The notes below the pieces were generated by a model. That model saw nothing but the letters and a program-made list of their open reading frames with translations, was not told where the DNA came from and searched no databases. Positions 1 through 64,000 of a DNA stretch of 64,000 bases are shown here, one piece after another; position 1 is the stretch's first letter, and the number at the start of each line of letters is the position of its first letter. The stretch lies in NCBI GenBank assembly GCA_951828385.1, contig OX639973.1, forward strand, positions 2,407,200 through 2,471,199. Direction: 5' to 3'. The stretch is from an uncultured Poribacteria bacterium (GTDB lineage Bacteria; Poribacteria; WGA-4E; WGA-3G). Both the position numbers and the translations under genes were made by a program.

Positions 1-135
1 GCTCGTAGTAGTGCGATTCTGCGGCGTACTTGCCCAAATGCGATCTGCATTATCGCACGTCCTAAAGCGCAATAAATTGCGCCACTACGAACCATCTATC
101 GGTTTAGATGTGACAGATTACTATGCATACTACTT
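1..135. repeat. Diverged partial copy of the palindromic repeat family seen at 9433-9813 (cgtagtag ... ctactacgaacc arms). The ORF-track start at 11 is probably an artefact of reading through it.
   Basis: gctcgtagtag...gcgccactacgaaccatc resembles gttcgtagtag...cgcactactacgaacctac of the 127-bp unit. The ORF-track peptide HYEP is shared with ORF 9751. Confidence 0.35.
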
Positions 136-136
136 T

Positions 137-1351
137 ATGATACTTAAGATCGCGTTTCGTAATATCTTCCGTCAAAAGCGGCGGACAATTCTAACGGCAC
201 TCGCGATGATTGTCGGTTTCGCGCTCTTATCGCTAACCATTGGTTTGTCCGATGGTGCCTACGGGAACATTATCGCGATGTTCACCCGAAACCGTATTGG
301 ACATATTCAGGTGCATCGCGATGGGTATCTCGATAAACCCTCGCTCTACAAAACAATCGACAACGCTCCTGCTGTGGGTGAGACGATTCAGCGTATTGTA
401 GGCGTTGAAGCGTGGACCCCGCGTGTCTACGGGGCAGGACTCGGCTCGGTTGGTGAAAAGAGTACGGCTGTACAAATCATCGGGGTTGATGTGGTCCGTG
501 AAACCGCAGCAACCCGTTTTGACCAAAAAGTCGTTGAAGGCAGCACACTCACAGAAACACCCTCACATGAGGCGGTTATTGGGAAAGGTTTAGCGAAAAT
601 TGTGTCCGCAACGGTTGACAGTGAAATTGTAATCGTTTCACAGGGTGCTGATGGTTCGATTGCGAATGACGTGTATAAAATCGTCGGTATCGCAGAAAGC
701 GGTGACGACATAACCGACCGCGTAGCGTGTTATCTGCACATTGAAGACGCTCAAGAATTGCTTGTGCTTGAAGGACGCGTCCATGAGATTGTTGTGATTG
801 TCTCAAACATCAACCGGGTCGATAAAATCACGAGCGCAATCGAAACGCAACTCAATGATTCAACGCTTGATGTAGCACCGTGGCAGGTGGTTGCCAAATC
901 CTTTTATCGCGCGATGCGTACCGACCAACAAGGAGACGCAATTTCCCGTTTGGTAATTATGCTGATTGTCGCTATCGGTGTCCTTAATACCGTGTTGATG
1001 TCGGTGTTAGAGCGGACGCGTGAGTACGGTGTGCTAAAGGCAGTGGGGACAAAACCGGGGCAAATCTTCTGGCTCGTCGTTTGCGAAGTCGTCATCATAG
1101 CGTTGGGGAGCGTCTGTATCGGCGCGCTCCTTGGCGTTTTGGTCAATTATCTGCTATCCATATACGGCATCACGTACCCCGAAGAAATTACCTACGGCGG
1201 TATGAAACTCAAGACGTTGTACGCTGTGGTCAACATCCGATGTCTAGTTATCCCCGCTATCACGGTTATGCTATCAGCGGCGACTGTCAGTCTGTTTCCT
1301 GCGATAAAAGCCGCCCGTATTATGCCTGCACAGGCGATGCGGACACATTGA
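137..1351 (+). CDS. ABC transporter permease, FtsX/MacB-LolE-like (start moved to MILKIAFRNIF)
   Basis: N-terminus MILKIAFRNIFRQKRRT parallels the second permease (MWLILVKLAWRNIFRNKRRT). There are four C-terminal TM helices and a large periplasmic loop. The gene sits in an operon with an ABC ATPase. Confidence 0.75.
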   Translation: MILKIAFRNIFRQKRRTILTALAMIVGFALLSLTIGLSDGAYGNIIAMFTRNRIGHIQVHRDGYLDKPSLYKTIDNAPAVGETIQRIVGVEAWTPRVYGAGLGSVGEKSTAVQIIGVDVVRETAATRFDQKVVEGSTLTETPSHEAVIGKGLAKIVSATVDSEIVIVSQGADGSIANDVYKIVGIAESGDDITDRVACYLHIEDAQELLVLEGRVHEIVVIVSNINRVDKITSAIETQLNDSTLDVAPWQVVAKSFYRAMRTDQQGDAISRLVIMLIVAIGVLNTVLMSVLERTREYGVLKAVGTKPGQIFWLVVCEVVIIALGSVCIGALLGVLVNYLLSIYGITYPEEITYGGMKLKTLYAVVNIRCLVIPAITVMLSAATVSLFPAIKAARIMPAQAMRTH

Positions 1352-1356
1352 TATGG

Positions 1357-1515
1357 TTGTCAGTTGTCAGTTCGGTTTTTCTGCGAAAAACCTTTCAGTT
1401 GTCAGTTAACATTCTGTGGCAGTAACAAGGTTTGGACCCGCCACAAGACATCCGTTAACCGAACACTGAAGACCGAAAACCATTCCTCTGATAACTGATA
1501 ACCGATAACTGATAA
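1357..1515. repeat. Heptameric GTTRTCA tandem arrays: GTTGTCA x2 at 1357, TCAGTTGTCAGTT at 1395, and CTGATAA x4 (inverse orientation) at 1488
   Basis: Direct 7-bp periodicity is visible in the spacer between the two permease genes. Confidence 0.5.
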
Positions 1516-1526
1516 CTATTCAAACT

Positions 1527-2756
1527 ATGTGGTTGATTTTAGTAAAACTTGCATGGCGAAATATCTTTCGGAATAAACGGCGAACACTCATCGCCGCAAC
1601 AGCGATCGGCATCGGTCTGGCTGCGCTGATTTTTGTTGATGCGTTAATGATCGGGATGACAGACAATATGGTGCGGACTGCTACTGCCTCCTTCCTCGGC
1701 GACGCGCAGATTCATCGGGCAGGGTTTCGAGACGTACAAGAGGTCTCATTGACGATTCAGGCACTTGACGAAGTAACGAACGGGCTCGCTCAGGAAGGGA
1801 TTGTCGAACATTTCACCGAAAGAGTGCTTGCGCCAGGTATGATTACGTCTCCAGCGAACGTCAGTGCAATTGCCCTTGTCGGGGTTCATCCGCCTACAGA
1901 AAAATTTCTGTCCCAAATTGATGATGCGATAACGGAAGGTGTCTATTTTGAAGGCGATAGCAGCCGCGAGATCGTTATCGGTGCGAAACTTGCAGAAATC
2001 TTGGAAATTGGACTTGGGGACCGAGTGGTCGTGACAGTAGCGCAAGCCGAAACCGGAGACCTCTCTCAAGAGATGTTCAGGATTTCCGGTATCTATTATT
2101 TTGCTGGCGAAGAGATGAACGCCGGCATGGCTTTTGTGCGGATTGAAAAAGCGCGAGAGATGCTCGGTATCGGGAACGCAGCACATGAAATCGCCATTAA
2201 ATTTACTTCTCTTGCCTACTCACAAGATCCAGCACTGCCGTTTTGGGAGACGTATTCCGAACACGGCAACGAAGCTTTAAGTTGGACAGAACTGATGTCG
2301 CAATTAACAGCGATATTAGAAATGACGAAGTACAGCAAATATATTATGGCGGTTATCCTATTTTTTCTGGTTGCCTTTGGGATTATCAACACGCTTTTTA
2401 TGTCGTTGTACGAGCGGATGTTTGAGTTTGGTGTGCTACGTGCTGTCGGGACGCGTCCTTTTGGTATGGCGCGCGTCATCTTGTTTGAGGCGGGTGCCTT
2501 AGCAATGGTGAGCATTGGACTCGGCGCGATACTCGGCTTTGTTTTGACAGCAGTTTTTGCGCATGTTGGCATTGACTATACCGGCATCGAAATGACGGGG
2601 GTGACGATACAGGAATTCATCCGCCCCATCATGACGGTTGAACAGTTCATTATTTATCCGGTGTGGCTCTTTATTTTCACGCTCATTGCTGGACTCTATC
2701 CTGCACGCCACGCAGCCAAGATTTCTCCAGCAACCGCAATGCGACGGAGTTTCTAA
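1527..2756 (+). CDS. ABC transporter permease, FtsX-like (MacB/LolC family)
   Basis: Family-typical RNIFRNKRRT N-terminus, an about 220-aa periplasmic domain and a 3-TM C-terminal FtsX domain. Its stop overlaps the ATPase start. Confidence 0.8.
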   Translation: MWLILVKLAWRNIFRNKRRTLIAATAIGIGLAALIFVDALMIGMTDNMVRTATASFLGDAQIHRAGFRDVQEVSLTIQALDEVTNGLAQEGIVEHFTERVLAPGMITSPANVSAIALVGVHPPTEKFLSQIDDAITEGVYFEGDSSREIVIGAKLAEILEIGLGDRVVVTVAQAETGDLSQEMFRISGIYYFAGEEMNAGMAFVRIEKAREMLGIGNAAHEIAIKFTSLAYSQDPALPFWETYSEHGNEALSWTELMSQLTAILEMTKYSKYIMAVILFFLVAFGIINTLFMSLYERMFEFGVLRAVGTRPFGMARVILFEAGALAMVSIGLGAILGFVLTAVFAHVGIDYTGIEMTGVTIQEFIRPIMTVEQFIIYPVWLFIFTLIAGLYPARHAAKISPATAMRRSF

Positions 2757-2757
2757 G

Positions 2758-3459
2758 ATGGAACAGACTGAGAAAACGGATGTCATTATCACAGAAGGTG
2801 TAACAAGGGTTTATGCAGCGGATGGGGTTCCTGTCAACGCGCTGAATGGGATCGATTTAACCATCCAATCGGGAGAATTTACTGCGCTCGTGGGTCCCTC
2901 TGGTTCCGGTAAAACAACTTTTCTCAATATTATTTCTGGCTTGGACGCGCCCACAGACGGAAAAGTGTGGTTGGCTGGCAAAGTGCTTTCAGAGATGAGT
3001 GGCAACGAACTCTCTGACTTTCGACGCGATAATATCGGGTTCATTTTTCAGGCTTATAACCTAATTCCGGTGTTGACAGTCGAGGAAAACGTTGAATACA
3101 TCATGCTCTTAGCAGGTGTCCCTAAGGCGGAACGACACGAACGGGTTATTGCAATGCTCCAAGCTGTCGGGTTAAAAGGGGTCGCTGACCGTACACCGAC
3201 GCAGCTTTCAGGTGGACAGCAGCAGCGTGTCGCTATTGCGCGTGCGATGGTCTCTGAACCGCAGATTATCCTCGCCGATGAACCGACCGCGAACCTCGAC
3301 TCGAAAACGGGTGCTGATCTGCTTGAGATGATGCGCCGCCTCAACACGGGAACCGGCATGACGTTCATCTTCTCAACACACGATCCGATGGTGATGGAGG
3401 GTGCGACGCGTCTGATTACACTTCGCGATGGACGGGTAGATACTGATGAAACGAAGTAA
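2758..3459 (+). CDS. ABC transporter ATP-binding protein (LolD/MacB-type)
   Basis: Walker A GPSGSGKTT, signature LSGGQQQRVAIARA, Walker B ILADEPTANLD and the H-loop STHD. The start is ATG at 2758, 2 nt after the permease stop. Confidence 0.85.
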   Translation: MEQTEKTDVIITEGVTRVYAADGVPVNALNGIDLTIQSGEFTALVGPSGSGKTTFLNIISGLDAPTDGKVWLAGKVLSEMSGNELSDFRRDNIGFIFQAYNLIPVLTVEENVEYIMLLAGVPKAERHERVIAMLQAVGLKGVADRTPTQLSGGQQQRVAIARAMVSEPQIILADEPTANLDSKTGADLLEMMRRLNTGTGMTFIFSTHDPMVMEGATRLITLRDGRVDTDETK

Positions 3460-3460
3460 T

Positions 3461-3517
3461 AGTTGTCAGTTATCAGTTTTAATAGTTTTCAGTTTTCGGT
3501 TATCAGTTGCCAGTTAA
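3461..3517. repeat. Heptameric array of seven units: GTTGTCA GTTATCA GTTTTAA.. GTTTTCA GTTTTCG GTTATCA GTTGCCA
   Basis: The 7-bp period is visible immediately after the ATPase stop. It is followed by the direct repeat tctgatgagaata x2 overlapping the next start codon. Confidence 0.5.
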
Positions 3518-3548
3518 GAGAGATAAAAATTTCTGATGAGAATATCTG

Positions 3549-4769
3549 ATGAGAATAATCCTGGTACTTGTCATCTATTTAATGACAACACCGCTTGTAG
3601 GGACGGCCGATGCTGAGTTTCAAGCCGGTGGTTACTACAAAAACTTTTCTACTGTATTCAACTCACCGCTCCCAGACGCATCTATGGCGGGGATCGTCGT
3701 CAACCGGTTACGCCTGAATCTCTCCCACACACCAACCGACACACTTTCGTTTGCTCTCGCCTATGATTTTACGCCGCGCGTTCAAGACCCTTTACTCTTT
3801 TCCGAATCTCCGTTTGCTGTCGGTGTCGCTTCATCTCGTTACCGGGTTGTAGATTTTGACGCACGGATCTATCCGAGTACGGATGAAGCAACGGGCAGTG
3901 TCGGCGTCTATCACAACCTTGATCGTGCTGCTGTTCAGTTCAGTACCGATTTTGCAGACTTCTCTATCGGTAGGGACGCGATTGCTTGGGGCAGTGCTCG
4001 GATCATAAATCCAACCGATATTATTGCGCCATATACTTACGATCAGTTGGACACGGAAGACCGCGTTGGCGTAGATGCAGTTCGTGTCCGTATTCCGGTC
4101 GGTGTGATGGGTGAGGTGGATACCGGATACATCTTTGGCAACAACTTCGATTTTGATAAAAGTGCTATCTTTCTCCGAACACAATTGAACGCCGCAGAGA
4201 CAGATTTTTCAATTTTACTGTTGGAATTTCAGAGGGATCTGCTTATCGGTTTCGATGTGGCTCGCGGCATTGGCGGCGCAGGGTTCTGGTTAGAAACGGC
4301 TTATGTCTTTGTTGAACCGTTTGATGATGAACCCGACACATCAGATAATTATCTGCGAACCTCTGTCGGTTTGGACTATAGCTTCGGTGGAGAGACGTAC
4401 GCCTTTATTGAATATCATTTCAATAGCGCGGGTGCGACGAAACCGGAAAATTATCTTACTAACTTAGAGCAATCGGCGTATACCCGTGGCGGTGTTTATC
4501 TGCTGGGTCGGCACTATCTCGCCCCCGGATTTACTCGTCAACTGACACCGTTGGTTAGCTTCAGCGGACAGATGCTGTTTAACCTATCCGACCCGTCAAC
4601 TTGGGTTGCACCGCAAGTTGCCTATAACATCGCCGAGGATATTCACCTCTCTGTCGGCGGTTTCGTCAGCATCGGCAAGCGACCTAAAAATGGCGAATCC
4701 TCCGAATTTCAATCGGAATTTGGCAGTTATCCAAATCTTTTCTTTTCCTCGTTTCGCGTCTATTTCTGA
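3549..4769 (+). CDS. Putative outer-membrane beta-barrel protein (secreted)
   Basis: N-terminal signal peptide, alternating amphipathic beta-strand-like segments, and a C-terminal ...FRVYF ending in Phe as in OMPs. It is co-directional with the ABC exporter genes. Confidence 0.4.
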   Translation: MRIILVLVIYLMTTPLVGTADAEFQAGGYYKNFSTVFNSPLPDASMAGIVVNRLRLNLSHTPTDTLSFALAYDFTPRVQDPLLFSESPFAVGVASSRYRVVDFDARIYPSTDEATGSVGVYHNLDRAAVQFSTDFADFSIGRDAIAWGSARIINPTDIIAPYTYDQLDTEDRVGVDAVRVRIPVGVMGEVDTGYIFGNNFDFDKSAIFLRTQLNAAETDFSILLLEFQRDLLIGFDVARGIGGAGFWLETAYVFVEPFDDEPDTSDNYLRTSVGLDYSFGGETYAFIEYHFNSAGATKPENYLTNLEQSAYTRGGVYLLGRHYLAPGFTRQLTPLVSFSGQMLFNLSDPSTWVAPQVAYNIAEDIHLSVGGFVSIGKRPKNGESSEFQSEFGSYPNLFFSSFRVYF

Positions 4770-4895
4770 GTTTTGTATCGCATACGACTGAAGAGAAGGA
4801 GAAAATTCAACGATGTCAAAAAGTCACTCGGAAAATTTAATCGATTTCACAACCCTATGAGGTATGGAAAATTATCTTTCCCGTAAACACACCGT

Positions 4896-4906
4896 GTGAT
4901 ATAATG
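4896..4906 (+). promoter_or_regulatory. Extended -10 element tgtgaTATAAT upstream of the 4943 gene
   Basis: TGnTATAAT consensus about 40 nt upstream of the ATG. The same tgtgatataat(a)gcc string occurs at the 21380 promoter. Confidence 0.35.
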
Positions 4907-4942
4907 CCTACGGTTAGAATTATCCTACGATGGAGATGAGAT

Positions 4943-5779
4943 ATGAACAAAAAACGGATGTTTTTCATAAGTATACTTGGCATTGTGCTTCTGTGTGTCG
5001 GAATCTTCTATTGGCATACGCAACGCCAAGCCAACTACGCAAAAACTCGTGAACTTTTTGCACCTATTTATGAATATTCGGGAAGACTCACACCCGAAGA
5101 ACAAAAACGTTTTTCTGAATTCACCGATTCAATTATGAATGTTGAACCTTCTGTCGCTAAAAAATACATCTTACCCAAGCGAGAGATGCTTCAGTTAGAA
5201 GCACACAGCATGACGTTACAACGGAACAATCCTGAACTAATGTTCATGAACAGTCTACCTTTCCCGACGGATACCGATGTCGAGCCATATAAACGGTACT
5301 TCAGTATCCTTGCACTGATTGCGAAAACCAAGCTTGCGGATTTACCTACGGATAGTAGGAAGTCGATAATCTCACACCTTGATACACTCGGAAAACGACT
5401 GGCGAAAAACAGCGTTGAGGTTTATATTCAAGAAATCAAAGATACCCCTTTTCGTCCGAGGCAAAAACTCCCGACGATGCGCTTCGGCGTTGCGTCTGCA
5501 CCCGGAGAAATCGCAAGAGGGATATTAGAAGCAGATGGACTGGTATTGCCGGAAGATGCTAAACGCGGAGTTATCCAAATCACTGATCTTTATGGAAACA
5601 CGTACGAGGTTGATCTGGATGATCCTGCTGATACAGGTATAACAGAGGATACAACCGAATTGTATGCGAAGATTGACCGGATTTTTGAGCAGCTTACCGA
5701 TGCGGAGTTCCAAAGACTTTCGGATCTCAACAAAGCAGACCGTTCGGCAGAAATCGAAAAGTTGTTCCTATTAGAATAA
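4943..5779 (+). CDS. Hypothetical membrane-anchored protein
   Basis: The ORF has an N-terminal TM helix (FFISILGIVLLCVGIFYW). I do not recognise any family. Confidence 0.4.
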   Translation: MNKKRMFFISILGIVLLCVGIFYWHTQRQANYAKTRELFAPIYEYSGRLTPEEQKRFSEFTDSIMNVEPSVAKKYILPKREMLQLEAHSMTLQRNNPELMFMNSLPFPTDTDVEPYKRYFSILALIAKTKLADLPTDSRKSIISHLDTLGKRLAKNSVEVYIQEIKDTPFRPRQKLPTMRFGVASAPGEIARGILEADGLVLPEDAKRGVIQITDLYGNTYEVDLDDPADTGITEDTTELYAKIDRIFEQLTDAEFQRLSDLNKADRSAEIEKLFLLE

Positions 5780-6226
5780 CCCAAGTTGCCATTTGTAAAT
5801 CCATAGAATTTCCTACTTAAATCAGATTTAAGTTGCGTTAGAAATTGAATTTGAGTATAATTTGCCATGCTATGACATAATAACAAATAAAACATACTTT
5901 TATTCATTATGTCCTAATACAACCCAAGTTGCTACGGACAAGACTTTAGACCAGCTGACCTCGTATTTCACTGAAAAATGTCAATTAGCCAAGCATTTTG
6001 TAGCGTAAATTTTTAGTTTGCGGCATTTTCAAACACAATCTAACAGGTGATGCTACAAGGTGGCAACTTGCGTTATTTTAACAAAGAGTGATTGCAGTAG
6101 CTGACAGTTCAGAGAATCTTCCATCTTATTTTCGAGTATAAGTGTTTGGTAAAATTTTTGGATTTTTGAATTGTGCTGTCTATTAAAATTACCAATCACA
6201 ACACAAGCCGAGAGGAGTTTTAGTCT

Positions 6227-7855
6227 ATGAGAAAACTATTTGTTTATTCCGTAATTGTTTTTACGATGATTGTTTATACGTCACATGCCGATATGACCTC
6301 GGATCTACAAGCCTATCCGAGTAGTGAATATCTCGTCGGTGTGTCAGAAGGACCAGGAGCTGTCGAATCCCTTATGAATCAGGCAGAAGATCAGTTATCC
6401 AAGAAGATCTTCGACAAGATTAGATATGTTATTAACGAAAACGAAAACGATTGGCTTGCCTACAATCGTGTCCGTGAACACTACAGCACAGTGATCCAGA
6501 GTTCCATAAAATCTAAACTCAAAGGGATTCGGGAATATTATCCCTCCACGGCACCGGATGCCTATGTTATTGTCTACGTTAAGCGTGATATGCTCCAGCA
6601 GATTTATACCGACGAAGCTGCGGATTTACGCCAAGAGATTAACGACCTTCTTCATAAAGCACAGGTCATAGAAAACGCTGGCGATTTATCAGATGCAGCC
6701 AAGATATATCTGAGCACGTACCGATTGTATGAAGCGTTAAAAGAAGCAGAGCTCATTCAATTGGGCGCAGCGTACATAACACCACCTAAGGCATTTTCTA
6801 AATTGTCGGACGCAGCAGGTGGCGTTGCCAAAGCGGATTTGATGATGTCGCATAAAGAAGTCGTTACGAAAGTAGAAAAAATCGCGCCTCAAACGATAAT
6901 TAATATCAACGATGTTGCGCGTGTCACTGCCTATCAATTCCAGCAGCAAAGCAGCGACTGGGGAACTAAGGTGAAGGCGGAGGAACTTACCTACGACAGT
7001 TTCAATGTTGTGAGTCCTTCTTCAACGCCTTTTTTGGAGGCACTTACAAGTGAGTTGAAGTGGCATCGCTCGCTTCCGATGCGAGGGTTCCAACCACTTC
7101 GAGAGGTACATAAGGCTGAATCTCAAGACGATCATTTGCAATTCTTCGGTGGATATTGGGCAGACGGCGACAAAATTACACTACGCACCACGCTACGCGA
7201 TATCGCAACGGGCGAATTTAAGGCGGCGGCTGTTGTACGATTTAGTGAGAGTCAACGCCGAGACAAGGACATCGCGCTAAAACCCGGAAATCTTGAGCAA
7301 TTCGATCAAGATTGGAAACTTTTTAATCCACTTGAAGAGACACTCAGTCTTGAAGAGGTGCAGCCGGTAGAGGAGGAATCACAAACTACAGAGGTTTCGC
7401 CCGCAGAAGTTCCGGCTGAAGAATCCATCGTCAATCCGAAAGTTTTTGTCAACGACGGATTAACTGTTGAAATCGCGACGGATAGGGGTACAGGACCGGT
7501 GGTTTATTCCGAAGGCGAAACAATGACAGTCTTCGCACGTGCGGACCAAGAGGTTTATATCCGTTTAATCTATATCCTTGCGGATGGAAAGCGGACACTA
7601 CTGTTAGACAACCATCATATTAGTTCCGAAATGACTAACCAAAGTTTGGAGATCGGAAAATTTGTGTGTACACCGCCATTTGGCGCGGAGCAGTTGCATG
7701 TTTATGCTAAGCGCGAAGCGTTCCCGGATTTGGCACCGGGGCAAACGTATGAGGAGGGTGGGTACGTCTACCTAACGCCAACACGCGGTTTTCAACCGTT
7801 CAAACCACAGCCTGAAGGGTCTGCACATATTTCTATTACCACTCTACCAAAGTAG
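6227..7855 (+). CDS. Hypothetical secreted protein
   Basis: 542-aa ORF with an N-terminal signal peptide (VIVFTMIVYTSHA). A reasonable RBS, gagaggag, lies upstream. Confidence 0.4.
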   Translation: MRKLFVYSVIVFTMIVYTSHADMTSDLQAYPSSEYLVGVSEGPGAVESLMNQAEDQLSKKIFDKIRYVINENENDWLAYNRVREHYSTVIQSSIKSKLKGIREYYPSTAPDAYVIVYVKRDMLQQIYTDEAADLRQEINDLLHKAQVIENAGDLSDAAKIYLSTYRLYEALKEAELIQLGAAYITPPKAFSKLSDAAGGVAKADLMMSHKEVVTKVEKIAPQTIININDVARVTAYQFQQQSSDWGTKVKAEELTYDSFNVVSPSSTPFLEALTSELKWHRSLPMRGFQPLREVHKAESQDDHLQFFGGYWADGDKITLRTTLRDIATGEFKAAAVVRFSESQRRDKDIALKPGNLEQFDQDWKLFNPLEETLSLEEVQPVEEESQTTEVSPAEVPAEESIVNPKVFVNDGLTVEIATDRGTGPVVYSEGETMTVFARADQEVYIRLIYILADGKRTLLLDNHHISSEMTNQSLEIGKFVCTPPFGAEQLHVYAKREAFPDLAPGQTYEEGGYVYLTPTRGFQPFKPQPEGSAHISITTLPK

Positions 7856-7941
7856 GGCTTACATCTATAAAAGTAAAGTTCCTTATGATATGGGGACGCT
7901 TTGCCATATCCCTTGGCACGCTTCAAAGCTCTGAAAGTAGA

Positions 7942-9453
7942 ATGTTTATGGTCTCTACAAGAAAAATATCTTTATTTTTATTTTTTAGTTTCCTTTGTTT
8001 TGTGATCGTATCCATCGCCTCTACCGAGTTATTTTCGCAACGCGGTATGAGTGTTACTATCCGCACAGAGAACGGGGAGGAGTTTGCTCTCTATAAGGAT
8101 TCTTATGCGCTTATTATTGGAAATGGCGCATATCCAGTGAAAAACGGTTGGAATCCGCTTCCGGGTGCAGTAGAAGATGTCAAAGAAGTCGCAGAAGTCC
8201 TTGAACACCATGGGTTCAATGTGACGCTGAAAATAGATGTAACGAAGACTGAGTTTAATCAAGTATTTTCGGAGTTTATCTATGAATTTGGTAAAAATAA
8301 GGATAATAGACTTCTGTTTTATTATGCAGGGCATGGTTACACGACAAAAGCAGCAACAGGTGAGGACCTTGGCTACCTTGTGATGCTTGATACGCCGAGT
8401 CCTGAGAATGCTGCAGCATTTGACCTCTATAGTGTCGATATGGTCAAGTTCGTATCGGATTCTAAGAAGATTCACGCCAAGCATGTTCTTTTTATGTTTG
8501 ATAGCTGCTTCTCAGGCACAGTGCTAAACCTGAGAAATCGAGTTACTCCCTCCCATATTACGGATCGGATTAAGAATCCTGTGCGCCAGTTCATCACAGC
8601 CGGTCGTGCGGATGAACCCGTGCCAGATAGGAGCGAATTTAAGAAAGCATTTTTGAATATCCTTGAAGGGCGCGTTGAAGAACCGACACCAGATGGTTAC
8701 CTGACAGGTGTTGAGTTGGGAGATTACCTCTATCGAACAGTCCCAAAGTTCTCTCAAGGACAACACCCGCAACATGGAAAGATTCACGATCAGCAATTGA
8801 ACACTGGTGATTTTGTGTTTGTGCTTTCTCAGAACAATAGTGAGGATAATGGCGTTGAGTTAGATACGATAGCGATGTTAAACATAACCAGTAACCCGAG
8901 TGGCGCAATGGTTTATGCTGATGGCATCCTAATCGGGATAACACCGTTAGATAGTTACGAGATTGACACAGGTCCTCGTCTTGAGAAACAGGTAAATATA
9001 GGTTTAGAACTTTCAGGCTACAAGAGCCGTGTTAAAAAAATAACGTTAAAAGGTGGTCAACAGTTCCCGTGGAACGTGCCTTTAGAGAAAATGACGAGCA
9101 AGCCTGCTGAATCCATAACTGATGTTCAGAGGGATGAAGAAACTGCAACGTATCTCTCGCTGGTGTCTGATAATCCACATATTCTTGTACCGATAAACGA
9201 TATGAGGGAATGGAGTGGGTGGAATGGTTGGTTCTGGGAAAAAGTGAAAGGTGAACAACCTACTGAACGGCCTTCTATTTTTTCAGGCAATTATGCGGAT
9301 AGATTTGACCATTGGATGTACTCACATGCCGAAAGCCATATCGTCTATGATATAAGCGGTGGTGAATACTCTCAATTTGATGGGAATTTAATTACACCCA
9401 GCTCATGTATAGAAACCATTGAACTCATATTTCTAGTAGTGCTTCAATGTTGA
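7942..9453 (+). CDS. Caspase-domain (peptidase C14) protein. This is the 5' part of a caspase–NPCBM-like–FGE-sulfatase gene truncated by a stop inside the 127-bp tandem repeat.
   Basis: Signal peptide, then caspase His/Cys dyad motifs YYAGHGY and FMFDSCFSG. It is 90% identical to paralogs at 11043 and 14675 over the caspase region. The C-terminal HIVYDISGGEYSQFDGNLI matches the N-half of an NPCBM-like module. The stop TGA at 9451 lies in repeat copy 1. Confidence 0.6.
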   Translation: MFMVSTRKISLFLFFSFLCFVIVSIASTELFSQRGMSVTIRTENGEEFALYKDSYALIIGNGAYPVKNGWNPLPGAVEDVKEVAEVLEHHGFNVTLKIDVTKTEFNQVFSEFIYEFGKNKDNRLLFYYAGHGYTTKAATGEDLGYLVMLDTPSPENAAAFDLYSVDMVKFVSDSKKIHAKHVLFMFDSCFSGTVLNLRNRVTPSHITDRIKNPVRQFITAGRADEPVPDRSEFKKAFLNILEGRVEEPTPDGYLTGVELGDYLYRTVPKFSQGQHPQHGKIHDQQLNTGDFVFVLSQNNSEDNGVELDTIAMLNITSNPSGAMVYADGILIGITPLDSYEIDTGPRLEKQVNIGLELSGYKSRVKKITLKGGQQFPWNVPLEKMTSKPAESITDVQRDEETATYLSLVSDNPHILVPINDMREWSGWNGWFWEKVKGEQPTERPSIFSGNYADRFDHWMYSHAESHIVYDISGGEYSQFDGNLITPSSCIETIELIFLVVLQC

Positions 9454-9813
9454 GTTTATAGGTAATCCTGTTCGTAGTAGGGCAATTCATTGCCCGTTGC
9501 TGACGTGCGATAAATCGCACTACTACGAACCTACCCTCAGATTCAAAGTTGAAAGACTACTAGTAGTGCTTCAATGTTGAGTTTATAGGTAATCCTGTTC
9601 GTAGTAGGGCAATTCATTGCCCGTTGCTGACGTGCGATAAATCGCACTACTACGAACCTACCCTCAGATTCAAAGTTGAAAGACTACTAGTAGTGCTTCA
9701 ATGTTGAGTTTATAGGTAATCCTGTTCGTAGTAGGGCAATTCATTGCCCGTTGCTGACGTGCGATAAATCGCACTACTACGAACCTACCCTCAGATTCAA
9801 AGTTGAAAGACTA
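9433..9813. repeat. Tandem repeat of 3 x 127 bp with nested palindromes (gttcgtagtag/ctactacgaac arms; gggcaattcattgccc; tgcgataaatcgca)
   Basis: Units start at 9433, 9560 and 9687 and are identical by eye. The total of 381 bp equals 127 codons. The repeat lies between the two halves of the split gene. Confidence 0.9.
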
Positions 9814-10899
9814 CTAGTGGATAACAAAGTTGTCTATAACTCAGGTCGGGTTAGGGTTTTTGAACCTATGCGTGTTGCATTCAACATACCTGCTGACGCC
9901 AAAACTCTGACGATCCGCGTAACAGATGGCGGCGATGGGGGCAGATGCGATCACTGGATACTTGGAGACGCACGTCTACTGGAAACTCGGCAACCTATCT
10001 CCGCTAAACCAAAACCGGATGTCCCACAGACAACCATTGAAAATGACATCACCATAAACCAGGAAGCGCGATCGCCCTCGCCAAATATGCCACAAACGGT
10101 TGTTGGAAAGGATGGGGCGGAAATGGTGTTAATTCCGGCAGGCGACTTCCAGATGGGGAGCGGGGCCGGTCGCCTTTACAATGCCGCGACAATTCCTGTC
10201 CATACTGTCTATATTGATGCATTTTACATTGACAAATACGAGGTGACCGTTGGGCGATACAACCAATTTGTCCGTGCCACTGGACATCGTCCGTTGCCGG
10301 ATTGGATGTCTAAATATTCTCCAACAGACCAGCATCCGGTTGTCGGTGTAACTTGGGACGACACAATAGCATACGCGAAATGGGCAGGCAAACGACTTCC
10401 AACAGAAGCGGAATGGGAAAAAGCGGCAAGGGGTGGTTTGATAGGAAGAGACCACCCGTGGGGTAATGCTCCGCTGGACGGTACACAGTGCAATTTTGCC
10501 GACAAAAGTCTGTGGGAAGTTTGGAACGAAGAACGGAATGATGAAGATAATGATGCGGATAAAAGTATTAATGATGGTTACGCGTACACCGCCCCGATTG
10601 GCAGTTACCCACCGAACGGATATGGTTTATACGATATGGCAGGGAATGTGGCAGAATGGTGCTTTGATGCGTATGATGAAAATTTTTACGCCAATTCTCC
10701 TCGGCGGAACCCAGTTGCAGATATACTTATACGAGATGGTGAAAATAACATAGTCGCTATTAACAAATTGCGCGTTGTGCGAGGCGGTTCCTGGTACCAT
10801 TGGCCGGTGGCAGTGTGGATTGCCTGTCGTACCCCGAATTCGCCTACGCTGCGTCACAGAAACGGCGGTTTTCGCTGTGTGAAGTCGGTAACGCCCTGA
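9751..10899 (+). CDS. 3' fragment of the split gene: NPCBM-like C-half plus an FGE-sulfatase (formylglycine-generating-enzyme-like) domain. It may be translated from an internal ATG.
   Basis: Same reading frame as 7885..9453. VVYNSGRVRVFEP...VTDGGDGGRCDHWILGDARLLE matches the C-half of the NPCBM-like domain of ORF 16736. The FGE motif is YAKWAGKRLPTEAEWEKAARGG...YGLYDMAGNVAEWC...RGGSW. Confidence 0.5.
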   Translation: MLTCDKSHYYEPTLRFKVERLLVDNKVVYNSGRVRVFEPMRVAFNIPADAKTLTIRVTDGGDGGRCDHWILGDARLLETRQPISAKPKPDVPQTTIENDITINQEARSPSPNMPQTVVGKDGAEMVLIPAGDFQMGSGAGRLYNAATIPVHTVYIDAFYIDKYEVTVGRYNQFVRATGHRPLPDWMSKYSPTDQHPVVGVTWDDTIAYAKWAGKRLPTEAEWEKAARGGLIGRDHPWGNAPLDGTQCNFADKSLWEVWNEERNDEDNDADKSINDGYAYTAPIGSYPPNGYGLYDMAGNVAEWCFDAYDENFYANSPRRNPVADILIRDGENNIVAINKLRVVRGGSWYHWPVAVWIACRTPNSPTLRHRNGGFRCVKSVTP

Positions 10900-11042
10900 A
10901 TCTTTGGACCTTTGTCTGTCGCGTCTGATGCCCAAACAAACTGGAAACTAATGCATTTTTAGGATTGGTAAATCTTTAGCCCTCGTTAGTCGCGAGTTCC
11001 TTTCAACTAAAGCCTATAAGCGCAAATTGCATATAGTACCTT

Positions 11043-13175
11043 ATGAAAAAAATACCTTTATTTTTATTTTTTTATATTCTTTGCGGTGTAACCATGCTAA
11101 TTGTTGCAACCGAGCTGTTCTCGCAACGCGGTATGAGCGTTACTGTTCTCACAAAGAACGGGGAGGAATTTAACCTCTATAAAGATTCATACGCTTTGGT
11201 TATTGGAAATGGAGCATACCCCGTAAAGAACGGTTGGAATCCGCTCCCCGGTGCGATAAAGGATGTCAAAGAAGTCGCAGAAGTTCTTGAAAACCAAGGA
11301 TTTAATGTCACCCTGAAAATAGATGTGACAAAAGCTGAGTTTAACAAAGCGTTTTCGGAGTTCATCCATAAATCGGGGAAAGATAAAGATAACCGACTCC
11401 TGTTTTACTACGCGGGTCACGGTTACACGACGAAGGCGGCAACAGGTGAGGATCTCGGCTACCTCGTTATGCTCGATACACCGAGTCCTGAGAACACTGT
11501 CGAGTTTGATCTCTATAGTGTGGATATGGTCAAATTTGTGTCGGATTCCAAGAAGATTCATGCCAAACATGTCCTATTTATGTTCGATAGCTGCTTCTCA
11601 GGGACAGTGTTGAACCTGAGAAATCGTGTTACGCCCTCCCATATTACGGATCGGATTAAGAATCCTGTGCGCCAGTTCATCACAGCCGGTCGTGCGGATG
11701 AACCCGTGCCGGATAGGAGTGAGTTCAAGAAGGCGTTTTTGAACATCCTTGAAGGGCGCGTTGAAGAACCGACACCAGATGGTTACCTGACAGGTGTTGA
11801 GTTAGGAGATTACCTCTACCGAACGGTCCCAAAGTTCTCACGAGGACAACACCCACAACATGGGAAAATCCACGACCAGCAGCTCAATACAGGTGATTTT
11901 GTGTTTGTGCTTCCTCAAAACGATCAGAGCGGTAGTGAGGATACCGGTATTGAGTTGAACACGATAGCAACGTTGGACATAACCAGCACACCGAGTGGCG
12001 CAACGGTCTATGTTGATAGTATCGCAATCGGCATAACCCCCATTAAAGACTATCAAATTGATACCGGTATCCGTCTTGAAAAGCAGGTGAATGTCGGGTT
12101 GGAACTTTCAGGCTATAAGAGTCGTGTTAAGAAAATGACACTGAAAGGTGGTCAAGAGTTCCCTTGGGACGTATCTTTAGAAAAAATGGCCACACAACCC
12201 CTATTGCCGAAACCAAAGTCCGATATACAGGAAACAATAGTTGAGAAAGATGTTGATGTCAATGAGACGGAACCGGAGGAAATGACAAAAGAACCGGTGT
12301 CGCCAAAACAAAAGCCAAGTGTGCCAGAGATAATAGTTGAAGAAGATGTCAGCATCAATAAAAGAGAGCGTCTACCATCTACAGATTTGCCGCAGAGGAT
12401 TGTAGGCAAAGACGGTGCTGAAATGGTATTGATCCCGGCTGGGGACTTCCAGATGGGAAGCAACCATACTGGCGATTCTAATGAAAAGCCTGTGCATACG
12501 GTTTACGTTGATGCATTCTATATGGACATTCACGAAGTGACAGTTGGACAATATTATCAATTTACTGTTGCCACTGGACATCCCGCACCATCATACTCGC
12601 TTTCTCCATTTTCTCCGACAGATCGACATCCAATGGTCTATGTGAGTTGGCACGACGCGATGGCATACGCGAAATGGGCGGGTAAACGTCTACCGACAGA
12701 AGCAGAGTGGGAGAAAGCCGCACGCGGTGGCTATATTGGTCAGAAATATCCGTGGGGTAATGGTCCACCGGATGGGACCCAGTGTAATTTTGCGGATAAA
12801 AGCGGGGCGAACTCAGGCAGGTGGGAAAATTGGGATAAGAGTGCTGATGATGGTTACGTGTACACTGCTCCCGTCGGCAGTTATCCACCGAACGGATATG
12901 GTTTGTATGATATGGCAGGTAATGTATGGGAGTGGTGCTTTGATGCCTACGATGCGAATTTCTATGCAAGTTCTCCACCTCGGAATCCGATTGCAGGCAT
13001 CATTGTAACAAATATGACCGATAATTCAATAACTGTGAATGAATCTCGTGTGTTACGAGGCGGTTCTTGGACTCCTCATCCTCAAAATGTGCGTTCTGCA
13101 CACCGATGGTCATACGGAGCACATTCAGTGAGCTTCTCTGTTGGTTTCCGTTGTGTGAAACCAGTAACGCCTTGA
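11043..13175 (+). CDS. Caspase (C14) – FGE-sulfatase fusion protein, secreted (intact paralog)
   Basis: Signal peptide, caspase motifs AGHGY and DSCFSG, a Pro/Glu/Lys-rich linker, and a C-terminal FGE-sulfatase domain (RLPTEAEWEKAARGG, GNVWEWC, RGGSW). Confidence 0.8.
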   Translation: MKKIPLFLFFYILCGVTMLIVATELFSQRGMSVTVLTKNGEEFNLYKDSYALVIGNGAYPVKNGWNPLPGAIKDVKEVAEVLENQGFNVTLKIDVTKAEFNKAFSEFIHKSGKDKDNRLLFYYAGHGYTTKAATGEDLGYLVMLDTPSPENTVEFDLYSVDMVKFVSDSKKIHAKHVLFMFDSCFSGTVLNLRNRVTPSHITDRIKNPVRQFITAGRADEPVPDRSEFKKAFLNILEGRVEEPTPDGYLTGVELGDYLYRTVPKFSRGQHPQHGKIHDQQLNTGDFVFVLPQNDQSGSEDTGIELNTIATLDITSTPSGATVYVDSIAIGITPIKDYQIDTGIRLEKQVNVGLELSGYKSRVKKMTLKGGQEFPWDVSLEKMATQPLLPKPKSDIQETIVEKDVDVNETEPEEMTKEPVSPKQKPSVPEIIVEEDVSINKRERLPSTDLPQRIVGKDGAEMVLIPAGDFQMGSNHTGDSNEKPVHTVYVDAFYMDIHEVTVGQYYQFTVATGHPAPSYSLSPFSPTDRHPMVYVSWHDAMAYAKWAGKRLPTEAEWEKAARGGYIGQKYPWGNGPPDGTQCNFADKSGANSGRWENWDKSADDGYVYTAPVGSYPPNGYGLYDMAGNVWEWCFDAYDANFYASSPPRNPIAGIIVTNMTDNSITVNESRVLRGGSWTPHPQNVRSAHRWSYGAHSVSFSVGFRCVKPVTP

Positions 13176-13341
13176 ACTTTTTTACCTTTGTCTGATCCGC
13201 CTGATGCTCAAACAATTTGGAAACTGATGCATTTTCAGGATTGGTGAATCTTTAGTCTTCGTAGGTCGCGAGTTCCTTTCAACTAAAGCCTATAAGCACA
13301 AACTGCGTATAATATCCAATGAAAAAAATACCTTTACTGAT

Positions 13342-14676
13342 ATTTCTCAAAAGTTATTGTAAAGCAATGATTATCAGGGTTCTTTTGGTATTATTGTATG
13401 AAAATGCGTTATGAAGTCCGTAAGCGTCTGTCTTTCTCCAGTGAGTTGAAGTTGTATTTGATGAAAAGTGCGTCGTTCTGAGATGCTCATTTGTAGCAAC
13501 ATCAGATAACTCATCACTTTTATACCGAGGCTCACATACGCCCCTTGTCTGCTTTCGAGGCTCATGGCAGAGACGTGGAGGTTCGATTTGAAGTGCCGCC
13601 AAAACTGTTCAATACCGTGGTGTTGAGACCAAATCCTGAGAGCCTCAGAGGTGCGTAGGGGTTTTCCAAAGACTAAAAGGGTTCGTATCTTGCCTCTATC
13701 TCGGAAAAATAGGACGACACATTCCCCGAAAGTTGGACTTTCTGCTTTGAGGCGACAGGCGGGTTTATCACAGCCCCATTGATCCGCAGCCAGCGCCACG
13801 CGTCTTTTATGAACCGAAAGTTTCGCCTTTGTATCAGCGATAGTCATGACGTAGTTATTTTTTCCGTGAATCAATATAGAGGTAAACCCCAACTCCGATA
13901 AAGCCTCAACAAGTTTACGGCTCCCATACCATGAATCGAAGGTGATTGGATATTTTCTGATGTCTATGCCGTGGGTATCAAAGAACGCTAAGACTTCTTG
14001 GATCATGGTGATAACGAGAGTAGGTTTATCTGTGTTGCCGCGTCCTTGTTTACTGACGAGACGCATATCTAAGGGGATCACGCGATCTCCGCATTTCAGT
14101 GTGATGCCTAAGAGGTTCTGACACCAGATAGGCGTATTGTGTTTTTTCGAGTAGTAGTTTGAACAGTAAGATAACGTCTCGCCTTCACGCGGGAGATTGC
14201 TATCATCAATACTGACGGTGATACACCGCCGCGATTGTGTTGAAGCACTCTTACTTTCAGTGTCTTTGATGAAATCAACTGCCATCGCACATCCGAGCCG
14301 GAGATTCAAACATTTCGAGTGATAAAGGCTCAGGTTTCCAAGACTGCGATAAAGACGTGCTTTGGGAAGTTTCAAAGCATCGGCGACTTGATTCGGATTG
14401 TAAAGTCCAAAAAGATGGCAAACACAGAGCAGAAGTAGCGTCTCAACGATTTGCTGCCGCATCCGCTGAAAGTAAGAAGAAAGAAGGTCTTGAAAAAAGA
14501 TTGTAGATTTGATAAGGTGATCCTGCATGAGATGGCCTCCTAAAGGTTGTAGTTATCTCTTAGGATGCCATCTCATGCGCTAAAAATCAAGAAACTTTTT
14601 CAAAACCATCGCATTTTCACTTGGCTACACCTGCGATCTCTTGATTATTATTACCTCCTTGATAGATTTGAGAAAT
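13342..14676 (-). mobile_element. IS element of about 1.3 kb (IS701/IS4-like) inserted into codons 7-8 of the third caspase–FGE paralog
   Basis: The ends atttctcaaa... and ...tttgagaaat are imperfect inverted repeats. Upstream, 13176-13341 duplicates the promoter region and ATGAAAAAAATACC start of paralog 2. The flanks read through in frame (…ctg at|g cca gct…). Confidence 0.6.
13374..14528 (-). CDS. DDE transposase (IS701/IS4 superfamily-like)
   Basis: VSIDDSNLPREGE (DDT-like first Asp), FDSWYGS (second Asp), a downstream ...SLESRQG...K signature, and a length of 384 aa. Confidence 0.55.
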   Translation of the reverse strand: MQDHLIKSTIFFQDLLSSYFQRMRQQIVETLLLLCVCHLFGLYNPNQVADALKLPKARLYRSLGNLSLYHSKCLNLRLGCAMAVDFIKDTESKSASTQSRRCITVSIDDSNLPREGETLSYCSNYYSKKHNTPIWCQNLLGITLKCGDRVIPLDMRLVSKQGRGNTDKPTLVITMIQEVLAFFDTHGIDIRKYPITFDSWYGSRKLVEALSELGFTSILIHGKNNYVMTIADTKAKLSVHKRRVALAADQWGCDKPACRLKAESPTFGECVVLFFRDRGKIRTLLVFGKPLRTSEALRIWSQHHGIEQFWRHFKSNLHVSAMSLESRQGAYVSLGIKVMSYLMLLQMSISERRTFHQIQLQLTGERQTLTDFITHFHTIIPKEP

Positions 14677-16711
14677 GCCAGCTTTATTTCTATTTTTTTG
14701 TATTCTTTGCGGTGTAACCATGCTTATTGCTGCAACCGATTTGTTTTCGCAACGCGGTATGAGTGTTACCGTCCAGACCGAGAGTGGAGAAGAGTTCGGT
14801 CTCTATAAAGACTCCCATGCGCTGATTATTGGAAATGGTGCATATCCCGTGGAGAACGGTTGGAATCCGCTTCCGGGTGCAGTGAAAGATGTTAAAGAAG
14901 TTGCAGAGATCCTTGAACGCCACGGATTCAAAGTAACCCTGAAAATAGATGTGACAAAGACTGAGTTCAATGAGGCATTTTCAGAATTTATCTACGATTT
15001 TGGTAAAGATCCGGACAACCGACTTCTATTTTACTACGCGGGTCACGGTTACACGACGAAGGCGGCAACAGGTGAGGATCTCGGCTACCTCGTCATGCTT
15101 GATACGCCAAGTCCTGAGAACGCCGCCAAGTTTGATCTGTATAGTGTGGATATGGTCAAGTTTGTATCCGACTCCAAGAAGATCCACGCCAAGCATGTGC
15201 TATTTATGTTTGATAGCTGCTTTTCTGGAACGGTGCTCAATCTTAGGAATCGGGTTACACCATCCCACATTACAGATCGAATCAAAAATCCGGTGCGTCA
15301 GTTCATCACAGCAGGTCGTGCCGATGAACCTGTGCCGGATAGGAGTGAGTTCAAGAAGGCGTTTTTGAACATCCTTGAAGGGCGCGTTGAAGAACCGACA
15401 CCAGATGGTTATTTGACAGGTGTCGAGTTAGGGGATTACCTCTACCGAACGGTGCCGAAGTTCTCACGAGGACAACACCCGCAACATGGAAAAATCCACG
15501 ACCAGCAGCTAAACACCGGTGATTTTGTGTTCGTACTTTCTCAAAACGATCAGAATGGTAGCGAGGATAACGGTATTGAGTTGAACACGATAGCGACGTT
15601 GGACATAACCAGCACACCGGCGGGCGCGAAAGTCTACGTTGACGGCAACTGGATTGGTACGACTCCGTTGCGCAGTTATCAATTTGATACGGGTATTCGT
15701 CTTGAAAAACAGGTGAATGTCGGCTTAGAGCTTTCGGGTTACAAAAGTCGTGTTAAGAGAATAACGCTAAAAGGCGGTCAACAGGTCCCGTGGGATGTGC
15801 ATTTAGAAAAGATAGAAAGAAAGCCGATACAACCGAAGCCGAGCGTGCCAGAAACACCTCCTGAGAAAGGTCCGAGTATCAGTGAAGAAAAACTGTTGAT
15901 TTCCCGGAATACGCTACAGACAATAGTTGGAAATGACGGTGCTGAGATGGTACTGATTCCAGCCGGCGAATTTGAGATGGGGCACAATGGTACGGCAATA
16001 ACAAAACCTGTGCACACTGTCTACGTTGATGCATTTTACATCGATAAATACGAGGTCACTGTTAGGCAATACAATCAATTCGTTCGTGCCACTGGACATC
16101 CTCCCTTACCGGATTCAGTATCTAAGTATTCTCCAACAGATCAACACCCCGTTGTCCTTGTGACTTGGGATGATGCGATGGCATACGCGAAGTGGACAGG
16201 AAAAAGACTTCCGACAGAGGCGGAATGGGAGAAAGCGGCGCGCGGTGGTTTAGCAGGAAAACGGCATGCCTGGGGCGATGCTGCGCTGGATGGAACACAG
16301 TGTAACTTTGCAGATAAGAGTTTGAACGAAGTGTGGGAGAAAGAAAGAAAACCAGAAGATAATTGGGCGGATAAAAGTATTGATGATGGTTACACACACG
16401 CTGCTCCTGTCGGTAGTTATCCACCGAATGGATATGGTTTATACGATATGGGGGGGAATGTGGCAGAATGGTGCTTTGATGCGTATGATGAAAATTTTTA
16501 TGCCAATTCTCCGCGTCGCAACCCAATAGCAGATATACTTATAAGAGATGGTGAAAATAATATAGTCGCTATTAATAAATTGCGCGTTTTGCGAGGTGGT
16601 TCTTGGTACTATTCGCAAGGGACAGTGTGGATCGCCAGTCGCCTTGGGATTGATCCCAAAAACGCGGCGAGCAGCCAAGGTTTTCGTTGTGCGAAATCGG
16701 TAGATCCTTAA
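14675..16711 (+). CDS. Caspase (C14) – FGE-sulfatase fusion protein. The N-terminus was rebuilt by the IS insertion, with the ATG lying at the IS junction.
   Basis: MPALFLFFCILCGVTMLIAA retains a hydrophobic leader. Caspase and FGE motifs are as in the paralogs. Confidence 0.7.
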   Translation: MPALFLFFCILCGVTMLIAATDLFSQRGMSVTVQTESGEEFGLYKDSHALIIGNGAYPVENGWNPLPGAVKDVKEVAEILERHGFKVTLKIDVTKTEFNEAFSEFIYDFGKDPDNRLLFYYAGHGYTTKAATGEDLGYLVMLDTPSPENAAKFDLYSVDMVKFVSDSKKIHAKHVLFMFDSCFSGTVLNLRNRVTPSHITDRIKNPVRQFITAGRADEPVPDRSEFKKAFLNILEGRVEEPTPDGYLTGVELGDYLYRTVPKFSRGQHPQHGKIHDQQLNTGDFVFVLSQNDQNGSEDNGIELNTIATLDITSTPAGAKVYVDGNWIGTTPLRSYQFDTGIRLEKQVNVGLELSGYKSRVKRITLKGGQQVPWDVHLEKIERKPIQPKPSVPETPPEKGPSISEEKLLISRNTLQTIVGNDGAEMVLIPAGEFEMGHNGTAITKPVHTVYVDAFYIDKYEVTVRQYNQFVRATGHPPLPDSVSKYSPTDQHPVVLVTWDDAMAYAKWTGKRLPTEAEWEKAARGGLAGKRHAWGDAALDGTQCNFADKSLNEVWEKERKPEDNWADKSIDDGYTHAAPVGSYPPNGYGLYDMGGNVAEWCFDAYDENFYANSPRRNPIADILIRDGENNIVAINKLRVLRGGSWYYSQGTVWIASRLGIDPKNAASSQGFRCAKSVDP

Positions 16712-16735
16712 ATCGTTATTTCTTATTTTCAACCT

Positions 16736-18898
16736 ATGAAACACATTATCATTTTACTTGCCTTAACGCTCCTTGCCTTGAATGCTTATAGTGCCAAAGA
16801 GGACTGTCATAACCTTGCCGGAGCGGGACCACAACCGATCCGAAAAGTCGCCAATGAAAACCTTGGCACTATCAACGACTATGAAACTGTTGTCAAAGAG
16901 GATACACGCGATGGTGTGACCTATCTATCCTTTATCGGTGGTAGCCAGCCCAAACCGAACGCCTGCGGACTCAATCCGAAAAACGCCAGACTCAACTGGA
17001 CAGGTTGGGGCGGTCCTATTGATACCGATAACGCCAGTATCGGTCAAGGTGTTGGGTTTCGTAACGAAATCGTTATTGGTGGTATCTATTTTGAGCGCGG
17101 ACTCGGTACGCATGCGAACGCCAAGATCATCTATAACCTCACTGGCGGCGATTATGTTAAATTTGAAGGGTATATCGGCATGTCAGACGAGACGGATCCA
17201 GATGCTTGTGGTAATGCTGGAAGTTCGATTTTTACTTTTAAGGTTGATGATAAGACAGTTTTTGAATCCGGAACCATCCAGGGCGCGGTTAACGGACTGA
17301 ATGTCCCACCAGTGAGAGTTTCTTTTGATATTCCCCCCAATGCGAAAGAGCTCGAAATCATCATCAATACTACAGAGGACGGAGCCTGTGCTGATCATGC
17401 AACGGTTGCTGATGCTAAACTCCTTGATGCTGATGCTGCAGCCACCACTACAACCCCTGAGACACCGATGACCGTCACGACAAGTAAACGGCTGGTGCGT
17501 GTCATCTATTTCGTGCCACTTAACCAGGCGCGGCAATGGAATTTTGAGGATACGCTTGATATACAACTGAAAGAGGTGCAGCAGATCTACGCTGAGCAGT
17601 TAGAAGAACACGGTTACGGCAGAAAAACTTTTGAAATCGAAACGGACAGCGACGGTAAGGTTGTAGTGCATTTTATCTCTGGTAGACAAAGTGACAAATA
17701 CTATCACACTGACACAATCCGCAAAGTTACTGATGAAATCAAGGCGCGCTTTAATGTTGAGCGCGATGTTTATCTCGTTGCTATTGAAAGCAGTGCAGAA
17801 CTGATTGAAGGAAGCTGCGGTGTCGCGTATTTAGATGGTGGCCCCGCGCTTGTCATATCGGCTGGTGATTGTGTCTCTAGTGATTACGGTGTCCCGTTGA
17901 TTGCGCATGAGCTCGGGCACGCCTTTAACTTAGAACACGATTTCCAGGACGATAGTTATTTTATGTCCTACGGGAGTAGTCGCCGAAAGTTTTCGGCATG
18001 CTCCGCAGCTGCGTTGAGCGTCAGCCCGTTCTTGAATCAAGAAGATCCTTATATCGCGACTGGTAATGGACAGTCTACAATGGAATTGGTTTCAGAACCG
18101 GTCTATCCGGAAAATGGCAGCAGTCATACGCTCCAGTTCAAAGTGGGTGACGCAGAGGGTATTCACATTGTTCACTTTCTTGTACCGCATCGCACTATAG
18201 ATCCGATGACCTCCAGCACAGGGGCAACGGTCTACGATTGCAAGAAACTCAACGATGTTAAAAGCGCGACCGTCTCATTTGAATTGCCGGAATACTTTAT
18301 GACTTTCCGTACCAATAAGGTCCATATCCGCATGTTTGATGTCCAGGGCAGCAGTATCGCGAAGGAGTGGACACTTACTGCTGACAATATAGAACCTATC
18401 ATTGTTGAGAACCACACGGATGTCAATAGCGATGGTGTGGTCAATCTCGTCGATCTTGTGATTGTCGCGTCGCGGTACGGTGAACGTATCACAGGCGATC
18501 CGAACCCGAATCCCGATGTCAATCGCGACGGCATTGTGGACATCAACGACCTTATTCTTATCACAAACGAGATGCCTGTCGGTGTTGCACCTACACAACT
18601 CCCAATCGCTACACAACTTTTTCATAACTACCCCAACCCGTTCAACCCTGAGACGTGGATACCGTATATACTCTCGTACTCCGCCGATGTCTCTATTGAG
18701 ATCCATGCAACCGATGGCAACCTCGTTAGACGCTTGGCAATCGGACAGCAACCGGCAGGCCTCTACGTAAACAAAGCGAATGCCGCCTATTGGGATGGCA
18801 GAAACGCCTTTGGTGAACCTATCGCAAGCGGTCTCTATTTCTATACGCTCATTGCTGGTGATTATGCAGCAACCCGCAAAATGATCATCCGAAGATGA
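16736..18898 (+). CDS. Secreted multidomain zinc metalloprotease: NPCBM-like domain, metzincin-like HELGHAFNLEHD site, dockerin type-I repeat pair, and a T9SS-like C-terminal sorting domain
   Basis: Signal peptide. NPCBM-like segment GTHANAKIIYNLTGGDYVKF...EDGACADHATVADAKLL. HEXXHXXXXXH with downstream Asp. DVNSDGVVNLVDLV...DVNRDGIVDINDLIL. C-terminal NYPNPFNPETWIPY...LYFYTLIAGDYAATRKMIIRR. Confidence 0.6.
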   Translation: MKHIIILLALTLLALNAYSAKEDCHNLAGAGPQPIRKVANENLGTINDYETVVKEDTRDGVTYLSFIGGSQPKPNACGLNPKNARLNWTGWGGPIDTDNASIGQGVGFRNEIVIGGIYFERGLGTHANAKIIYNLTGGDYVKFEGYIGMSDETDPDACGNAGSSIFTFKVDDKTVFESGTIQGAVNGLNVPPVRVSFDIPPNAKELEIIINTTEDGACADHATVADAKLLDADAAATTTTPETPMTVTTSKRLVRVIYFVPLNQARQWNFEDTLDIQLKEVQQIYAEQLEEHGYGRKTFEIETDSDGKVVVHFISGRQSDKYYHTDTIRKVTDEIKARFNVERDVYLVAIESSAELIEGSCGVAYLDGGPALVISAGDCVSSDYGVPLIAHELGHAFNLEHDFQDDSYFMSYGSSRRKFSACSAAALSVSPFLNQEDPYIATGNGQSTMELVSEPVYPENGSSHTLQFKVGDAEGIHIVHFLVPHRTIDPMTSSTGATVYDCKKLNDVKSATVSFELPEYFMTFRTNKVHIRMFDVQGSSIAKEWTLTADNIEPIIVENHTDVNSDGVVNLVDLVIVASRYGERITGDPNPNPDVNRDGIVDINDLILITNEMPVGVAPTQLPIATQLFHNYPNPFNPETWIPYILSYSADVSIEIHATDGNLVRRLAIGQQPAGLYVNKANAAYWDGRNAFGEPIASGLYFYTLIAGDYAATRKMIIRR

Positions 18899-19173
18899 AA
18901 AGTTCACACATCATCTGTAGACTGGAGGGTTGAGATCACCTCTTTTGGTTTTACCAAATAGTGGATTTGGGCAGATACGTTCTCATATCCTGCAGTCCAT
19001 TGAAATGTCTACGTATTTTTTATTCCACTATAAAATGCCCCTATGCTAAACTGATACAGTAGTTTGGACAATTCATGTCGCATTTCAGTTGCGTTCTCAA
19101 AGGTTGAAAGGGTTTTCTTTGGTGTTTCATCTGCCACAGAACTCGCTGAAAAATAACGGTAACTGCGAATTTG

Positions 19174-19242
19174 CCACAGGAGACCAACGGTTTCCTATGC
19201 TACAAAAGAACCACAGGCTAACGGTCTCCTATGCTACAAAAA
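19174..19242 (+). promoter_or_regulatory. Tandem direct repeat (2 x about 31-35 bp) CCACAGG..CAACGGTYTCCTATGCTACAAAAR upstream of glgB. It is flanked by TAAACTGATACA at 19047 and 19256.
   Basis: Both copies are visible. The core CCTATGCTACAAAAG is also present, as its reverse complement, inside the MITE at 44404 and in the MITE at 61697. Confidence 0.4.
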
Positions 19243-19272
19243 ACTGTCCAAACTTTAGTAAACTGATACATT

Positions 19273-21348
19273 ATGGGGAATCGACATTTGGCAGGAAACA
19301 CGGCTGACGGCACCGCCCTCATCAGAACTGATCCGTTGCTGAAACCTTACACTGCCCAACTGCGCGAGCGGTTTGCGCACTATCAACGTTTCAAAGCAGA
19401 GATTGAGAAAACGGGTGGTGTATTAGGCAAGATTAGCCAAGGACACCAATATTTCGGTTTCAACCGTGGCGAACACGAAGGCGAAACCGGGGTCTGGTAC
19501 CGCGAATGGGCACCCGGTGCGGAGCGGCTTGCGCTCATCGGCGATTTTAACGACTGGTCGCGCGATGCGAACCCGATGTCCGTTGATGATTGGGGTGTGT
19601 GGCACATCTTTTTGCCTGACAGCGAATATGCTGATCGGTTCACACACGGCAGCCGCGTCAAGGTGCATGTTGTCAGTAGGGACGAGGTGACCTCGCCCCT
19701 ACGTGGACTTGATCGGATTCCGGCATATATCCAGCGCGTCGTTCAGGAAGGCGATGCTGATTTCGCAGGTCAGTATTGGGCACCACAGCATCCGTATCAG
19801 TGGCAGCACCGTGCACCCGATTTTGACATCAACGCTGAAGGATTGCGGATTTACGAAGCGCATGTCGGCATGGCGCAAGAAGCAGAGAAGGTCGGAACAT
19901 TTGTTGAGTTTACGCAAAACATCTTGCCCCGAATTGTGGATTTAGGCTATAACGCTGTGCAGCTAATGGCGGTGATGGAGCATCCGTATTATGCGAGTTT
20001 CGGGTATCACGTGAGCAACTTTTTCGCTGTCTCAAGCCGTTTCGGAACACCGGAGGAGCTCAAGGAGCTCATTGATACGGCGCACAGTATGGGGTTGCTG
20101 GTTATCATGGATCTGGTGCATAGCCATGCGGTTAAAAATCTCAACGAAGGGTTGAGCCGTTTTGATGGCACGGAACATCAGTATTTCCACGCCGGGGCGA
20201 AAGGTGAACACGTCGCATGGGATTCGCTATGCTTCGATTATAGCAAATACGAGGTACAACGTTTTCTACTGAGCAATATTCGCTACTGGTTAGAAACCTA
20301 TCGGTTTGACGGATTCAGATTTGATGGTGTCACGAGTATGCTCTATAGCGATCACGGGTTAGAACGAGAGTTCACGGGCTATGCCGATTACTTTGACACC
20401 GATGTTGAACTGGACGCTATCGCCTACCTGATGTTGGCGAATGCGGTTGTTCATGCTGTCAACCCGGCTGCTATTTCGATTGCTGAAGACATGAGCGGTA
20501 TGCCCGGCCTTGCACGTCCTACCGAAGAAGGTGGACTCGGCTTCGATTATCGGCTTGCAATGGGGATCCCAGATTATTGGATTCGGTTGTTGAAGGAGAA
20601 ACAGGACGAAGCGTGGCAGATCGGCGAGATTTACGGTATGCTACGCGACCGCCGTGCAGGTGAAAAACACATCGCTTACGTCGAAAGCCACGACCAGTCG
20701 ATCGTCGGCGATAAGACGCTTGCTATGCAACTCATGGACACTGAACTCTACACGAACATGAGTGTTTCCACGACGAGCCATCTGATTTCTCGCGGCGTTG
20801 CGCTCCATAAACTCATCCGACTCCTGACGTTTAGTTTAGGTGGCGAGGGGTATCTGAACTTTATAGGAAATGAGTTCGGACACCCTGAATGGGTTGATTT
20901 TCCACGCGCAGGAAACAATAACTCCTACAAGTATGCGCGCAGGCAGTGGCACCTCGTTGAAGATGACACCCTCCGTTACAAACATCTCAACACTTTTGAC
21001 CGCGCGATGCAGCACCTCGATGCAACCTACCATCTGCTTGCTGATGCGGATATTCAACTTTTATGTATTCATGAGGAAGCGAAACAGATCGTTTATGCGC
21101 GGGGTGGACTCGTCTTTGCTTTCAACTTTCATCCGACTGAATCTGTTACGGATTGGCGTATCCCTGTGCCTGAGAAGACGGATTACCGACGCGTTCTCAA
21201 TACCGATGATACGGCATTCGGAGGCTACGGTGCTGTAGAGGGTGTCCATTATCCGTGGCAAGATGTTGCGATAGAGGGGCAGGCGCAATCGATTCAACTC
21301 TATGTCCCTGCCCGAAGTGCGCAGGTGTTAGTATCTGGTCATAAATAG
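19273..21348 (+). CDS. glgB: 1,4-alpha-glucan branching enzyme, GH13 (eukaryote-type GH13_8-like)
   Basis: GH13 catalytic regions FRFDGVTSMLY, GNEFGHPEW, ESHDQS and DLVHSHA. The length of about 690 aa is typical of eukaryote-like branching enzymes. Confidence 0.75.
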   Translation: MGNRHLAGNTADGTALIRTDPLLKPYTAQLRERFAHYQRFKAEIEKTGGVLGKISQGHQYFGFNRGEHEGETGVWYREWAPGAERLALIGDFNDWSRDANPMSVDDWGVWHIFLPDSEYADRFTHGSRVKVHVVSRDEVTSPLRGLDRIPAYIQRVVQEGDADFAGQYWAPQHPYQWQHRAPDFDINAEGLRIYEAHVGMAQEAEKVGTFVEFTQNILPRIVDLGYNAVQLMAVMEHPYYASFGYHVSNFFAVSSRFGTPEELKELIDTAHSMGLLVIMDLVHSHAVKNLNEGLSRFDGTEHQYFHAGAKGEHVAWDSLCFDYSKYEVQRFLLSNIRYWLETYRFDGFRFDGVTSMLYSDHGLEREFTGYADYFDTDVELDAIAYLMLANAVVHAVNPAAISIAEDMSGMPGLARPTEEGGLGFDYRLAMGIPDYWIRLLKEKQDEAWQIGEIYGMLRDRRAGEKHIAYVESHDQSIVGDKTLAMQLMDTELYTNMSVSTTSHLISRGVALHKLIRLLTFSLGGEGYLNFIGNEFGHPEWVDFPRAGNNNSYKYARRQWHLVEDDTLRYKHLNTFDRAMQHLDATYHLLADADIQLLCIHEEAKQIVYARGGLVFAFNFHPTESVTDWRIPVPEKTDYRRVLNTDDTAFGGYGAVEGVHYPWQDVAIEGQAQSIQLYVPARSAQVLVSGHK

Positions 21349-21356
21349 TATTTGTT

Positions 21357-21385
21357 TTGACAATTAGATCTTTATGTGATATAAT
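21357..21385 (+). promoter_or_regulatory. Perfect sigma70-type promoter TTGACA-17-TATAAT (with TG extended -10)
   Basis: ttgaca attagatctttatgtga tataat, 19 nt upstream of the 21404 ATG. Confidence 0.6.
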
Positions 21386-21403
21386 AGCCATAAGTTATAG
21401 ACA

Positions 21404-21880
21404 ATGCAAAAACGCATCTACATTGAAACAACAATTCCAAGTTCTTACTATACGTTGCGAACCGATGAAGAATCACTTATTAGACAGAAATTGACTCGGC
21501 AATGGTGGGATGAATATGCTAATCTTTTTACCCTGACTTCAAGTACTGCTGTGATTGATGAACTTGTGGAAGGCAGCAGGCAAGTAACATTAGATCGGCT
21601 TGCTTTACTTGATAGTGTTGAGATGTTTAATCCTACAGTTGAGAGTGTACAAATCTCGCAGATTTACATTGAAAAATTGATAATGCCGCAAAAACCAGGA
21701 GGTGACGCGCTTCACTTAGCGATTGCATCGTTTCATCAAATAGATGTAATTCTTACATGGAATTGTATGCACCTTGCTAATCCTAATAAATTTGATTTTA
21801 TCGCTCGGATCAACACGGAATTGGGTTTAACAACTCCAGAATTAAAAACACCGCTTGATTATTTAGGAGGGATTACATAA
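21404..21880 (+). CDS. Hypothetical protein, possibly PIN-like nuclease fold (candidate toxin)
   Basis: Weak VapC-like pattern: IYIETT at the N-terminus, DALHLAIA in the middle, and ILTWNCMHLAN near the C-terminus. It overlaps the next ORF by 1 nt. Confidence 0.3.
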   Translation: MQKRIYIETTIPSSYYTLRTDEESLIRQKLTRQWWDEYANLFTLTSSTAVIDELVEGSRQVTLDRLALLDSVEMFNPTVESVQISQIYIEKLIMPQKPGGDALHLAIASFHQIDVILTWNCMHLANPNKFDFIARINTELGLTTPELKTPLDYLGGIT

Positions 21881-21881
21881 A

Positions 21882-22118
21882 ATGGTAAAGCGAGAGGATC
21901 TATTAAGACCAGAAATGAATGAAGTCGTTAAGGAAGTTCGCGAAATGCGGATGAAAATTTCAGAAAAATGCGGACACGATCTTAATCGTTTATTTGCATA
22001 CTACCAAAAAGTAGGTGAGGAAATGCGGAAGTCCGGTAAGTATAAGTTCGTCAATCCGGAACCGCCTGCTGAGAAACCCGCGCCCACAGAATCGCCTCGT
22101 GGTGAAACTGCAGATTAA
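21882..22118 (+). CDS. Hypothetical small charged protein, translationally coupled to the 21404 ORF
   Basis: 78-aa ORF starting 2 nt after the upstream stop. Confidence 0.25.
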   Translation: MVKREDLLRPEMNEVVKEVREMRMKISEKCGHDLNRLFAYYQKVGEEMRKSGKYKFVNPEPPAEKPAPTESPRGETAD

Positions 22119-22339
22119 GATGTTGTATTACCTTTGCCCGAATACGTGCCGTATGGACGGTGTTTTCCTCCTCGGAAAACTAGGGCCAGCCAACCGTGAC
22201 CTCTATCGCTACGGTATGTCTATGTTGGGTTGCTGGAGCCAGACACTCCAGCTTTTTTTATACGTGCATTTCGTGATAGGCGCGCTGCTGACACGGTTTG
22301 TAGCCGCGTGTCTTGAGCGCGCCAAACCGAAACTTTCTA

Positions 22340-23224
22340 TCACGTCGTATTATTATCCAATGAATACTCACGGTTTCCACCGGGCCCGCCACCGATTGCC
22401 CATGTACCACGGAACAACGATTGCCGCTTCGGTGGCATCGTTTCGATGACTTCATGGCTCAGGTTCAACCGATGCCACTGCGCCCAAATGGAGTTATAGC
22501 AATTGAAAACCGCGCATCGGGGGTTTGAAGGATTCGTCCAATCATTCGCGGCATGCACAAGGCTTTCAGTGAAAATGACAACAGAACCCGGTGGGCAGCT
22601 ATAGTCGTCCATCATCTCGCGCATGCTCCCCTCCCAAGGCGATTCGCCGATATTCGGTCGATACTTGTCGGGACCGCCGTAGTTGAAATGCGCTTTATGG
22701 GACCCACTGAGGAAAGAAGTAGCACCTTGTCCTGCCTTCACCTCTTCAAGTTCCCAAACGACGCGCGTCAACCCCGCGAAGATCTTTCCACCAGCCACCT
22801 GATACCGCATCGCATTTGCCTGTTGTGGTGGACGCACGACGTGTGGTAGCCCGTTATCGCCGCGTTCGGATATGCTCCAACCGGGGGGACGAACCGTCGT
22901 GAAAGACCCTTCACATCGGAATCCGTAGCAGTCGTCGCGCACAAAAGGATCCTCGGACAGAATCTCATTCAGAACGCCGACAATTGCTGGATGGTCGAGC
23001 AGACTCTGTAGGGCACCTTGATAACTCTGTCTCGCACCTGCATACACTTCCGCTTTCATCTCTTCGATTTCTGAGTCCGATAATATTGATGGCAATAAAA
23101 TCCAACCGCGGAGATCGAAGAAGAATTTCTGCTCCGGTGTCATCGGAATCGTTGCATCATTTGATGTTTCTTTTGCCATTGAAATCTCCTTCATAGTTAT
23201 TAACAAGCTCTCTATGAACCACAA
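22340..23224 (-). CDS. Phytanoyl-CoA dioxygenase (PhyH)-like Fe(II)/2OG oxygenase family protein
   Basis: N-terminal L..EQKFFFDLRGWILLPS and C-terminal SGSHKAHF resemble the PhyH family. It is about 75% identical to its tandem neighbour. Confidence 0.5.
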   Translation of the reverse strand: MWFIESLLITMKEISMAKETSNDATIPMTPEQKFFFDLRGWILLPSILSDSEIEEMKAEVYAGARQSYQGALQSLLDHPAIVGVLNEILSEDPFVRDDCYGFRCEGSFTTVRPPGWSISERGDNGLPHVVRPPQQANAMRYQVAGGKIFAGLTRVVWELEEVKAGQGATSFLSGSHKAHFNYGGPDKYRPNIGESPWEGSMREMMDDYSCPPGSVVIFTESLVHAANDWTNPSNPRCAVFNCYNSIWAQWHRLNLSHEVIETMPPKRQSLFRGTWAIGGGPGGNREYSLDNNTT

Positions 23225-23299
23225 CTGTTATAAATCGGGGTTACAAACCCCTCCTACAAGAACGCTCACACATAGGTGGCAACTTAATTGCTCTCAGAA

Positions 23300-24169
23300 C
23301 TATGTGGTGTTATTATCCAATGAATACTGGCGGTTCCCGCCGGGACCACCACCAATTGCCCATGTTCCACGGAATAAAGATTGGCGTTTCGGCGGCATCT
23401 TTTCTATAACCTCATGACTTAGATTCAACCGAAACCATTGCGCCCATATCGAGTTGTAACAATTAAACACAGCACAACGCGGATTGTCAGGGTTCGTCCA
23501 GTTGTTGGTAGCATGTACAACGCTTTCAGTGAAAATAAGCAGCGACCCAGGCGGACAACTATAGTCCTCCATCATATCCTTTATCTTATTCTCCCAACGG
23601 GATTCACTAATATTCGGACGGTACGGGTCGGGTCCACCATAGTTGAAATGCGCCTTATGAGACCCACTCAAAAAAGTAGTACCTCCCTGTCCAGCTTTCA
23701 CCTCTTCAAGTTCCCAAATCACACGTGTGAGTCCTGCGAATATCTTTCCACCGGCGACCTGATACCGCACTGCATTTGCTTTTTGTGGAGGCCGTACGAC
23801 ATGCGGCACCGCAGTACCACTATCAGAAGCAGTGCTCCAGCCGGGTTTCCTGACGGTCGTAACCGAATTCTCACATCGAAAGCCGTAGCAATCGTCAAAA
23901 ATAAAGCGTTCATCAGCAAGGATTTCGTTGAGAATACCGACAAGAGCAGGATGATCCAGTAAATTCTGGAGTGCGCCTTGATAACTATGTCTGGCACCTG
24001 CATAGACTTCCGCTTTCATCTCTTCGATTTCCGACGCTGATAATACCGATGGCAATAAAATCCAACCCCGTAAGTCGAAGAAAAACTTCTGTTCAGGGGT
24101 CATCAATTTCTCTCCCGGAGACAACGGCATTGGATCATTAGAATCACGGACCTCTTTCATAACAATCAA
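23300..24169 (-). CDS. Phytanoyl-CoA dioxygenase (PhyH)-like protein, tandem paralog
   Basis: Near-colinear with 22340..23224, with the same motifs. Confidence 0.5.
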   Translation of the reverse strand: MIVMKEVRDSNDPMPLSPGEKLMTPEQKFFFDLRGWILLPSVLSASEIEEMKAEVYAGARHSYQGALQNLLDHPALVGILNEILADERFIFDDCYGFRCENSVTTVRKPGWSTASDSGTAVPHVVRPPQKANAVRYQVAGGKIFAGLTRVIWELEEVKAGQGGTTFLSGSHKAHFNYGGPDPYRPNISESRWENKIKDMMEDYSCPPGSLLIFTESVVHATNNWTNPDNPRCAVFNCYNSIWAQWFRLNLSHEVIEKMPPKRQSLFRGTWAIGGGPGGNRQYSLDNNTT

Positions 24170-24197
24170 ATCCTTTTATCGGTAAACTGTCCAAATA

Positions 24198-26042
24198 TTA
24201 CAATGCCTGTTTCAATCCAGGCAAGAAATAATCCTTAACGACAACCTCCCAGCTCATCCGGGAGGCGATGTCGTAGCCTTCTCGCAGCATATCCTCTACG
24301 TCACGGGGTTTACGCGGCAAACGTCCTAAGAGTTTCGCAGCGATGTCCCGACTATTTTCCATTTCAATGGCGTTCCGTTCTGCTAAGCCGATATGCAGCA
24401 CATCGTCTAACGACTTCGGTGGAATCTGTAGCTGCGTATAGTCGGCAACGACAACATTCGGGACTTCGCGGTTGTCGGTGGCACGTTGAATGAAACCGCA
24501 ACATCCACACACATTGCTAACGACGCAAATTGCGCCGAAACTCAACGGCTCCACTTGGGCGATCCCGAAGGGTTCATAAATAGACTGCCCAAATTCCGCA
24601 TCACTCCCCTTGCGGATGTCCATAAATTCCATCTCTACCGGCATCCGTTTTCCGCAAGTGGCTTGGCTCCAGCCAAACTGATTGACAAAAATCACTTTGA
24701 TCGCCTTAGATTGTAGGTTGAAAGCGGAGACACCGTTGTTCAATTCGATTTCTGCGCCGACCAAATCCGGATAACCGATTTTATGATACATGGGCCAGCC
24801 GTATGCTTCCTCCATTTCGAGAATACTTTTGTTCGTTCGCCCGGTCGCAATTTCTGTGGAGAGGATGAACAGCACAGCGGTTTTATCGTTAGAAGCGAGC
24901 AAGGCATCAAGATGCATGAGTACCTGTAAATCGCGCCACAAGCCTTTGCTTTTAACGAGCCGCGTTACGTGTGTGAAAACGTAATCGGGGCGATAATCTA
25001 ACAGCGTTTTCGCATATTTTTGGAGCAGTGCCTTTGATGTCAATTTTTCCTGCAGGCTCACCTCAAACGCAGGGATGCCGTTGTAAACAAGGTTAATCGG
25101 AAAGTCCTCAAACGGTTTTGCTAAGAATCGGAGTTCGTCTACGACGAGATCGCCAACGGCGAAGATGGTATCACAAAGGTGTGCTTTATCAATCAAGGCG
25201 TGCTTGAAGTACCAGAACGGATCGTCGAAAACATCGCGGATGGATTGCCCTTGCGCTTTTGCCTGATCTAAGGCGTTGTAAAAACGGACATCGTGTCCCG
25301 GGTGTCCTTCAACAATAGGACGGACCGTTGCTACTTCGTGCGCGTAGAAGACCGTACGCATATTCTGCGCCCCACCTACACCACCGTTGTTTTTCCGTTC
25401 AATAAGCACCTTGAGCGCAAGGGGCATGCCCATGAATTCGTGCGAGATGATAAACACAGGGGTCGTTGTCTCTTTACCGATCATTGCCTGCAGCGCAGCA
25501 TAAGCGGGTTCGGCGAGACGTACATATTCCTCGAATTCCCATTCGCTCTCATAACGACTGGATTCGATTTGGAAGTGTTCATAGAGTTGCCATTTGAATT
25601 GTCCAGTCAGTGCTTCGTTGCTGCTGGATACGTTCACCAAGACGACATCCGTGAGGATTGTAACTTTCTGATTTTTGTCCTCAAATTGCCGTTGTCCATA
25701 GACGAGTTCTACATGATAGGTCTGTTCAATCTCGCTGAGCGCCTTTGCGTGGGGTGTATCTGTTATCCCACTGCTCGCGTGGTAGAGGAGGGTATCTAAT
25801 CCCTCTAAATCGGCACCCGAAAAGAGGGGACCGACGAGAAAGGTGCGCTCAATCGCTTCATTGTAGCTGCGGGTTGTCAATAACCCTTCCAAAACTGCAC
25901 CGATGCCCCCCATTTTTTGGATGGCTTCGTGTGTGACGTGAACAACAATACTCAAATTTTTACCTCGTTTAGCGTTTTTTATATAGGCCTGCAAGTAAAG
26001 TCGTAAAAGAATAAAAAATAATAAAGACGGTTCAGTAATCAT
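24198..26042 (-). CDS. Glycogen synthase-like glycosyltransferase (GT3/eukaryote-archaeal type). The N-terminal start is uncertain.
   Basis: HEAIQKMGGIGAVL (like GT3 EVANKVGGIYTVL), FYAHEVAT, and YEPFGIAQVEPLSFGAICVVSNVCG (like YEPWGYTP..C..GVPSITTN). It is adjacent to the glgB, glgP and glgC genes. Confidence 0.6.
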   Translation of the reverse strand: MITEPSLLFFILLRLYLQAYIKNAKRGKNLSIVVHVTHEAIQKMGGIGAVLEGLLTTRSYNEAIERTFLVGPLFSGADLEGLDTLLYHASSGITDTPHAKALSEIEQTYHVELVYGQRQFEDKNQKVTILTDVVLVNVSSSNEALTGQFKWQLYEHFQIESSRYESEWEFEEYVRLAEPAYAALQAMIGKETTTPVFIISHEFMGMPLALKVLIERKNNGGVGGAQNMRTVFYAHEVATVRPIVEGHPGHDVRFYNALDQAKAQGQSIRDVFDDPFWYFKHALIDKAHLCDTIFAVGDLVVDELRFLAKPFEDFPINLVYNGIPAFEVSLQEKLTSKALLQKYAKTLLDYRPDYVFTHVTRLVKSKGLWRDLQVLMHLDALLASNDKTAVLFILSTEIATGRTNKSILEMEEAYGWPMYHKIGYPDLVGAEIELNNGVSAFNLQSKAIKVIFVNQFGWSQATCGKRMPVEMEFMDIRKGSDAEFGQSIYEPFGIAQVEPLSFGAICVVSNVCGCCGFIQRATDNREVPNVVVADYTQLQIPPKSLDDVLHIGLAERNAIEMENSRDIAAKLLGRLPRKPRDVEDMLREGYDIASRMSWEVVVKDYFLPGLKQAL

Positions 26043-26109
26043 ATATCCGTTGCGAAATTATAACACAATATTGAAATAGATGTCAAATTCGTGTCAGCGT
26101 CTATTACCC

Positions 26110-26138
26110 TTGACAACCTTACCGAAAGTAACTATAAT
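26110..26138 (+). promoter_or_regulatory. Perfect TTGACA-17-TATAAT promoter
   Basis: ttgaca accttaccgaaagtaac tataat, upstream of the 26247 ORF / glgP. Confidence 0.55.
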
Positions 26139-26246
26139 ATATCTTGAAACCTTGTGCGACATCTTTTGATTTTGTATAAGAAATTTTCGGCGTAAACTGC
26201 GCAAGGCATCGGTTAAAATGTATTCAAAAAACCCCTCAATTTTTAT

Positions 26247-26489
26247 ATGCTTTTGGAGGTAGCAATGTTAGAGAATATTGGAAGCGTAGCGGGTGCTATA
26301 TGGCACTACCTTGAAATTAACAACGAAGCCAGCGTTACAAAATTGACACGCGAACTCGGCGAGACCGAACGCACCGTTCTCATGGCGATCGGTTGGCTTG
26401 CCCGTGAAGGCAAATTAGATTTCGAGAAACGGAAACAGGGCACCTACATCACACTCAAAACACAACAACCAGACGCAGCAGCGGCATAG
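26247..26489 (+). CDS. Small putative winged-helix DNA-binding protein
   Basis: 80-aa ORF: ...TKLTRELGETERTVLMAIGWLAREGKL..., with HTH-like spacing. It lies 26 nt upstream of glgP. Confidence 0.35.
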   Translation: MLLEVAMLENIGSVAGAIWHYLEINNEASVTKLTRELGETERTVLMAIGWLAREGKLDFEKRKQGTYITLKTQQPDAAAA

Positions 26490-26515
26490 ATCTTGGAAGG
26501 AGAATGGAATTATAA

Positions 26516-29113
26516 ATGAAGCCACTTCGCCAACTAACAGTGGTGCCTACCTTACCCGCGAATCTTGAACCTCTGCGTGAACTTGCTTTAAACCTGTGGT
26601 GGACCTGGGACCGTGAAGCCTTGGATCTGTTTCATCATCTCGATGCGGAATTATGGGAAAAAACCTATCATAACCCTGTCGCGATGCTCGGTCAGATCTC
26701 ACAAGAACGGTTGGATGCGACTTCAAAAAACAGCGTGTTCCTTGCACGGCTTGAGGTCATCCACAAGAAGTTTAGAGAATACCATAAAACCCCTGCATGG
26801 TTTGAGACAAATTACAAAGATGGGACGCTCAGCAACTTAACAATCGCCTACTTTTCAATGGAGTACGGGTTGACAGAATGCATGCCACTCTACTCTGGTG
26901 GTTTAGGGGTCTTAGCAGGCGATCATCTAAAATCGACGAGTTACTTAGGACTCCCTTTCGTCGCAGTTGGACTGCTCTATCAACACGGCTACTTCCGCCA
27001 GACGCTTACGGCAGATGGCTGGCAGATGGCAGATTACCCAACCAATGACTTTTACAATATGCCGATTCAGCCTGTGAAACTTGCTGATGGGTCCCCACTT
27101 TTAGTGGAAGTCGAATATCCAGAAGGTCCAGCGATCGCCAAAGTTTGGTGTGCGCGAGTCGGCCGTGTCCCTCTATATCTGTTGGATACAAATATCCCCG
27201 AAAATCAGAACGAGGAATTACGGAGCATCACTGATTATCTATACGGTGGTGATGAACGTCTCCGCATCAAACAGGAGATTTTGCTCGGCATTGGTGGCTA
27301 CCGTGCCTTAACAGCCCTCGGTATCCAACCGACTGTCTGCCACATGAATGAGGGGCACGCTGCGTTCCTCGCAATTGAGCGTATCCGGCAGATGATGTCG
27401 CAGACAGGGGTACGTTTTGAAGAAGCCTGTGAGGCGACAAAAGCAGGCAATATCTTCACGACGCATACGCCTGTTCCGGCTGGTATCGACTGGTTTCCAC
27501 CCGATTTAGTCAATCACTACTTCAGTGGTTATTACGGCGAACTCGGTATCTCTACGGAAACCTTTCTCGGTCTCGGTAGAGCCAATCCATCGAATACGCA
27601 CAGTGAATTTAGTCCTGCACTCCTCGCACTCCGGCTCTCCGCGATGTGTAACGGCGTGAGCCAACTGCACGGAGAGGTTGCCCGCGAGATGTGGAAAGAC
27701 CTCTGGCCCGGTACGCCTGTACATGAAGTGCCTATTAGTGCCATTACAAACGGAATTCACACCCGTTCTTGGGTCTCTGGTGATATGCAGAGTCTTTTTG
27801 ACAGGTACCTCGGTCCCCGCTGGATTGTGGAACTCACGAATCAAGCGGTCTGGACACAAATCTCACAGATACCAGACCCCGAACTGTGGCGAACGCACGA
27901 ACGAAGGCGTGAGCGTCTGATTACGTTCGCGCGTCAACGGCAGGAACAGAAGCAGGCACTCGGGGGTAGCATTTCCAAGCGTCCGCAAGAGAGTGACACG
28001 ATGGCAACGAAAATTCTCAATTCAGCGGCGTTGACCATTGGCTTTGCGCGCCGGTTTGCGACCTATAAACGCGCGACCTTGCTGTTCCACGATGTTGACC
28101 GACTTGATAAGATTCTCAATCACCCGGAACGTCCGGTTCAACTCATTTTTGCGGGGAAAGCACACCCGCATGACTATGAGGGGAAGTTGCTTATCCAGCG
28201 GATCGCTCGGATCGCTGCAGAACCGCGGTTTTATCACAAAATCGTCTTCATTGAGAACTACGATATTTGTGTCGGACGGTATCTCGTTGAAGGTGTTGAT
28301 GTATGGCTTAACAACCCGTTACGCCCGAATGAAGCGAGCGGTACGAGCGGTATGAAAGCTGCTGCCAACGGAGTCCTGAATCTCAGCATCGCAGATGGCT
28401 GGTGGGCTGAAGCGAATCATTTGGGCGGTGGGTGGACGATTGACACGGGCCCCGTGCCAGAGGATTCCAAATCCACCAACAAAGCGCACGCCAATGCTAT
28501 TTACGATCTCCTTGAAAACGAGATTGTGCCGCTCTTTTACCAGCGTAGCCCGGTTGATGATGTGCCTCACGAATGGGTTGCCCGGATGAAGACTGCGATG
28601 CAGAATCTTGCCCCACTTTTCAATACGAAACGGATGGTGTCGGCGTACGCAGAACAATTATATTTTCCAGCGCATCGGCGTTGGCAAGAACTCAATGCCT
28701 CTGAGGCGAAACGCAGTATTGCCTTCGCGCGCTGGAAAACCCACATCCGAGACCACTGGCGGGACCTTCGCGTTGAGGAAAAGCATACCAATGCGAAAAC
28801 CGCTGCTGCACAAAACGCTGAGCTTGGGGTGGGTGAGTCCACGACGGTGCAAGCCGTCGTCCGAACCGACGTGTTGTTTCCGCACGAACTCGCTGTTCAA
28901 ATCTACCACGGTGTATTAGATGAAGCAGGCGAAATTCATAATGGGACTGTGAGTCCAATGCTGTATAAGGACGACCTCGGGAGCGGCACCTATCTTTTTG
29001 AAGGGATGCTGACCTTGAAACAGACAGGCTTGCACGGCTATACTGTGCGCGCCTTGCCCAACCATGAGGATCTGCAATCGCCGCACGAACTTGGGCTTAT
29101 AACATGGGCTTAA
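26516..29113 (+). CDS. glgP: Alpha-glucan phosphorylase (GT35, maltodextrin/glycogen phosphorylase type)
   Basis: N-terminal LWWTWD...FSMEYGL...SGGLGVLAGDHLKS and a lysine-PLP region ...GTSGMKAAANG.... Length 865 aa. Confidence 0.8.
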   Translation: MKPLRQLTVVPTLPANLEPLRELALNLWWTWDREALDLFHHLDAELWEKTYHNPVAMLGQISQERLDATSKNSVFLARLEVIHKKFREYHKTPAWFETNYKDGTLSNLTIAYFSMEYGLTECMPLYSGGLGVLAGDHLKSTSYLGLPFVAVGLLYQHGYFRQTLTADGWQMADYPTNDFYNMPIQPVKLADGSPLLVEVEYPEGPAIAKVWCARVGRVPLYLLDTNIPENQNEELRSITDYLYGGDERLRIKQEILLGIGGYRALTALGIQPTVCHMNEGHAAFLAIERIRQMMSQTGVRFEEACEATKAGNIFTTHTPVPAGIDWFPPDLVNHYFSGYYGELGISTETFLGLGRANPSNTHSEFSPALLALRLSAMCNGVSQLHGEVAREMWKDLWPGTPVHEVPISAITNGIHTRSWVSGDMQSLFDRYLGPRWIVELTNQAVWTQISQIPDPELWRTHERRRERLITFARQRQEQKQALGGSISKRPQESDTMATKILNSAALTIGFARRFATYKRATLLFHDVDRLDKILNHPERPVQLIFAGKAHPHDYEGKLLIQRIARIAAEPRFYHKIVFIENYDICVGRYLVEGVDVWLNNPLRPNEASGTSGMKAAANGVLNLSIADGWWAEANHLGGGWTIDTGPVPEDSKSTNKAHANAIYDLLENEIVPLFYQRSPVDDVPHEWVARMKTAMQNLAPLFNTKRMVSAYAEQLYFPAHRRWQELNASEAKRSIAFARWKTHIRDHWRDLRVEEKHTNAKTAAAQNAELGVGESTTVQAVVRTDVLFPHELAVQIYHGVLDEAGEIHNGTVSPMLYKDDLGSGTYLFEGMLTLKQTGLHGYTVRALPNHEDLQSPHELGLITWA

Positions 29114-29148
29114 CGGTATACCTCCGGTCTCTTGGGCGGGGGGTTTGC

Positions 29149-30583
29149 GGGTGTGTAAAGTTTTTGGTAGCGTTTTTTAGAAATGAGTTGAAGTTTGTAA
29201 AGAAAAATGGTATCTTCTCCAAAAGCTAGTTCCAAAAGTCTATCCTAAGGAGAAGATACCATGTCTAACATTGTAGCAGAAATCAAGGAAGAAATGGAAG
29301 TTATTTTTCAAGAACTCAGTGATATCGAGGCCGTTGGGGTCTCAACAGTAGAAGCGCGTGTGTCTGCGGCTGCTGGTTCTTGGGCGCAAAGGTTATCCGA
29401 GGCAGTTCTATCAGAAGCAGCGAGTTCTGAGGCAGCATCGCCTCTGAGTGTTCCGTGTCCATCTTGTCAAGGGCATAGCCATCGGTATCGGTTCAGAGCG
29501 CGCAACTTTACGACGGCTTGTGGTGTTGTGCGTGTGTCGAGATGGGCGTATAAATGCCGGTGCGGTCATATTCATGTGCCATGGGAGGCCCGTCAAGACC
29601 TGAGGGGTCAGTATACACGGCGCGTATCGGCAACGATGATGCGTTTAGCTGCACAACTGAACTATCGTGCGGCAGCTTCAGAGTTGAAACATCACGGGAT
29701 TCAGGTCAGCCACACGACGCTGCATCAGAAAGTGCTGGCGTGGTCAGAAGGTGAAGAAGTCTCTACCTATGCAGATGAAGAACCGCTTGATACAGGCTCT
29801 CGGTGGTATGTTTCTTGTGATGGTTGCCACACCAACTCGCCGGCGGGTTGGAAAGAAGTCAAAGTCGGGAGCGTTTCTAAAGATTATCCGTATACGCATG
29901 CTACATCTGTGCTAAAAGTCCGCCCCGGGAGCCCGAGATATGTCGCCTCTGTGACCCCTGCGGCAGATTTTGGTAAACACCTGTCTGATTTAGCGACACA
30001 GACCGGCATTTATCAAGACGAAAAAACGATGGACACCGAAGAAGTCGTCGTCATAGGGGATGGGGCGGCGTGGATATGGAACTTGGCGGATGAACACTTT
30101 CCGGGTGCCACCGAAATCGTTGACTATATGCATGCCAAGAGGCATTTATATGATGTTGCTAAGCAAGCCCTCGGAGAAGATGCCCGGGATACCGTCGAAA
30201 CTTGGGTCAATGCGACCGAGACACCTCTTTACAATGGAGAGACTGCCCAAGTCATCGCACGTATACGAGATTTGGAAACACAAAACCCAACGATAGGAGA
30301 TGTCCTCGAAAGAGAAGTCGGCTATTTTCAAAAACATTCTGATCGCATGCAATATGAGACGTTCAACGAAAAGGGGTATCAGATCGGCAGTGGGGTCATT
30401 GAGTCGGCTTGTAAGCATGTTGTCGCTGAACGCTGTAAACAAGCAGGCATGCGATGGAGCAAACCCGGCATCAATGCGATACTCTTTTGGAGATGTTTGC
30501 TAAAGAATGATACTTGGGATACTTATTGGGACACACAAGAAAAGCAGGCTGCCTAAATGTGCTGCCAAAAACTTTACACACCC
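29149..30583 (+). mobile_element. ISKra4-like (ISNCY group) insertion sequence, 1435 bp, with 23-bp terminal inverted repeats and a 9-bp target duplication GGGGTTTGC
   Basis: Left end gggtgtgtaaagtttttggtagc; right end gctgccaaaaactttacacaccc (reverse complements of each other). ggggtttgc is at 29140-29148 and 30584-30592. Confidence 0.8.
29261..30556 (+). CDS. ISKra4-family transposase
   Basis: N-terminal CxxC...CxC zinc finger, DGAAWIW and DYMHAKRH, and the C-terminal signature SGVIESACKHVVAERCKQAGMRWS. Confidence 0.7.
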   Translation: MSNIVAEIKEEMEVIFQELSDIEAVGVSTVEARVSAAAGSWAQRLSEAVLSEAASSEAASPLSVPCPSCQGHSHRYRFRARNFTTACGVVRVSRWAYKCRCGHIHVPWEARQDLRGQYTRRVSATMMRLAAQLNYRAAASELKHHGIQVSHTTLHQKVLAWSEGEEVSTYADEEPLDTGSRWYVSCDGCHTNSPAGWKEVKVGSVSKDYPYTHATSVLKVRPGSPRYVASVTPAADFGKHLSDLATQTGIYQDEKTMDTEEVVVIGDGAAWIWNLADEHFPGATEIVDYMHAKRHLYDVAKQALGEDARDTVETWVNATETPLYNGETAQVIARIRDLETQNPTIGDVLEREVGYFQKHSDRMQYETFNEKGYQIGSGVIESACKHVVAERCKQAGMRWSKPGINAILFWRCLLKNDTWDTYWDTQEKQAA

Positions 30584-30747
30584 GGGGTTTGCTTTTGCGT
30601 TGCGAAAAACTGTTTTTAAACGTATAATAGGAGTACGCAGCTTGAAACGAAGTGGAAAGCGGATATACGGAAAGGAACGGGAAACCCCTTGAAGAAACAC
30701 CCAAGCAAAAACACCGACTTGACCGAACCGCAAGGGACAATTAAAAA

Positions 30748-31335
30748 ATGGACAGAAAAGCAGCAATTGCCCGTGAAACAGCGGAGACCCGCATCCGGCT
30801 CAGCCTTGACCTCGACGGAACAGGGGCATCCACTATTAACACCGGTGTCGGTTTCTTGGATCACATGTTAGAACTCTTTGCCAAACACGGGTTCTTTGAC
30901 CTTGAGATTGAGGCGAAGGGCGATTTACATGTAGATGCGCATCATACGACGGAGGATGTCGGTATCTGCCTTGGGCAAGCCCTCCAAAAAGCAGTACTCG
31001 ACAAAGCAGGAATGCAACGGTTCGGCAGTTTCACTGTTCCGATGTATGAATCGCTCGCCAAAGTCGATTTAGATGTCTGCGGACGGCCTTACCTCCACTT
31101 TGAGACACCGCTGAGTTACGGGAAAGTCGGTGATTTTGATATTGAACTTGCCGAAGAATTTTTTCACGGATTTGTGAACCATAGTGGTACAACCTTGCAC
31201 ATCAATGTCCCCTACGGCACGAATCAACACCATATCATTGAAGCCATCTTTAAGGCAGTTGCGAAAGCGTTGCATATTTCCACACGTCTTGATGAAAATA
31301 TCACCGGTGTTCTGTCCACTAAAGGGAGTTTGTAG
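30748..31335 (+). CDS. hisB: Imidazoleglycerol-phosphate dehydratase
   Basis: GVGFLDHMLELFAKHG...HVDAHHTTEDVGI...HHIIEAIFKA motifs. Length 195 aa. Confidence 0.85.
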   Translation: MDRKAAIARETAETRIRLSLDLDGTGASTINTGVGFLDHMLELFAKHGFFDLEIEAKGDLHVDAHHTTEDVGICLGQALQKAVLDKAGMQRFGSFTVPMYESLAKVDLDVCGRPYLHFETPLSYGKVGDFDIELAEEFFHGFVNHSGTTLHINVPYGTNQHHIIEAIFKAVAKALHISTRLDENITGVLSTKGSL

Positions 31336-31343
31336 AGCGGAAT

Positions 31344-31376
31344 AGTTTTCAGTTTTCAGTTAACCGATAGTTAAAT
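31344..31376. repeat. Heptad array GTTTTCA GTTTTCA GTTAACC.. between hisB and glgC
   Basis: Same GTTNYCA periodic family as at 1357, 3461 and 49940. Confidence 0.45.
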
Positions 31377-31389
31377 TCGGAGAGTTTTT

Positions 31390-32682
31390 ATGAGTAATGG
31401 GAACGTTATTGCAGTTATTCTTGGAGGCGGCCGTGGCGCACGCTTATTTCCATTGACACGGGATCGCGCGAAACCGAGTGTCCCGATTGCTGGTAAATTT
31501 CGACTGGTGGACATACCGATTAGCAATTGCCTACATTCAGGATTAGAGAAAATCTATGTCTTAACCCAGTTCAACTCCGTCTCCTTGAATCGACATATTG
31601 CCCAGACGTACCGCTTTGATACGTACCGCCGCGGGTTCGTCCAAATCCTCGCAGCGCAACAGACGCTGATGGGCGAAGAGTGGTATCAAGGAACAGCGGA
31701 TGCCATCAAACACAATGAACCGTATATCCTGAATCCACGGTTCAAAGACGACTATGTCCTGATTCTTGCGGGTGACCACCTCTATCGGATGGATTACCGA
31801 AAAATGCTGCAGGTCCACACCGAATCCAACGCGGCTATCACTGTGTCTGTTATTCCTGTTAAGAAAGAAGACACCAGTGGACTCGGTATTCTCCAAGCAG
31901 ATGCGAACGGACGTATCGTCGATTTCGTTGAAAAACCGCAAACGGAGGAAGAACTCCAGCGGCTCCGCGTTGAATCTGAGGTTTTCACCTCGCGGGGCAT
32001 TGAACCGCACGGAAGGGAATACATCGCCTCAATGGGGATCTATATCTTCAATCGAGAAGTCTTGCAAGAGGTGCTGCAAGATGATTCAAACGTAGACTTC
32101 GGTAAAGATATTATTCCGAAGAGCATTCAGTCGCGTACGGTTTCAGCCTACTTTTTTGACGGCTATTGGGAGGATATTGGTACGATCCGCTCTTTCTATT
32201 CGGCAAATATCGCCCTCACTGATACCGCGCCGGCGTTCAATTTCTACGATGAGCAGGCCCCGATCTATACCAACCGGCGGCACCTGCCAAGCACCAAAGT
32301 CAATAGCAGTAGTGTTCGTTCTTCAATTCTCGCTGAAGGTTCTATCATTGATGACTCCGAACTTGATAGAACGATTGTTGGTATCCGAAGTATTATCTCC
32401 GGTGGCAGTCGCGTTTACCAGTCTGTACTCATGGGGGCAGACTACTATGAATCGGATGCATCGCGAGTGGAGAGCGAACAGTCAGGCCTCCCCAAAGTCG
32501 GTATCGGTCGAAATTGCTTGATTCAGAATGCAATCATTGACAAAAATGCGCGTATCGGTGATAATTCAGTACTGGTGAACCGAGATGGCATTGATAATTA
32601 CGATGGCGAAAACTACTGCATTCGGGACGGCATTGTTATTGTGCCAAAGGATGCGACAATACTTCCCGAAACCGTCGTTTAA
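31390..32682 (+). CDS. glgC: Glucose-1-phosphate adenylyltransferase
   Basis: AVILGGGRGARLFPLT..KPSVPIAGKFRLVDIPISNC, plus a left-handed beta-helix C-terminus. Confidence 0.85.
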   Translation: MSNGNVIAVILGGGRGARLFPLTRDRAKPSVPIAGKFRLVDIPISNCLHSGLEKIYVLTQFNSVSLNRHIAQTYRFDTYRRGFVQILAAQQTLMGEEWYQGTADAIKHNEPYILNPRFKDDYVLILAGDHLYRMDYRKMLQVHTESNAAITVSVIPVKKEDTSGLGILQADANGRIVDFVEKPQTEEELQRLRVESEVFTSRGIEPHGREYIASMGIYIFNREVLQEVLQDDSNVDFGKDIIPKSIQSRTVSAYFFDGYWEDIGTIRSFYSANIALTDTAPAFNFYDEQAPIYTNRRHLPSTKVNSSSVRSSILAEGSIIDDSELDRTIVGIRSIISGGSRVYQSVLMGADYYESDASRVESEQSGLPKVGIGRNCLIQNAIIDKNARIGDNSVLVNRDGIDNYDGENYCIRDGIVIVPKDATILPETVV

Positions 32683-32733
32683 CCTATAGCCTTGGATTTT
32701 AGAATCAAGGTTGTTTAGTAAGGAGAAATTCTG

Positions 32734-33510
32734 ATGCGTAGCGTACTAACATTTTTAGTCCTGAGTATTTTCGCGTTAACATATTTCGTGGCGATGCCTG
32801 TCGTGGCGTTAGATACAGACGGTCTCGTCGGTGCATGGCTGTTGGATGAAGGGAAAGGAGAATCCGTTACGGATTCCTCCGATAACGGACTGGATGGAAA
32901 AATCGCGAAGGGTAAACCGAAGTGGGTTGATGGCAAATTTGGGGGTGCGATGGAATTCGGTGGACAAGATATGGTGACAGTCGATGATGATAACGCACTT
33001 GATTTAGAGGAATTCACAATCGCTGCATGGGTGAATATCCCGAAAGTCTCAGGCGCGTGGCAAATTATCGCCTCTAAAGAGCACCGCGGCCCGACCGGTA
33101 GAAACTACGGACTCTTCGGTCATATTAATAGTGGTGTTGTCCACTACTCTTTCACAACAAACGCAGGCTGGAAATCCTTTGATGCCAAAACCGTTGTGAC
33201 GGATGGGGATTGGCATCACGTCGCAGGCACTTATGACGGTTCCGACTTCAAACTCTATCTTGATGGAGCTGTTGACGCACAAGTCGCACCGGGGACGAAA
33301 CCGGATAACCACGATAATTTTCTGTTTATTGGTGGGTGTGACATCGGTAACTACTGGATGACTGGCAGTATTGATGAGGTCGTTCTCTATGATAGAGCCC
33401 TCAGCGAGAAAGAACTCAACGAACTCATAGAAGATGGGATGTCTGTTGCATTAGACGTACAACCCGGTGGGAAACTGGTGACGACTTGGAGTCGAATTAA
33501 GGCTCAATAA
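32734..33510 (+). CDS. Secreted LamG / concanavalin-A-like lectin domain protein
   Basis: Signal peptide, then LamG-like LDGK..KWVDGKFGGAMEFGG...FTIAAWVN...WHHVAGTYDGSDFKLYLDG. Confidence 0.55.
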   Translation: MRSVLTFLVLSIFALTYFVAMPVVALDTDGLVGAWLLDEGKGESVTDSSDNGLDGKIAKGKPKWVDGKFGGAMEFGGQDMVTVDDDNALDLEEFTIAAWVNIPKVSGAWQIIASKEHRGPTGRNYGLFGHINSGVVHYSFTTNAGWKSFDAKTVVTDGDWHHVAGTYDGSDFKLYLDGAVDAQVAPGTKPDNHDNFLFIGGCDIGNYWMTGSIDEVVLYDRALSEKELNELIEDGMSVALDVQPGGKLVTTWSRIKAQ

Positions 33511-33550
33511 TCTCTAAGACAGGTATATCTCATACGCGCGTTTACAGAGC

Positions 33551-33856
33551 GTGTTTCAAGGAAGGCTAACTTTCAACATGTCTGAATTAAGACAGAAACT
33601 TCTGGTCCTACATTTACACACACCTGACCTGAATAGTAGCGTTGTCGCCTGGGCGATGTATGATGGTACGGGTGAAAAACGTCACACGACAGGCGACAGC
33701 GAGACACCACCCTATAACTCGGTTATGGAAGCGATGCGAGATGGTTGGCGGGTGATTCAGTTTCCACAACAATTCCCTGCCTACCCCGGCATGGAATATC
33801 ATACCTCATATCTCAGGTTTGAATATATACTTGAGAAATTGGAGGAGATCCAATGA
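33551..33856 (+). CDS. Hypothetical small protein (4-nt ATGA overlap with the next gene)
   Basis: 101-aa ORF, translationally coupled to 33853. Confidence 0.3.
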   Translation: MFQGRLTFNMSELRQKLLVLHLHTPDLNSSVVAWAMYDGTGEKRHTTGDSETPPYNSVMEAMRDGWRVIQFPQQFPAYPGMEYHTSYLRFEYILEKLEEIQ

Positions 33857-34671
33857 TTGACAAAAAGTATTTGCTCACGACAGAACAGATGGCGAACTTC
33901 GTCGCGGACGGTTACCTCCGCTTCGATAATTTAATCCCTGATGAATTGAATAAAGCTGCACATGCAGAGATGGAAGCAGGTGTGGGTGTCCGCGGGGGCG
34001 GCGGCACGGTTTTAAATGATGTCTGGGACGATGCTTCTGCTGTTGGAAAAGTTTTCGGGATGCCGGAAGTTCAAGGTATCATTCAGAGTTTAGTTGGTGA
34101 GGCTCCGCTTTACGATCACCACGCCGTTCACATCGTCCGCCCCCAAAACGATATCGGTCAGATTTGGCATGCCGATGCGATCATCGATCTGCGGATGCAC
34201 TTTGACATCCAATTCTTCTATTTCTCGCACGATACACCGCGCGAAATGGGTGGGACGATGATTCTGCCGGGGAGCCACTATCGCCGTGTCTGTGAAACGG
34301 ACATCGCGCGGTACCAGAACTTTCTCAGCCAGTTGCCGATCGCTTGTGAGGCAGGCACGCTTTTTGTGGTGCATCACGGGATGTGGCATTGTGCGCAACC
34401 GAATTTAACAGATCAGACGCGCTACATGTTCAAACTCCGCCTCAATCCGACGGTACGTCAATGCCAACTCTGGAACACAGATGATATTGACACTGCACCT
34501 ATCCACGGCATCTTAGGTCGGAATCACAGATGGTATGGGAACGATGTCCGGCTTGAAATCGTCAACCGGATTAAGCAGTGGCGTTTCCTTATCGGTGACG
34601 AATCGTTTGATATTGGCTACTGGATGTCTCGGCTTGAGAACATGCCAGAGAACGCTCAGGAAGCAGCATAG
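33853..34671 (+). CDS. Phytanoyl-CoA dioxygenase family protein
   Basis: IWHADAIID (HxD), LPGSHYRR and HHGMWHCAQPN, in the PhyH-type arrangement. Confidence 0.65.
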   Translation: MIDKKYLLTTEQMANFVADGYLRFDNLIPDELNKAAHAEMEAGVGVRGGGGTVLNDVWDDASAVGKVFGMPEVQGIIQSLVGEAPLYDHHAVHIVRPQNDIGQIWHADAIIDLRMHFDIQFFYFSHDTPREMGGTMILPGSHYRRVCETDIARYQNFLSQLPIACEAGTLFVVHHGMWHCAQPNLTDQTRYMFKLRLNPTVRQCQLWNTDDIDTAPIHGILGRNHRWYGNDVRLEIVNRIKQWRFLIGDESFDIGYWMSRLENMPENAQEAA

Positions 34672-34685
34672 TTATTTCAACAAGA

Positions 34686-34711
34686 AAGGCGCGGTTTCTA
34701 ACCGCGCCTTG
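34686..34711. terminator. Bidirectional intrinsic terminator hairpin between convergent genes
   Basis: aaggcgcggtt tcta aaccgcgcctt: an 11-bp GC-rich stem with a 4-nt loop, and a T-rich run on the minus-strand side. Confidence 0.55.
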
Positions 34712-34749
34712 AAATCAATTGAAATGTACTTCTTGAGGTCATCGCAACG

Positions 34750-35592
34750 CTATCTATCGCGCCCCCGTCCTCTTCTGTTACCAGATCGTCTCCGGAATTG
34801 TTCTATCATTTCTCGCCGCTCTTCGCTTGAGGCACTCTTCATTTTCTCCATCATCTCCTGCCTCATTTTTTCAGCACGCTCTTTCTGCTCTGTCAGCCTG
34901 CGTTTTTCGGCGGCCGCCTGATTGCCTCGATTTTGTCCAGCGTTGTTATTACTCGCCTTTTCGGACTCACCCCCGCCACGATTTTCACCCCTATCGCCAC
35001 CGCGTTCTCGTCTAGCCGTGAGGGGTTGGAACCCTCGGGTTTTGAGTTTTATTGTCTCTCCGGCTTTATCCAAGGTTACCTGTTCGGATTGGATGTCCGT
35101 GACTGTGATATCGCCAAGTTTTGTCCCGATGGTGACAAAGTGATAGCGATTAGATCTGTTTTCCAGCAGTGTCGCTTGTGATATTCCCTCGTTTGGATCA
35201 ACAACTTTAGTACCAACCAAACCATAGGAAGGTTCGTTGTTTGGCGGTGTCCACCCTAACGGTCGAAAAAGATTGTGGTCAATGATGGTTTTGTAAAACG
35301 CTGCGTTCTCTCCGAAGTCAACCCTCTCCCCACGGTTTTGGCGACCCCAAGATCTGTTATTACGTTGTGGTTCGGGTTGTTCTTTTGCTTTAGCCATCGC
35401 CTGCAATTTAGCAGCATTTGATTCTTTCATCTCTTTCATTTTAGCGGCGTTCATCTCCGGCTTTGTACCGATGAACTCTGATTTTGTTTTCTCCTGCGCG
35501 TAGAGCAGTACCCCAAAACTGAGAAGTAGACATACGACACAGCCGACTCCCAGTTTTGCGATGACACTTCCCCTTTTATTCGCAATTTTCAT
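34750..35592 (-). CDS. Hypothetical secreted/anchored protein with a low-complexity Arg/Glu-rich C-terminus
   Basis: N-terminal hydrophobic segment. The C-terminus reads RREMIEQFRRRSGNRRGRGRDR. Confidence 0.35.
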   Translation of the reverse strand: MKIANKRGSVIAKLGVGCVVCLLLSFGVLLYAQEKTKSEFIGTKPEMNAAKMKEMKESNAAKLQAMAKAKEQPEPQRNNRSWGRQNRGERVDFGENAAFYKTIIDHNLFRPLGWTPPNNEPSYGLVGTKVVDPNEGISQATLLENRSNRYHFVTIGTKLGDITVTDIQSEQVTLDKAGETIKLKTRGFQPLTARRERGGDRGENRGGGESEKASNNNAGQNRGNQAAAEKRRLTEQKERAEKMRQEMMEKMKSASSEERREMIEQFRRRSGNRRGRGRDR

Positions 35593-35769
35593 TACTTTCC
35601 TCCGGTGTTGTCTATTTCCAAGCGCGTTTTTTAATACTCCAATTCATAGTGTTCGCATTCAGGAAGATCGTATAGACACCTCTTTGCAACTTAAGACAGG
35701 TTCTGTTGAGAAAAGGTTCTCTTTAATTTTACTGTGAATTTCGCCAAATGTCAAATCAAATGACTTCAG

Positions 35770-35805
35770 ACCACAACGGGCAATGAATTGCCCGACTACG
35801 AACAG
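35770..35805. repeat. Solo fragment of the palindromic repeat family (gggcaatgaattgccc + gactacgaac)
   Basis: Matches the core hairpin and right arm of the 127-bp unit at 9433-9813. Confidence 0.45.
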
Positions 35806-35930
35806 GACCACTCTTAATTTCAATATGGACGAAGCACTATGTATATTTAGACGCAAAAGTTGTTTATGCGTTTATTTTTTTCGTAACCAGAGTCGCTCAA
35901 CCAAGTCTCCGCCTGTCATTGTAAAAAGCG

Positions 35931-35959
35931 TTGACTTTGAAGAAAAAATAGGGTAAACT
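35931..35959 (+). promoter_or_regulatory. Candidate promoter TTGACT-17-TAAACT
   Basis: Hexamer spacing of 17 bp, about 40 nt upstream of the 35999 ATG. Confidence 0.3.
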
Positions 35960-35998
35960 TTATAGAAATAGAACTTTCTCATAAAAGGAACACTCGAT

Positions 35999-36553
35999 AT
36001 GAAGTGCTATAATCCGAATCAAAAATACATCGCATTTGTGTGTAGTTGCGTCCTCATTTTCGTTTTAACGAGTCAGCATGCGGCTGCGGCGCGCCGGTCT
36101 CGCGTGCTCTCAATTGGACTCTTCGCCTCTGGCATGAGTCTCCAACTTGGTGCCACGCTTCTCAAATCCTCCGCCCAAGAGCGTTACGATGCCTATCTTA
36201 ACGCAGCAATCCAAGCGGACATTCAAACACACAAAGACGCTTTCCTTGTCAGGCGGAATGCTGGTAAGATCATGTCGGGTGTCGGTCTCGGATGTGTAGG
36301 TCTCGCCGTGCTTTTCTCAATCTATAACCAACTTGACACACCTTCGGAGTCGTCTGAACTTGCGGAAGGCGATGTCTTTTCTGGGTACCGCTCGCAAGCT
36401 CTGCGAACACATCTACGCGCTCAGAAAATTGATTTTACAAATTACGAATTTGGAAACACAGGTCTGCTATCTCCGCGTTCCGCGTTCCAATTACTGCCGC
36501 ACTACGATTTCCAAAACCAACAGGCAAGTTTGAGGCTTCTACACTATTTTTAA
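35999..36553 (+). CDS. Hypothetical membrane protein
   Basis: Two or three hydrophobic helices. No family recognised. Confidence 0.35.
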   Translation: MKCYNPNQKYIAFVCSCVLIFVLTSQHAAAARRSRVLSIGLFASGMSLQLGATLLKSSAQERYDAYLNAAIQADIQTHKDAFLVRRNAGKIMSGVGLGCVGLAVLFSIYNQLDTPSESSELAEGDVFSGYRSQALRTHLRAQKIDFTNYEFGNTGLLSPRSAFQLLPHYDFQNQQASLRLLHYF

Positions 36554-36652
36554 CGATTAGTTTCCGTCCGATTTTCCCGACGCGAAAATAGAGTTTTGGG
36601 TTGGTTTGAAGGACGTTGATTGTAATTGCGTTGTTTTTAAGGAGCAAATATT

Positions 36653-37765
36653 ATGCGTCTATTCTACACCTTATTCAACCGTAAGGTTAGTATACTAAGT
36701 TTCCTTATATGCCTTGCTTTAGTTTTTCTATATACCTGCACAAGTAGCGAGGATTTTGCGAATCCGCTTGACCCAGAAAATCTGCGTACCTCCGGTGCCC
36801 CGGATGGACTCACGCTCTATGCCGGTGATAAACAGGTTCGGGTCACATGGAACGATATTGGACAGGAGGGTATCAAGGCCTACCGGATCTATAGACGCTC
36901 TACAGGTGGAACAGATACGGCGTTTGCGTTGGCCGGCTCCGTTGATGCGCCTGCAAACGAATTTATTGATACCCAAAATCTCGAAAACGACCGGCTTGAT
37001 ACCTCTGGACAGCTCCTTGCCTATGAATATCGCATTACCTATGTTGATGTCAACGGCGTGGAAACACCGGATCCGACGCATCCGCCACTTGAGAGTGATG
37101 AACCGCGTCGTATTTGGAAAACAGCGTTAGCTACACCGAGTGTCCCGCCACCGGTACCCGTTGTAACCGTCGGGGATCCGACCGATCTCATCGTTAAACT
37201 CTTTTGGGAAGGTTATGAACTTTCTGATGATTTTTCTGTCTTCCGCATCTATGCCGCGCTTGACAATGAAGATGGGAAATCGTTACAGTTTAAAGTGATT
37301 GCGGAACCGAAACGAGACCAGTTCTTCTATTTCGACCACGATTTTGAGGTAGATGGCACTCGGAAAGTCTATCGCATCGCTGCGGTAGATATATTCGGCG
37401 CGGAGGCATTCGCCACTATCAACGCAGCGACACCCAATGTCCCGCCTGCGCCACCGCAGAACGTTCGTGTCCGTTACTTACCCCGCTCCCTATTTAACAC
37501 GAAATACGATGCAGTCATTTCATGGAGCCCAAATACCGAACCTGACCTCGCTGGGTACCAACTCTATACCAGAGACGCAGCCGGCAATTTACTCTTGCGT
37601 CCCGCGCCCGGAAAAAAGGATCGCACGTGGACAATACCCGGCGAAGACCCGATTCTCGTCGGACAGTCGCTCGAATTTAAGCGATACTACATAACAGCTT
37701 TTGACAATACACCCGGCCCCGATGGACAACGCGACGAAAGTGCTATGGTAGAAGCAAAACCCTAA
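36653..37765 (+). CDS. Hypothetical lipoprotein with fibronectin-III-like repeats
   Basis: Signal/lipobox-like FLYTC, and the repeated pattern ...VRVTWND...Y.YRI / ...ISWSPN...YQLY. Confidence 0.4.
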   Translation: MRLFYTLFNRKVSILSFLICLALVFLYTCTSSEDFANPLDPENLRTSGAPDGLTLYAGDKQVRVTWNDIGQEGIKAYRIYRRSTGGTDTAFALAGSVDAPANEFIDTQNLENDRLDTSGQLLAYEYRITYVDVNGVETPDPTHPPLESDEPRRIWKTALATPSVPPPVPVVTVGDPTDLIVKLFWEGYELSDDFSVFRIYAALDNEDGKSLQFKVIAEPKRDQFFYFDHDFEVDGTRKVYRIAAVDIFGAEAFATINAATPNVPPAPPQNVRVRYLPRSLFNTKYDAVISWSPNTEPDLAGYQLYTRDAAGNLLLRPAPGKKDRTWTIPGEDPILVGQSLEFKRYYITAFDNTPGPDGQRDESAMVEAKP

Positions 37766-37796
37766 AATTAGTCTCTACGCCTAAAGGAATAAGTCT

Positions 37797-38768
37797 ATGC
37801 CCGCTAAAAACAGACAATTCAGTACACAATGCTTTATTTTCATTATTTGTACGCTACTCCTTGGTCCCGCGTTGCCGATCGCAGCGCAGTTACCAGCCGT
37901 TCCACATCTCAGCACCATTCAGACCGCAGAACCGGTCGGTAAAGGTGGTTCCAGCACCTCGTTTGGGCTCCTTCAATACTCAAAAGTTGATCTGCTACCC
38001 GATCAACGCCAAAAAGTAAATATTGGCGGATTTGAGGAACTGCATCGCGTGTCGCTGCAAATAGAGACCTTCCTCATACCGGTCAGATTCAATTACGGCT
38101 TAACCGACGCACTTGATTTGGTGCTGGGCGGCACCTTTTCAACCGGTGGTGTCCGAAAAACCGTTCACGATTTCTATAATGTTGCTGAAGAGTCCGACGT
38201 TGATCCAACCACCGATCGCCGCGTTTATGACCAACCGCTATTTGACGGTGTCATCGGACTCAAATATAACATTAAACCCGATCGGAATGATGGCTTTCCG
38301 AGCATCTCTATCGGTGGTGACGCACAGTTCGGTTACACCGCCGATGATCGGCTCAATACGGATAACGAATTCCTCGATTATAGCCCTGCCGATGGGTTTC
38401 CGTTTTTCGGAATCAATACCTATATGGTCGGTACTCAAAGATTCGGGAGCCTTTTTAAACTCCACGCCGGTGTTGGCGTTTTTCTAACATCAAAGTTACT
38501 TAAAACGACAGACTTTTTTGCCCTCAATTGGCAGGTGGGTGGTGAAGTTGCTATCGCGGATAACATGTGGTTGCTGGCGGATTTTTCGCGTGAACTTCCG
38601 TATGCGGGTACAAACGTAACGAACTTCATTGGTCTGGCTTTCCGTTATGAAGTCTCGAATACATTGGCATTCCAACTCGGATTTAACAGTCAACCGGGAT
38701 TCCAGTTTAACTTGACCTTCGGTGGCGAGAAGGCACAAGCACTTGATGGCGAGAATTTGCTGTTTTAG
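37797..38768 (+). CDS. Putative outer-membrane beta-barrel protein
   Basis: Signal peptide, alternating beta-strand pattern, and a C-terminal aromatic residue (...ENLLF). Confidence 0.4.
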   Translation: MPAKNRQFSTQCFIFIICTLLLGPALPIAAQLPAVPHLSTIQTAEPVGKGGSSTSFGLLQYSKVDLLPDQRQKVNIGGFEELHRVSLQIETFLIPVRFNYGLTDALDLVLGGTFSTGGVRKTVHDFYNVAEESDVDPTTDRRVYDQPLFDGVIGLKYNIKPDRNDGFPSISIGGDAQFGYTADDRLNTDNEFLDYSPADGFPFFGINTYMVGTQRFGSLFKLHAGVGVFLTSKLLKTTDFFALNWQVGGEVAIADNMWLLADFSRELPYAGTNVTNFIGLAFRYEVSNTLAFQLGFNSQPGFQFNLTFGGEKAQALDGENLLF

Positions 38769-38807
38769 CGAGAAAAATTGCAAGAATTATCAAGGAAAAA
38801 TAAAAAG

Positions 38808-39257
38808 ATGCGAGCAGTTGTTCAGCGCGTTAAAGCTGCCAGTGTTACAGTAGACGGTGAACCCGTTTCCGAAATTGGGGCAGGCGTGCTTATCTTCCTC
38901 GGCGTTGCGCATGACGATACCACAACGGAACTGGAATATATCGCCAATAAAGTCGCTAATCTGCGTATCTTCGAGGACGAAGACGGTAAAATGAATCGTT
39001 CACTTCTCGAAACAGGAGGGGCTGCCCTTGTCGTCTCGCAATTCACGCTCTACGGTGATTGCCGCAAAGGACGACGACCAAGCTTTATTAATGCCGCCCG
39101 TCCGGAAGTCGCAAACACGCTTTATGAACAGTTCATCACCGTCCTAAAACAGCAGAATATCCCAACGCAGGGTGGCACCTTTCAGGCAATGATGGATGTG
39201 CAACTCATTAACGACGGTCCCGTCACCATTTTACTGGATAGCGATAAACAATTTTGA
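38808..39257 (+). CDS. dtd: D-aminoacyl-tRNA deacylase
   Basis: MRAVVQRV... start, SQFTLYGD motif, length about 150 aa. Confidence 0.8.
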
Positions 39258-39330
39258 ATCGGCATAGGTTTATCAATCAATTCTTCCTTAAAAGCACTCC
39301 AGCGGAGTGCCATGTCTATAGGAGAAGATT

Positions 39331-40296
39331 ATGGCTCGGAAGATGCGTCTCGGTTTAGGTCAATTCAGTGAACTCAGTGAAGAACGGTTGAAGTTTATCA
39401 AACAACTCGGTGTTGAAGATGTCTTGCTCAACACGGCACAACTTCCCGGCACAGCGCGGTGGGAATTTGAGGACATCTTGCAACTTCGGAAAGAGGTAGA
39501 ATCGGTTGGACTGCGGTTAGCAGCACTTGAGAACGTGCCTGTCTCGTTTTATGACAAAGCCATGCTCGGCCTGCCCGGTCGCGATGAACAGATTGAGAAT
39601 ATGGCGACGACCATTCGCAATATCGGTAAAGCCGGCGTTGAGATTTTCGGATACCACTGGATGCCGAGTGGGGTCTGGCGAACTTCTCGAACCACACCCG
39701 GTAGAGGCGGTGCAGAAGTTACGAGTTTTGATATGGAAGAAGTTAAAGACGCACCCCTATCGCACGGACGTGTTTTCACTGAAGCCGAAATGTGGAAGAA
39801 TTACGAGTATTACATGAACGCGATCCTACCTGTCGCAGAAGAAGCAGGCGTTAAACTCGCGCTCCACCCGGATGATCCGCCTGTTGAATCTCTTGCAGGC
39901 GTACCGCGTCTGTTCCGCAATTTTGAAGGTTTTAAGCGCGGGATGGAGATCGCCGACAGTCCGATACACGGACTTGATTTCTGCGTCGGTTCCTGGTCGG
40001 AGATGGGACCGGGTGTCACGGATGCGATCCGCTACTTCGGGGAGCGCGACAAGATTTTCTATGTCCATTTCCGTGATGTGGAAGGACACGTCCCAAAATT
40101 TGCTGAATCTTTTGTTGACACCGGCAATTGCGATATGTTTGATGTCATGCGCACGCTGAAAGAGGTCGGCTTTACAGGCTTCATGATTACCGACCATGTG
40201 CCTCACATCGTAGATGATACAGGTTGGGGGCATCGGGGCCGCGCGTATGCGATCGGATACATGACAGCGTTCCTCGAAATCTTGACAGCAACGTAG
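39331..40296 (+). CDS. uxuA: Mannonate dehydratase-like (xylose isomerase-like TIM barrel)
   Basis: KLALHPDDPP motif and YVHFRDV, as in UxuA. The overlapping minus-strand ORF 39826..40707 is rejected. Confidence 0.55.
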   Translation: MARKMRLGLGQFSELSEERLKFIKQLGVEDVLLNTAQLPGTARWEFEDILQLRKEVESVGLRLAALENVPVSFYDKAMLGLPGRDEQIENMATTIRNIGKAGVEIFGYHWMPSGVWRTSRTTPGRGGAEVTSFDMEEVKDAPLSHGRVFTEAEMWKNYEYYMNAILPVAEEAGVKLALHPDDPPVESLAGVPRLFRNFEGFKRGMEIADSPIHGLDFCVGSWSEMGPGVTDAIRYFGERDKIFYVHFRDVEGHVPKFAESFVDTGNCDMFDVMRTLKEVGFTGFMITDHVPHIVDDTGWGHRGRAYAIGYMTAFLEILTAT

Positions 40297-40428
40297 ACTT
40301 GGATAGGTAAGCATCTGATAGCCATAGATCAGTGCAAGCTCACGACTGTCAATCACCTCATTTGGAAATATCAGTTTGGTGTTGTCACCAAACGTAAGTA
40401 CGTAACGTCTCACTATCACTGTCTTTTC

Positions 40429-40839
40429 TTGTGCAAAAACGATAAGAAACGAAAGTTTTACCCGTATCGTCGATTTGATAAGGATGCAAAGACTGAAAGC
40501 GGAGGGTCGGCACACTACAAAGACAAAGAGGATGTCTGGGAAATTAAGAGAGAATATTGGCAAGGCGCAATCAAAACGCCGACGAAATTGCCTGCTGAAC
40601 TCATTGATAAAATCCTTGATTATTCCAGTGAAAAAGGCGATGTCGTTTTGGACCCATTTTTGGGTTCTGGGCAAGTTGCTGTCGTCAGTAAAATGAAGGG
40701 ACGGCATTACATAGGCTTTGAGATTGTGCCAGCGTACTATGAATTCGCACTTGATCGGCTTAAGTCGGGGAAATACTTAATTAAAACAAATAGACACAAC
40801 GAGGTGACCTCATGTTTAACAGACCCCAACCATCGGTGA
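40429..40839 (+). pseudogene. C-terminal fragment of an N4/N6 DNA methyltransferase (motif I only)
   Basis: TPTKLPAELIDKIL...GDVVLDPFLGSGQV...IGFEI..YYEFALDRL matches the hPTqKP...VLDPFxGSG...GIE C-terminal half. The DPPY half is absent. The stop lies in a duplicated gene fragment. Confidence 0.55.
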
Positions 40840-40885
40840 ATATCTGCTCAGAAAATTAGAGAACTACGACATTGGACATGACTCG
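40789..40885 (+). other. Duplicated and decayed copy of the 5' end of the ThDP-decarboxylase gene (41753-41850)
   Basis: acacaacgaggtgacctcatgtttaacagacccc(c)aaccatcgg is identical apart from a 1-nt indel, then about 75% identity for roughly 50 bp. Confidence 0.7.
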
Positions 40886-40908
40886 AACTGGAATGCCGTT
40901 TAAATTTT

Positions 40909-41712
40909 ATGAAGGTGAACAAAATGATTCAAGTTGTTCCCCTAAGATACGACACTGTTTTTAAGAAAGCGTTCAGCCAACCGGAGATTTTCTGCCAATT
41001 TGCTGAAGATGTCTTAGGTATCAAATTCCATACCGATGAGGTACATCGCGGCTACAAATTCCTTGAACCCATTGGACAGGTTGATATTGAATACGATCTG
41101 TTTGCTGAGGATCCGGAATCTCGTATTGTGGTTGAGATACAACACGTCAAAGAAGGCCACTTCTACGATCGTTTCCTATATTATCATCTCATCAACCTCG
41201 TCGAACAAGTGAAAAACAGCAAGGCGTATCAGTTCGATCAGACGGTTTACACAATTGTTGTCCTCACAAGTCCTTACAGCGAGAACGAAATAGACTTTAG
41301 TGTTGCCATCACGGATTTCAATCCCGTCAACGAATTTAACCGCAAAGTCAATGTCTATCCGCATCAACTCGTGTTTGTGGTCCCGCGTATGGTCAACGAT
41401 AAGACTCCGTCTGGCATCAAAGCATGGTTGGAACTCGTGTTGGATTCCCTGGATGGTGAGATAGACGAGAGCCGCTATCGTTCACCAATTTTCGAGAGGG
41501 TGATTGATGCGGTTAAACTCGATAACATCTCGCCGGCGGAGCGCAGAGTCCTCAAAGATGAAGAGTCTTGGGAAGATACCCTCATAGATGTGAGACAGAA
41601 GGAAAAGGAAGATATTGCACGCGCACTGATTCGCGAAGGCATAAGCACCGAAGTTATTACACGAACAACGGGCCTCACAGAAGCAGAAATCGAAAAACTG
41701 AGGCAATCATAA
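40909..41712 (+). CDS. Rpn-family PD-(D/E)XK recombination-promoting nuclease / putative transposase (Transposase_31-like)
   Basis: N-terminal YDTVFKKAF, then D..F.(n)VVEIQ and other family-typical blocks. Length 267 aa. Confidence 0.55.
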   Translation: MKVNKMIQVVPLRYDTVFKKAFSQPEIFCQFAEDVLGIKFHTDEVHRGYKFLEPIGQVDIEYDLFAEDPESRIVVEIQHVKEGHFYDRFLYYHLINLVEQVKNSKAYQFDQTVYTIVVLTSPYSENEIDFSVAITDFNPVNEFNRKVNVYPHQLVFVVPRMVNDKTPSGIKAWLELVLDSLDGEIDESRYRSPIFERVIDAVKLDNISPAERRVLKDEESWEDTLIDVRQKEKEDIARALIREGISTEVITRTTGLTEAEIEKLRQS

Positions 41713-41785
41713 ACGCCGAGGCGTGTTAATAACGGTGCAATACCATGAAATGCTAAAAAACAGATATACACAACGAGGTGACCTC

Positions 41786-43426
41786 ATGTTTAACAGACCC
41801 CCAACCATCGGCGAATACTTAATCAGAAAACTCGAAAGTTACGATATTGAACACATCTTCGGTATCCCCGGCGACTATGTGCTGCGGTTCTACGACCTCA
41901 TAGAGAAAAGTTCAATTCGGCATATCGGTATGACCCGTGAGGACGCAGCAGGATATGCCGCTGATGCTTATGCACGCACAAAAGGCATGGGCGCAGTCTG
42001 TGTCACCTATTGTGTCGGTGGATTATCAGTAGTGAATGCTGTTGCGGGTGCTTACGCTGAGAAATCACCTGTCGTCGTCATTAGCGGTGCACCGGGAATC
42101 AGAGAACGCGGGAAAGATGCGCTCCTACACCATAAAGTCAGGGATTTCCATACACAACAACATATCTATGACGAGATTACCGTCGCGACTGCACTGCTGG
42201 ATGAACCGTTTACGGCTTTCAACGAAATCGATCGAGTGCTTGATGCGGTGTATCGCTATAAACGTCCCGGCTACTTAGAACTCCCGCGCGATATGGTGGA
42301 TGTCCGCGGCACGCTCTACCAACGTCCCTCAACGGGTGGACACCTTAGTGATCCGGACACATTAGGTGCCGCTGTTGCGGATGCCATTGATTTCATTAAT
42401 CAGAGTAAAAAACCGGTGGTGCTCGCAGGTGTAGAGGTACACAGATTTGGCTATCAAAACAAATTGATCCGCTTTGTAGAAGAGAAACGTATTCCTGTGG
42501 TAGCAACGCTCCTCGGAAAATCGGTGATGCCGGAATCACATCCGCTTTACTTGGGTATCTATGAAGGTGCGATGGGGCGGGAAGAAGTTAGACAATTTGT
42601 TGAAGATTCGGATTGTGTTATCATCCTCGGTGCTTTCATGACAGACGTGAATCTTGGGATTTACACTGCAAACCTGGACCGGGCGCGCTCGATCTATGCC
42701 ACGTCGGAAAAAATCACAGTTCGCTATCATTCCTACGAAGAGGTGATGTTTGATGATTTTATTGACGGCATCAATTCGCCGAAACTCCGAAAGCGGCGGA
42801 AACCGAATTTGGAATGGGCACACCGAGATGCCAAGCCGTTTGTCGTCGAGTCTGACGCACCTTTAACGGTTCGTCGGTTGTTCCGACACCTCAACGAATT
42901 TATCAGCGATGGGATGGTAGTTATTGCGGATGTCGGCGATAGCCTCTTCGGTGCTGTGGAATTGCGAATGTCTCAAAACACCGATTTTATCAGTCCTGCC
43001 TACTATACCTCAATGGGGTTTGCGGTACCGGCATCGATTGGTGCACAACTCAGCATGCCAAATACACGTCCGCTTGTTATCGTCGGCGATGGTGCTTTCC
43101 AGATGACTGGCACCGAACTCTCAACAACCGTGCGCTACGGGCTTAATCCGATTATCCTGCTTTTGAACAACCACGGATATGGTACGGAACGGCATCTTCT
43201 TGAAGGTCCGTTTAACGATATCGGGTGTTGGAACTATAGCAGCATACCCGCACTCTTTACCACAGGTCGCGGCATCCATGTCCGAACGGAAGGTGAGTTT
43301 GAAGCCGCCATCAAAACTGCACTCGCTGAGACACAACACTTCACACTGATTGAGGCGGAGCTCGAAAAGTTGGATACGTCGCCTGCACTTGCCCGGTTAG
43401 CGGAACGGATGTCCGGCACAGTTTGA
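41786..43426 (+). CDS. Thiamine-diphosphate-dependent 2-keto acid decarboxylase (indolepyruvate/phenylpyruvate decarboxylase family)
   Basis: N-terminal TIGEYLIRKLESYDIEHIFGIPGDY and the ThDP-binding GDG...NN motif (IVGDGAFQMTGTELSTTVRYGLNPIILLLNNHGYGTE). Confidence 0.7.
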   Translation: MFNRPPTIGEYLIRKLESYDIEHIFGIPGDYVLRFYDLIEKSSIRHIGMTREDAAGYAADAYARTKGMGAVCVTYCVGGLSVVNAVAGAYAEKSPVVVISGAPGIRERGKDALLHHKVRDFHTQQHIYDEITVATALLDEPFTAFNEIDRVLDAVYRYKRPGYLELPRDMVDVRGTLYQRPSTGGHLSDPDTLGAAVADAIDFINQSKKPVVLAGVEVHRFGYQNKLIRFVEEKRIPVVATLLGKSVMPESHPLYLGIYEGAMGREEVRQFVEDSDCVIILGAFMTDVNLGIYTANLDRARSIYATSEKITVRYHSYEEVMFDDFIDGINSPKLRKRRKPNLEWAHRDAKPFVVESDAPLTVRRLFRHLNEFISDGMVVIADVGDSLFGAVELRMSQNTDFISPAYYTSMGFAVPASIGAQLSMPNTRPLVIVGDGAFQMTGTELSTTVRYGLNPIILLLNNHGYGTERHLLEGPFNDIGCWNYSSIPALFTTGRGIHVRTEGEFEAAIKTALAETQHFTLIEAELEKLDTSPALARLAERMSGTV

Positions 43427-43504
43427 AATTAATAGTAGTAGGCACGCGCCATGTGCCGTAACAGAGGCGTAGGCACGCGCCGTGTCCGTGTGCCGTATAC
43501 ACCT

Positions 43505-44308
43505 CTACAGCGCAGCGATTTTCTCACGTAAGAAGTTCGTACAAAAAGGCACTTGCGCTTCCGACAGTCCGTGCAGCACGACTGCGCCATCATAGCCGTT
43601 CTCTTTTAGCAAACCGAGATATTGATCGTAGTCCAGCAACCCCGTCCCCGCGGCGAGGTGTCCCGCCTGACCGTCCGTGTCCAAATCTTTGGCGTGTGCA
43701 AGCGCGATGTCGCCGCCGAGTAGCGCGAACGCCTCATCAAGGATTTCACGCATCTTTGGCAGCTCACCTTTGTGGAAGATATTCGCCCCGTCCATACACA
43801 CCTTCAGGTAAGGGGATTGCATCTCGTCCAGCAAACGACGTGCTTTCTCGGCAGAATCAATCACGTTTGCCACTTCAGGTTCAAGCGCAAGCGTTACGTC
43901 GTACTCCTCAGCTACTGCTAACGCCTGTTTCATAGATTCGACGAGGTCGCGCCATGCTTCTGGTGTGTTGTTATCAGGATGCGCGCGCCACATGCTCTGC
44001 GGGTCACGAGAGCCGGTGCAGAGCGTAATAACCGATGTGCCGAGTGGCGCGCATTTCTCTGCGACAGCACGCAACATCCGCAGCCCGGCGTGGCGTTTCT
44101 CAACATCTGGATCAATCATGTTATAAGTGCCTGAGAGTGCGGAGATCGTAATCTGTCGAGCGTCCATCTCTTCGCGGATCTCGGCAACCGACGGTCCCGA
44201 TGCCGGCACATGATATTGTAGATGATGGACACCGTGTTCTACAACGGCATCAAGATTCTCGGCGAGTGTTTCTCGGCGAATCGTTCCTTCCATGAGTCCA
44301 ACGTGCAT
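43505..44308 (-). CDS. Sugar phosphate isomerase/epimerase (xylose isomerase-like TIM barrel)
   Basis: AP-endonuclease-2/TIM-barrel pattern (…HLQYHV…, LEPE, HAKD…). Confidence 0.55.
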   Translation of the reverse strand: MHVGLMEGTIRRETLAENLDAVVEHGVHHLQYHVPASGPSVAEIREEMDARQITISALSGTYNMIDPDVEKRHAGLRMLRAVAEKCAPLGTSVITLCTGSRDPQSMWRAHPDNNTPEAWRDLVESMKQALAVAEEYDVTLALEPEVANVIDSAEKARRLLDEMQSPYLKVCMDGANIFHKGELPKMREILDEAFALLGGDIALAHAKDLDTDGQAGHLAAGTGLLDYDQYLGLLKENGYDGAVVLHGLSEAQVPFCTNFLREKIAAL

Positions 44309-44403
44309 TATATTCTCCTATAATCCCGCGATTTTTCACCCGAAGTCAACAGAACAATACTATAGGTTTTGTCCATTCGTAAACATACACAAGATTTAAA
44401 TCA

Positions 44404-44527
44404 ATAGGACTTACGCAGCGTGCTCTTTTGTAGCATAGGCTGTTAGCCTGTGCCCTGAGAACGTCTCGGTCTCTTCAGAGTTTACTCGCTAACGGAGCGT
44501 CATATCGTCAAAAATGCGTAAGTCCTA
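44404..44527. mobile_element. MITE-like element, 124 bp, with terminal inverted repeats TAGGACTTACGCA
   Basis: ataggacttacgca at 44404 and tgcgtaagtccta at 44514. A second, 124-bp, roughly 70%-similar copy lies in inverted orientation at 61610-61733. Confidence 0.7.
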
Positions 44528-44669
44528 ATTAAGTTTCAATCTCGCACTCGAGATTCATTTCATTTCAACCGTTCAATCAACGCTTTCAGTTCATCAGGCG
44601 TTCCAGTAAAACTGGGGAAACTTATATCGGGGACGCTCACACCACAGATGACTTTCAGAGCGTCACCGT

Positions 44670-45881
44670 TTATTTAGGTAGGTTTACCGGAATCGGGTGC
44701 CATGCCCCACCTGTTACGGCTGCGAGGTATTTATGCTTAGGTTCATCAATACCCAGCACATTGGCATACACTTTATTTTTTCGACAGAGATTGATTGCAT
44801 CATCTACAGTAAACCCGTGTAGACTCGTGAACGGTTCATCTGTAACGAGGATAAGGTGTTTGATAGCATTGCTGCGGAACCGCAGCTTCATCACAGTTTC
44901 ATTGACGGCATCTAATGCGTGTTCATCACCACCCAATTGAATCCCATAGAGTGCGGCTTTGTACTTTGATAAATCCTGCGTCAGCTGGAAGACATGGATA
45001 CGATTCTGATTCTTTTCATTTATTGAGAAATGCGTCAGACCGAGTTGATAGTCAATCTCCGATGCTTTGTAGGCATCAACCATCTCTCCAAGATGTTCTG
45101 CGACGGCGTTGATATTATCGCCCATACTCCCAGAGGCATCTACGACGAAAACGACATCCACGGGGGCTCCGTCACCTTCGCCACTGCTGTCAATAATATC
45201 TTCTGTCAGTTCCTTGATGATGCTTGAAAAAGTAGACTGCTCTGCACCGGTTCCAAAGATTCCCTGCCCCTGCCCCGCACCAATCTCAGCGACACCATCG
45301 CCGATATCCTGTCCTGCGCCTGTCTCTTTCGTCCATTTCCTGGTCCCCGCACCGGCACCTTTGCGAGGATTTTTGATGCGCGGTCCCTGGCGTCCTATAT
45401 AACGGTTTTCAACATCAGCAGCCGCCGTTGATTGCCTTACAGACACTACAGAATCCGGTGCCGTCGGTAAATCGGCATCTGTGGATAATGCAATCGGGAC
45501 ATCCACATCTATTTTTGCCGCCGGGGGCTGTTGAATATCAACCGCTGTAGGTGCTCTGGGGAGCATTCTCGCAATCGCCAATGATGCTTCAGGCTTCATG
45601 ATATCCACCGGCTTTTCTACAGGTAGTTTCTTTTGTATCGGCACCTCTACCTTTTTGATGGGCGTTTGGATCTCTATGACTTTCTGCTTGACGATCTCCT
45701 GCGGCGGTAACGCTTCAATCAACTCTACATGGATTTTATCTTCTACTTCCTGCGTTTTAGGTTTGAGAAAAAAGATAGAAAACCCGATCATCATGATGAT
45801 ATGGACGATCGCAGAAATTCGCAACGCATAGGTACGATATTGTTGACGAAACGCTTTTTGAAGCACTCTACTATTCATCAT
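44670..45881 (-). CDS. von Willebrand factor A domain membrane protein
   Basis: N-terminal TM helix, a Pro-rich linker, and a vWA MIDAS-like DVVFVVDASGSMG. Confidence 0.6.
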   Translation of the reverse strand: MMNSRVLQKAFRQQYRTYALRISAIVHIIMMIGFSIFFLKPKTQEVEDKIHVELIEALPPQEIVKQKVIEIQTPIKKVEVPIQKKLPVEKPVDIMKPEASLAIARMLPRAPTAVDIQQPPAAKIDVDVPIALSTDADLPTAPDSVVSVRQSTAAADVENRYIGRQGPRIKNPRKGAGAGTRKWTKETGAGQDIGDGVAEIGAGQGQGIFGTGAEQSTFSSIIKELTEDIIDSSGEGDGAPVDVVFVVDASGSMGDNINAVAEHLGEMVDAYKASEIDYQLGLTHFSINEKNQNRIHVFQLTQDLSKYKAALYGIQLGGDEHALDAVNETVMKLRFRSNAIKHLILVTDEPFTSLHGFTVDDAINLCRKNKVYANVLGIDEPKHKYLAAVTGGAWHPIPVNLPK

Positions 45882-45893
45882 AGAAACGCTCCC

Positions 45894-47039
45894 TTATCTT
45901 TGTGCCTTGATAGATAAATGAACCGCTGCTGTAACCAGCGGTTTTGCTGCTTGTTTGAACACCTGTATTTCCAGCGGAACTTTTCGCGTAAGCACCTTTT
46001 TATTGGCACTTATGGGAATACGCAGCGTTTGAAAGCCTTTTTCGGGAATGTTCAGCGTTCGATCAGGGTTCTGATAATTCAATCCACCTATGCTCTTGGG
46101 CAGTAAACGGACTTTCAGACCTTTCGCTGTCCCACCCTGATTAGAAATCGTCACCTTCAGACGCACATTCTCTCCTGCATCGATGTAGCCGTTATTGTTC
46201 GCCGGATCTTCTAATGTCGTGTCAATTTGTAGCGCAGGCGGTCGCGTCTGTGGCAAAATCCCCGCAAAAACACCAGATTTGTAAGCCCAGAAAACAGACA
46301 CGATCAGAAGCGCGAACGGCAAGAGGTAACGTATCAGCTGCTTTCGCAGACGCTTCTGTTTCTCTTGGCTCTCGATAAAAGTGATCGCTTTTTTCAAATC
46401 CTGGGCAGGTTCGTATTCTGGCCTGATACGCAACACCTTCTCCGCTTGACTTCTGGCATCATTGAAGGCAAGCGTTTCCATGTAGGTCCGTGCCAGGTTG
46501 TAATGGGCAACAGCATGGTTCGGTGACGCTTTTATGACCTTCTTGAACGCAGCTTCGGCTTGCAGATATTGTTTGTTCGCCAAAAATACGATACCCCGCT
46601 CGAGTTCTTTGTCAATATCCGCCGCAGTCGCGGCATCCACTTTCAGCGGTGCTGCTGCTTTATTCTGGGGCATCGGGACAGGCACCACAGCAGATGTCAC
46701 AGTCTTTTCTTGTCCAGTCTGCGGTGCGTTGACATCCGGAGGCTCCGTCGGCGCGACAGAGACCTGCGGTGTGGACGTACCCGGAACCATCGCTTGTAGT
46801 AAGGAAAGGGTCGGCGGGTGAGTTGCATCAATCTTAAGGGCTTCTAAAGCAGCGTCTTTGGCATCTTGCAACCGATGTTCTCCAAAGTAAGCAAGCGCAA
46901 GCGCGTGGTAACCGTCAATAAAAGCAGCGTCCAATTCCACCGACTGCTTAAAATGCGTTATTGCTTCGGTATACCCCTCGGCATTTAGATAGGCGATGCC
47001 GAGTGAGTAGTGCCCATCTCTAATCTCGTTCATCTGCAA
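45894..47039 (-). CDS. TPR-repeat membrane protein (Bat-like partner of the vWA gene)
   Basis: Multiple TPR-like A..Y.LG/A.Y motifs and a central TM helix. It is 12 nt upstream of the vWA gene on the same strand. Confidence 0.5.
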   Translation of the reverse strand: MQMNEIRDGHYSLGIAYLNAEGYTEAITHFKQSVELDAAFIDGYHALALAYFGEHRLQDAKDAALEALKIDATHPPTLSLLQAMVPGTSTPQVSVAPTEPPDVNAPQTGQEKTVTSAVVPVPMPQNKAAAPLKVDAATAADIDKELERGIVFLANKQYLQAEAAFKKVIKASPNHAVAHYNLARTYMETLAFNDARSQAEKVLRIRPEYEPAQDLKKAITFIESQEKQKRLRKQLIRYLLPFALLIVSVFWAYKSGVFAGILPQTRPPALQIDTTLEDPANNNGYIDAGENVRLKVTISNQGGTAKGLKVRLLPKSIGGLNYQNPDRTLNIPEKGFQTLRIPISANKKVLTRKVPLEIQVFKQAAKPLVTAAVHLSIKAQR

Positions 47040-47378
47040 ATAACTCTCTTAATTGTCTTCTCTGATTTTTGGCTCTCACTGCCTCTGCTTTCCCCAAGCA
47101 AGCGGACGAATAGGACACCTGCAAGGAAGCAGGTGCTTGCTTTCCTATCCAGCAGATAAGACTATGATACCCCACCAGAAAAATAAAAGCAATGCCTTTT
47201 TTTCAAACTGTCGGGGCATCGGCGAGAACACTTTCATTTTACGCACAATGCGAACATTCTACAAAAAACGATTGCCTGAGAACCGTAAGGCTAATATAAT
47301 ACAAATAACTTCCAAACAAAACTTGCCCTTAGGGGGTACCCTTTAAACTGGGGGACCAAATATAGAGGAGATGTAGAA

Positions 47379-48083
47379 ATGAAAGTATATAAAGGGATAA
47401 GGCGATTCAAACACATCGTGTTCTGCGTTCCAGTGCTTCTCGCTTTCGGGTGCGGAATCGGGAATTTAGAAAACGCGCTCTCGGAGAAAGGGGATTACCA
47501 CTTTCGCAAAACGCGGTGGGGATACTCAAAAGCAATGGTGGAACTAAGCGAACAGAAACAAGGGACCCGTTTATTCCACCGAAAAGAAAATACACTTATC
47601 TACAATGAACGCATTTCGGATATGCCTGTCAAGCTCGTTTACTGCTTTGAAAAGGACAGACTCCGAGTCGCAGGCTATCTCACAGATAGACCCGTCAAAA
47701 ATGCTATGGAGATTTTCGAGCATGTTGCTAAAACGTTGGGAGAACCAATAGATATGATCGCTGGGGGCATGGTTTGGGCGGATTACCATACGCTTGTGTA
47801 TATCAACGGCTATGTATCTCATGTGACGCAAAGCCCGTCGAGGTATCAGCGTTCGCAGGGACTTCTTAAAATTCTCGATAAAACCCCCAAAGAGGAAGCA
47901 GGCAAGGTTTTACGATGGGATGGGATCTGGACATACGTCGATCAAAATTTTTTTAGACAGCTCCACGAGGTAGACTACCCTATGGATGAACTCTCAACTT
48001 ACGAAAAGCGGTTGTTTGCTATCCTGAGAAGACAACAGATGCGAACCTATATCACCCCACAAGGGCGAATCACTCTTCCATAG
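47379..48083 (+). CDS. Hypothetical lipoprotein
   Basis: Lipobox-like VLLAFGC. Confidence 0.4.
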   Translation: MKVYKGIRRFKHIVFCVPVLLAFGCGIGNLENALSEKGDYHFRKTRWGYSKAMVELSEQKQGTRLFHRKENTLIYNERISDMPVKLVYCFEKDRLRVAGYLTDRPVKNAMEIFEHVAKTLGEPIDMIAGGMVWADYHTLVYINGYVSHVTQSPSRYQRSQGLLKILDKTPKEEAGKVLRWDGIWTYVDQNFFRQLHEVDYPMDELSTYEKRLFAILRRQQMRTYITPQGRITLP

Positions 48084-48165
48084 GTCCATAGGACTGACGC
48101 AGGATCATTTAGTTTTAGATGAATTATCGGATTGTCTCAATTTTTGAATTTTCTTTTTCAGTCCC

Positions 48166-48392
48166 GGTGCGGTTCCAAACCGCCAATGCGTTGGGTTTCT
48201 CTCGGTTTTTTGTTTCATATCCGATCTATGGAGAAAGTTAGGTTTGTGTTGCTTTTCAGAGTTTTGGGGTATCCGTTCAACCCAACCTACGGGATGATAA
48301 GGTTTTTTCTTAAATTGACACCTATGGTGCGGTTCCAAACCGCGCCTACCGGGCCTGGGGGGTCCAAAATTGGGTGAAAAAACCGAGAACTA
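48166..48392. other. Structured intergenic element with two copies of the hairpin ggtgcGGTTccaaAACCgc about 160 bp apart and long-range complementarity tctcggtttttt/aaaaaaccgaga. Candidate small RNA or REP-like repeat.
   Basis: Seen at 48166-48184, 48326-48346, 48196-48209 and 48379-48391. Confidence 0.35.
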
Positions 48393-48481
48393 AATAGCCC
48401 TGAGATCGAAAGGTACTGCACTTGACCTTTTAATCTGTTTATGATAGCATATTTTCATCCAACAACGCGGAGGTTTCGTTT

Positions 48482-49906
48482 GTGATGAACCCGGAAGTGA
48501 TTATAAACAAAATATGCAACGCTATTGATCTGATGATCGAAAGCAGTAAGCGATACAAAGGGCTGTTCCCCTCTATTCTACATCCGAAAACGGGTGAGAT
48601 GCTAACGGAGAAACCGCCTAAGATTCCGGGGCAACGGAATGGTGATCGCGCGCATCTCGGTACGAACTTGATTCACGATGAACCGTTGCTCGCCACGATG
48701 AACGCGCTTGCTGAAACTGAATCGAAACCGGAATACATAGCAGCAGTGGATCGCTACTTGGCGCACTTTGCCCAGCATTGTACGCATACGGCATCTGGAT
48801 TGTTCCCTTGGGGCGAACACTCGTTTTGGCAGCTGATTGAGGAACGGGTCGGGTGTTCGCGGAATCCGGCGGGTGGTGCCGCAATTCACGATCATCTGCG
48901 TCAGGTTCCGCTGTGGCTCTGGCAGAAACTGAGGACGTTTAATCCGGCATGCGTGCAGAGTTTCGCTGATGGCTTGGATTATCACTGGACAGAGGGCGAC
49001 GGACTTGAATATATCCGTCATGCAAATATCGACACAAAAGCACATCTCGTTCGCGGTGCTCGGGCGTGTGATTTTCCACGGCATTCAGGCTTTTATATCT
49101 TGGATTTGGCGTTCGCGTATACGCAAGACCAGCGTCCTGAAATCCATCAACAGATCCAGAATTATACCGATTACTGGTGGGAAAAACGGGATGACCGTGG
49201 GCTTTTACGTATCGAAAGTCGTTCACCCAAAGAGGCGGAACGGTTTTTTGAGACGAATGCACCGACACAAACGTTCTCATTGGGGATTAGCCTGCTTGAA
49301 TCTGCAGCATTGATAACATCGCTTCTCCCCGAATTGGCAGACCAGATGCGGCGATACGGTTTGGTCTACATTGACGGATTTCTCGCGGCACCTCATAACC
49401 TCGACACGCGTGAATTTATCAGTTTATGCGAGTGTGAGACGGATCGGATTGTTGAACGTATGTCGGCATGGGGCAGTGTCTACGGTGCCGGGACTTCGTG
49501 CGGTACCGGGGTGTTATGCCTCGGCGGATGGCGGTTGACACAGAATAAGAGGTTGATGGCGTTGGCACGCGCGATTGGTGAGACCTATCTTGATGAGAAG
49601 TTTCCAGTTGACCGTGTTCAGACGGAAGGGTTTAAGATTCCGGCATCGGACACCGGTCTTACGCTTGAGTTGTTTGCAGATCTCTACGACATCACCGGTG
49701 AAGCAGTGTGGTTGGAAGGCGGCATTGAACTTGCAGAGACAGTGTTGGAAGTCTATTTCCCGGAAACACTGCCCTACGGTGCATCGGGGATAGATTGGTA
49801 TGAATCACAGATGGGAGCGGCTTATTTGATTCACGGTTTGGCACGAGTAGCACTATTATCACGGCATCGAACCTGTCCGCTCGCGCCCAATTATACAGCG
49901 CGATAG
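48482..49906 (+). CDS. Hypothetical protein (no family recognised)
   Basis: 474-aa ORF with a good coding pattern. Confidence 0.4.
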   Translation: MMNPEVIINKICNAIDLMIESSKRYKGLFPSILHPKTGEMLTEKPPKIPGQRNGDRAHLGTNLIHDEPLLATMNALAETESKPEYIAAVDRYLAHFAQHCTHTASGLFPWGEHSFWQLIEERVGCSRNPAGGAAIHDHLRQVPLWLWQKLRTFNPACVQSFADGLDYHWTEGDGLEYIRHANIDTKAHLVRGARACDFPRHSGFYILDLAFAYTQDQRPEIHQQIQNYTDYWWEKRDDRGLLRIESRSPKEAERFFETNAPTQTFSLGISLLESAALITSLLPELADQMRRYGLVYIDGFLAAPHNLDTREFISLCECETDRIVERMSAWGSVYGAGTSCGTGVLCLGGWRLTQNKRLMALARAIGETYLDEKFPVDRVQTEGFKIPASDTGLTLELFADLYDITGEAVWLEGGIELAETVLEVYFPETLPYGASGIDWYESQMGAAYLIHGLARVALLSRHRTCPLAPNYTAR

Positions 49907-49923
49907 GCGCACTGAAATGGCAA

Positions 49924-49965
49924 GGAGCACCCTCCTTTTTTATCAGTTAATAAATTTTATCAGCA
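49924..49965 (+). terminator. Weak terminator-like hairpin plus T-run, followed by TTATCAG heptad repeats
   Basis: aggag cacc ctcct ttttttt, then ttatcagtt...ttatcagc. Confidence 0.3.
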
Positions 49966-50006
49966 GAGCGCATTATGCTTCTATGAAATAACATGAAAGG
50001 AAAATC

Positions 50007-50783
50007 ATGGCAAGAGTACCGATTGGTTTAGAACTGTTTTCTGTCCGAAATGAGTTAGCGGAGGATACCCGCGGCACGATAAAAGCGGTCGCAGAGATGG
50101 GCTACGAAGGTGTTGAATTCGCCGGTCCACCCCAACATCCCGCGCAAGAGTTGAAAGGCTATCTTGACGAGTTCGGCTTGGTCTGCTGTGGTTGGCACAC
50201 ACCGTTCAACCTCGTCCAAGAAGACACCCTCGCCGAAACGATTGAGTTCAACAAGGTTCTGGAGAACCGTTATGTCATCGTCCCCGGTATACCGGGCGAA
50301 CTGCGTCAGTCGCGTGCGGATTGGCTGAAATTGGCGGATGTCTTCAATGAGATCGCTGATAAACTCGCCGCGCACGATATGGTGACGGGGTATCATAACC
50401 ACCACGTCGAGTTTACACCGCTTGATGGTGAACAACCGTGGGACACCTTCTTCGGAAATACGAATGAAGGCGTTGTGATGCAGCTGGACATGGGCAATGC
50501 GTTGTCTGGGGGTGCGGATCTCGTCGGCATTCTGGAGAGATATCCCGGACGCGCCGGCACAGTCCATCTCAAACCTTACGACGCATTAATAGGTGAGACA
50601 GACAGACACGCCGGTTTCCGTCCGATTATCGGTGAGGACAGTGTACCCTGGGATGAGATCTTCCGTATCTGCGAAACGACCGGTGGCACGGAATGGTACA
50701 TCGTCGAATATGAAAGCGATGCCTACCCGCCAATTGAGTCTGTTGAACGCTGTCTAACTGCACTCAAGGAAATGGGTAAATAG
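50007..50783 (+). CDS. Sugar phosphate isomerase/epimerase (xylose isomerase-like TIM barrel)
   Basis: IGLELFSVRNEL...GYEGVEFAG and the family pattern. Confidence 0.6.
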   Translation: MARVPIGLELFSVRNELAEDTRGTIKAVAEMGYEGVEFAGPPQHPAQELKGYLDEFGLVCCGWHTPFNLVQEDTLAETIEFNKVLENRYVIVPGIPGELRQSRADWLKLADVFNEIADKLAAHDMVTGYHNHHVEFTPLDGEQPWDTFFGNTNEGVVMQLDMGNALSGGADLVGILERYPGRAGTVHLKPYDALIGETDRHAGFRPIIGEDSVPWDEIFRICETTGGTEWYIVEYESDAYPPIESVERCLTALKEMGK

Positions 50784-50917
50784 CCGCCAGCCATCGTTGA
50801 TTTTGTAGCATAATTTGTTAGATTGTGGCTATGAGAGCGCAGACTAACAGTCTACGCTACAAAATTCCTGTGAATAATGAACCCGTTAAACAATTAGGTT
50901 CCAACCGGAGTAGACTT

Positions 50918-51676
50918 ATGAAAGCTTATTGTGCAAGCACCCTTCCATTTTCCCCTTTTCCTTTGACGGAATTTGTGAGCGAGTTATCTGAAGGCGGTGT
51001 GTCTGCCATTGAACTCGCGCAAACCCATTTTTCGGATGTGGAAGCCGAAGCTATTGAGGCACTTCGAGAAGAGACTGGACTCAATTTCAAATCCATGCTA
51101 AGCACGGTACGCGTTGACGCGCCAGATGGGCTTGAAGCGTTAATCTCGATTCTTGACACTGCCCAAAGGCTTTCCGTTCCAATCGTCAGCATCGCGAGTG
51201 GTGGCAATGAAACCGCCACCGCTCGCGAGATTGACACGATTATTGAGCATCTCAAGACAGTCACAGCAGAAGCACAGGCTCGGAATCTAACCCTTGTCCT
51301 CTATGTGCATGAAGGGAGTCTCGCCTACAACCTTGAACGCACGCAGATGATCCTTAACGCGATCCCTTCCGAAAATCTTGGCTTTTACTACAGTCCATTT
51401 CATTTTCATCGCGCTGGAGACGATCCGGTTGTCGCTTTGCGAACGTTGTCAGAACGGCTGGTTAGCGTCTATTTCAACTGTGGTGTCGATTCGCAAACAG
51501 GCAGCGAACCGTTCTGGGCACCAGAGATGGATTTTCCTGCCATTTGCCAGGAAATAGACCGTGTCGGTTACACAGAAGAAATCATGCTCATCTATTTAGG
51601 ATTGAAGGCGGAGACACCACAACCAATTATTGAAGGTGTCTTAAACGCACGTGCGAAGTTAGAGACCTACTTTTAA
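50918..51676 (+). CDS. Sugar phosphate isomerase/epimerase-like TIM barrel protein
   Basis: Same family pattern. The start was moved to MKAYCAS. Confidence 0.45.
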   Translation: MKAYCASTLPFSPFPLTEFVSELSEGGVSAIELAQTHFSDVEAEAIEALREETGLNFKSMLSTVRVDAPDGLEALISILDTAQRLSVPIVSIASGGNETATAREIDTIIEHLKTVTAEAQARNLTLVLYVHEGSLAYNLERTQMILNAIPSENLGFYYSPFHFHRAGDDPVVALRTLSERLVSVYFNCGVDSQTGSEPFWAPEMDFPAICQEIDRVGYTEEIMLIYLGLKAETPQPIIEGVLNARAKLETYF

Positions 51677-51747
51677 CACTCCCTCGTCAAATCCCCATGC
51701 TTTAGCTTGCGGGATGTAGACGGCGAAGACTCTGATAGAAAACATAG

Positions 51748-51776
51748 TTGACAATCTAATCATAATGTGGTATAAT
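51748..51776 (+). promoter_or_regulatory. Perfect TTGACA-17-TATAAT promoter driving tnpA
   Basis: ttgaca atctaatcataatgtgg tataat. Confidence 0.55.
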
Positions 51777-51809
51777 ATACTATACACTATAATAGAAAGG
51801 TCCGATATT

Positions 51810-52229
51810 ATGCCTCTCAAAATCGCTAATAAGAAACGTAATTACAAAACAAGCAACAAGACAATCTATAGTTGTCAATATCACGTGATTTGGTGTACCA
51901 AGTATCGTCGTAAAGTTTTGGATACACAGATACAAGGTCGCCTGAAACAACTCATACGAGAAAAACAGGACGCGTATGAATATCAAATCTGTGAGGTTGA
52001 AACTCAACCTGAACATGTCCATTTGCTAATAGAAATACCGCCAATACATTCTATTGATAAAATCGTTGGCAAAATCAAAGCCTATACCGCTAAAGTTTTG
52101 CGAGAAGAATATCCGTCATTGAAAAGTCGTTTACCCTCTCTGTGGACACGTTCAAAATTTGTAAGTTCTTGTGGAGGTGTAACGCTCCAAGTCATGAAGG
52201 ACTATATTGAAGGCCAAAGTGGACAATGA
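51810..52229 (+). CDS. tnpA: IS200/IS605 Y1 (HUH) transposase
   Basis: YHVIWCTKYRRKVL (HUH region), HVHLLIEIPP, and the catalytic Tyr region KIKAYTAKVLREEY. Confidence 0.85.
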   Translation: MPLKIANKKRNYKTSNKTIYSCQYHVIWCTKYRRKVLDTQIQGRLKQLIREKQDAYEYQICEVETQPEHVHLLIEIPPIHSIDKIVGKIKAYTAKVLREEYPSLKSRLPSLWTRSKFVSSCGGVTLQVMKDYIEGQSGQ

Positions 52230-53338
52230 GAAAAGCCAGCAAGTTCAAACTTCAGAATCAATCGAACATCGTCAAAATCGGCAATATGCTTGACGATATG
52301 TGGCAGATACACCTGCATATCATGCTTTTACAGCGTAGGTATTATCGCATGTTCGGTAAAAACCTGTCCGCATCTCGGATCAACACACATATTGCGAAAC
52401 TCAAGAAGCGGACAAAACCCCATTGGGCAGACTTGCCGAGTCAAGTTGTGCAAGACGTTGTTCTGCGATATGGCAAATCACAAGACGCATTTTTCCAAAA
52501 CATAGAAGACCGCAAAGCAGGTAAGACGAGACGTAAAGTGGGTAGACCGAAGATCAAACCGAGACACAAATACACCTCTATGACGTTCACACAAGCCGGC
52601 TACACACTTGAAAACAATCGTATCAAAATCAACTGTATAGATACGTGGTTCTCCTTCCACAAACACCGTGAAATCAACGGAACAATCAAGACGATCACAC
52701 TCAAACGGGACAGGTGCGGTGACTATTGGCTCTGCTTTTCGTGCGAGAATGTTGACGATTCGGAACCGAAACCCAAGACGGGTAAGAGCGCAGGGTTTGA
52801 TTACGGAAACAAAACATTCCTGACAAGCGACGAAGGCGATAAGATAGAATCTCCGCAGTTTTTCAAAGAATCCCTGAAAACGTTGCGATCCCTGAGCAAA
52901 GCCCTGAGTCGTAAAGTCAAAGGTTCTAACAACTATTATCGTGCGTGTCGTGCTTTGGCAAGGCACCACAGAAAAGTCGCCCGCCAAAGAGCAGATTGGC
53001 AATGGAAACTTGCCACCAAACTTTGCACGGAGTTTGATATACTCTGTTTTGAAACACTGAATCTTGACGGTATGAAACGCCTTTGGGGCCGCAAAGTCTC
53101 TGACCATGCCTTCTATCAGTTCATAGAGATATTGAAGCAGAAGTGTGCCAAACATGGTAAAAAACTTGAGCAAATCAGTCAATGGACTGCGACAACAAAA
53201 CCGTGCAGTGATTGTGGATACAAAAATGAAAACCTTTCTCTTTCAGATAGACAGTGGACATGTCCGGAATGTGGTTCACACCACGATAGAGACGTAAACG
53301 CTGCGATTAATATCAAACGGGCGGGCTTGGCCGCCTAA
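52226..53338 (+). CDS. tnpB: TnpB (OrfB) RNA-guided endonuclease
   Basis: RuvC-I AGFDYGNK, RuvC-II FETLNLDGMKR, zinc finger CSDCGYKN...CPECGSHHDRD, and RuvC-III DVNAAINI. Confidence 0.85.
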   Translation: MRKASKFKLQNQSNIVKIGNMLDDMWQIHLHIMLLQRRYYRMFGKNLSASRINTHIAKLKKRTKPHWADLPSQVVQDVVLRYGKSQDAFFQNIEDRKAGKTRRKVGRPKIKPRHKYTSMTFTQAGYTLENNRIKINCIDTWFSFHKHREINGTIKTITLKRDRCGDYWLCFSCENVDDSEPKPKTGKSAGFDYGNKTFLTSDEGDKIESPQFFKESLKTLRSLSKALSRKVKGSNNYYRACRALARHHRKVARQRADWQWKLATKLCTEFDILCFETLNLDGMKRLWGRKVSDHAFYQFIEILKQKCAKHGKKLEQISQWTATTKPCSDCGYKNENLSLSDRQWTCPECGSHHDRDVNAAINIKRAGLAA

Positions 53339-53339
53339 A

Positions 53340-53470
53340 GTGGAGCGATACTAAGACGGGTTTTCTCTTAGAGAAAAGCGCAGTCGCGAGGAAGCACAGG
53401 TTTCCCCTACCTTCAGGTAGTGGGTACCTATGACTTAAAGACACTTCATACCTGTGGTCTCTCAAAACTC
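53340..53470 (+). ncRNA. Candidate omega/reRNA scaffold and right end of the IS
   Basis: By analogy with IS200/IS605 TnpB systems. Nested stem-loops sit immediately 3' of tnpB. Extent not determinable here. Confidence 0.3.
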
Positions 53471-53813
53471 AACGCCAATGTGCTGTTTGTTTTTTCCAAA
53501 TTTCTTTAGCGTATTCCTATAATTACTCCCGCTTCTCAAAAACCCTTTCAAAAGTGTTCAAACGTCTTTCACGGACACTCATTGTGTGTTTTCCCTCCGC
53601 AATCGGGGTTTATCCTGCGTTCAGAACCGATACTCGCAGAACAACTTCTAAAAACCCTGATTTTTTATTTTTTTTTTTCAAATGATGTGAGTTTTCCGTC
53701 CAAAGCTTCGTCTTTAATAATAGAAGGTATGAACCGTATCGCCCTACGTAGTTTTACAAGATGCGGCATCTGATTAAACCTTTCGGCGGATACGGACACG
53801 CCCCCACTGTTTA

Positions 53814-56351
53814 TTGGAAGGACACCTTGTGGAAAAAGAAAATGATGTTCAACTGATTCAAAGAATATTATCAGGCGATGAAGCAGCGTTTGATGTCTTG
53901 GTCCAAAGGCACCAGAAGAGCGTGCACGCCTTGGCGTGGCGGAAGATCGGCGATTTCCATGATGCTGAGGAGATTACACAGGACACATTCCTTCAGGTAT
54001 ACAAAAAACTCCCGACACTCAAGGACCCTTATAAATTTGCTGGGTGGTTGTATGTCATCACAAATCGGCTTTGTCTTGATCGGATGCGGCAGAAAAACCT
54101 TACGATACAATCGTTGGAGGACACACCTGTGGAAGAAGTTGAAAAATCCTCTTATACCCATCACGTATCGGAACAACGGCATACAGAAATCACCGAGCGT
54201 CGTCGTGCTATCGTCAAAAAACTTCTCGAAAAACTCCCAGAGAGTGAACGGACAGTCATGATCCTCCATTATCTCGGCGAAATGACGGTGAAAGAAATTA
54301 GCAAGTTCCTGGGCATCTCTGCAAACGCAATTCATAACCGGCTGTATCGGGCACGAAAGCGGTTACAAGAGGAAGAATCCCTCCTTGTTGAAGAAGTTCT
54401 CGGTGGTGTGCAGATACCGGCGAGTGTCAGCCAAAACATTATGCAGCGGGTCGCTGACATAAAACTCGCGCCGCAAACAACTCCAAAACCCGTTACTCCG
54501 TGGATCGCTTTCGGTACCGTTTTCCTTCTGCTTGCATTACTCCTTGGGGCGAGCAATCAATACCTCACCCGTTTTCAGAAACCGTACAGTTTCGAGGCGA
54601 CATCTGAACCGACCATCGCCATCGTTGACGCCCCCGTCGTTCTTGAGACCGACGCGAAACCCGCACTGCGAAGTCAAGTTGGACAGGATACCGCCTTAAA
54701 TCAAAGAACTGGTGCAGGCTTACATGGATCTGAAACTGTCTCAACAACGGGGTTACCGAAGCAGCCAGAAAATATTGAGGCATGGATGCCAGATGAAAAT
54801 CTACGTCGGGCTATCAAATCTGAACTCAAACTTGGCGATATTCCGCTTGAGATAGCACATCTCCGGCAACTTGAGCGGTTACTCAGTATTGGGGACAGCA
54901 TAGAAAGTATTGTCGGCTTAGAACATGCTGTCAATCTTAAAATTCTACATCTTGCGCCCAACAAAATCTCGGATCTCACACCACTCGCGAACCTACACAA
55001 CCTTCGGATACTGAAGCTCTATCTCAACAGACTTGTAGACGTTTCACCCCTTGCGGGATTAGTAGGTTTAGAGACTTTGCATCTACAAAATAACGAGATC
55101 GTTGACATCTCACCCCTTGCCGGACTCGTCAACCTAAGGGATTTACAACTCGATGGCAATCACATCGAATATTTTTCACCGCTCGCCGGATTAACAAAAC
55201 TTCAGGTCCTTAGGATTAACGACAACAGAGCGATCGATATTTCATCTATCCGGACATCCAATTTGACAGAATTTCTGTATGATCCGACCTTTAATATCCC
55301 AGAGATTCCGAACCGTGACCGGATCATGGCTCGCCAGTATCCATCCGTTTTCGCAGCCTTGCATAACATCGTCAATTTACCGACGCTCTCATGGGACGAA
55401 AGATTAGTCTACCACGACCTGTATTTCTCTAACCCTATGTTTGGGCTTCATTGGCGGTGGACTCCTACAAGAATGAAAATCTCTGGAAATTTTCGGACAG
55501 CAAAGCAACAGCGAAATACGATGCTTAAAGAGAATCCAAATATGATTTTTCTCGTCGGGATTTATCACTATGGTACACAAGATACATTCGTTCAGCAGGC
55601 TGTTGAAGTTGCCAAATGTGGCATCTATGATGGTATCTTTTTAAATTGGTGGCAAGGCGAAAGGGTTGATGCAAAAGTTGCTATACTGCAGAAAATTCGT
55701 GAAGTGGTTAGAGATGATTTTCTCATTATCGTCAACGGGCTTCGTTCTAAAGCGCCACACTTAGCCCCCTATGTCAATGGCACATTCATGGAAACGAGAC
55801 GGGACCATCCACAGAGTTACACGCATACCGAACTTCAAGAGATTGAAAGCACTTTGCTATGGTCAGAGAAAAATCTTCGATCTCCACAGATTAATTCCTT
55901 AGAGGGTTGGGGACTCGCTGAAGAACCCTTAGATTCACCGCGTAACCAGCAATGGATGCGGGTCTTTACAACCTTGAGTTTAACGCATTCTGACGGCTAT
56001 GTTTCATACGTAACGGGGATTTCATCACTCAACCACACACATCATTATCCCATTTGGAAGGGACATTCCGACGAACACGCACAAGGAAAACTACACGATC
56101 ATACGCATCAGCACTACTGGTATGATTTCTGGGATGCGGATCTCGGCCAGCCAATAGGTGGAAAAGGACAGCGCTACCGCGATCGCGCTGGGTTATTCAT
56201 TCGGGAGTTTACCAACGGATGGGTAGTCTATAACCGCAGCGGGAAAGCACAGCGGATCCAGTTGCCGATGCAAGTCGCTGGTGTTACGAGTGGTATCACC
56301 AGCACATCACATCCTGTCCCTGATTTAGACGGTGAGATCTTCCTAAAGTAG
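53814..56351 (+). CDS. ECF sigma-70 factor fused via a single TM helix to an extracytoplasmic LRR plus TIM-barrel glycosidase-like domain
   Basis: Sigma region 2 (EEITQDTFLQVYKKL...AGWLYVITNRLCLDRMRQ). Region 4 (LPESERTVMILHYLGEMTVKEISKFLGISANAIHNRLYRARKRL). TM helix VTPWIAFGTVFLLLALLLGA. LRRs (L..L.L..N.I.D.SPLAGL). Conserved C-terminal domain shared with 56536 and 58739. Confidence 0.65.
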   Translation: MEGHLVEKENDVQLIQRILSGDEAAFDVLVQRHQKSVHALAWRKIGDFHDAEEITQDTFLQVYKKLPTLKDPYKFAGWLYVITNRLCLDRMRQKNLTIQSLEDTPVEEVEKSSYTHHVSEQRHTEITERRRAIVKKLLEKLPESERTVMILHYLGEMTVKEISKFLGISANAIHNRLYRARKRLQEEESLLVEEVLGGVQIPASVSQNIMQRVADIKLAPQTTPKPVTPWIAFGTVFLLLALLLGASNQYLTRFQKPYSFEATSEPTIAIVDAPVVLETDAKPALRSQVGQDTALNQRTGAGLHGSETVSTTGLPKQPENIEAWMPDENLRRAIKSELKLGDIPLEIAHLRQLERLLSIGDSIESIVGLEHAVNLKILHLAPNKISDLTPLANLHNLRILKLYLNRLVDVSPLAGLVGLETLHLQNNEIVDISPLAGLVNLRDLQLDGNHIEYFSPLAGLTKLQVLRINDNRAIDISSIRTSNLTEFLYDPTFNIPEIPNRDRIMARQYPSVFAALHNIVNLPTLSWDERLVYHDLYFSNPMFGLHWRWTPTRMKISGNFRTAKQQRNTMLKENPNMIFLVGIYHYGTQDTFVQQAVEVAKCGIYDGIFLNWWQGERVDAKVAILQKIREVVRDDFLIIVNGLRSKAPHLAPYVNGTFMETRRDHPQSYTHTELQEIESTLLWSEKNLRSPQINSLEGWGLAEEPLDSPRNQQWMRVFTTLSLTHSDGYVSYVTGISSLNHTHHYPIWKGHSDEHAQGKLHDHTHQHYWYDFWDADLGQPIGGKGQRYRDRAGLFIREFTNGWVVYNRSGKAQRIQLPMQVAGVTSGITSTSHPVPDLDGEIFLK

Positions 56352-56481
56352 CGACATCGCCTACAGATGCCGATAGCGATGGAACGTCAACATCTTTAAC
56401 CCCGTTGCCATCGAAAATAGTTTTTATAGTGAAGCCCGAAAATATGTGAACATTCCACGGTAGAGATCCGCACGCCCCACT

Positions 56482-56510
56482 CGTAGGGGTTGGGTTACCC
56501 AACCCCTACG
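56482..56510. other. Perfect 29-bp palindrome cgtaggggttgggt t acccaacccctacg (14-bp stem)
   Basis: It lies between the first and second LRR paralogs. No U-tract follows. Confidence 0.5.
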
Positions 56511-56535
56511 GTGCCCCGCGGATGCACAAATAATT

Positions 56536-58602
56536 ATGGGCTTTACTATAACTCCAGAGAGACAAACGAATTCCTACTACCCATATAGGAGAATACGCCT
56601 TGTGAAAATTAATAGATTCATATTTGCAATTATATTCACCGGATTGCTACTGATTGTCACACCCGGAGGCATCACACACGCCCAAGAATGGATGCCGGAT
56701 GCGATCCTCCGCCATGCCATCTCCGAGAAGTTGGGGATTGAAACACTAACGATTGCGGATATGCAACGCCTCGATCACTTTGTGGCTGATGGTAAATTCA
56801 AGGCTGATCTTAGAGAAATTCAGAGTCTTAAAGGGTTGGAACACGCCATCAATCTTAAATTCTTAGCCATCAATTTTACGAAAGTGTCGGATATAACACC
56901 GCTTGCGGGACTCGAAAATTTACGCGGCTTAGGGTTGGGTCATAATAGGATTACGGATATAACACCCCTCGCCGGTTTGATACACTTACAAGAGTTGAAC
57001 TTGCAAGATAACCAGATTTCAGATACTTCGCCGCTTAAAGGGTTGGTGAACCTCAAAGTGTTGGACTTAGCAGGAAATCAGATCGTCGATTTTACACCGA
57101 TTTATGGGCTTACCGGCATAGAAACATTACGTCTGGGTCTGACAGGATCAGGGATATCTTTAGACTCAGAAGTCTTGCAGAGGCTGAATCCGGTAGACGG
57201 GCCAGTTGTTTGTGAAATAGCAAGAGCACCTATACACTCTCGCCTTGAAAACATAACGTACCCATCAGTTTTTCAAGCCTGTGGGGATATAATCAATCTG
57301 CCAGAACTTTCGCGGGCGGAGGGGATAGCGTATCACGATCTGTTTTTCTGCCGTGAAACATTCGGGTGGACTTGGATTCCTACGTCAGGCGGAAAACTGA
57401 GATTAAGAGGAGACCTTGAGGAGGCCACGAGAGCAACAGATCAAATACGCTCTCAGAATCCAAATATGCTTTTCCTTACAAGCATAGAGTACTATGTTGC
57501 GAATCGAGACGAATATCCAGAAGATTGGCCATATTGGTTCAGAAATGGATCCGGAAATAGATTAGAAATTACGGGATGGGATCAATATGTAAAAGACTTC
57601 ACGCATCCTGCTGTGCAAGAGATGGTTATCCAACAAGCGATTGAAGTTGCAAAATGTGGGGTTTTTGACGGAATTGCCATAGATCATTGGGCGAAGGCAC
57701 TTGAAGGATATATAACCGTAGAAGAAGCCGATACCGCAAAGGATCGTATCATACAAGGGATTCGTGATGCTGTTGGTGAGGATTTCTTGATACTGGTAAC
57801 GACGACTAACACGATTGGCACGACTATTCCGAGGCATGCGGAATATATCAATGGACTTTTCATGGAAACTTATGAAGATTATGAGGGCGGTTATACCTAC
57901 GCAAAACTTTCTGAAATTGAAAGCACGCTGTTGTGGGCTGAAGAAAACCTCCGAGAGCCGCAAATCAACTGTTTGGCAGGCAGGGGCGTTAGGAGCGAAC
58001 CGCTGGATTCTCCGAGAAATCTACAATGGATGCGTCTGTGGACGACGATGAGTTTGACGCATTCAGATGGCTATGTCATGTTTACTATGGGAGGTGGCCT
58101 TGACCATCCCCCCCACGTCTTTGAATTTTTGCCGGGTCATGCGGATGCTCATGCACAGGGCATACGTCACACTCACCAAAACACGAAGTACTGGTACGAC
58201 TTCTGGGAGGCGGATCTCGGTCAACCGGTTGGTGGCGACGAAACCAAAGCGCAGCTTTATGAGGATCGCGAGGGGTTGTTTATCCGGGAGTTCACTAACG
58301 GTTGGGCGGTGTATAATCGGTCTGGTACAGCACAGGAGATAGAACTTCCGCAGGCGGTTTCCGGCTGGTCGAGCGGTGTGGAGAATCAACACCGGCATAC
58401 GTTGGCGGATTTGGACGGTGAGATTTATTTGAAGGTGCCCGTCGTGATGGCGGATGTCAATGGTGATGGCACGGTGAATGTGTTGGACCTCGTCATCGTC
58501 GCTAATGCGTTGGGGGAAGCGGCACCGGATATCAATGGCGATGGCACCGTTGATGTCTTAGATTTAGTGTTGGTCGCGAACGCCTTCAAAGACCCCCAAT
58601 AA
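56536..58602 (+). CDS. Secreted LRR plus glycosidase-like domain protein with a C-terminal dockerin type-I repeat pair
   Basis: Hydrophobic leader. LRRs. A conserved core ([14 protein letters not shown]...LTHSDGYV...[14 protein letters not shown]...[14 protein letters not shown]). [14 protein letters not shown] / [14 protein letters not shown]. Confidence 0.6.
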
Positions 58603-58738
58603 GTATGAGTCATGCGACATCATTTATCGGAAATAGTATAAGATCCACCCTAATTCCATAAAAAAGGTTCTGTTTATACAAAAGATTACGCGATTATTTA
58701 TCAAAGTTACGTTACACAAACGAATGAGGTAAAGCCCT

Positions 58739-61303
58739 ATGAAAATCAAGCCCTCTTTTTGCTACAGTTTCCACCTTCTTTTTATGTTTTTCTATCTCAG
58801 TCTTACGCCTGTGCACGCCCAAGACTGGCTCCCTGATCCAGTGTTACGGAAAACGATTCGGGAATCTCTGGGGCTACCGGCAAACACACCGCTGACAAAA
58901 GACCGTATGCAACAACTGATAAGTCTTGATGGAGTTAACAAAGGCATCACGGATCTCCGGGGTTTAGAGTTTGCGACGCACCTAAGAATCCTGCGCTTGG
59001 GAGGTAATGAGAATAACATCACAGATATCCGTCCGCTTGCCAACTTAACAAGTCTTGTAGGGCTTCATATCTGGCGTGTTCGGCGACACGACACGCATCG
59101 GGCACCCCTCGACATCCGTCCGCTTGCCAATCTCGTCAACTTAGAGGTGCTCTCTCTGGAACGACAGGGACTTTCGGATATAAGCGTGCTTGCGAACCTA
59201 ACAAAGCTTCATAAGTTAGCACTGACGCACAACAACATCGTCGACTTTAGCCCGTTAGCAGGATTGACACATCTGCGGACGTTGTGGATAAAAAACAACT
59301 GGGGGACGGATTTGAGTCCACTTGAAGGGTTGAATATTACAGATTTCCGCTATGACGAAGTGTGTGATTTCACACCGGAAGGGGAGTCCGTCACTGCGCG
59401 TGTTGAGAACAGAACATTTCCGTCGATAGTCGCGCTGTTTCCGAAAGGGTCAATAGAGGAGATGACCCGGTATGATTTCTATTATGGCACCCATTTCGGG
59501 TTGTGGTGGAAGCGAACGGAAACCGAGCCGACACACGGCTTAGCGATTCGATTTTCAGGGGATATTGTGCAAGCCAGAGAGCACCGCCAACAGATGCTCC
59601 AACAGAATCCAAATATGTTGTTTTTTCTCGGGGTAGCTTTGCATAACCACAACCCTCCCGTTGCGGCAACGGCTTTTCCAGCAGATTCCGATTTTTGGCT
59701 GCGAGATCGTCAAGGGAATATCATCCAGAATGCGAATGATGCGTGGATGTTCAATATTTTGAACCCAGCGTTACAGAATATGCTGATTGAACGAATTGTA
59801 GGCTTTGCAAAGTGCGGTATTTTTGATGGTGTCCTGTTAGATGAAATGGGAAACTATGGTATTGGCGGATCAGGTCACGCGTTTTACCCGGCAATAACAG
59901 ATGTGCCCTTAACGAAGGAAGCGATTATTGAGGCGCACATCCGAATTCTAAGCGAGGTCCGCGCCCGCGTTCCTGAGGACTTTTTGATCGTCGTCAATGC
60001 TACGAGACACAAAATTCCACTCGTTGCGGCATACATCAATGGTAATGTGATGGAACCGGGTTCGGATTATTCATACAGAGGACTTGCCGAGATTGAAAGC
60101 ACTTTACTTTGGTCTGAGGAACATTTCCGAGAACCGCAGCTGAATTGGGCACAAGGGTTTCTTATCACCTCGGAACCCCCGGAGAGTCCTGGGAACCGTC
60201 AACGAATGCGGCTCTTTACAACGATGGGACTCACACACTCCGATGGCTACATAAACGTCCACTATCATTCACAGAGTTGGCAGCGGTGGGGAGATGTCGC
60301 TGCAAATCACTGGTATGACTTCTATGATGCCGACCTCGGCACGCCGATCGGCGAAACAGCGCAACGCTGCGACGACTGCGAAGGTCTCTTCGTGCGTGAG
60401 TTCACCAACGGGTGGGCGGTCTACAACCGGAGCGGCAAAGCACAGACGATCCAATTGCCCGTCAAAGCCACGGGTGTCGCAAGTGGTATCACAAACACCC
60501 AACATATCGTCCCCGATTTAGATGGTGAGATATATCTGAAACAGGCACCCAGTGTGAATAGCGTTGGCATTGTCACCGTGCTTGCGGTTGCGACCGGGGC
60601 GCCGCAGGAACCCGAATCCGCATGGATGCCGGATGCCGCCTTGCGAGCGGTAGTTCGCGAAGAAATGGGGCTTCCAACACATATCGCTTTGGAAAAATCC
60701 CGTATGCCACAGTTAATCCATGTTGACGGAAACAACAAAGGCATCACAGACCTGACGGGTTTGGAGTTTGCGACGAACCTAAGAAACTTGCACGTGGGGG
60801 GTCATAAGAATCAGATAACCGACCTTCGCCCGCTTGCGAACTTGACGAGCCTCGCGCATCTCTATATCTGGCGGATACCGCCAAACACGCGTCTTGTCGC
60901 ACTTGACATCCGTCCGCTCGCCAATCTTATCAACTTAGAGGCACTCTCACTGGCGGGAAACGGGATTACCGATATAACCCTACTGGCGGGCATGAAGAAG
61001 CTCGGCAAACTCATCCTTACAGATAACCGGATTGAAGACTTTAGTCCGCTGGCTAAACTGATAAGTTTACGAACGTTGAGGATTCGGAACAACCCCGGCA
61101 CAGATTTCAGCCCACTTGCCGCTTTACCCCTTATCGATTTTCGCCTTGATGCCGATGTCAACGCCGATGGATTTGTGAATGTGCTCGACCTTGTTACCGT
61201 CGTCAACGCATTTGGCGAAACTGACCCCGATCTCAATGGCGATGGCGTTGTCAATATTCAGGATTTGGTCATTGTGGCGAACGCCTTCAGAGACCTCCAA
61301 TAA
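58739..61303 (+). CDS. Secreted LRR – glycosidase-like – second LRR module – dockerin protein (internal LRR duplication)
   Basis: Signal peptide. The LRR block near residues 30-200 is re-used at about 630-800 (WMPDAALRAVVREEMGLP...). Dockerin pair DVNADGFVNVLDLV / DLNGDGVVNIQDLV. Confidence 0.6.
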   Translation: MKIKPSFCYSFHLLFMFFYLSLTPVHAQDWLPDPVLRKTIRESLGLPANTPLTKDRMQQLISLDGVNKGITDLRGLEFATHLRILRLGGNENNITDIRPLANLTSLVGLHIWRVRRHDTHRAPLDIRPLANLVNLEVLSLERQGLSDISVLANLTKLHKLALTHNNIVDFSPLAGLTHLRTLWIKNNWGTDLSPLEGLNITDFRYDEVCDFTPEGESVTARVENRTFPSIVALFPKGSIEEMTRYDFYYGTHFGLWWKRTETEPTHGLAIRFSGDIVQAREHRQQMLQQNPNMLFFLGVALHNHNPPVAATAFPADSDFWLRDRQGNIIQNANDAWMFNILNPALQNMLIERIVGFAKCGIFDGVLLDEMGNYGIGGSGHAFYPAITDVPLTKEAIIEAHIRILSEVRARVPEDFLIVVNATRHKIPLVAAYINGNVMEPGSDYSYRGLAEIESTLLWSEEHFREPQLNWAQGFLITSEPPESPGNRQRMRLFTTMGLTHSDGYINVHYHSQSWQRWGDVAANHWYDFYDADLGTPIGETAQRCDDCEGLFVREFTNGWAVYNRSGKAQTIQLPVKATGVASGITNTQHIVPDLDGEIYLKQAPSVNSVGIVTVLAVATGAPQEPESAWMPDAALRAVVREEMGLPTHIALEKSRMPQLIHVDGNNKGITDLTGLEFATNLRNLHVGGHKNQITDLRPLANLTSLAHLYIWRIPPNTRLVALDIRPLANLINLEALSLAGNGITDITLLAGMKKLGKLILTDNRIEDFSPLAKLISLRTLRIRNNPGTDFSPLAALPLIDFRLDADVNADGFVNVLDLVTVVNAFGETDPDLNGDGVVNIQDLVIVANAFRDLQ

Positions 61304-61609
61304 TCTGAGACAGATAAGTAGATTGTTCAGGCGTTTCCGTACACCGTAGGGGTAATATTGCCTCACAGTAAGAATAGAAACAGCGTATTTAAGCAACTGC
61401 ACCCGGTATGAAGTTTAAGAAAATATTCGGGTAATTCTATAAAGAACAGTTCTCAATCAAGACGGTTCTATTATCCAGCAAATCCTTGAACCCTGTAAAT
61501 CCTGATTCAGACAATGGATACCTACATTACCCGATTAAATTCTTAATCTTCATTAGGGGTGCTATTGCTTCGCAGTGAGAATGCATAGGTAGCAACTTAT
61601 GTTACTTCT

Positions 61610-61733
61610 ATAGGACTTACGCAATTTTGACTGCAGCCCGTTCTGTTAGATGAGAATTTTCGGAAAACACAGCGTTCTGGTGGCACAAACTGGGAAGTTT
61701 GTGCTACAAAAGAGCAGCATGCGTAAGTCCTAT
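61610..61733. mobile_element. Second copy of the 124-bp MITE-like element (inverted relative to the 44404 copy)
   Basis: ataggacttacgca ... tgcgtaagtcctat. The internal tgctacaaaagagc matches the reverse complement of copy 1. Confidence 0.7.
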
Positions 61734-61767
61734 TCTAATCGAACTCACCTTAAAATTACATAAACAC

Positions 61768-62916
61768 TTACTGACTTGCTTTCACAACAGTGTGTTGCTG
61801 CGGTTGCCCCTCAACAATTTTCAACACGCGGATACCGGCAGCAGGTTTGACAGGATGACGGTTCCCATCAAAGCCGGAAATAGCTGTTGCCCCTTGGTAG
61901 TCAGTAATAGCAGCAATTGCATCCCGAATCATAACTGGGTCTGTTGATTCCGCCTTTTCAATCGCTATTGCCAACAACCTCATGGCATCGTAACCTAACG
62001 GCGCAATACCAATAGACTGATTTTTAAACATTGTTCCATAAGCATCAGTAAAATCCGCAGCAAGTTCATCCGAGATACTACAATAGTAGGAATTTTCGAG
62101 AGGGGTGTTATCCTCTAAAACGTCTAACATCAAGGAATCATCCCAACCATCGCTGCCGATAAAGGTGGACTGAATGCCCATCTCCCGTGCCTGCTTCACT
62201 ATGAGCGGGTTCTCTGGCGGAAAACTTGCGAGAAGCAGCACATCCGGGTTTGCATCTTTGATGATCCCAAGTTGCCCATGAAACATTGTATCGCCTTGTT
62301 CATAGATTTGATTGGCAACAATGCGACCGCCAAGTTCCTTGAAATTCGCATCAAACGCGTTAACGAAACCTTTAGAGTAGACATCCCCGTTCTGCCAAAT
62401 CATCGCTGCAGTTTTCTTTCCGAGGTCGTTCACCACAAAACCTGCCATCACTTTTGCTTGCAAGGCATTTGAATTCGCCACGAGAAAGAGAAAATCTCTC
62501 GGATCATTCCCCGTATTCGTCACGTCGGCACCTGTTGCCCCCACAATGACAGGGATATTGATGACGGGTCCAACTTTAACAGCACTACTTGAAAACATCG
62601 GCCCTAATATAGCGACAACATTTTCCTTTTGAACTAATTCTGTTGCAGAATCAGCAATGCTTCCTGTTTCTACTTTATAGATAAGCTCTACCTGCCTCCC
62701 AAGAACACCGCCTGCCTTGTTGATTTCGGCTAAGGCGAGTTTTGCACCGTCGCCAAAAGTAGCGTAATTTAGCAACGGATGCATCAAACCCACTTTAAGC
62801 ATAGGCATCGGTTCTTCAGCTATTCCGACATCTTCCGCTCTCTCCTGCGCAGAAAGGTAAGCAACTGAGAGGACGAGTAATATGCATAGTGTTAACCTAA
62901 AAATTTTCGGGTTCAT
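61768..62916 (-). CDS. ABC transporter substrate-binding protein, branched-chain amino acid (Liv) type
   Basis: Signal peptide plus periplasmic-binding-protein type I pattern (…LGPMFSS…, …ILLASFPPENPL…). Confidence 0.65.
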   Translation of the reverse strand: MNPKIFRLTLCILLVLSVAYLSAQERAEDVGIAEEPMPMLKVGLMHPLLNYATFGDGAKLALAEINKAGGVLGRQVELIYKVETGSIADSATELVQKENVVAILGPMFSSSAVKVGPVINIPVIVGATGADVTNTGNDPRDFLFLVANSNALQAKVMAGFVVNDLGKKTAAMIWQNGDVYSKGFVNAFDANFKELGGRIVANQIYEQGDTMFHGQLGIIKDANPDVLLLASFPPENPLIVKQAREMGIQSTFIGSDGWDDSLMLDVLEDNTPLENSYYCSISDELAADFTDAYGTMFKNQSIGIAPLGYDAMRLLAIAIEKAESTDPVMIRDAIAAITDYQGATAISGFDGNRHPVKPAAGIRVLKIVEGQPQQHTVVKASQ

Positions 62917-63277
62917 AAAATACTCCTATGTTTTTAGACCAACGCACCGAGGATGAATTGTCCAAAGTTTAATAATATGTGAAAATTATACTAAATTTTG
63001 TTATTTTAATCAATATTAAGAATTCGACCCTCACAGAAAAATGGCTAAAAAATTCAGATAATTTTCATTTTTTTTCAGATTATGCACGTTTTCAACACCC
63101 AAATTACGTCTTTAGAAATCAAGCGATAAAATAATCGTTTTGTTTAACGATTTCGTTCAAGGTTTTGAAGACTTAACATTTGGCGGTAATTAAAGAGGTC
63201 AACGGATTAATACACCACTTTGATACCATACTATGTGTTTTGTCTCAGTCGTATACATAACAAAGGTTATTGTAAAT

Positions 63278-63535
63278 ATGTCTATGAAAACAAACGCACT
63301 TACCACTAAGCTATTCAAACTCCTAATGGGGGTCGGGGTCCTTATATTTTTCGTTACGTGTGTGCTTAGATTTGCTTCCGGACCTGTCGAAGCTGTTAGT
63401 GCAGGTTTAGTTGTGGTCGGCATATTGGTCCTCATGATTATGGAGTCCAAGATCGGTATGATTGTCGTAGGATCGCTGACGGCAGGTAGCGCATCATTCC
63501 TGATCGGACACATGGTCGGAAGACTTTTAGGATGA
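63278..63535 (+). CDS. Small hydrophobic membrane protein
   Basis: Three predicted TM segments. Its stop overlaps the next start (ATGA). Confidence 0.3.
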   Translation: MSMKTNALTTKLFKLLMGVGVLIFFVTCVLRFASGPVEAVSAGLVVVGILVLMIMESKIGMIVVGSLTAGSASFLIGHMVGRLLG

Positions 63536-63702
63536 AGAAAACACTGATAAAAACCCTCATTATCGTCTCTATACTCGGATTTATTGCTGGATACCTCACA
63601 GCTGCCCTGCCCTGCAATCATTGTGAAATTGTGGTTTTGAAGGTAGGAACCCACAAAATATTGGGTGAACATTACTGGTATTGCCCAAAAAACGATCATT
63701 AG
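63532..63702 (+). CDS. Unlisted 56-aa small membrane protein with CxxC...C...H
   Basis: MKKTLIKTLIIVSILGFIAGYLTAALPCNHCEIVVLKVGTHKILGEHYWYCPKNDH. A 4-nt ATGA overlap with the upstream ORF suggests coupling. It is below the ORF-track length cutoff. Confidence 0.3.
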   Translation: MKKTLIKTLIIVSILGFIAGYLTAALPCNHCEIVVLKVGTHKILGEHYWYCPKNDH

Positions 63703-64000
63703 CGAATAGTATACTTATAGGGTGCTATGTCTGTGAAAACCATAGGTGTCAATTTAGGGATTTTGGACGGTGTTTTAGCATAGACGATATAAACATGCCA
63801 CCCTTACAGGGTTGAGTATTTCTTTGAAACGTTCTTCTATAAACATTGTGAAGAAATCCGCAGAAATCCGCAGAAACGCCCTATCAAATACCCCTATAAA
63901 AACCCCAAGCAAATAAACCTTACAGGACTGAAGAGGGGTTTGAAGGAAACCTCAAGGGTTCCGCGGCGTATCTGGTTCGGTTGGGAAACCGTGAAGAAAT

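Follow-up and report, generated by a model that had tools for sequence, protein, structure and literature searches.

A predicted O-glycopeptidase-type metzincin with NPCBM, dockerin and T9SS-type C-terminal modules in an uncultured Poribacteria bacterium

Described systems closest to the locus

The proteins most similar to the protease described here are two O-glycopeptidases of Akkermansia muciniphila. In OgpA (PDB 6Z2D/6Z2O/6Z2P), a catalytic domain and a beta-sandwich domain form one two-domain unit, and the zinc site is arranged as H205/E206/H209/H215 (PMC7518263). OgpA cleaves N-terminal to O-glycosylated Ser/Thr, a specificity that our protein may share. AMUC_1438 (PDB 8DEK/8DF2), a characterised Tn-antigen-dependent O-glycopeptidase, pairs a metzincin with an NPCBM module, and its family has been described as large, environmental and outside the MEROPS classification (PMC9513282). 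The residues D166, Y171 and Y217 of AMUC_1438 recognise O-linked GalNAc.

In Bacteroidota, type-A cargo of the T9SS (type IX secretion system), such as the gingipain RgpB and the F. johnsoniae cargo, carries an N-terminal signal peptide and a C-terminal beta-sandwich tag of ~80-90 aa (the C-terminal sorting domain, CTD), and within the T9SS the CTD is bound by the shuttle PorV. Further parts of the machinery are the SprA/Sov translocon, the PorL/M motor, the PorK/N ring and the sortase PorU, which removes the CTD, the cargo being either released or linked to anionic LPS. Two papers describe the T9SS as confined to Bacteroidota (PMC10994853, PMC11611037). A Por/T9SS tail was already reported in 2014 for Poribacteria, which NCBI taxonomy places outside the FCB group, and the T9SS structural genes were listed as 'not found' in that study of single-cell genomes (Kamke et al. 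2014, PMC3909097). A cohesin-dockerin assembly held on the producer's own surface by a T9SS-type CTD has been predicted for 'Ca. Stygibacter' (Cloacimonadota); in this cellulosome-like complex, one large scaffoldin bears the cohesins and the CTD, the enzymes have dockerins only, and the cargo includes peptidases and glycosidases, not only cellulases (PMC8542988).

The protease and its neighbouring genes

The window, by which we mean the whole stretch of 64,000 nucleotides (64 kb) analysed here, contains a protease ORF of 720 aa with an ATG start at 16736..18898; this ORF and all features mentioned below are on the plus strand. The original prediction had read it as a combination of NPCBM module, zinc site, dockerin and T9SS-type tail, and this four-module architecture proved correct in HMM scans and on reading the sequence. 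The module matches exceed curated thresholds and do not arise by chance. In 14 orthologs with 47-87% identity to our protein, little or no variation is seen in the zinc site, the two dockerin loops and the tail. Of the models proposed for a Pfam/TIGRFAM scan, NPCBM, Dockerin_1 and TIGR04183 scored above their cut-offs, and only the Pfam model Por_Secre_tail (PF18962) fell short, with 20.9 bits on the tail against a cut-off of 27.

Residues 1-20 (16736..16795), MKHIIILLALTLLALNAYSA, were read by eye as a probable Sec-type signal peptide, with a hydrophobic core followed by A-Y-S-A. The NPCBM/NEW2 (CBM51-like) carbohydrate-binding module at aa 81-234 (16976..17437), at first only putative, is borne out by the Pfam match PF08305 (aa 89-229, 81 bits against a cut-off of 23.9) and by PDB sequence matches to 7js4_A (E=3.4e-24), 2vmh (E=1.6e-9) and 2vng (E=5e-7), and also to 2ygl and 2vmg, all of which we take to be CBM51 modules. 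The CBM51 identity of these structures comes partly from the literature (PMC9513282). An Ala/Thr-rich linker, DADAAATTTTPETPMTVTTSK (17426..17488), which differs among the orthologs in the 14-ortholog alignment, separates this module from the catalytic part.

The metzincin catalytic domain, assigned by profile and fold to the OgpA/AMUC_1438 O-glycopeptidase type, spans aa 250-440 (17483..18055), and is followed at aa 445-556 (18068..18403) by a beta-sandwich domain that is all-beta in the AF2 model, an arrangement corresponding to the two-domain unit of OgpA (PMC7518263). The expected HExxHxxxxxH zinc site is intact as HELGHAFNLEH at aa 391-401 (H391, E392, H395, H401; 17906..17938), and it matches the aforementioned zinc-site arrangement of OgpA; a 23-sequence alignment shows no variation at its H, E, G, H and H, and HExxHxxxxx[HD] is kept in 144 of the 145 best family representatives. 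The candidate Met-turn methionine is M410 in DSYFMSYG (17963..17965), which is invariant together with Y412 and G413 in the 14 orthologs and varies in the wider 23-sequence alignment.

When a 23-homolog profile was compared with the PDB by hmmsearch, OgpA (6z2d, E=1.6e-15) and AMUC_1438 (8dek, E=5.5e-13) stood out, and reprolysins, astacins and ADAMTS had E-values of at least 1e-3. The AF2 model of the protease (pLDDT 88.7, pTM 0.87) pointed to the same family: OgpA and Amuc_1438 entries filled Foldseek ranks 1-9 (E=1.6e-17 to 5.6e-14, TM 0.61-0.64), the best E-value per protein being 1.6e-17 for OgpA (TM 0.63) and 1.5e-15 for AMUC_1438. These alignments cover 339-363 columns including both the catalytic and the beta-sandwich domains, and for the whole two-domain unit the two proteins were the sole fold matches, other families having a TM of at most 0.25. 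In Pfam, Reprolysin_5 (27.1, cut-off 27) and Reprolysin_4 (23.4, cut-off 22) gave borderline matches restricted to aa 318-417. We rejected an assignment to the reprolysin/adamalysin group (MEROPS M12B), as M12 structures had E-values of at least 1.2e-3 in the profile search against 1.6e-15 for OgpA, and no M12 structure was among the significant whole-domain fold matches. The original term 'metzincin' was right, and judged from profile and modelled fold the protease belongs more narrowly with the O-glycopeptidases OgpA and AMUC_1438.

OgpA, the best match by both profile and fold, shares the zinc triad and the catalytic Glu and putatively also the Met-turn logic (PMC7518263), but has 14-15% identity to our protein and no CBM, dockerin or CTD. 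AMUC_1438 likewise has a metzincin and beta-sandwich with HExxHxxxxxH, and shares in addition the NPCBM/CBM51-like module and the signal peptide. It differs, at ~16-17% identity in the fold alignment, in having its NPCBM at the C-terminal side, whereas that of our protein is N-terminal, and in lacking the dockerin and T9SS-type CTD. The spacing between the third His and the Met is short in our protein (9 residues), and neither this spacing nor the glycan-binding residues of AMUC_1438 could be matched; in a profile alignment whose mapping is unreliable here, Y217 aligns with G385, to which Y384 is adjacent, and D166 and Y171 fall in a gapped region. In the lineage of our protein, the OgpA/AMUC_1438-type peptidase family is large and modular (3,327 clusters at 50% identity), and dockerin and CTD occur together in 47 of its 145 best representatives.

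Directly upstream and co-directional lies a gene for a caspase-PEGA-FGE-sulfatase protein (14675..16711, Pfam), whose stop codon is 24 nt before the start of the protease gene; we saw no terminator-like site in this gap. Both the gene order and the 24-nt spacing are kept in another genome (L082), where the ortholog is 78% identical, and the two genes are probably co-transcribed. The two other dockerin genes claimed for the window are real: the LRR-GHL15-dockerin protein at 56536..58602 (Dockerin_1 35.2 bits, with GHL15 and LRR_4 matches in Pfam) ends with its dockerin, and the second LRR-GHL15-LRR-dockerin protein at 58739..61303 (Dockerin_1 25.6 bits, GHL15 56.6 bits) has a signal-peptide-like N-terminus and a C-terminal dockerin; neither has a CTD. 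The former is likely a further client of the cohesin network proposed below.

Sorting domain, dockerin and their partners in Poribacteria

The T9SS type-A-like CTD occupies aa 630-720 (18623..18895) and ends at the last residue of the protein. The NCBIfam model TIGR04183 'T9SS type A sorting domain' matches aa 632-719 with 30.8 bits against a cut-off of 23, and the motifs NYPNPFNP and LYFYTL are present, with KMIIRR at the extreme C-terminus, which agrees with the Por/T9SS-type tail of ~90 aa that had been predicted. Pfam FlgD_ig matches aa 648-704 with 27.9 bits (cut-off 27). The CTD was modelled by AF2 as a beta-sandwich (pLDDT 87.5), and its best Foldseek matches include PorU (6za2, E=5e-5), PorZ (5m11, E=2e-4) and FlgD Ig domains; cargo CTDs of the F. 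johnsoniae translocon, 8glk_D and 8gl8_D, also align with a TM of 0.62-0.67 on our domain. Because FlgD domains score similarly, the fold alone does not discriminate. With the 100-aa tail segment as a query, 2,371 database clusters were matched at E<=1e-6. Among 152 CTD-bearing ORFs of related loci, the CTD lies within 3 residues of the C-terminus in 150 and a hydrophobic N-terminal segment is present in 115; the CTD thus behaves as a sorting tag, basing on this terminal position and on its joining to unrelated N-terminal modules. The tag of our protein is a FlgD_ig-like 'NYPNPFNPETWIPY...' variant, which is extremely conserved across Poribacteria and usually preceded by a dockerin.

For a type I dockerin we required a HMM match and duplicated F-hand loops with Asp/Asn at positions 1, 3, 5, 9 and 12. 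The type-I-like dockerin at aa 561-613 (18416..18574) has both: Dockerin_1 (PF00404) matches aa 561-612 with 30 bits against 22.9, and the Ca-binding loops DVNSDGVVNLVD (aa 562) and DVNRDGIVDIND (aa 594) form the canonical repeat pair that had been expected. The PDB dockerin 2y3n_B also matches it (E=2.5e-6), and the AF2 model has two helices. No cohesin was found within the 64-kb window. A search of reference genomes located one conserved cohesin type at 125 places. The 77 loci that we kept are from ~50 MAGs; 75 bear the title Poribacteria and 2 the title 'uncultured bacterium', and a single Poribacteria chromosome has as many as 7. These cohesins match Pfam PF00963 with up to 84.6 bits. The commonest architecture across ~1.4 Mb of Poribacteria sequence has a cohesin-dockerin-CTD cassette at the C-terminus, some cohesins are small cohesin-only lipoproteins, and in the paralogs of our protein (P0027-P0032) the main difference from it is an insertion of cohesins ahead of the dockerin.

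The joint presence of a dockerin and a CTD is therefore no clash of 'two different surface-attachment logics', as had been proposed, and is the standard design of the phylum. The predicted cohesin scaffold held in that cohesins exist in the Poribacteria lineage, and failed in that they reside on CTD-tagged proteins and small lipoproteins, not on one classical scaffoldin; the usual coupling of the tail to a cohesin-dockerin cassette implies a self-assembling surface coat instead. In contrast to the enzymes of 'Ca. Stygibacter', those of Poribacteria themselves carry a dockerin and a CTD, and very often a cohesin too, which suggests a mesh in which proteins, each with its own tag, dock to one another, together with lipoprotein cohesins. 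The clostridial cellulosome is similar in its canonical duplicated F-hand dockerins (PF00404) and in the Pfam cohesins of its partner proteins, but Poribacteria are Gram-negative-type hosts, as their outer-membrane barrels indicate, do not use SLH or sortase anchoring, and have mainly LRR, WD40, peptidase and NPCBM proteins as cargo, not cellulases.

Concerning the export machinery, a partial screen of ~1.8 Mb of Poribacteria DNA, which relied on the size of ORFs, on FGE-sulfatase operon context and on comparing ~37 selected exported proteins with NCBIfam, Pfam or the PDB, revealed no homolog of SprA/Sov, PorU, PorK/L/M/N, PorP or GldKLMN. No SprA-size non-cargo ORF or gldK-type operon was seen among the loci screened, and no T9SS gene, including PorV, was found within the 64-kb window. 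Two conserved types of PorV/PorQ-family outer-membrane barrels are present in other Poribacteria genomes. The first (at locus L048) has 186.8 bits for NF033709 (cut-off 90) and matches the PorV model over its full length (E=7.5e-29), and its sole PDB match is the F. johnsoniae PorV (E=2.2e-11). The second (L050/L065) has 109 bits and 2,086 relatives, some of which are named 'PorV/PorQ family protein [Candidatus Poribacteria bacterium]' by NCBI. Both are under the strict PorV/PorQ equivalog cut-offs, and the Pfam PorV model gives 16 bits for the second type. Directly downstream of the barrel gene termed PorV1, a conserved exported protein of 265-308 aa is encoded. The tail of our protein is a member of the T9SS tag family, and PorV homologs exist in the phylum. 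Compared with Bacteroidota type-A cargo, the N- and C-terminal signals, the TIGR04183 match, the CTD folds and the PorV-family barrels are in common; the differences are the position of Poribacteria outside the FCB group, the variant tag placed mostly after a dockerin, and the SprA, PorU and PorKLMN genes not found in the partial screen or earlier (PMC3909097). Closed Poribacteria chromosomes now exist.

Proposed function, alternatives and meaning for Poribacteria

Taken as a whole, we consider it fairly probable that the protein is a secreted, probably surface-displayed metalloprotease that targets O-glycoproteins, carries a T9SS-type tag and takes part in a dockerin-cohesin coat. Sec would carry it across the inner membrane by means of the signal peptide. 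The type-A CTD would mark it for sorting at the outer membrane, the role that such domains have in T9SS cargo, and would presumably be recognised by a PorV-family barrel and handled by remaining export machinery of Poribacteria. Outside the cell, the dockerin would bind cohesin modules in a Ca-dependent manner, these being mostly on other CTD-tagged proteins with cohesin-dockerin-CTD cassettes and on small lipoproteins, which would tie enzymes and binding proteins together in a surface coat of many proteins. The NPCBM/CBM51-like module may bind galactose-type glycans, and the metzincin may cut the backbone beside O-glycosylated Ser/Thr of mucin-like glycoproteins, e.g. those of the host or of particles. 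The homology and the intact active site are observed; the O-glycoprotein specificity is predicted from them.

We have weighed this reading against three others. The CTD may be merely a structural beta-sandwich of the Ig-like FlgD_ig type, or may tag the protein for an unrelated export route, in Poribacteria having no T9SS; the protein would then leave the cell by another pathway, e.g. in vesicles or by type II secretion, with the dockerin as its sole means of attachment. TIGR04183 is over its curated cut-off, but PF18962 is under threshold and FlgD_ig scores equally well; the best fold matches include the CTDs of PorU, PorZ and translocon-bound cargo, but FlgD hook-cap domains are also among them and the beta-sandwich fold is generic. 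The phylum has two conserved PorV/PorQ-family paralogs whose sole PDB relative is the CTD-binding PorV, but barrels of this family are FadL-like and may have another role. The taxonomic position outside the FCB group, the absence of Por structural genes from the single-cell genomes (Kamke et al. 2014, PMC3909097), and that of SprA, PorU and GldKLMN from the ~1.8 Mb partially screened favour this alternative, whereas the extreme C-terminal position in 150 of 152 ORFs, on unrelated N-terminal modules, does not, and we regard it as unlikely.

As to the catalytic module, profile and fold searches prefer the two characterised O-glycopeptidases over M12, astacin and MMP structures, with E-values lower by over 9 orders of magnitude, the match also takes in the accessory beta-sandwich domain, which makes up the glycopeptide cleft, and the pairing of NPCBM and metzincin is that of AMUC_1438 (PMC9513282). 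These points make it doubtful that the protein is a general, glycan-independent, reprolysin-like metzincin endopeptidase which the NPCBM merely tethers to polysaccharide-rich particles or host matrix, as could be argued from Reprolysin_4 and Reprolysin_5 being its sole, borderline Pfam peptidase matches and from the GalNAc-recognising residues of AMUC_1438 aligning without confidence. The OgpA family is also very diverse (15-17% identity in fold alignments), and because of this diversity the specificity may differ. A dockerin without any cohesin partner, acting as a Ca-binding stabiliser or spacer or binding something other than cohesin, seems to us quite improbable: the two Ca-binding loops are conserved and have the canonical form, one cohesin type recurs in ~50 Poribacteria MAGs, and cohesins usually share a polypeptide with dockerins, besides occurring in the aforementioned small lipoproteins and paralogs. 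On its side are the lack of a cohesin in the 64-kb window, the absence of the window's genome from the 77 cohesin loci, and the occurrence of non-cellulosomal dockerins, which were reportedly found to be widespread by Peer et al. in 2009. For many such dockerins, non-cohesin roles have been proposed.

Extending our preferred reading of a tagged, cohesin-docked O-glycopeptidase, we put forward, very tentatively and as a rather unlikely case, a 'type IX-like sorting' of divergent or reduced form in Poribacteria, in which two PorV-family barrels and their partners, e.g. the 265-308-aa exported protein downstream of PorV1, would export CTD-tagged proteins into a self-assembling cohesin-dockerin mesh, including O-glycopeptidases that attack mucin-like glycoproteins of the host. 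If this is true, the route would export a very large family (2,371 clusters by tail), and docking to tagged partners might bring dockerin proteins having no CTD, such as those at 56536 and 58739, to the surface or hold them there.

Few uncultured symbionts of marine sponges are as abundant as Poribacteria. That many of their proteins have Por/T9SS tails, with no secretion machinery found, was noted in 2014 (PMC3909097). The present protease is a clear case of the Poribacteria design, an enzyme with tail and dockerin. Three points make the export question testable: the massive use of the tail in the phylum, where it is usually joined to a cohesin-dockerin cassette, the two conserved PorV-family barrels, and the closed Poribacteria chromosomes that now exist. 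It also extends the recently defined OgpA/AMUC_1438 O-glycopeptidase family to a marine symbiont lineage, in which such enzymes could act on mucin-like glycoproteins of the host or of particles.

Modules of the metalloprotease and its family

The open reading frame at 16736-18898 (forward strand, 720 aa) has exactly the position given in the original prediction, and Pfam and NCBIfam matches together with direct reading bear out that a carbohydrate-binding NPCBM module, a zinc site, a dockerin pair and a C-terminal tail are combined in it. Pfam assigned NPCBM to aa 89-229 (81 bits), Dockerin_1 to aa 561-612 (30 bits), FlgD_ig to aa 648-704 (27.9 bits) and, at a borderline level, Reprolysin_4/5 to the zinc-site region. 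The zinc motif HELGHAFNLEH (aa 391-401) and two canonical dockerin loops can be read from the sequence, the N-terminus is signal-peptide-like, and the tail, a C-terminal sorting domain (CTD) of T9SS type-A-like form at aa 630-720, reaches the last residue. HMM support for this tail, which the prediction had proposed as a check, came from NCBIfam TIGR04183 "T9SS type A sorting domain" (30.8 bits on aa 632-719, curated cut-off 23), whereas Pfam Por_Secre_tail gave only 20.9, under its threshold of 27. The zinc motif, the dockerin loops, the signal-like N-terminus and the tail are invariant or near-invariant in 14 orthologs with 47-87% identity, and we regard the observation as confirmed because of the module matches and this conservation. 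Relatives are named [quoted passage not shown] by NCBI.

When the whole protein was searched against PDB sequences, the NPCBM region matched CBM51-type modules (7js4_A, E=3.4e-24), and the start of the catalytic domain unexpectedly matched the Akkermansia "O-glycan protease" OgpA and an "NPCBM/NEW2 domain-containing protein". A profile of 23 homologs of aa 240-560 recovered OgpA from PDB (E=1.6e-15) together with 8DEK/8DF2 (about 6e-13), and no reprolysin, astacin or ADAMTS structure scored better than E=1e-3. 8DEK and 8DF2 represent AMUC_1438, a metzincin of known O-glycopeptidase activity that requires the Tn antigen and has an NPCBM (CBM51-like) module; AMUC_1438 and OgpA are founders of a large, mostly environmental family outside the MEROPS classification (PMC9513282), and the OgpA active site has been described (PMC7518263). 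The AlphaFold2 model of aa 240-560 was confident (pLDDT 88.7, pTM 0.87), and its nine top PDB matches were all OgpA or Amuc_1438 (E=1.6e-17 to 5.6e-14, TM 0.61-0.64), over the catalytic domain as well as the beta-sandwich after it, with TM of 0.25 or less for all other fold matches. On these profile and fold matches we file the predicted enzyme with the OgpA/AMUC_1438 family; membership of the reprolysins was rejected on both searches. The family comprises 3,327 cluster representatives (50% identity) at E<=1e-3 and 1,120 at E<=1e-30. Among the 145 best new representatives the zinc motif is kept in 144, and a CTD is present in 75, a dockerin in 61, both in 47 and NPCBM in 8.

Gene neighbourhood in the window

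The protease gene is the final member of a co-directional caspase-PEGA-(NPCBM)-FGE-sulfatase cluster and starts 24 nt past the preceding stop; the gap (16712-16735, ATCGTTATTTCTTATTTTCAACCT) contains no Shine-Dalgarno-like purine run. A scan for promoters and terminators was uninformative, because the counts equalled the shuffled expectation. Upstream, 6227-16711 encodes four or five paralogous exported proteins with caspase (Peptidase_C14), PEGA and FGE-sulfatase parts, and their synteny with the protease is kept in a second genome (L082; ortholog 78% identical), with the same gene order and spacing. FGE-sulfatase genes were rejected as general companions of this peptidase family, and we regard the adjacency as specific to this locus, since it was seen in only 2 of 22 cases. 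The frames at 7885-9453 (caspase, PEGA and the N-terminal part of NPCBM) and 9751-10899 (the C-terminal part of NPCBM and FGE-sulfatase, TTG start) look like two halves of one caspase-PEGA-NPCBM-FGE-sulfatase gene. An intact 854-aa counterpart stands at the syntenic position (L082:2000-4564), and here a frameshift, pseudogene formation or disruption has probably split the gene. Between two caspase-PEGA-FGE-sulfatase genes a DDE transposase gene (DDE_5/DDE_Tnp_1) lies on the reverse strand at 13374-14528, a site where the syntenic genome has 154 nt only.

Immediately downstream of the protease, a glycogen-metabolism cluster (19273-32682) encodes branching-enzyme-like and glycogen-synthase-like proteins, a DUF3417-phosphorylase and glucose-1-phosphate adenylyltransferase; genes for two PhyH-family dioxygenases, a UPF0236-like protein and IGPD of histidine biosynthesis interrupt it. 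Farther along the forward strand, an IS200/IS605 element (51765-53338; TnpA of the IS200 family, 137 bits, then an RNA-guided TnpB endonuclease, 236 bits) lies just upstream of a gene (53814-56351) that, unusually, joins regions 2 and 4 of an ECF sigma factor to a long C-terminal part of LRR and GHL15-like type. Directly after this fusion gene come the LRR-GHL15-dockerin genes at 56536 and 58739, which share 38-45% identity with it in their bodies; these are the two additional dockerin genes that had been predicted, and both are real.

Cohesins, dockerins and sorting tails across Poribacteria

The last ~90 residues are near-identical across unrelated architectures (WD40, LRR, cohesin and peptidase), and with the tail alone as a query, 2,371 clusters of proteins were recovered (E<=1e-6). 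Database relatives of the protease (P0027-P0032) differ from it mainly by cohesin modules added ahead of the dockerin (Pfam Cohesin, up to 84.6 bits). On a closed 5.65-Mb Poribacteria chromosome, four adjoining genes carry cohesin, dockerin or both: NPCBM-cohesin-cohesin-dockerin-CTD, dockerin-thioredoxin, cohesin-peptidase-cohesin-dockerin-CTD with a peptidase of the same family as ours, and a cohesin-only protein of 243 aa. Scanning one genome per species for the Poribacteria cohesin type gave 125 confirmed places and 77 retained loci in about 50 MAGs, with up to seven loci per chromosome; the record titles name Poribacteria for 75 loci and "uncultured bacterium" for two, and sponge- or coral-derived bins as well as closed chromosomes are included. 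In a census of 983 ORFs from these loci and the window with home-made HMMs, X-cohesin-dockerin-CTD was the commonest architecture, with 72 plain examples and further variants; CTD-only proteins numbered 25, dockerin-CTD proteins 21 and cohesin-only proteins 14. In 150 of 152 CTD-bearing ORFs no more than three residues followed the CTD.

Lipoboxes occur in several of the cohesin-only proteins. Small ones of 170-270 aa with a lipoprotein signal peptide and a lipobox Cys (L033:8203-8820, L053:9360-9884, L057:3306-3896, L075:672-1250 and L001:16449-17213) may serve dockerin proteins as lipid-anchored docking sites. In the cohesin proteins L053:9923-11530, L057:848-2293 and L057:4051-5166, long poly-aspartate tails replace the CTD; these proteins are cohesin-dockerin-dockerin or, in L053, cohesin alone. 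Many database relatives of 100-170 aa (among P0058-P0177) are hardly more than a CTD, and they are not all assembly fragments, because several lie on megabase-size Poribacteria contigs.

From these architectures the tail would be a per-protein sorting or anchoring tag, and cohesin-dockerin pairs may link tagged proteins mutually and to lipoprotein cohesins. The original prediction had seen two different attachment logics in one protein; dockerin and CTD do occur together, but the phylum-wide architectures make the logics complementary, and their pairing is routine in the phylum. A comparable arrangement is predicted for Cloacimonadota, in which dockerin enzymes sit on a cohesin scaffoldin, and there the scaffoldin, not the enzymes, bears the T9SS CTD (PMC8542988).

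PorV-family barrels and a possible sorting route

Kamke et al. (2014) described TIGR04183 tails for many proteins of Poribacteria and did not find Por structural genes; in their words, the pathway of secretion "remains to be revealed" (PMC3909097). Our literature search otherwise returned nothing relevant on Poribacteria with T9SS/type IX secretion, dockerin or cohesin, and nothing explanatory on "PorV2" and "type IX sorting system"; NCBI taxonomy places Poribacteria as a candidate phylum incertae sedis outside the FCB group. Screening exported ORFs in Poribacteria loci, we found two barrels of the PorV/PorQ family. The 352-aa type (PorV2-like), directly upstream of a cohesin-dockerin-CTD gene, scored 109 bits on the NCBIfam PorV/PorQ family model (cut-off 90) and matched "putative type IX sorting system protein PorV2" at E=4e-39, under the equivalog cut-off; it has 2,086 relatives, of which the best 120 are at least 58% identical and some are labelled [quoted passage not shown] by NCBI. 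The 373-aa type (PorV1-like), on a closed 5.5-Mb chromosome, reached 186.8 bits with the family model and matched the PorV model along its whole length at E=7.5e-29, with F. johnsoniae PorV as its sole PDB relative (E=2.2e-11).

The PorV1-like barrel recurs in metagenomes at 53-89% identity and is always followed, 18-26 nt downstream, by a conserved exported protein of 265-308 aa ending in ...RKRF/VFRF (Poribacteria-type loci L048:15222-16040 on the reverse strand, L083:11140-11955, L089:11124-11921, L091:11111-12037). This protein, which had no relative in NCBIfam (T9SS models included) or PDB, is a candidate partner in the sorting pathway. Neither an upstream 729-aa protein nor the DUF6785 membrane neighbour matched an NCBIfam T9SS model or PDB. 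The latter, a multi-pass protein of 653-672 aa with DUF6785 and DUF6784 (546 bits; L050:5670-7631, L065:5483-7444 and nine other loci; cluster of L040:12851-14869), adjoins cohesin genes in 11 loci and is immediately upstream of the PorV2-like gene in two genomes. In L048 the PorV1-like gene is divergently paired with a 49%-identical homolog of the ECF sigma-LRR gene.

No T9SS component was detected among the 46 scanned window ORFs of at least 150 aa, and PorV-like baits had no window match (tblastn). In about 1.8 Mb of DNA from Poribacteria, a partial screen turned up neither a non-cargo ORF of SprA size nor a gldK-type operon or PorU. In 1.4 Mb of such DNA, where SprA and PorU were sought by ORF size and GldK by FGE-sulfatase content and operon context, every ORF of at least 1,500 aa was CTD cargo or LRR/cohesin-dockerin, and the FGE genes were cohesin fusions or enzyme-like. 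A homolog search with the CTD alone, aimed at a PorU-like sortase, was skewed to 100-170-aa proteins and uninformative. PorV-adjacent CTD genes in distant metagenome loci, considered as PorU, are actually relatives of "T9SS-dependent M6-like inactivated metalloprotease"; what had been assumed as a positive control proved to be T9SS cargo and not PorU.

We consider it reasonably probable that the protease would be exported by Sec through its signal peptide, sorted to the outer membrane by its CTD, probably via the PorV-family barrels with the remaining machinery conjectural, docked through its dockerin in a Ca-dependent manner to cohesins borne by other tagged proteins or by lipoproteins, and guided by NPCBM to cleave O-glycosylated, mucin-like proteins as an OgpA-type metzincin. 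That the tail is instead unrelated to T9SS would agree with the failure to find Por structural genes and the low Por_Secre_tail score; the TIGR04183 match and the two barrels speak for a relation, and we hold this alternative to be improbable. The best fold matches of the tail model (pLDDT 87.5) were the PorU CTD region (6za2, E=5e-5), FlgD Ig domains, PorZ and the CTDs of cargo caught in the F. johnsoniae translocon; the predicted fold is consistent with a type-A CTD but non-discriminating.

Glycan-independent cleavage is about equally doubtful: the active site is intact, and the homology to O-glycopeptidases favours O-glycan dependence, which we only infer because the GalNAc-recognising residues of AMUC_1438 are not reliably mappable onto our protein. 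Slightly less probable again is a dockerin that has no cohesin partner in this organism; no cohesin occurs among the 46 window ORFs scanned, and the cohesin-dockerin architecture is widespread in the phylum; the original prediction had implied a cohesin scaffold elsewhere in the genome.

Each module was already known, and the poribacterial tail has been known since 2014. New with respect to the searchable literature are the fusion of an OgpA/AMUC_1438-type O-glycopeptidase to a dockerin and a CTD, the cohesin-dockerin-CTD cassette across the phylum, and the occurrence of two conserved barrels of the PorV family in a phylum that does not belong to the FCB group; quite tentatively, a divergent type IX-like sorting route may feed a self-assembling cohesin-dockerin surface mesh in Poribacteria.

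What the first reader, a model, noticed from the sequence alone, without database searches (positions are those of the whole stretch)
44404..44527. A 124-bp MITE-like element family whose internal motif matches direct repeats upstream of glgB
Two 124-bp elements (44404-44527 and 61610-61733, in opposite orientations) share 13-bp terminal inverted repeats TAGGACTTACGCA and similar interiors. Their internal CTATGCTACAAAAGAG motif is the same sequence that is tandemly repeated (2 x about 33 bp) just upstream of glgB at 19174-19242, and a related GCTACAAGG lies at 6056. Either the MITE has seeded regulatory sites, or a regulator-binding motif has been captured by a mobile element.
Basis: seen in the sequence. 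Interest (0 to 1): 0.55.

Follow-up and report, generated by a model that had tools for sequence, protein, structure and literature searches.

The report
IS701-type MITE carrying a REP hairpin
The two 123-bp elements are real miniature transposons of a family found across many bacterial and archaeal phyla, and the motif they share with the glgB upstream repeats is a second kind of selfish repeat (a REP hairpin served by its own tyrosine transposase) that rides inside them, not a demonstrated regulatory site.

Summary
Elements at 44405-44527 and 61611-61732 have perfect 13-bp terminal inverted repeats (TIRs), TAGGACTTACGCA, and lie in opposite orientations. Their target-site duplications (TSDs) are 5 bp: TTCTA perfect, ATCAA/ATTAA 4 of 5.

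They are MITEs of an IS701-family transposon:
- ISPlag1 has the same terminus (12/13) and a 5-bp TSD.
- A full element in a sponge-associated chromosome-size contig, apparently poribacterial, has 13/13.
- The same TIR pair bounds unrelated ~110-140-bp interiors in more than 116 genomes, from Cyanobacteria and Poribacteria to Methanosarcina.

The shared internal motif is a 32-nt unit: an 8-bp covarying hairpin followed by CTACAAAA. On the other strand this reads GTAG plus an imperfect palindrome, which is a REP.
- The window holds eight units: two inside the MITEs, two inverted dimers (5993-6063, 50798-50867), and the tandem pair before glgB.
- That tandem pair itself sits inside a second, unrelated MITE (19057-19258).
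- In sponge metagenomes about 85-90% of units are free-standing and extragenic, some in tandem arrays.
- The units flank a REP-associated tyrosine transposase (RAYT) gene in Poribacteria genomes.

So a mobile element captured a REP. It did not seed regulatory sites. These are new members of known kinds and of moderate interest.

The parts
44405..44527 (-). MITE copy A (123 bp). TIRs at 44405-44417 and 44515-44527. Flanking 5-mers are ATCAA (44400-44404) and ATTAA (44528-44532), matching 4 of 5. It lies between a xylose-isomerase-like gene (43505-44308, -) and a VWA gene (44670-45881, -).
   Evidence: Copies 97.6-98.4% identical sit at other sites (L100, L247, L309); two of them have perfect 5-bp TSDs, CAAAT and CGTTA. 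As single-stranded DNA it folds with a TIR stem plus the REP hairpin, z = -4.0.
61611..61732 (+). MITE copy B (122 bp). TIRs at 61611-61623 and 61720-61732. Perfect 5-bp TSD TTCTA (61606-61610 and 61733-61737). It lies between two convergent genes.
   Evidence: Fold z = -5.4. The nearest relative is in L047, at 91% identity.
44423..44454 (-). REP unit inside MITE A: CACAGGCT-AAC-AGCCTATG hairpin followed by CTACAAAAGAG. Its GTAG head points to the nearer TIR.
   Evidence: Covariance model R1, 49.3 bits. Its 28-nt core (TTTTGTAG plus the hairpin) is identical to the unit immediately downstream of the RAYT gene in a Poribacteria MAG, L363 3768-3799.
61682..61714 (+). REP unit inside MITE B: CACAAACT-GGGA-AGTTTGTG followed by CTACAAAAGAG.
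   Evidence: R1, 40.7 bits. Its stem carries compensatory changes relative to copy A.
5993..6063 (.). Inverted REP dimer with the GTAG heads outside ('HH' dimer, REPIN-like). Units at 5993-6024(-) and 6032-6063(+).
   Evidence: R1, 40.2 and 36 bits. It is the reverse complement of the dimer at 50798-50867 (pairs I11 and I22). Folding the whole dimer gives no support, z about 0.
50798..50867 (.). Inverted REP dimer with the GTAG heads outside. Units at 50798-50829(-) and 50836-50867(+). It lies between two xylose-isomerase-like genes.
   Evidence: R1, 42.1 and 42.2 bits. It folds as one long hairpin, z = -3.8. The orthologous gene pair in L311 is separated by only about 24 nt and has no dimer.
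19178..19244 (+). Tandem (head-to-tail) REP pair. Units at 19178-19209 and 19210-19244.
   Evidence: R1, 20.5 and 35.6 bits. Direct repeat of 27 nt at 89% identity, spacing 34.
19057..19258 (+). Second, unrelated MITE-like element (202 bp) that contains the tandem REP pair. TIR is about CWRWAGTTTGGACARTT. The 10-bp TSD TAAACTGATA lies at 19047-19056 and 19259-19268, and ends 4 nt before the predicted glgB ATG at 19273.
   Evidence: Other copies are L301 (perfect 17-bp TIR, 9-bp TSD TAAGTTATA) and L322 (left part 94% identical, at another site, with the REP expanded to roughly 15 tandem units). The downstream ORF has CBM_48, Alpha-amylase and Alpha-amylase_C domains.

Best explanation
Two different non-autonomous mobile repeats are nested here.

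**(1) The 122-123-bp elements are MITEs.**
- They are moved in trans by an IS701-family DDE transposase.
- The transposase recognises the 13-bp termini TAGGACTTACGCA and inserts with a 5-bp staggered cut into AT-rich intergenic DNA.

- It is the tail of a 32-nt unit: an 8-bp imperfect hairpin (CRCA-NN-CT, loop AAC, AG-N'N'-TRYG) followed by CTACAAAA.
- On the complementary strand this reads GTAG plus a palindrome, which is the layout of a REP.
- REPs are the single-stranded-DNA substrates of a REP-associated tyrosine (HUH/Y1) transposase, or RAYT.
- Poribacteria genomes encode such a RAYT, flanked by these same units.

**How the two relate.**
- One poribacterial MITE family acquired a REP next to one TIR and has carried it ever since.
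- The glgB-upstream pair is REP cargo of a second, unrelated MITE.
- The other sites in the window are ordinary inverted REP dimers.

**Shown versus inferred.**
- Shown: the anatomy, the covariation, the TSDs, the matching IS termini, and the RAYT flanked by the units in related genomes.
- Inferred: that these transposases actually move the elements, how the REP entered the MITE, and whether any of this affects neighbouring genes.
For: **MITE**
- Exact TIRs, far above chance.
- Of 120 same-TIR copies from more than 100 genomes, 75 have a perfect 5-bp TSD and 18 match at 4 of 5. A shifted-flank control gives 0 perfect.
- Nothing is conserved beyond the 13 bp across lineages, only 0-0.3 bits per position.
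- ISPlag1 on a Planktothrix plasmid has TIR CAGGACTTACGCA, TSD ACTGT and a 337-aa transposase. The transposase scores 408 bits on NCBIfam IS701 model NF049921, whose cut-off is 250.
- A roughly 1.1-kb element in a 4.8-Mb sponge-associated contig has the exact 13-mer at both ends, TSD TTACA and a DDE transposase (L364).
- A truncated copy lies in a labelled Poribacteria chromosome (L365 = OZ243935.1).
- Copies 97.6-98.4% identical to copy A sit at three other sites.

**REP**
- Across 17 units the hairpin is paired in 88% of cells. There are 15 double-change cells against 3.7 in shuffles (0 of 500 shuffles reach this), and slid controls give 30-50% pairing.
- In an independent metagenome scan, the two free stem positions form Watson-Crick pairs on both sides in 124 of 135 distinct hits, using eight dinucleotide combinations. 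Independence would give 26.8.
- Units are extragenic: 13% lie inside open stretches of at least 150 codons, against 80% of all bases.
- They occur as inverted dimers and as tandem arrays of period 29-33.

**RAYT**
- In L290, a 249-aa ORF is flanked upstream by units in one orientation and downstream by units in the inverse orientation.
- It matches NCBIfam REP_Tyr_transpos at E = 5e-19. Its best PDB hit is E. coli TnpA-REP, 4er8.
- It has an HVH motif, and a Tyr that aligns with catalytic Y115.
- Homologues at 63-84% identity are named Candidatus Poribacteria by NCBI, and one is named RayT by JGI.
- In three further contigs, two of them NCBI Poribacteria MAGs, the gene is again bracketed by inverted units (L360, L363, L366).

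**Capture**
- All 12 family-1 MITE copies, from 11 assemblies, carry the unit at the same place.
- The ends of the poribacterial IS do not contain the unit.
Against: - Neither a RAYT nor an IS701 transposase is encoded in the 64-kb window. Co-residence in this particular genome is therefore inferred from related genomes.
- The RAYT score is below NCBIfam's curated cut-off (68.6 against 80), and the Pfam Y1_Tnp score is also below cut-off (18.2 against 23).
- Every homologue of the poribacterial IS701 transposase N-terminus found in the protein database is 125 aa or shorter, and the full-length copy in L364 is frameshifted. The MITEs may therefore no longer be mobile.
- No clean empty site was found for either window copy.
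- Several free units lie 28-170 nt upstream of gene starts, so a secondary regulatory effect is not excluded.
Confidence: 0.82

Rival explanations
1. The unit is a binding site for a regulator, or part of a promoter. It controls glgB and other genes, and the MITE either spread it or picked it up.
For: Free units lie upstream of gene starts in several places: 28 and 63 nt before glgB, 163 nt before 6227, about 45 nt before the probable start at 50913, and similarly in L115 and L116. Strong hairpin covariation would also fit a protein- or RNA-recognised site.
Against: - In each inverted dimer, one unit points into the 3' end of a gene.
- Tandem arrays of 5 to about 15 units exist.
- MITE-borne units have mixed orientation relative to genes, 8 pointing at starts and 13 at ends.
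- The dimer at 50798-50867 is absent from the orthologous spacer in L311.
- No sigma-70 or sigma-54 spacing fits the conserved bases (my reading).
- The units bracket a RAYT gene in inverted orientation in several genomes.
- The glgB pair arrived inside a transposable element with its own TSD.
Confidence: 0.1
2. The free-standing units are decayed fragments of the 123-bp MITE. In other words, the MITE seeded them.
For: The unit sits next to a TIR in every family-1 MITE. Some metagenome hits are MITEs with a degenerate TIR, for example 'gcgtaaatcct' and 'gtgtaagtcct'.
Against: - 146 of 160 hits have no TIR within 40 nt, and at most about 8 of those look like decayed TIRs.
- Free units form regular inverted dimers and tandem arrays that a decaying MITE would not produce.
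- They occur inside a second MITE type with different TIRs.
- They flank the RAYT gene.
- The window's free units share nothing with the MITE beyond the 32-nt unit.
Confidence: 0.04
3. The hairpin is a subterminal structure that the IS701-type transposase itself needs, so it is an integral part of the MITE end and not a foreign REP.
For: - ISPlag1 has covarying palindromes just inside both TIRs.
- TTTTG..TAGC occurs near both ends of family-1 MITEs.
- GTAG-tagged hairpins recur inside same-TIR MITEs of other phyla: 11 of 117 MITEs, rank 3 of 256 tetramers.
Against: - The ends of the full-length poribacterial IS have no such unit.
- Across 117 MITEs nothing beyond position 13 is conserved.
- Other poribacterial MITE families with the same TIRs carry different hairpins or none.
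- Most units are nowhere near a TIR.
Confidence: 0.04

Closest known systems
ISPlag1 (IS701 family, Planktothrix agardhii) and its 197-bp remnants (Christiansen et al. 2008, PMC2464740)
   Same: The terminal 12 of 13 nt are identical (CAGGACTTACGCA against TAGGACTTACGCA). It makes a 5-bp TSD and has a single DDE transposase of the IS701 family.
   Different: ISPlag1 is autonomous (1.3 kb). Its subterminal sequence is a different palindrome, and its interior is unrelated to the window MITEs. The host is a cyanobacterium.
Nezha MITE of Anabaena variabilis / Nostoc PCC 7120, attributed to ISNpu3-like transposases (Zhou et al. 2008, as described in PMC3184786)
   Same: It is a small non-coding element of similar size with TIRs and direct repeats, found in Nostocales. 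By recollection of the original abstract (not in the text read here), transfer to Polaromonas was proposed for it. Same-TIR MITEs are abundant in Nostoc genomes and on plasmid alpha of PCC 7120, and ISPlag1 homologues occur on Polaromonas plasmids.
   Different: Nezha's TIR sequence is not in any text I could read, so identity is unverified. Nezha is given as about 130-170 bp, whereas this element is 122-123 bp.
REP / REPIN-RAYT systems of Enterobacteria and Pseudomonas (Nunvar 2010; Bertels & Rainey 2011; Ton-Hoang 2012; Messing 2012, PMC3479197; Di Nocera 2013, PMC3733652)
   Same: - GTAG lies immediately 5' of an imperfect hairpin that contains a stem mismatch.
- The units are extragenic and high in copy number, and form inverted dimers.
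- There is an HUH/Tyr transposase gene bracketed by inverted units, and it shares the same neighbouring genes in two of the genomes examined.
   Different: - The hairpin is AT-rich and short (8 bp), and the conserved tail TTTTGTAG is longer than GTAG.
- Long head-to-tail arrays occur, whereas Di Nocera reports head-to-tail dimers as absent or rare in most genomes.
- The RAYT is about 250 aa, with an insertion, and scores below the curated cut-off.
- The host is the candidate phylum Poribacteria. In a library search combining Poribacteria with REP, RAYT and REPIN terms, none of the 12 listed papers mentions Poribacteria.
Anabaena variabilis GTAG-15 REP dimers embedded in long palindromes (Di Nocera 2013, PMC3733652)
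   Same: REPs are regularly found inside a larger element bounded by inverted repeats.
   Different: That host element was not characterised as a MITE with a TSD and a cognate IS. Here two distinct TIR/TSD-bounded carriers are defined.

Membership tests
MITE derived from or served by an IS701-family insertion sequence | Terminal inverted repeats that match those of an autonomous IS | tested here: met
   ISPlag1 matches at 12/13. The element in L364 matches at 13/13 at both ends.
MITE derived from or served by an IS701-family insertion sequence | Target-site duplication of the same length as the parent IS | tested here: met
   The TSD is 5 bp: TTCTA for copy B and 4 of 5 for copy A. Of 120 copies, 75 are perfect, against 0 in the control. 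ISPlag1 has ACTGT and L364 has TTACA.
MITE derived from or served by an IS701-family insertion sequence | Small, non-coding, multi-copy, at different sites | tested here: met
   The copies are 122-123 bp. Eighteen family-1 copies lie at distinct flanks, and three are at least 97.6% identical to copy A.
MITE derived from or served by an IS701-family insertion sequence | A co-resident functional transposase, or demonstrated mobility (filled versus empty site) | tested here: inconclusive
   The window has no transposase. Poribacterial copies are frameshifted or truncated. No empty site was recovered for the window copies.
REP (GTAG-tagged repetitive extragenic palindrome) of a RAYT system | Conserved GTAG immediately 5' of an imperfect palindrome | tested here: met
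   TTTTGTAG lies next to an 8-bp stem. A C.A mismatch is present at stem position 3 in 10 of 17 units.
REP (GTAG-tagged repetitive extragenic palindrome) of a RAYT system | Hairpin maintained across copies | tested here: met
   One search gives 88% pairing with 0 of 500 shuffles reaching the observed value. One search gives 124 of 135 both-sides Watson-Crick, against 26.8 expected.
REP (GTAG-tagged repetitive extragenic palindrome) of a RAYT system | Abundant and extragenic | tested here: met
Only 13% of units lie inside long open stretches, against 80% of all bases. A per-genome count was not obtainable.
REP (GTAG-tagged repetitive extragenic palindrome) of a RAYT system | A tyrosine (HUH) transposase gene flanked by the same repeats in inverted orientation | tested here: met
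   Met in L290, L360-L363 and L366. This holds in related genomes only, not in the window.
REP (GTAG-tagged repetitive extragenic palindrome) of a RAYT system | The protein belongs to the RAYT family by a curated model | tested here: inconclusive
   NF047646 scores 68.6 bits against a cut-off of 80 (E = 5e-19). Pfam Y1_Tnp scores 18.2 against 23. The top PDB hit is TnpA-REP 4er8. The HUH motif and the Y115 equivalent are present.
REP (GTAG-tagged repetitive extragenic palindrome) of a RAYT system | RAYT binds and cleaves the repeat as single-stranded DNA | not testable with these tools
   This needs biochemistry.
Nezha MITE | Same TIR and TSD as ISNpu3 / Nezha | not testable with these tools
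   No held text gives Nezha's sequence. The only evidence is shared hosts and size range.
Transcription-factor site or promoter element | Consistent position and orientation relative to regulated genes, and conservation at orthologous sites | tested here: not met
   Orientations are mixed and tandem arrays occur. The unit is absent from the orthologous spacer in L311.
CRISPR array or known structured RNA | Repeats separated by unique spacers, or a match to a curated RNA family | tested here: not met
   Arrays have a period of 29-33 with no spacers. There is no Rfam hit at gathering score and no tRNA in the window.

The most novel reading that the evidence does not exclude
REP hairpins may be recurrent, non-accidental cargo of DDE-type MITEs.

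**What was seen:**
- In Poribacteria, at least four same-TIR MITE families and one unrelated MITE type carry GTAG-tagged hairpins.
- Similar GTAG hairpins sit in same-TIR MITEs of Nostocales, Chloroflexi and others.

**What it could mean:**
- REPs, which are normally tied to a single-copy, vertically inherited RAYT, may hitch-hike on horizontally mobile MITEs and so gain a second means of spread.
- Alternatively, RAYT may prefer MITE hairpins as landing sites.
Probability: 0.25. Interest if true: 0.6.

Novelty: new member of a known kind. Interest (0 to 1): 0.42.

Why it matters
**Annotation.** The result turns an apparent 'regulatory motif shared by a MITE and a promoter' into a concrete, testable picture. 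Poribacteria, which are uncultivated sponge symbionts, carry a REP/RAYT system and an IS701-type MITE superfamily, and the two are physically nested. This guards against over-reading shared intergenic motifs as regulons.

**Mobile-DNA biology.** It offers three things:
- A cross-domain set of MITEs that share only 13 terminal bases.
- A REP family with unusually clean stem covariation and long head-to-tail arrays.
- Natural chimeras in which substrates of a DDE transposase and of an HUH transposase are combined.

**glgB.** A 202-bp element has inserted 4 nt before the predicted glgB start codon. Either the start or the promoter of that gene needs re-examination.

Tried and rejected
- **Promoter readings.** Sigma-70 (-35/-10), sigma-54 (GG-N10-GC) and Bacteroidetes-type readings of the unit were tried. 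The spacing does not fit (my reading).
- **Terminator reading.** The T-run lies 5' of the hairpin on one strand and an A-run lies 3' on the other, so it is not an intrinsic terminator.
- **Known RNAs.** Rfam at gathering score and the tRNA scan of the window found nothing.
- **Viral-contig scan.** A scan for the IS terminus gave 120 loci that were essentially chance 14-mer hits, with one MITE and no IS.
- **Full-length IS in the first 116 genome loci.** The search found only more MITEs and solo ends.
- **Transposase searches by tblastn.** ISPlag1 transposase and E. coli RayT were run against the window and gave nothing. The decisive hits came only after the metagenome scan.
- **Flanking genes.** Exact-protein look-ups of the genes flanking both MITE copies, to find empty sites, were not on record. 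The upstream region of the 43505 orthologue in L311 is not alignable.
- **MITEAba12.** Checked as a possible relative, but it has different TIRs and a 9-bp TSD.
- **Second RAYT.** A more distant RAYT homologue (L366) was checked in case it served the second REP-like family (GTTCGTAGTRG). It is flanked by family-1 units instead.

Full report
**1. The observation**

The 13-mer TAGGACTTACGCA occurs exactly four times in the window, as two inverted pairs: 44405-44417 with 44515-44527, and 61611-61623 with 61720-61732. With up to two mismatches there are 7 matches against 0.91 expected, and no shuffle reaches 7 (sequences).

They align better as reverse complements (82%) than in the same orientation (73%), so they lie in opposite orientations.

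The motif CTATGCTACAAAAG is exact at 19195(+) and 44425(-), and has one mismatch at 19229(+). It has two mismatches at 61699(+), 50800(-) and 50852(+). That is 7 matches against 0.29 expected.

**2. The 123-bp elements are MITEs of an IS701-family transposon**

*Distribution and target duplications.*
The hosts include Cyanobacteria, Candidatus Poribacteria, Acidobacteria, Chloroflexi, Beta- and Gammaproteobacteria, candidate-phyla-radiation bacteria, Bacteroidota, and the archaea Methanosarcina and Methanospirillum.
- The interiors are unrelated between lineages. Beyond position 13 the ends carry only 0-0.3 bits per position.
- Of 120 copies, 75 are flanked by a perfect 5-bp direct repeat and 18 by a 4-of-5 match. 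A control with the left flank shifted gives none.
- Targets are AT-rich.
- In the window, copy B has TTCTA on both sides. Copy A has ATCAA and ATTAA.

*The matching insertion sequence.*
- A literature search for the terminus found ISPlag1 of Planktothrix, whose TIR is CAGGACTTACGCAAGCACGCTATATATAG and which is assigned to the IS701 group.
- I located a copy on plasmid 2 of P. agardhii NIES-204. It has the TIRs, a 5-bp duplication ACTGT and a 337-aa ORF. The ORF scores 408 bits on NCBIfam's IS701 model NF049921, whose cut-off is 250.

*Copies in sponge-associated genomes.*
- A roughly 1.1-kb element in a 4.8-Mb sponge-associated contig has the exact 13-mer at both ends, the duplication TTACA and a DDE transposase split into two overlapping ORFs (L364).
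- A truncated copy lies in OZ243935.1, a labelled Poribacteria chromosome (L365).
- A nested copy lies on a metagenome contig that also carries the units described below (L265).

*Limits on the mobility claim.*
- No such transposase is in the window.
- All 100 database homologues of the poribacterial N-terminus are 125 aa or shorter, so current mobility is uncertain.
- Against that, copies 97.6-98.4% identical to copy A sit at three other sites, two of them with perfect duplications. This argues for recent movement.

*Source organism.* The window itself is probably poribacterial. One of those near-identical copies is in the single-cell genome WGA-3G (L100), and the gene content fits, with dockerin, LRR and xylose-isomerase-like genes.

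**3. The shared motif is the tail of a hairpin unit**

Lining up the eight window sites shows CRCA-NN-CT, loop AAC, AG-N'N'-TRYG, and then CTACAAAA.

*Evidence that the hairpin is maintained.*
- In 17 units (8 from the window and 9 from MITEs of other Poribacteria), the 8-bp stem is paired in 88% of cells.
- There are 15 double-change cells against 3.7 in shuffles, and 0 of 500 shuffles reach the observed value. Slid controls give 30-50% pairing.
- A C.A mismatch at stem position 3 is present in 10 of 17 units.
- A covariance model finds exactly these eight sites above 20 bits in the window.
- An independent test came from a metagenome scan with the pattern CACANNCTAACAGNNTRTGCTACAA. Of 135 distinct hits, 124 form Watson-Crick pairs at both free positions, using eight different dinucleotide combinations. 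Independence would give 26.8.

*Why it looks like a REP.* On the other strand the unit reads TTTTGTAG followed directly by the hairpin. GTAG 5' of an imperfect palindrome containing a stem mismatch is the defining layout of REPs.

**4. The units belong to a RAYT system**

*How the units are distributed.*
- In the metagenome loci, 146 of 160 units have no MITE terminus within 40 nt, and about 8 of those look like decayed termini.
- Units are extragenic: 13% lie within open stretches of at least 150 codons, against 80% of all bases.
- They occur singly, as inverted dimers, and as head-to-tail arrays of period 29-33.

*The transposase gene.*
- A tblastn search with E. coli RayT found one weak hit, in L290.
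- That 1.4-kb contig is a 249-aa ORF preceded by about eight units in one orientation and followed by about eight in the inverse orientation.
- The protein matches NCBIfam REP_Tyr_transpos at E = 5e-19. Its 68.6 bits are below the cut-off of 80.
- Its best solved relative is E. coli TnpA-REP, 4er8.
- It has an HVH motif and a Tyr and Asn that align with catalytic Y115 and N119.
- Homologues at 63-84% identity are labelled Candidatus Poribacteria by NCBI, and one is called RayT by JGI.

*The gene in its genomic context.*
- In L363 (an NCBI Poribacteria MAG) and in L360 (a 1.6-Mb assembled contig) the gene has the same neighbours. It is bracketed by units at 2925-2991(+) and 3768-3799(-).
- The core of the downstream unit (TTTTGTAG plus the hairpin, 28 nt) is identical to the one inside window MITE A.
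- A more distant homologue in L366, another NCBI Poribacteria MAG, is bracketed in the same way.

These are the hallmarks of a REP/RAYT system.

**5. How the window's eight units are arranged**

- **Two inside the MITEs** (44423-44454 and 61682-61714). They lie next to one TIR, with the GTAG head towards that TIR.
- **Two inverted dimers with GTAG outside** (5993-6063 and 50798-50867). This is Di Nocera's 'HH' type.
  - They are reverse complements of each other.
  - The second folds as one long hairpin, z = -3.8, whereas the first does not.
  - The orthologous gene pair in L311 is separated by about 24 nt with no dimer. This also moves the likely start of the downstream gene to about 50913.
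- **One head-to-tail pair before glgB** (19178-19244). It lies inside another mobile element, 19057-19258.
  - That element has TIRs of about CWRWAGTTTGGACARTT and a 10-bp duplication TAAACTGATA.
  - Other copies exist with a perfect 17-bp TIR and a 9-bp duplication (L301).
  - Another copy has the REP pair expanded to roughly 15 units (L322, whose left part is 94% identical to the window, at a different site).

The glgB repeats were therefore not seeded by the 123-bp MITE. They are REP cargo of a second MITE, which inserted 4 nt before the predicted ATG.

**6. How the REP came to be in the MITE**

- All 12 family-1 copies, from 11 assemblies, carry the unit at the same position.
- The ends of the poribacterial IS lack it.
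- Together these point to a capture in the family's ancestor, or a RAYT-mediated insertion into it. I cannot tell which.
- One metagenome copy has the unit amplified to at least five tandem copies next to the TIR (L317).
- Other poribacterial MITEs with the same TIRs carry other GTAG-tagged hairpins (L115, L052, the L002 type).
- Across 117 MITEs, GTAG is the third most frequent of 256 tetramers abutting a hairpin. It is found in 11 MITEs against a mean of 2.5, and 8 of those are outside Poribacteria.
- This is suggestive of a general association, but related copies inflate the count.
- Di Nocera et al. noted REP dimers inside long palindromes in Anabaena variabilis, so there is precedent.

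**7. Regulation**

- MITE orientation relative to genes is mixed: 8 copies point at a gene start and 13 at a gene end.
- Some free units lie 28-170 nt upstream of gene starts.
- However, dimers always have one unit pointing the wrong way, array length varies, and an orthologous site is empty.
- A side effect on expression is possible, as it is for REPs elsewhere. Nothing here shows one.

**8. Verdict**

The finding is real but ordinary in kind. It is a MITE of a widespread IS701-associated superfamily, possibly the family published as Nezha, which I could not verify. It carries a REP of a poribacterial RAYT system. The nesting of REPs in two MITE types and the long head-to-tail arrays are the less usual features.

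Noticed in passing
window 1-92, 9433-9818, 35773-35803; L115 3940-4061: A second REP-like family: GTTCGTAGTRG followed by a hairpin such as GGCAATTCATTGCC.
- There are 9 heads in the window against 1.3 expected.
- They include inverted dimers inside a perfect 3 x 127-bp tandem repeat at 9433-9818.
- The same unit sits inside a same-TIR MITE of another Poribacteria genome (L115).
- Its transposase was not found.
   Followed up: partly
window 48089-48360: A decayed third MITE of another poribacterial family (the L002 type).
- The left TIR is TAGGACTGACGCA (1 mismatch) and the right end is eroded.
- There are two copies of GGTGCGGTTCCAAACCGC (48166 and 48327). With the following CCTACC these form yet another GTAG-tagged hairpin on the other strand.
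   Followed up: partly
window 19047-19273: The 202-bp TGTCCAAACT-type element and its 10-bp duplication end 4 nt before the predicted glgB ATG. Either the true start codon or promoter is elsewhere, or the element supplies the promoter.
   Followed up: partly
L364 2423-3522; L365 2431-2800; L265 10124-10540; proteins P0121-P0220: The poribacterial IS701-type transposase is broken wherever it was examined.
- All 100 homologues of its first 71 residues are 125 aa or shorter.
- In L364 it is two overlapping ORFs (124 + 221 aa), with a frame change at QYSG|DHARK.
- This could be decay, assembly error at a G-run, or programmed frameshifting. I did not resolve which.
   Followed up: partly
L322 about 3331-3824; L255 1514-1952; L326 1318-1760; L317 15-155; L286 3460-3583: Head-to-tail arrays of 4 to about 15 REP units, period 29-33 bp and with no spacers. 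One such array lies directly against a MITE terminus (L317). Such arrays are described as rare for REPs.
   Followed up: partly
L237 3002-3050 and 4260-4307: Both ends of ISPlag1 carry a palindrome just inside the 13-bp terminus: ACGCTATATATAGCGT at one end and CACACTATATATAGTGTG at the other. The differences between the two are compensatory.
   Followed up: no
L360 and L363, 1-6753: The RAYT gene keeps the same neighbours in two assemblies, one an NCBI Poribacteria MAG (L363) and one a 1.6-Mb contig (L360): PSCyt2/PSD1, an Mrr-like nuclease, RAYT, 3-keto-disaccharide hydrolase-like, Fe-ADH. This fits a single-copy, vertically inherited gene. L366 has different neighbours.
   Followed up: partly
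window 7885-16711 and 53814-61303: Two sets of tandem paralogous genes.
- Three copies of a roughly 3-kb unit, 71-83% identical, containing 'GDFQMG'-type sequences (7.9-16.7 kb).
- Three LRR / GHL15 / dockerin-type genes (53.8-61.3 kb).
   Followed up: no
metagenome loci L242, L259, L268, L275, L296, L308, L345; also L246, L270, L273, L276, L278: REP units recur with fixed neighbouring sequences, so they are modules of still more composite repeats.
- One is 'cattcagactgg'-unit-'agatgtctatttatttttaggattcactataa'.
- Another is unit-'gtggcaacttgcgtta', which is also seen at window 6060-6078.
   Followed up: no

Follow-up and report, generated by a model that had tools for sequence, protein, structure and literature searches.

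Gene A, located in a 64,000-nucleotide stretch of DNA from an uncultured, sponge-associated Poribacteria bacterium (the window), probably encodes a transmembrane sensor made of one single polypeptide, in which binding of a glycan would release a sigma factor that fires the promoter of its own gene and so transcribes genes B and C, located downstream, along with it, a reading that we favour with some reserve. The system probably allows the cell to sense the substrate of the secreted enzymes and to raise their production. That a sigma-fused member performs sensing on behalf of the secreted family and governs its expression had been suggested by an earlier reading of this DNA without database searches (the sequence-only reading) and is supported by four computational lines, namely the distribution of the promoter, recurrent synteny, catalytic loss in the fused copies only and conservation of the sigma domain; signal, proteolytic release and regulon are inferred.

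The open reading frame 53814..56351 on the forward strand codes for 845 amino acids counted from TTG 53814, the likelier start being GTG 53829, which is preceded by GGAAGGA and yields a protein of 840 amino acids, as gene callers use in relatives. Gene A comprises, in this order, ECF sigma regions 2 and 4, a linker of ~40 amino acids, one TM helix, a conserved stalk, internalin-like LRRs and a TIM-barrel domain (Table 1). The N-terminus matched the sigma models Sigma70_r2 (aa 29-95, 56 bits, cutoff 24) and Sigma70_r4_2 (aa 133-184, 59.3 bits, cutoff 25.7) of Pfam as well as sigma70-ECF TIGR02937 of NCBIfam (102 bits vs. a cutoff of 42.9), and no match to region 3 or region 1.1 was obtained with Pfam or NCBIfam down to E 0.1. 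By its domain content, i.e. regions 2 and 4 without 1.1 or 3, gene A is thus an ECF (group 4) sigma-70 factor. The closest relative of its sigma domain among solved sequences is SigW (5wuq, E 1.6e-24), and comparison of 118 homologs identified the sigma domain as the most conserved part of the family. The segment around aa 229-248 is the only one of gene A exceeding 1.6 in a Kyte-Doolittle scan. The ECF sigma factor and the one TM helix described by the sequence-only reading in a single open reading frame are confirmed.

The linker is short and conserved in the family, and no anti-sigma or zf-HC2 family was found in gene A (Pfam, E<=0.1). As there is no recognisable anti-sigma domain, the earlier description of the protein as sigma/anti-sigma-like is valid for its topology only and does not hold at the domain level. 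Throughout the family the TM helix has conserved residues that destabilise helices (G, S, N and Q), a feature typical of site-2 protease substrates. The stalk that follows may be where site-1 cleavage or signal transfer takes place, and it does not resemble known autoproteolytic (SEA-like) modules. An AF2 model of the N-terminal 325 amino acids, calculated to check for docking of the linker on the sigma domain in the manner of an anti-sigma helix, was uninformative (mean pLDDT 48, stalk ~30); the stalk is predicted to be disordered, at low confidence. The LRR domain (Pfam LRR_4, 74.5 bits) opens with a WMPD motif, which also begins mature B and mature C.

Table 1. Features of the sensor/enzyme locus and its upstream neighbour, in positions of the window
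Feature	Position	Strand	Basis
IS200/IS605 insertion (TnpA 51765-52229; TnpB 52226-53338)	51677..53434	+	Pfam Y1_Tnp, OrfB_IS605, Cas12f1-like_TNB
ECF-type promoter element (GCAAC-N17-CGTC), family-shared	53670..53723	+	PWM; aligned sites
Gene A, membrane-tethered ECF sigma factor with LRR and pseudo-GH168 ectodomain	53829..56351	+	ORF list, Pfam, NCBIfam, homologs
Sigma-70 region 2 (aa 29-95) and region 4 (aa 133-186) of gene A	53898..54371	+	Pfam/NCBIfam matches above cutoffs
Cytoplasmic linker of gene A, aa 187-228	54372..54497	+	No Cys/His; no anti-sigma match
Single TM helix of gene A, aa 229-248, PWIAFGTVFLLLALLLGAS	54498..54557	+	Kyte-Doolittle scan; family-conserved
Extracytoplasmic juxtamembrane stalk of gene A, aa 249-323	54558..54782	+	Invariant motif RFQKPYSFEA-SEPT; family conservation
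Internalin-like LRR domain of gene A	54783..55283	+	Begins at WMPD motif
GHL15/GH168-like (beta/alpha)8 domain of gene A, predicted catalytically dead	55284..56348	+	Asn611, Glu660, ~41 aa missing
Gene B (likelier start GTG 56602): signal peptide, LRR, GH168-like domain, dockerin	56536..58602	+	ORF list, Pfam
Gene C: signal peptide, LRR, GH168-like domain, second LRR block (from 60623), dockerin (61154-61285)	58739..61303	+	ORF list, Pfam

Genes B and C were correctly recognised from the sequence as secreted, dockerin-bearing paralogs of gene A, both having a signal peptide and a Dockerin_1 match (B: aa 639-683, 58450-58584, 35.2 bits; C: aa 806-849, 25.6 bits; cutoff 22.9). Judged from the visible duplicated DxNGDGxV motifs, the dockerins are type I with two Ca-binding repeats. 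Gene A shares 45% identity with B over 596 amino acids (E 1e-157) and 38% with C over 609, and B and C are 38% identical over 677. The internal LRR duplication noticed in C is real, the two blocks being 59% identical over 186 amino acids.

The conserved domain behind the LRRs had been left unassigned by the sequence-only reading, which nevertheless described it as TIM-barrel-like and carbohydrate-active; the profile search it proposed identifies a GHL15/GH168-like domain, with Pfam GHL15 matching B (aa 325-590, 35.7 bits) and C (56.6 bits) above the cutoff of 27 and the tail of A weakly, below it (18.7 bits). The barrel matched GH168 only when a trimmed GHL15-only profile was used, as a profile of full-length proteins against solved structures was swamped by internalin LRR matches, and phmmer of the domain of gene B against PDB sequences gave no match. 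The barrels of A, B and C are (beta/alpha)8 domains homologous to GH168. CAZy GH168/Pfam GHL15 enzymes are endo-alpha-1,3-L-fucanases acting on sulfated fucans, from which the present family differs by an additional C-terminal beta-sandwich, the N-terminal LRR and the C-terminal dockerin, and with whose solved members it shares 13-15% identity.

Catalysis by GH168 depends on a nucleophile Asp that ends strand beta4 and an acid/base Glu that ends strand beta6 (PMC12534559). This dyad appears intact in B (Asp383, 57682-57684; Glu444, 57865-57867) and in C (Asp368, 59840-59842; Glu439, 60053-60055), whereas gene A has Asn611 (55644-55646) at the position of the beta4 nucleophile, retains Glu660 and lacks ~41 amino acids after aa 586, a loop loss that marks its clade. 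Glu660, Glu444 and Glu439 end the sixth strand of the model and are near-invariant in the secreted paralogs, the beta6 Glu being placed by model secondary structure and spacing, with the sequence alignment to GH168 stopping short of that strand. Because the nucleophile Asp is replaced by Asn and one conserved loop is deleted, the barrel of gene A is predicted to be catalytically dead and unable to cut glycan.

The same pattern was observed throughout the family. The catalytic pair is kept in 112 of 113 distinct secreted paralogs vs. 10 of 151 sigma-fused copies (Fisher p 2e-61, the counted copies not being phylogenetically independent), and the tree requires at least 8 switches between fused and secreted forms and at least 11 changes of the dyad. 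Even in sensors sharing 82-91% identity with a secreted enzyme the pair is replaced by NQ, GA or GG, and the losses in sensors are frequently isosteric (D->N, E->Q). For 110 columns that are at least 95% conserved in the enzymes the median retention in sensors is 0.91, as compared to 0.15 for the nucleophile, and the non-catalytic conserved residues HSDGY, YWYDFW and the beta5 Asn persist in sensor barrels. Judged by these positions, the sigma-fused sensors are repeatedly inactivated pseudo-enzymes.

These data also bear on the question of which part of the ectodomain senses. The LRR of gene A might recognise a protein instead of a glycan, be it a sponge or bacterial surface protein, the secreted paralogs or a scaffoldin, with the barrel being a structural remnant and downstream signalling being the same. 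Internalin-like LRRs are well known for binding proteins, ectodomains without any glycosidase-like part (LRR-only, Kelch, BNR-propeller) are found on the same sigma-TM-stalk head, the clade of gene A has additionally lost the barrel loop, and some sensors bear a dockerin themselves (P0005, P0025). However, the high retention of non-catalytic residues in sensor barrels and the isosteric nature of the losses are the pattern expected if binding is preserved, and GHL15-only sensors of 718-755 amino acids have no LRRs at all. We thus consider a protein ligand of the LRR rather unlikely and favour a glycan bound by the barrel.

The promoter of gene A consists of a -35-like GTGAG (consensus GCAAC) at 53687-53691, a 17-nt spacer and a -10-like CGTCTTTAATA starting at 53709, with a T-rich tract located upstream. 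A PWM built from 39 non-redundant upstream sites gave a score of 63.8 for this site, and in 1.3 Mb of related loci it identified 97 sites scoring at least 25, 71 of which are correctly oriented and lie within 350 bp upstream of a fusion gene. An ECF-type promoter, for which the sequence-only reading had proposed to check the other two paralogs, is thus present for gene A and most paralogs, but not for B and C, where no PWM site scoring 12 or more was detected upstream. As there is neither a promoter copy nor a terminator-like hairpin in the A-B and B-C gaps, A-B-C likely form an operon. The transcript would start ~7-10 nt downstream of CGTCTTTAAT, at about 53718-53725. Rfam gave only chance-level matches for the region upstream of gene A, and RNAalifold found no consensus structure for the conserved ~105-nt leader (14 leaders). 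Since all paralogs have nearly the same promoter, gene A could also be driven by another sensor of the family or by a master ECF.

We propose the following mechanism for the sensor. The short linker and the single TM helix would keep the ECF sigma factor on the inner side of the membrane, and sensing would depend on this topology. The barrel probably still binds glycan while no longer cutting it, the presumed ligand being a matrix glycan, (sulfated) fucan-like or of another kind, or an oligosaccharide derived from it. Poribacteria are presumably diderm, and therefore the sensor domain, termed extracellular so far, may be periplasmic, meeting oligosaccharides rather than polymers. Ligand binding would be relayed via the stalk, and stalk and TM segment would be cut by site-1 and site-2 proteases, as for IutY and RsgI/RseA-type anti-sigma factors. 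The freed sigma domain would then bind the RNA polymerase core, recognise the GCAAC-N17-CGTC element of its own gene and fire this promoter, resulting in positive feedback and in co-transcription of B and C, whose dockerin-bearing products would attach to cohesin scaffolds encoded outside this locus. The 23 ORFs of the window that were scanned contain no cohesin, and at related loci (L002, L003, L004) cohesin-bearing LRR proteins adjoin sensors.

Proteolysis might be dispensable if the sigma factor were active while tethered, in a ToxR/CadC-like manner, bringing RNA polymerase to DNA close to the membrane, with the ligand altering oligomerisation or accessibility. This option had already been raised by the sequence-only reading, there is no anti-sigma domain that would need to be destroyed, and the linker is short and conserved. 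A sigma factor, however, must sit deep in the RNAP core, a position that is difficult to reach for steric reasons at only ~40 residues from the membrane, and the helix-destabilising residues of the TM helix argue for site-2 cleavage. Moreover, the only characterised fused ECF, IutY, needs cleavage by Prc/RseP, and truncation activates both IutY and SCO4117 (PMC8999054), so that we regard activity in the tethered state as distinctly improbable and release by proteolysis as the preferred route.

More than 120 database proteins with 50-99% identity cover 99% of gene A with the same architecture, and the sigma-TM-stalk module is present in all of the 80 fetched loci, 79 of which are titled Poribacteria, the remaining one (L072) being an unclassified 'uncultured bacterium' MAG. 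The module is expanded in Poribacteria, with at least 558 genomic matches, and a search with the linker-TM-stalk segment yielded about 234 clusters at 50% identity. Among the best 150 matches of this search all complete proteins have a sigma domain ahead of the stalk, both sigma regions being present in 98 clusters; a split ancestor, in which the stalk follows an anti-sigma domain, was rejected, the sigma-less matches among these 150 being N-terminal truncations. Judged from these searches, gene A belongs to a large family that is specific to Poribacteria and combines the module with various ectodomains, including Kelch, BNR, LRR-only and GHL15-only, and ectodomains have been shuffled between paralogs. 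No paper in the literature searched connects Poribacteria to ECF sigma factors or reports the sigma-TM-LRR/GH fusion, and neither LRR nor Poribacteria occurs in the main text of the ECF classification by Casas-Pastor (2021).

At the orthologous loci L001, L002 and L005 as well as at the unrelated paralogous loci L003 and L004, secreted GHL15/dockerin genes, in some cases together with cohesin genes, likewise follow a sensor. A secreted GHL15 gene lies downstream of 17 of 34 GHL15-type sensors vs. 3 of 46 sensors of other types (p 1e-5), and Kelch sensors adjoin secreted Kelch genes that bear the promoter. The nearest downstream gene is the most similar paralog of the sensor in 6 of 11 loci only, which is not convincing. 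The tether could alternatively be a storage or envelope-stress device, from which general damage or misfolding triggers release, with the diversity of the ectodomains reflecting shuffling without sensory meaning. Many ECF systems do answer envelope stress (PMC7826278) and shuffling is evident, but this leaves unexplained the targeted, repeated catalytic knock-out with the rest of the active-site region kept, the match between ectodomain type and downstream secreted gene type, and the Kelch sensors beside promoter-bearing secreted Kelch genes, making it very improbable in comparison with a ligand-specific sensor. Finally, that the fusion is a frameshift or misassembly artefact or that gene A is a decaying pseudogene can be rejected, as no support for it was found apart from an IS element upstream, which lies outside promoter and gene, and as the reading frame is intact, the sigma regions score above curated cutoffs, and the >120 full-length homologs come from independent assemblies including complete chromosomes.

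The closest known systems are the ECF52/IutY hybrid sigma factors and the SigI/RsgI cellulosome sensors. IutY of Pseudomonas putida (ECF243), actinobacterial ECF52 (SCO4117), ECF48 and ECF53 likewise have an N-terminal ECF sigma factor, one or more TM helices and an extracytoplasmic C-terminal part, which in ECF52 includes a carbohydrate-binding domain, and activation by proteolytic release has been proposed for ECF52 and shown for IutY via Prc and RseP (PMC8999054; PMC5826349). Gene A resembles them in its TM helix and the subsequent extracytoplasmic, carbohydrate-related domain. The hybrid ECFs, however, have a recognisable FecR-like or zinc-finger (ZAS) anti-sigma module between sigma factor and TM helix and extensions of up to 400 amino acids, in contrast to the ~40-aa linker of gene A, which has neither Cys/His nor an anti-sigma match. 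The family of gene A further differs in its occurrence in Poribacteria, its LRR, pseudo-GH168, Kelch and BNR ectodomains and its many paralogs per genome, and a sensor ectodomain that is paralogous to co-encoded secreted enzymes has not been described for hybrid ECFs.

In Clostridium thermocellum, paralogous membrane sensors of the SigI/RsgI type expose carbohydrate-binding or GH-like modules of the kinds found in secreted dockerin enzymes and switch on alternative sigma factors that drive the enzyme genes and their own operons, RseP and a conserved juxtamembrane region transmitting the signal (PMC10328401, PMC12203970, PMC4711584). The logic is the same as proposed for gene A, but the two resemble each other in function only: in RsgI the anti-sigma protein is separate and binds a SigI-type sigma factor, whereas the sigma factor of gene A is ECF-type and covalently fused, no RsgI_N or SigI-specific domain was found in gene A (Pfam/NCBIfam), the stalk is unrelated in sequence, and the host is not a Gram-positive cellulolytic clostridium. 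With canonical ECF systems such as SigW/RsiW and RpoE/RseA gene A shares the restriction to sigma regions 2 and 4 and an AAC...CGT-type promoter upstream of its own gene. In these systems the anti-sigma factor has a separate gene, whereas no separate co-transcribed anti-sigma gene was found next to gene A, the downstream genes, starting with the one at +1, encoding secreted LRR-GHL15-dockerin proteins, and the sigma factor is tethered covalently.

We tentatively propose, stopping just short of calling it probable, that Poribacteria have evolved lineage-specific, massively expanded single-polypeptide receptors, in which an ECF sigma factor is tethered by a dedicated, invariant stalk without any anti-sigma domain and displays ligand-binding ectodomains of eukaryote-like repeats or pseudo-enzymes, new sensors being born repeatedly by capture of a secreted enzyme and subsequent catalytic knock-out. 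If this is true, many of the enigmatic eukaryote-like proteins found in sponge symbionts would be receptors wired to transcription and not secreted host-manipulation effectors; LRR, Kelch and BNR domains of Poribacteria would often be receptor ectodomains, reframing a long-held view of sponge symbiosis proteins. The family enlarges the set of ECF sigma factors that carry regulatory extensions by a sizeable and apparently undescribed group and, since it has no anti-sigma module, poses the clean question whether a covalent membrane tether alone is enough to silence a sigma factor. It also represents an unusually clear natural conversion of enzymes to sensors, with many independent, often isosteric knock-outs of the catalytic pair of a glycosidase in sigma-fused copies and almost never in secreted ones, and it points to a cellulosome-like dockerin/cohesin glycan-degrading system with dedicated sensors in sponge symbionts, paralleling clostridial SigI/RsgI with different parts. 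Promoter, sigma domain and ectodomain of gene A are directly testable constructs.

The IS200/IS605 insertion ~235 bp upstream of the gene A promoter is neighbouring context outside the sensor/enzyme system. It is absent in the 99%-identical strain L005, comparison with which gave its breakpoints, and gene B is a recombinant of two paralogs found in this strain.

All three open reading frames proposed in the sequence-only reading, a sigma-fused sensor gene (A) followed by genes for two secreted, dockerin-bearing paralogs (B and C), were found on the forward strand. A contains the claimed sigma regions 2 and 4 (Sigma70_r2, aa 29-95; Sigma70_r4_2, aa 133-184; both above curated thresholds), scores 102 bits against the NCBIfam ECF superfamily model (cutoff 42.9) and has the expected single transmembrane (TM) helix, aa 229-248 being the sole hydrophobic segment in a Kyte-Doolittle scan, and it matches LRR_4 five times and, weakly, GHL15 at its C-terminal end. 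Its likelier start is GTG 53829, preceded by GGAAGGA, which yields 840 aa, as gene callers give for relatives. B and C were said to carry signal peptides and dockerins, and indeed begin with signal-peptide-like segments (ending in THA ahead of QEW and VHA ahead of QDW, respectively) and both exceed the GHL15 and Dockerin_1 thresholds. The mature proteins open with a W(M/L)PD motif that also opens the LRR domain of A. The proposed common extracellular architecture is reflected in identities of 45% over 596 aa (A-B) and ~38% (A-C, B-C), and the LRR block described as duplicated in C consists of two blocks that are 59% identical.

Features of the window, in order of position
Feature	Position	Strand	Details
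Three paralogous Peptidase_C14 caspase + PEGA proteins	7885-16711		two with C-terminal FGE-sulfatase domain
NPCBM, M12/reprolysin-like metallopeptidase, Dockerin_1, FlgD_ig protein	16736-18898
IS200/IS605 insertion	51677-53434	+	absent from 99%-identical strain L005
Y1 transposase TnpA	51765-52229	+	part of IS200/IS605 element
TnpB/Cas12f-like	52226-53338	+	part of IS200/IS605 element
Family promoter element	53670-53723		ahead of A; score 63.8
Leader	53724-53828		~105 nt, -10 element to start codon
A	53814-56351	+	ORF as opened at TTG; 845 aa
B	56536/56602-58602	+	signal-peptide-like N-terminus, GHL15, Dockerin_1
C	58739-61303	+	signal-peptide-like N-terminus, GHL15, Dockerin_1
Weak promoter element	63068-63121	+	score 19.8
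Membrane ORF	63233-63535		100 aa, very hydrophobic

The fusion in A is real: a search of 5.8 billion proteins gave more than 120 with an identical set of domains, spanning 99% of A at 50-99% identity, ruling out an artificial fusion. The named homologs among them are Candidatus Poribacteria, and several share multi-megabase contigs with one another and are thus paralogs; a 6.66-Mb contig encodes a protein 100% identical to B. Scanning GTDB, one genome per species, with the two peptides that are best conserved in the N-terminal module gave at least 558 confirmed matches. Among the best 80 of these, 79 loci have Poribacteria titles, the other (L072) being an unclassified "uncultured bacterium" MAG, and four or more copies can occur on a single chromosome. 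Fusion genes are often grouped in twos or threes within a few kb, in tandem or clustered (L003:19793-22682, L012, L016, L022, L053, L060, L066, L068). Some sigma-fused homologs (P0005, P0025, P0163) have a C-terminal dockerin, by which the ectodomain could dock onto the cohesin scaffold of the enzymes.

Alignment of A and 118 full-length homologs shows the strongest conservation in the sigma domain (mean identity to A 77%), which is followed by a Cys/His-free linker of ~40 aa, the TM helix, an invariant extracytoplasmic motif (RFQKPYSFEA-SEPT), ~70 stalk residues and WMPD. No anti-sigma family is among the Pfam matches for A, and a class I anti-sigma domain is about twice as long as the linker. 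The modules are mosaic: compared with A, P0032 is 92% identical in the sigma region and 46% in the barrel, P0010 68% and 85%. The same sigma-TM-stalk head also carries LRR-less GHL15-like domains, Kelch propellers, BNR/sortilin-like propellers or LRR-only arrays. Searching 1.84 billion cluster representatives exhaustively with HMMER, using the linker-TM-stalk segment alone, yielded 234 clusters, 178 at E<=1e-10. In the complete proteins among the best 150 matches, sigma regions 2 and 4 always come first and the segment occupies residues ~181-305; sigma-less matches are evident N-terminal truncations, and a split, anti-sigma-like version was not found.

AlphaFold2 models the B domain (pLDDT 90, pTM 0.90) as a (beta/alpha)8 barrel followed by a beta-sandwich at the C-terminus. 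At the sequence level, a GHL15-only profile matches GH168 chains (E 2.8e-9), aligning the CG-yDG--lD-W strand with DGvFMDaf and FLIxVN with LIVYN of GH168. GH168 enzymes require two catalytic residues, a nucleophile at beta4 (Asp, D172) and an acid/base at beta6 (Glu, E243), and bind the -1 sugar through an Asn of beta5 (N218; PMC12534559). A, B and C all have a Glu where strand 6 ends; the nucleophile position is Asp383 in B, Asp368 in C and Asn611 in A. Also missing from the A clade are ~41 residues (ending in DFTHP) which the enzymes conserve and which align with GH168; the segment was lost a second time, independently, in another sensor lineage. When each distinct domain sequence is counted once, both Asp and Glu are retained in 112 of 113 secreted paralogs as compared with 10 of 151 sigma-fused copies (Fisher p 2e-61); since these counts are not independent, we applied Fitch parsimony to a UPGMA tree, on which a minimum of 8 switches between fused and secreted forms and a minimum of 11 changes of the dyad are required. 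An N/Q, G/A or G/G dyad occurs in sensor domains that share 82-91% identity with a secreted enzyme. Over 110 columns at least 95% conserved in the enzymes, median retention in the sensors is 0.91, the nucleophile being the lowest position inside the barrel (0.15). The sensor copies are thus predicted to be dead enzymes, with the retention pattern expected if binding was kept and turnover selected against.

When 69 non-redundant upstream regions were enumerated de novo for bipartite motifs, the signal far exceeded that of the shuffled control. The aligned element, ~120 bp 5' of the start codons, has fixed spacing (T-tract, ATGCAAC/GTTTTC, N, TTCGTCTTTAATAATAG) and reads GCAAC-N17-CGTC; AAC/CGT is typical of ECF promoters, and the motif is, by its sequence, of this architecture. 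Its sub-variants follow the paralog subfamilies. Related loci totalling 1.3 Mb contain 97 sites with scores >=25, 71 of them correctly oriented and <=350 bp upstream of a fusion gene. Twenty-five of the other 26 are on the strand of the fusion gene, and many precede ORFs whose N-termini are hydrophobic or resemble signal peptides, among them secreted Kelch paralogs adjacent to sensors of the Kelch type. B and C, for which a check for ECF-type motifs was proposed in the sequence-only reading, have no copy of the element. As there is also no terminator-like hairpin between A, B and C, co-transcription is the simplest reading. Kelch-propeller sensors adjoin secreted Kelch proteins in L049, L060, L066, L068 and L072, where the latter bear their own copy of a sub-variant (CACAATTTT...TGTGTCTTTAATTATAG), which suggests that sensor/secreted-paralog pairing reaches beyond the GH168-like class. 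The sole other match in the window is weak and lies ~110 bp upstream of a membrane ORF that may be a minor regulon member. The leader of A, conserved across paralogs with differing ectodomains, follows the pattern GGGTATGAACCGTATCGC...CGTAATTTTACAAGA-TCGG-ATCTGATTAAGC, with equivalents in L001, L012, L013, L015, L021, L025 and others; it gave no Rfam match and no consensus RNA structure.

Orthologous loci (L001, L002, L005/L006; 59-99% identity) share upstream genes for a TPP enzyme, xylose-isomerase-like TIM barrels and a pectate-lyase-2-like protein, and three to seven LRR/GHL15/dockerin genes follow the sensor; L002 additionally encodes a cohesin-dockerin protein. The scheme of sensor, LRR-(GHL15)-dockerin and LRR-cohesin recurs in unrelated paralogous loci next to rpsL-rpsG-fusA (L003) and a PorV-like gene (L004). 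A secreted GHL15 gene lies downstream on the same strand for 17 of 34 GHL15-type sensors versus 3 of 46 sensors with other ectodomains (p 1e-5). The linkage is enriched, not obligatory, and the nearest gene to a sensor is not reliably its most similar paralog.

The closest described proteins are fused sigma/anti-sigma ECFs, such as IutY (ECF243), released by Prc and RseP, and SCO4117, among the actinobacterial ECF52/48/53, which combines a zinc-finger anti-sigma domain, TM helices and a carbohydrate-binding domain (PMC8999054, PMC5826349). The A family shares their topology and probably the logic of release by proteolysis, but lacks their defining anti-sigma domain; its phylum, ectodomains and copy number are also different. 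In function its nearest counterpart, with non-homologous parts, is clostridial SigI/RsgI, in which multiple membrane sensors with carbohydrate-binding or GH-like modules control dockerin-bearing enzymes via a conserved juxtamembrane element and RseP (PMC10328401, PMC12203970, PMC4711584). We therefore favour a ligand-triggered mechanism, which we consider moderately likely: ligand binding would trigger proteolytic release of the A sigma factor, which would then activate its own gene and induce B and C. Sensing of a protein via the LRRs, signalling from the membrane without cleavage and release by generic envelope stress remain as alternatives. Poribacteria being presumably diderm, the sensor domain may face the periplasm and detect oligosaccharide products, not polymers.

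Within the literature searched, the A family falls within ECF sigma factors with regulatory transmembrane extensions, and Poribacteria are linked neither to ECF sigma factors nor to dockerins; the main text of the 2021 ECF reclassification names neither LRR nor Poribacteria. That literature appears to contain no report of a sigma factor tethered without an anti-sigma domain, of secreted enzymes being turned repeatedly into dead-enzyme sensors, or of such a large family expansion, with eukaryote-like repeat ectodomains, in a phylum of sponge symbionts.

Comparison with L005 showed that the IS200/IS605 insertion left the 380-bp promoter region intact; it sits directly after the AP_endonuc_2 stop codon, ~235 bp upstream of the sensor promoter, and the syntenic L002 region also contains a TnpB gene. 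B is recombinant, joining the first and fourth downstream genes of L005 (56549-61335 vs L005:12597-22143; 5' end 91% identical to the first paralog, the rest 83.5% to the fourth). The genes between, two or three paralogs, are absent from the window, a change in copy number by unequal recombination between tandem paralogs. For the sensor gene together with its upstream region (53435-56426 vs L005:9612-12598) identity is 98.5%, and for the flanking genes ~90-92%, which hints at a recent recombination or sweep of this segment. Elsewhere in the window, the caspase-PEGA proteins, two of them with formylglycine-generating-enzyme-like domains, are an unusual combination, and the dockerin-bearing metallopeptidase shows that the dockerin system of this genome also takes non-glycosidase cargo.
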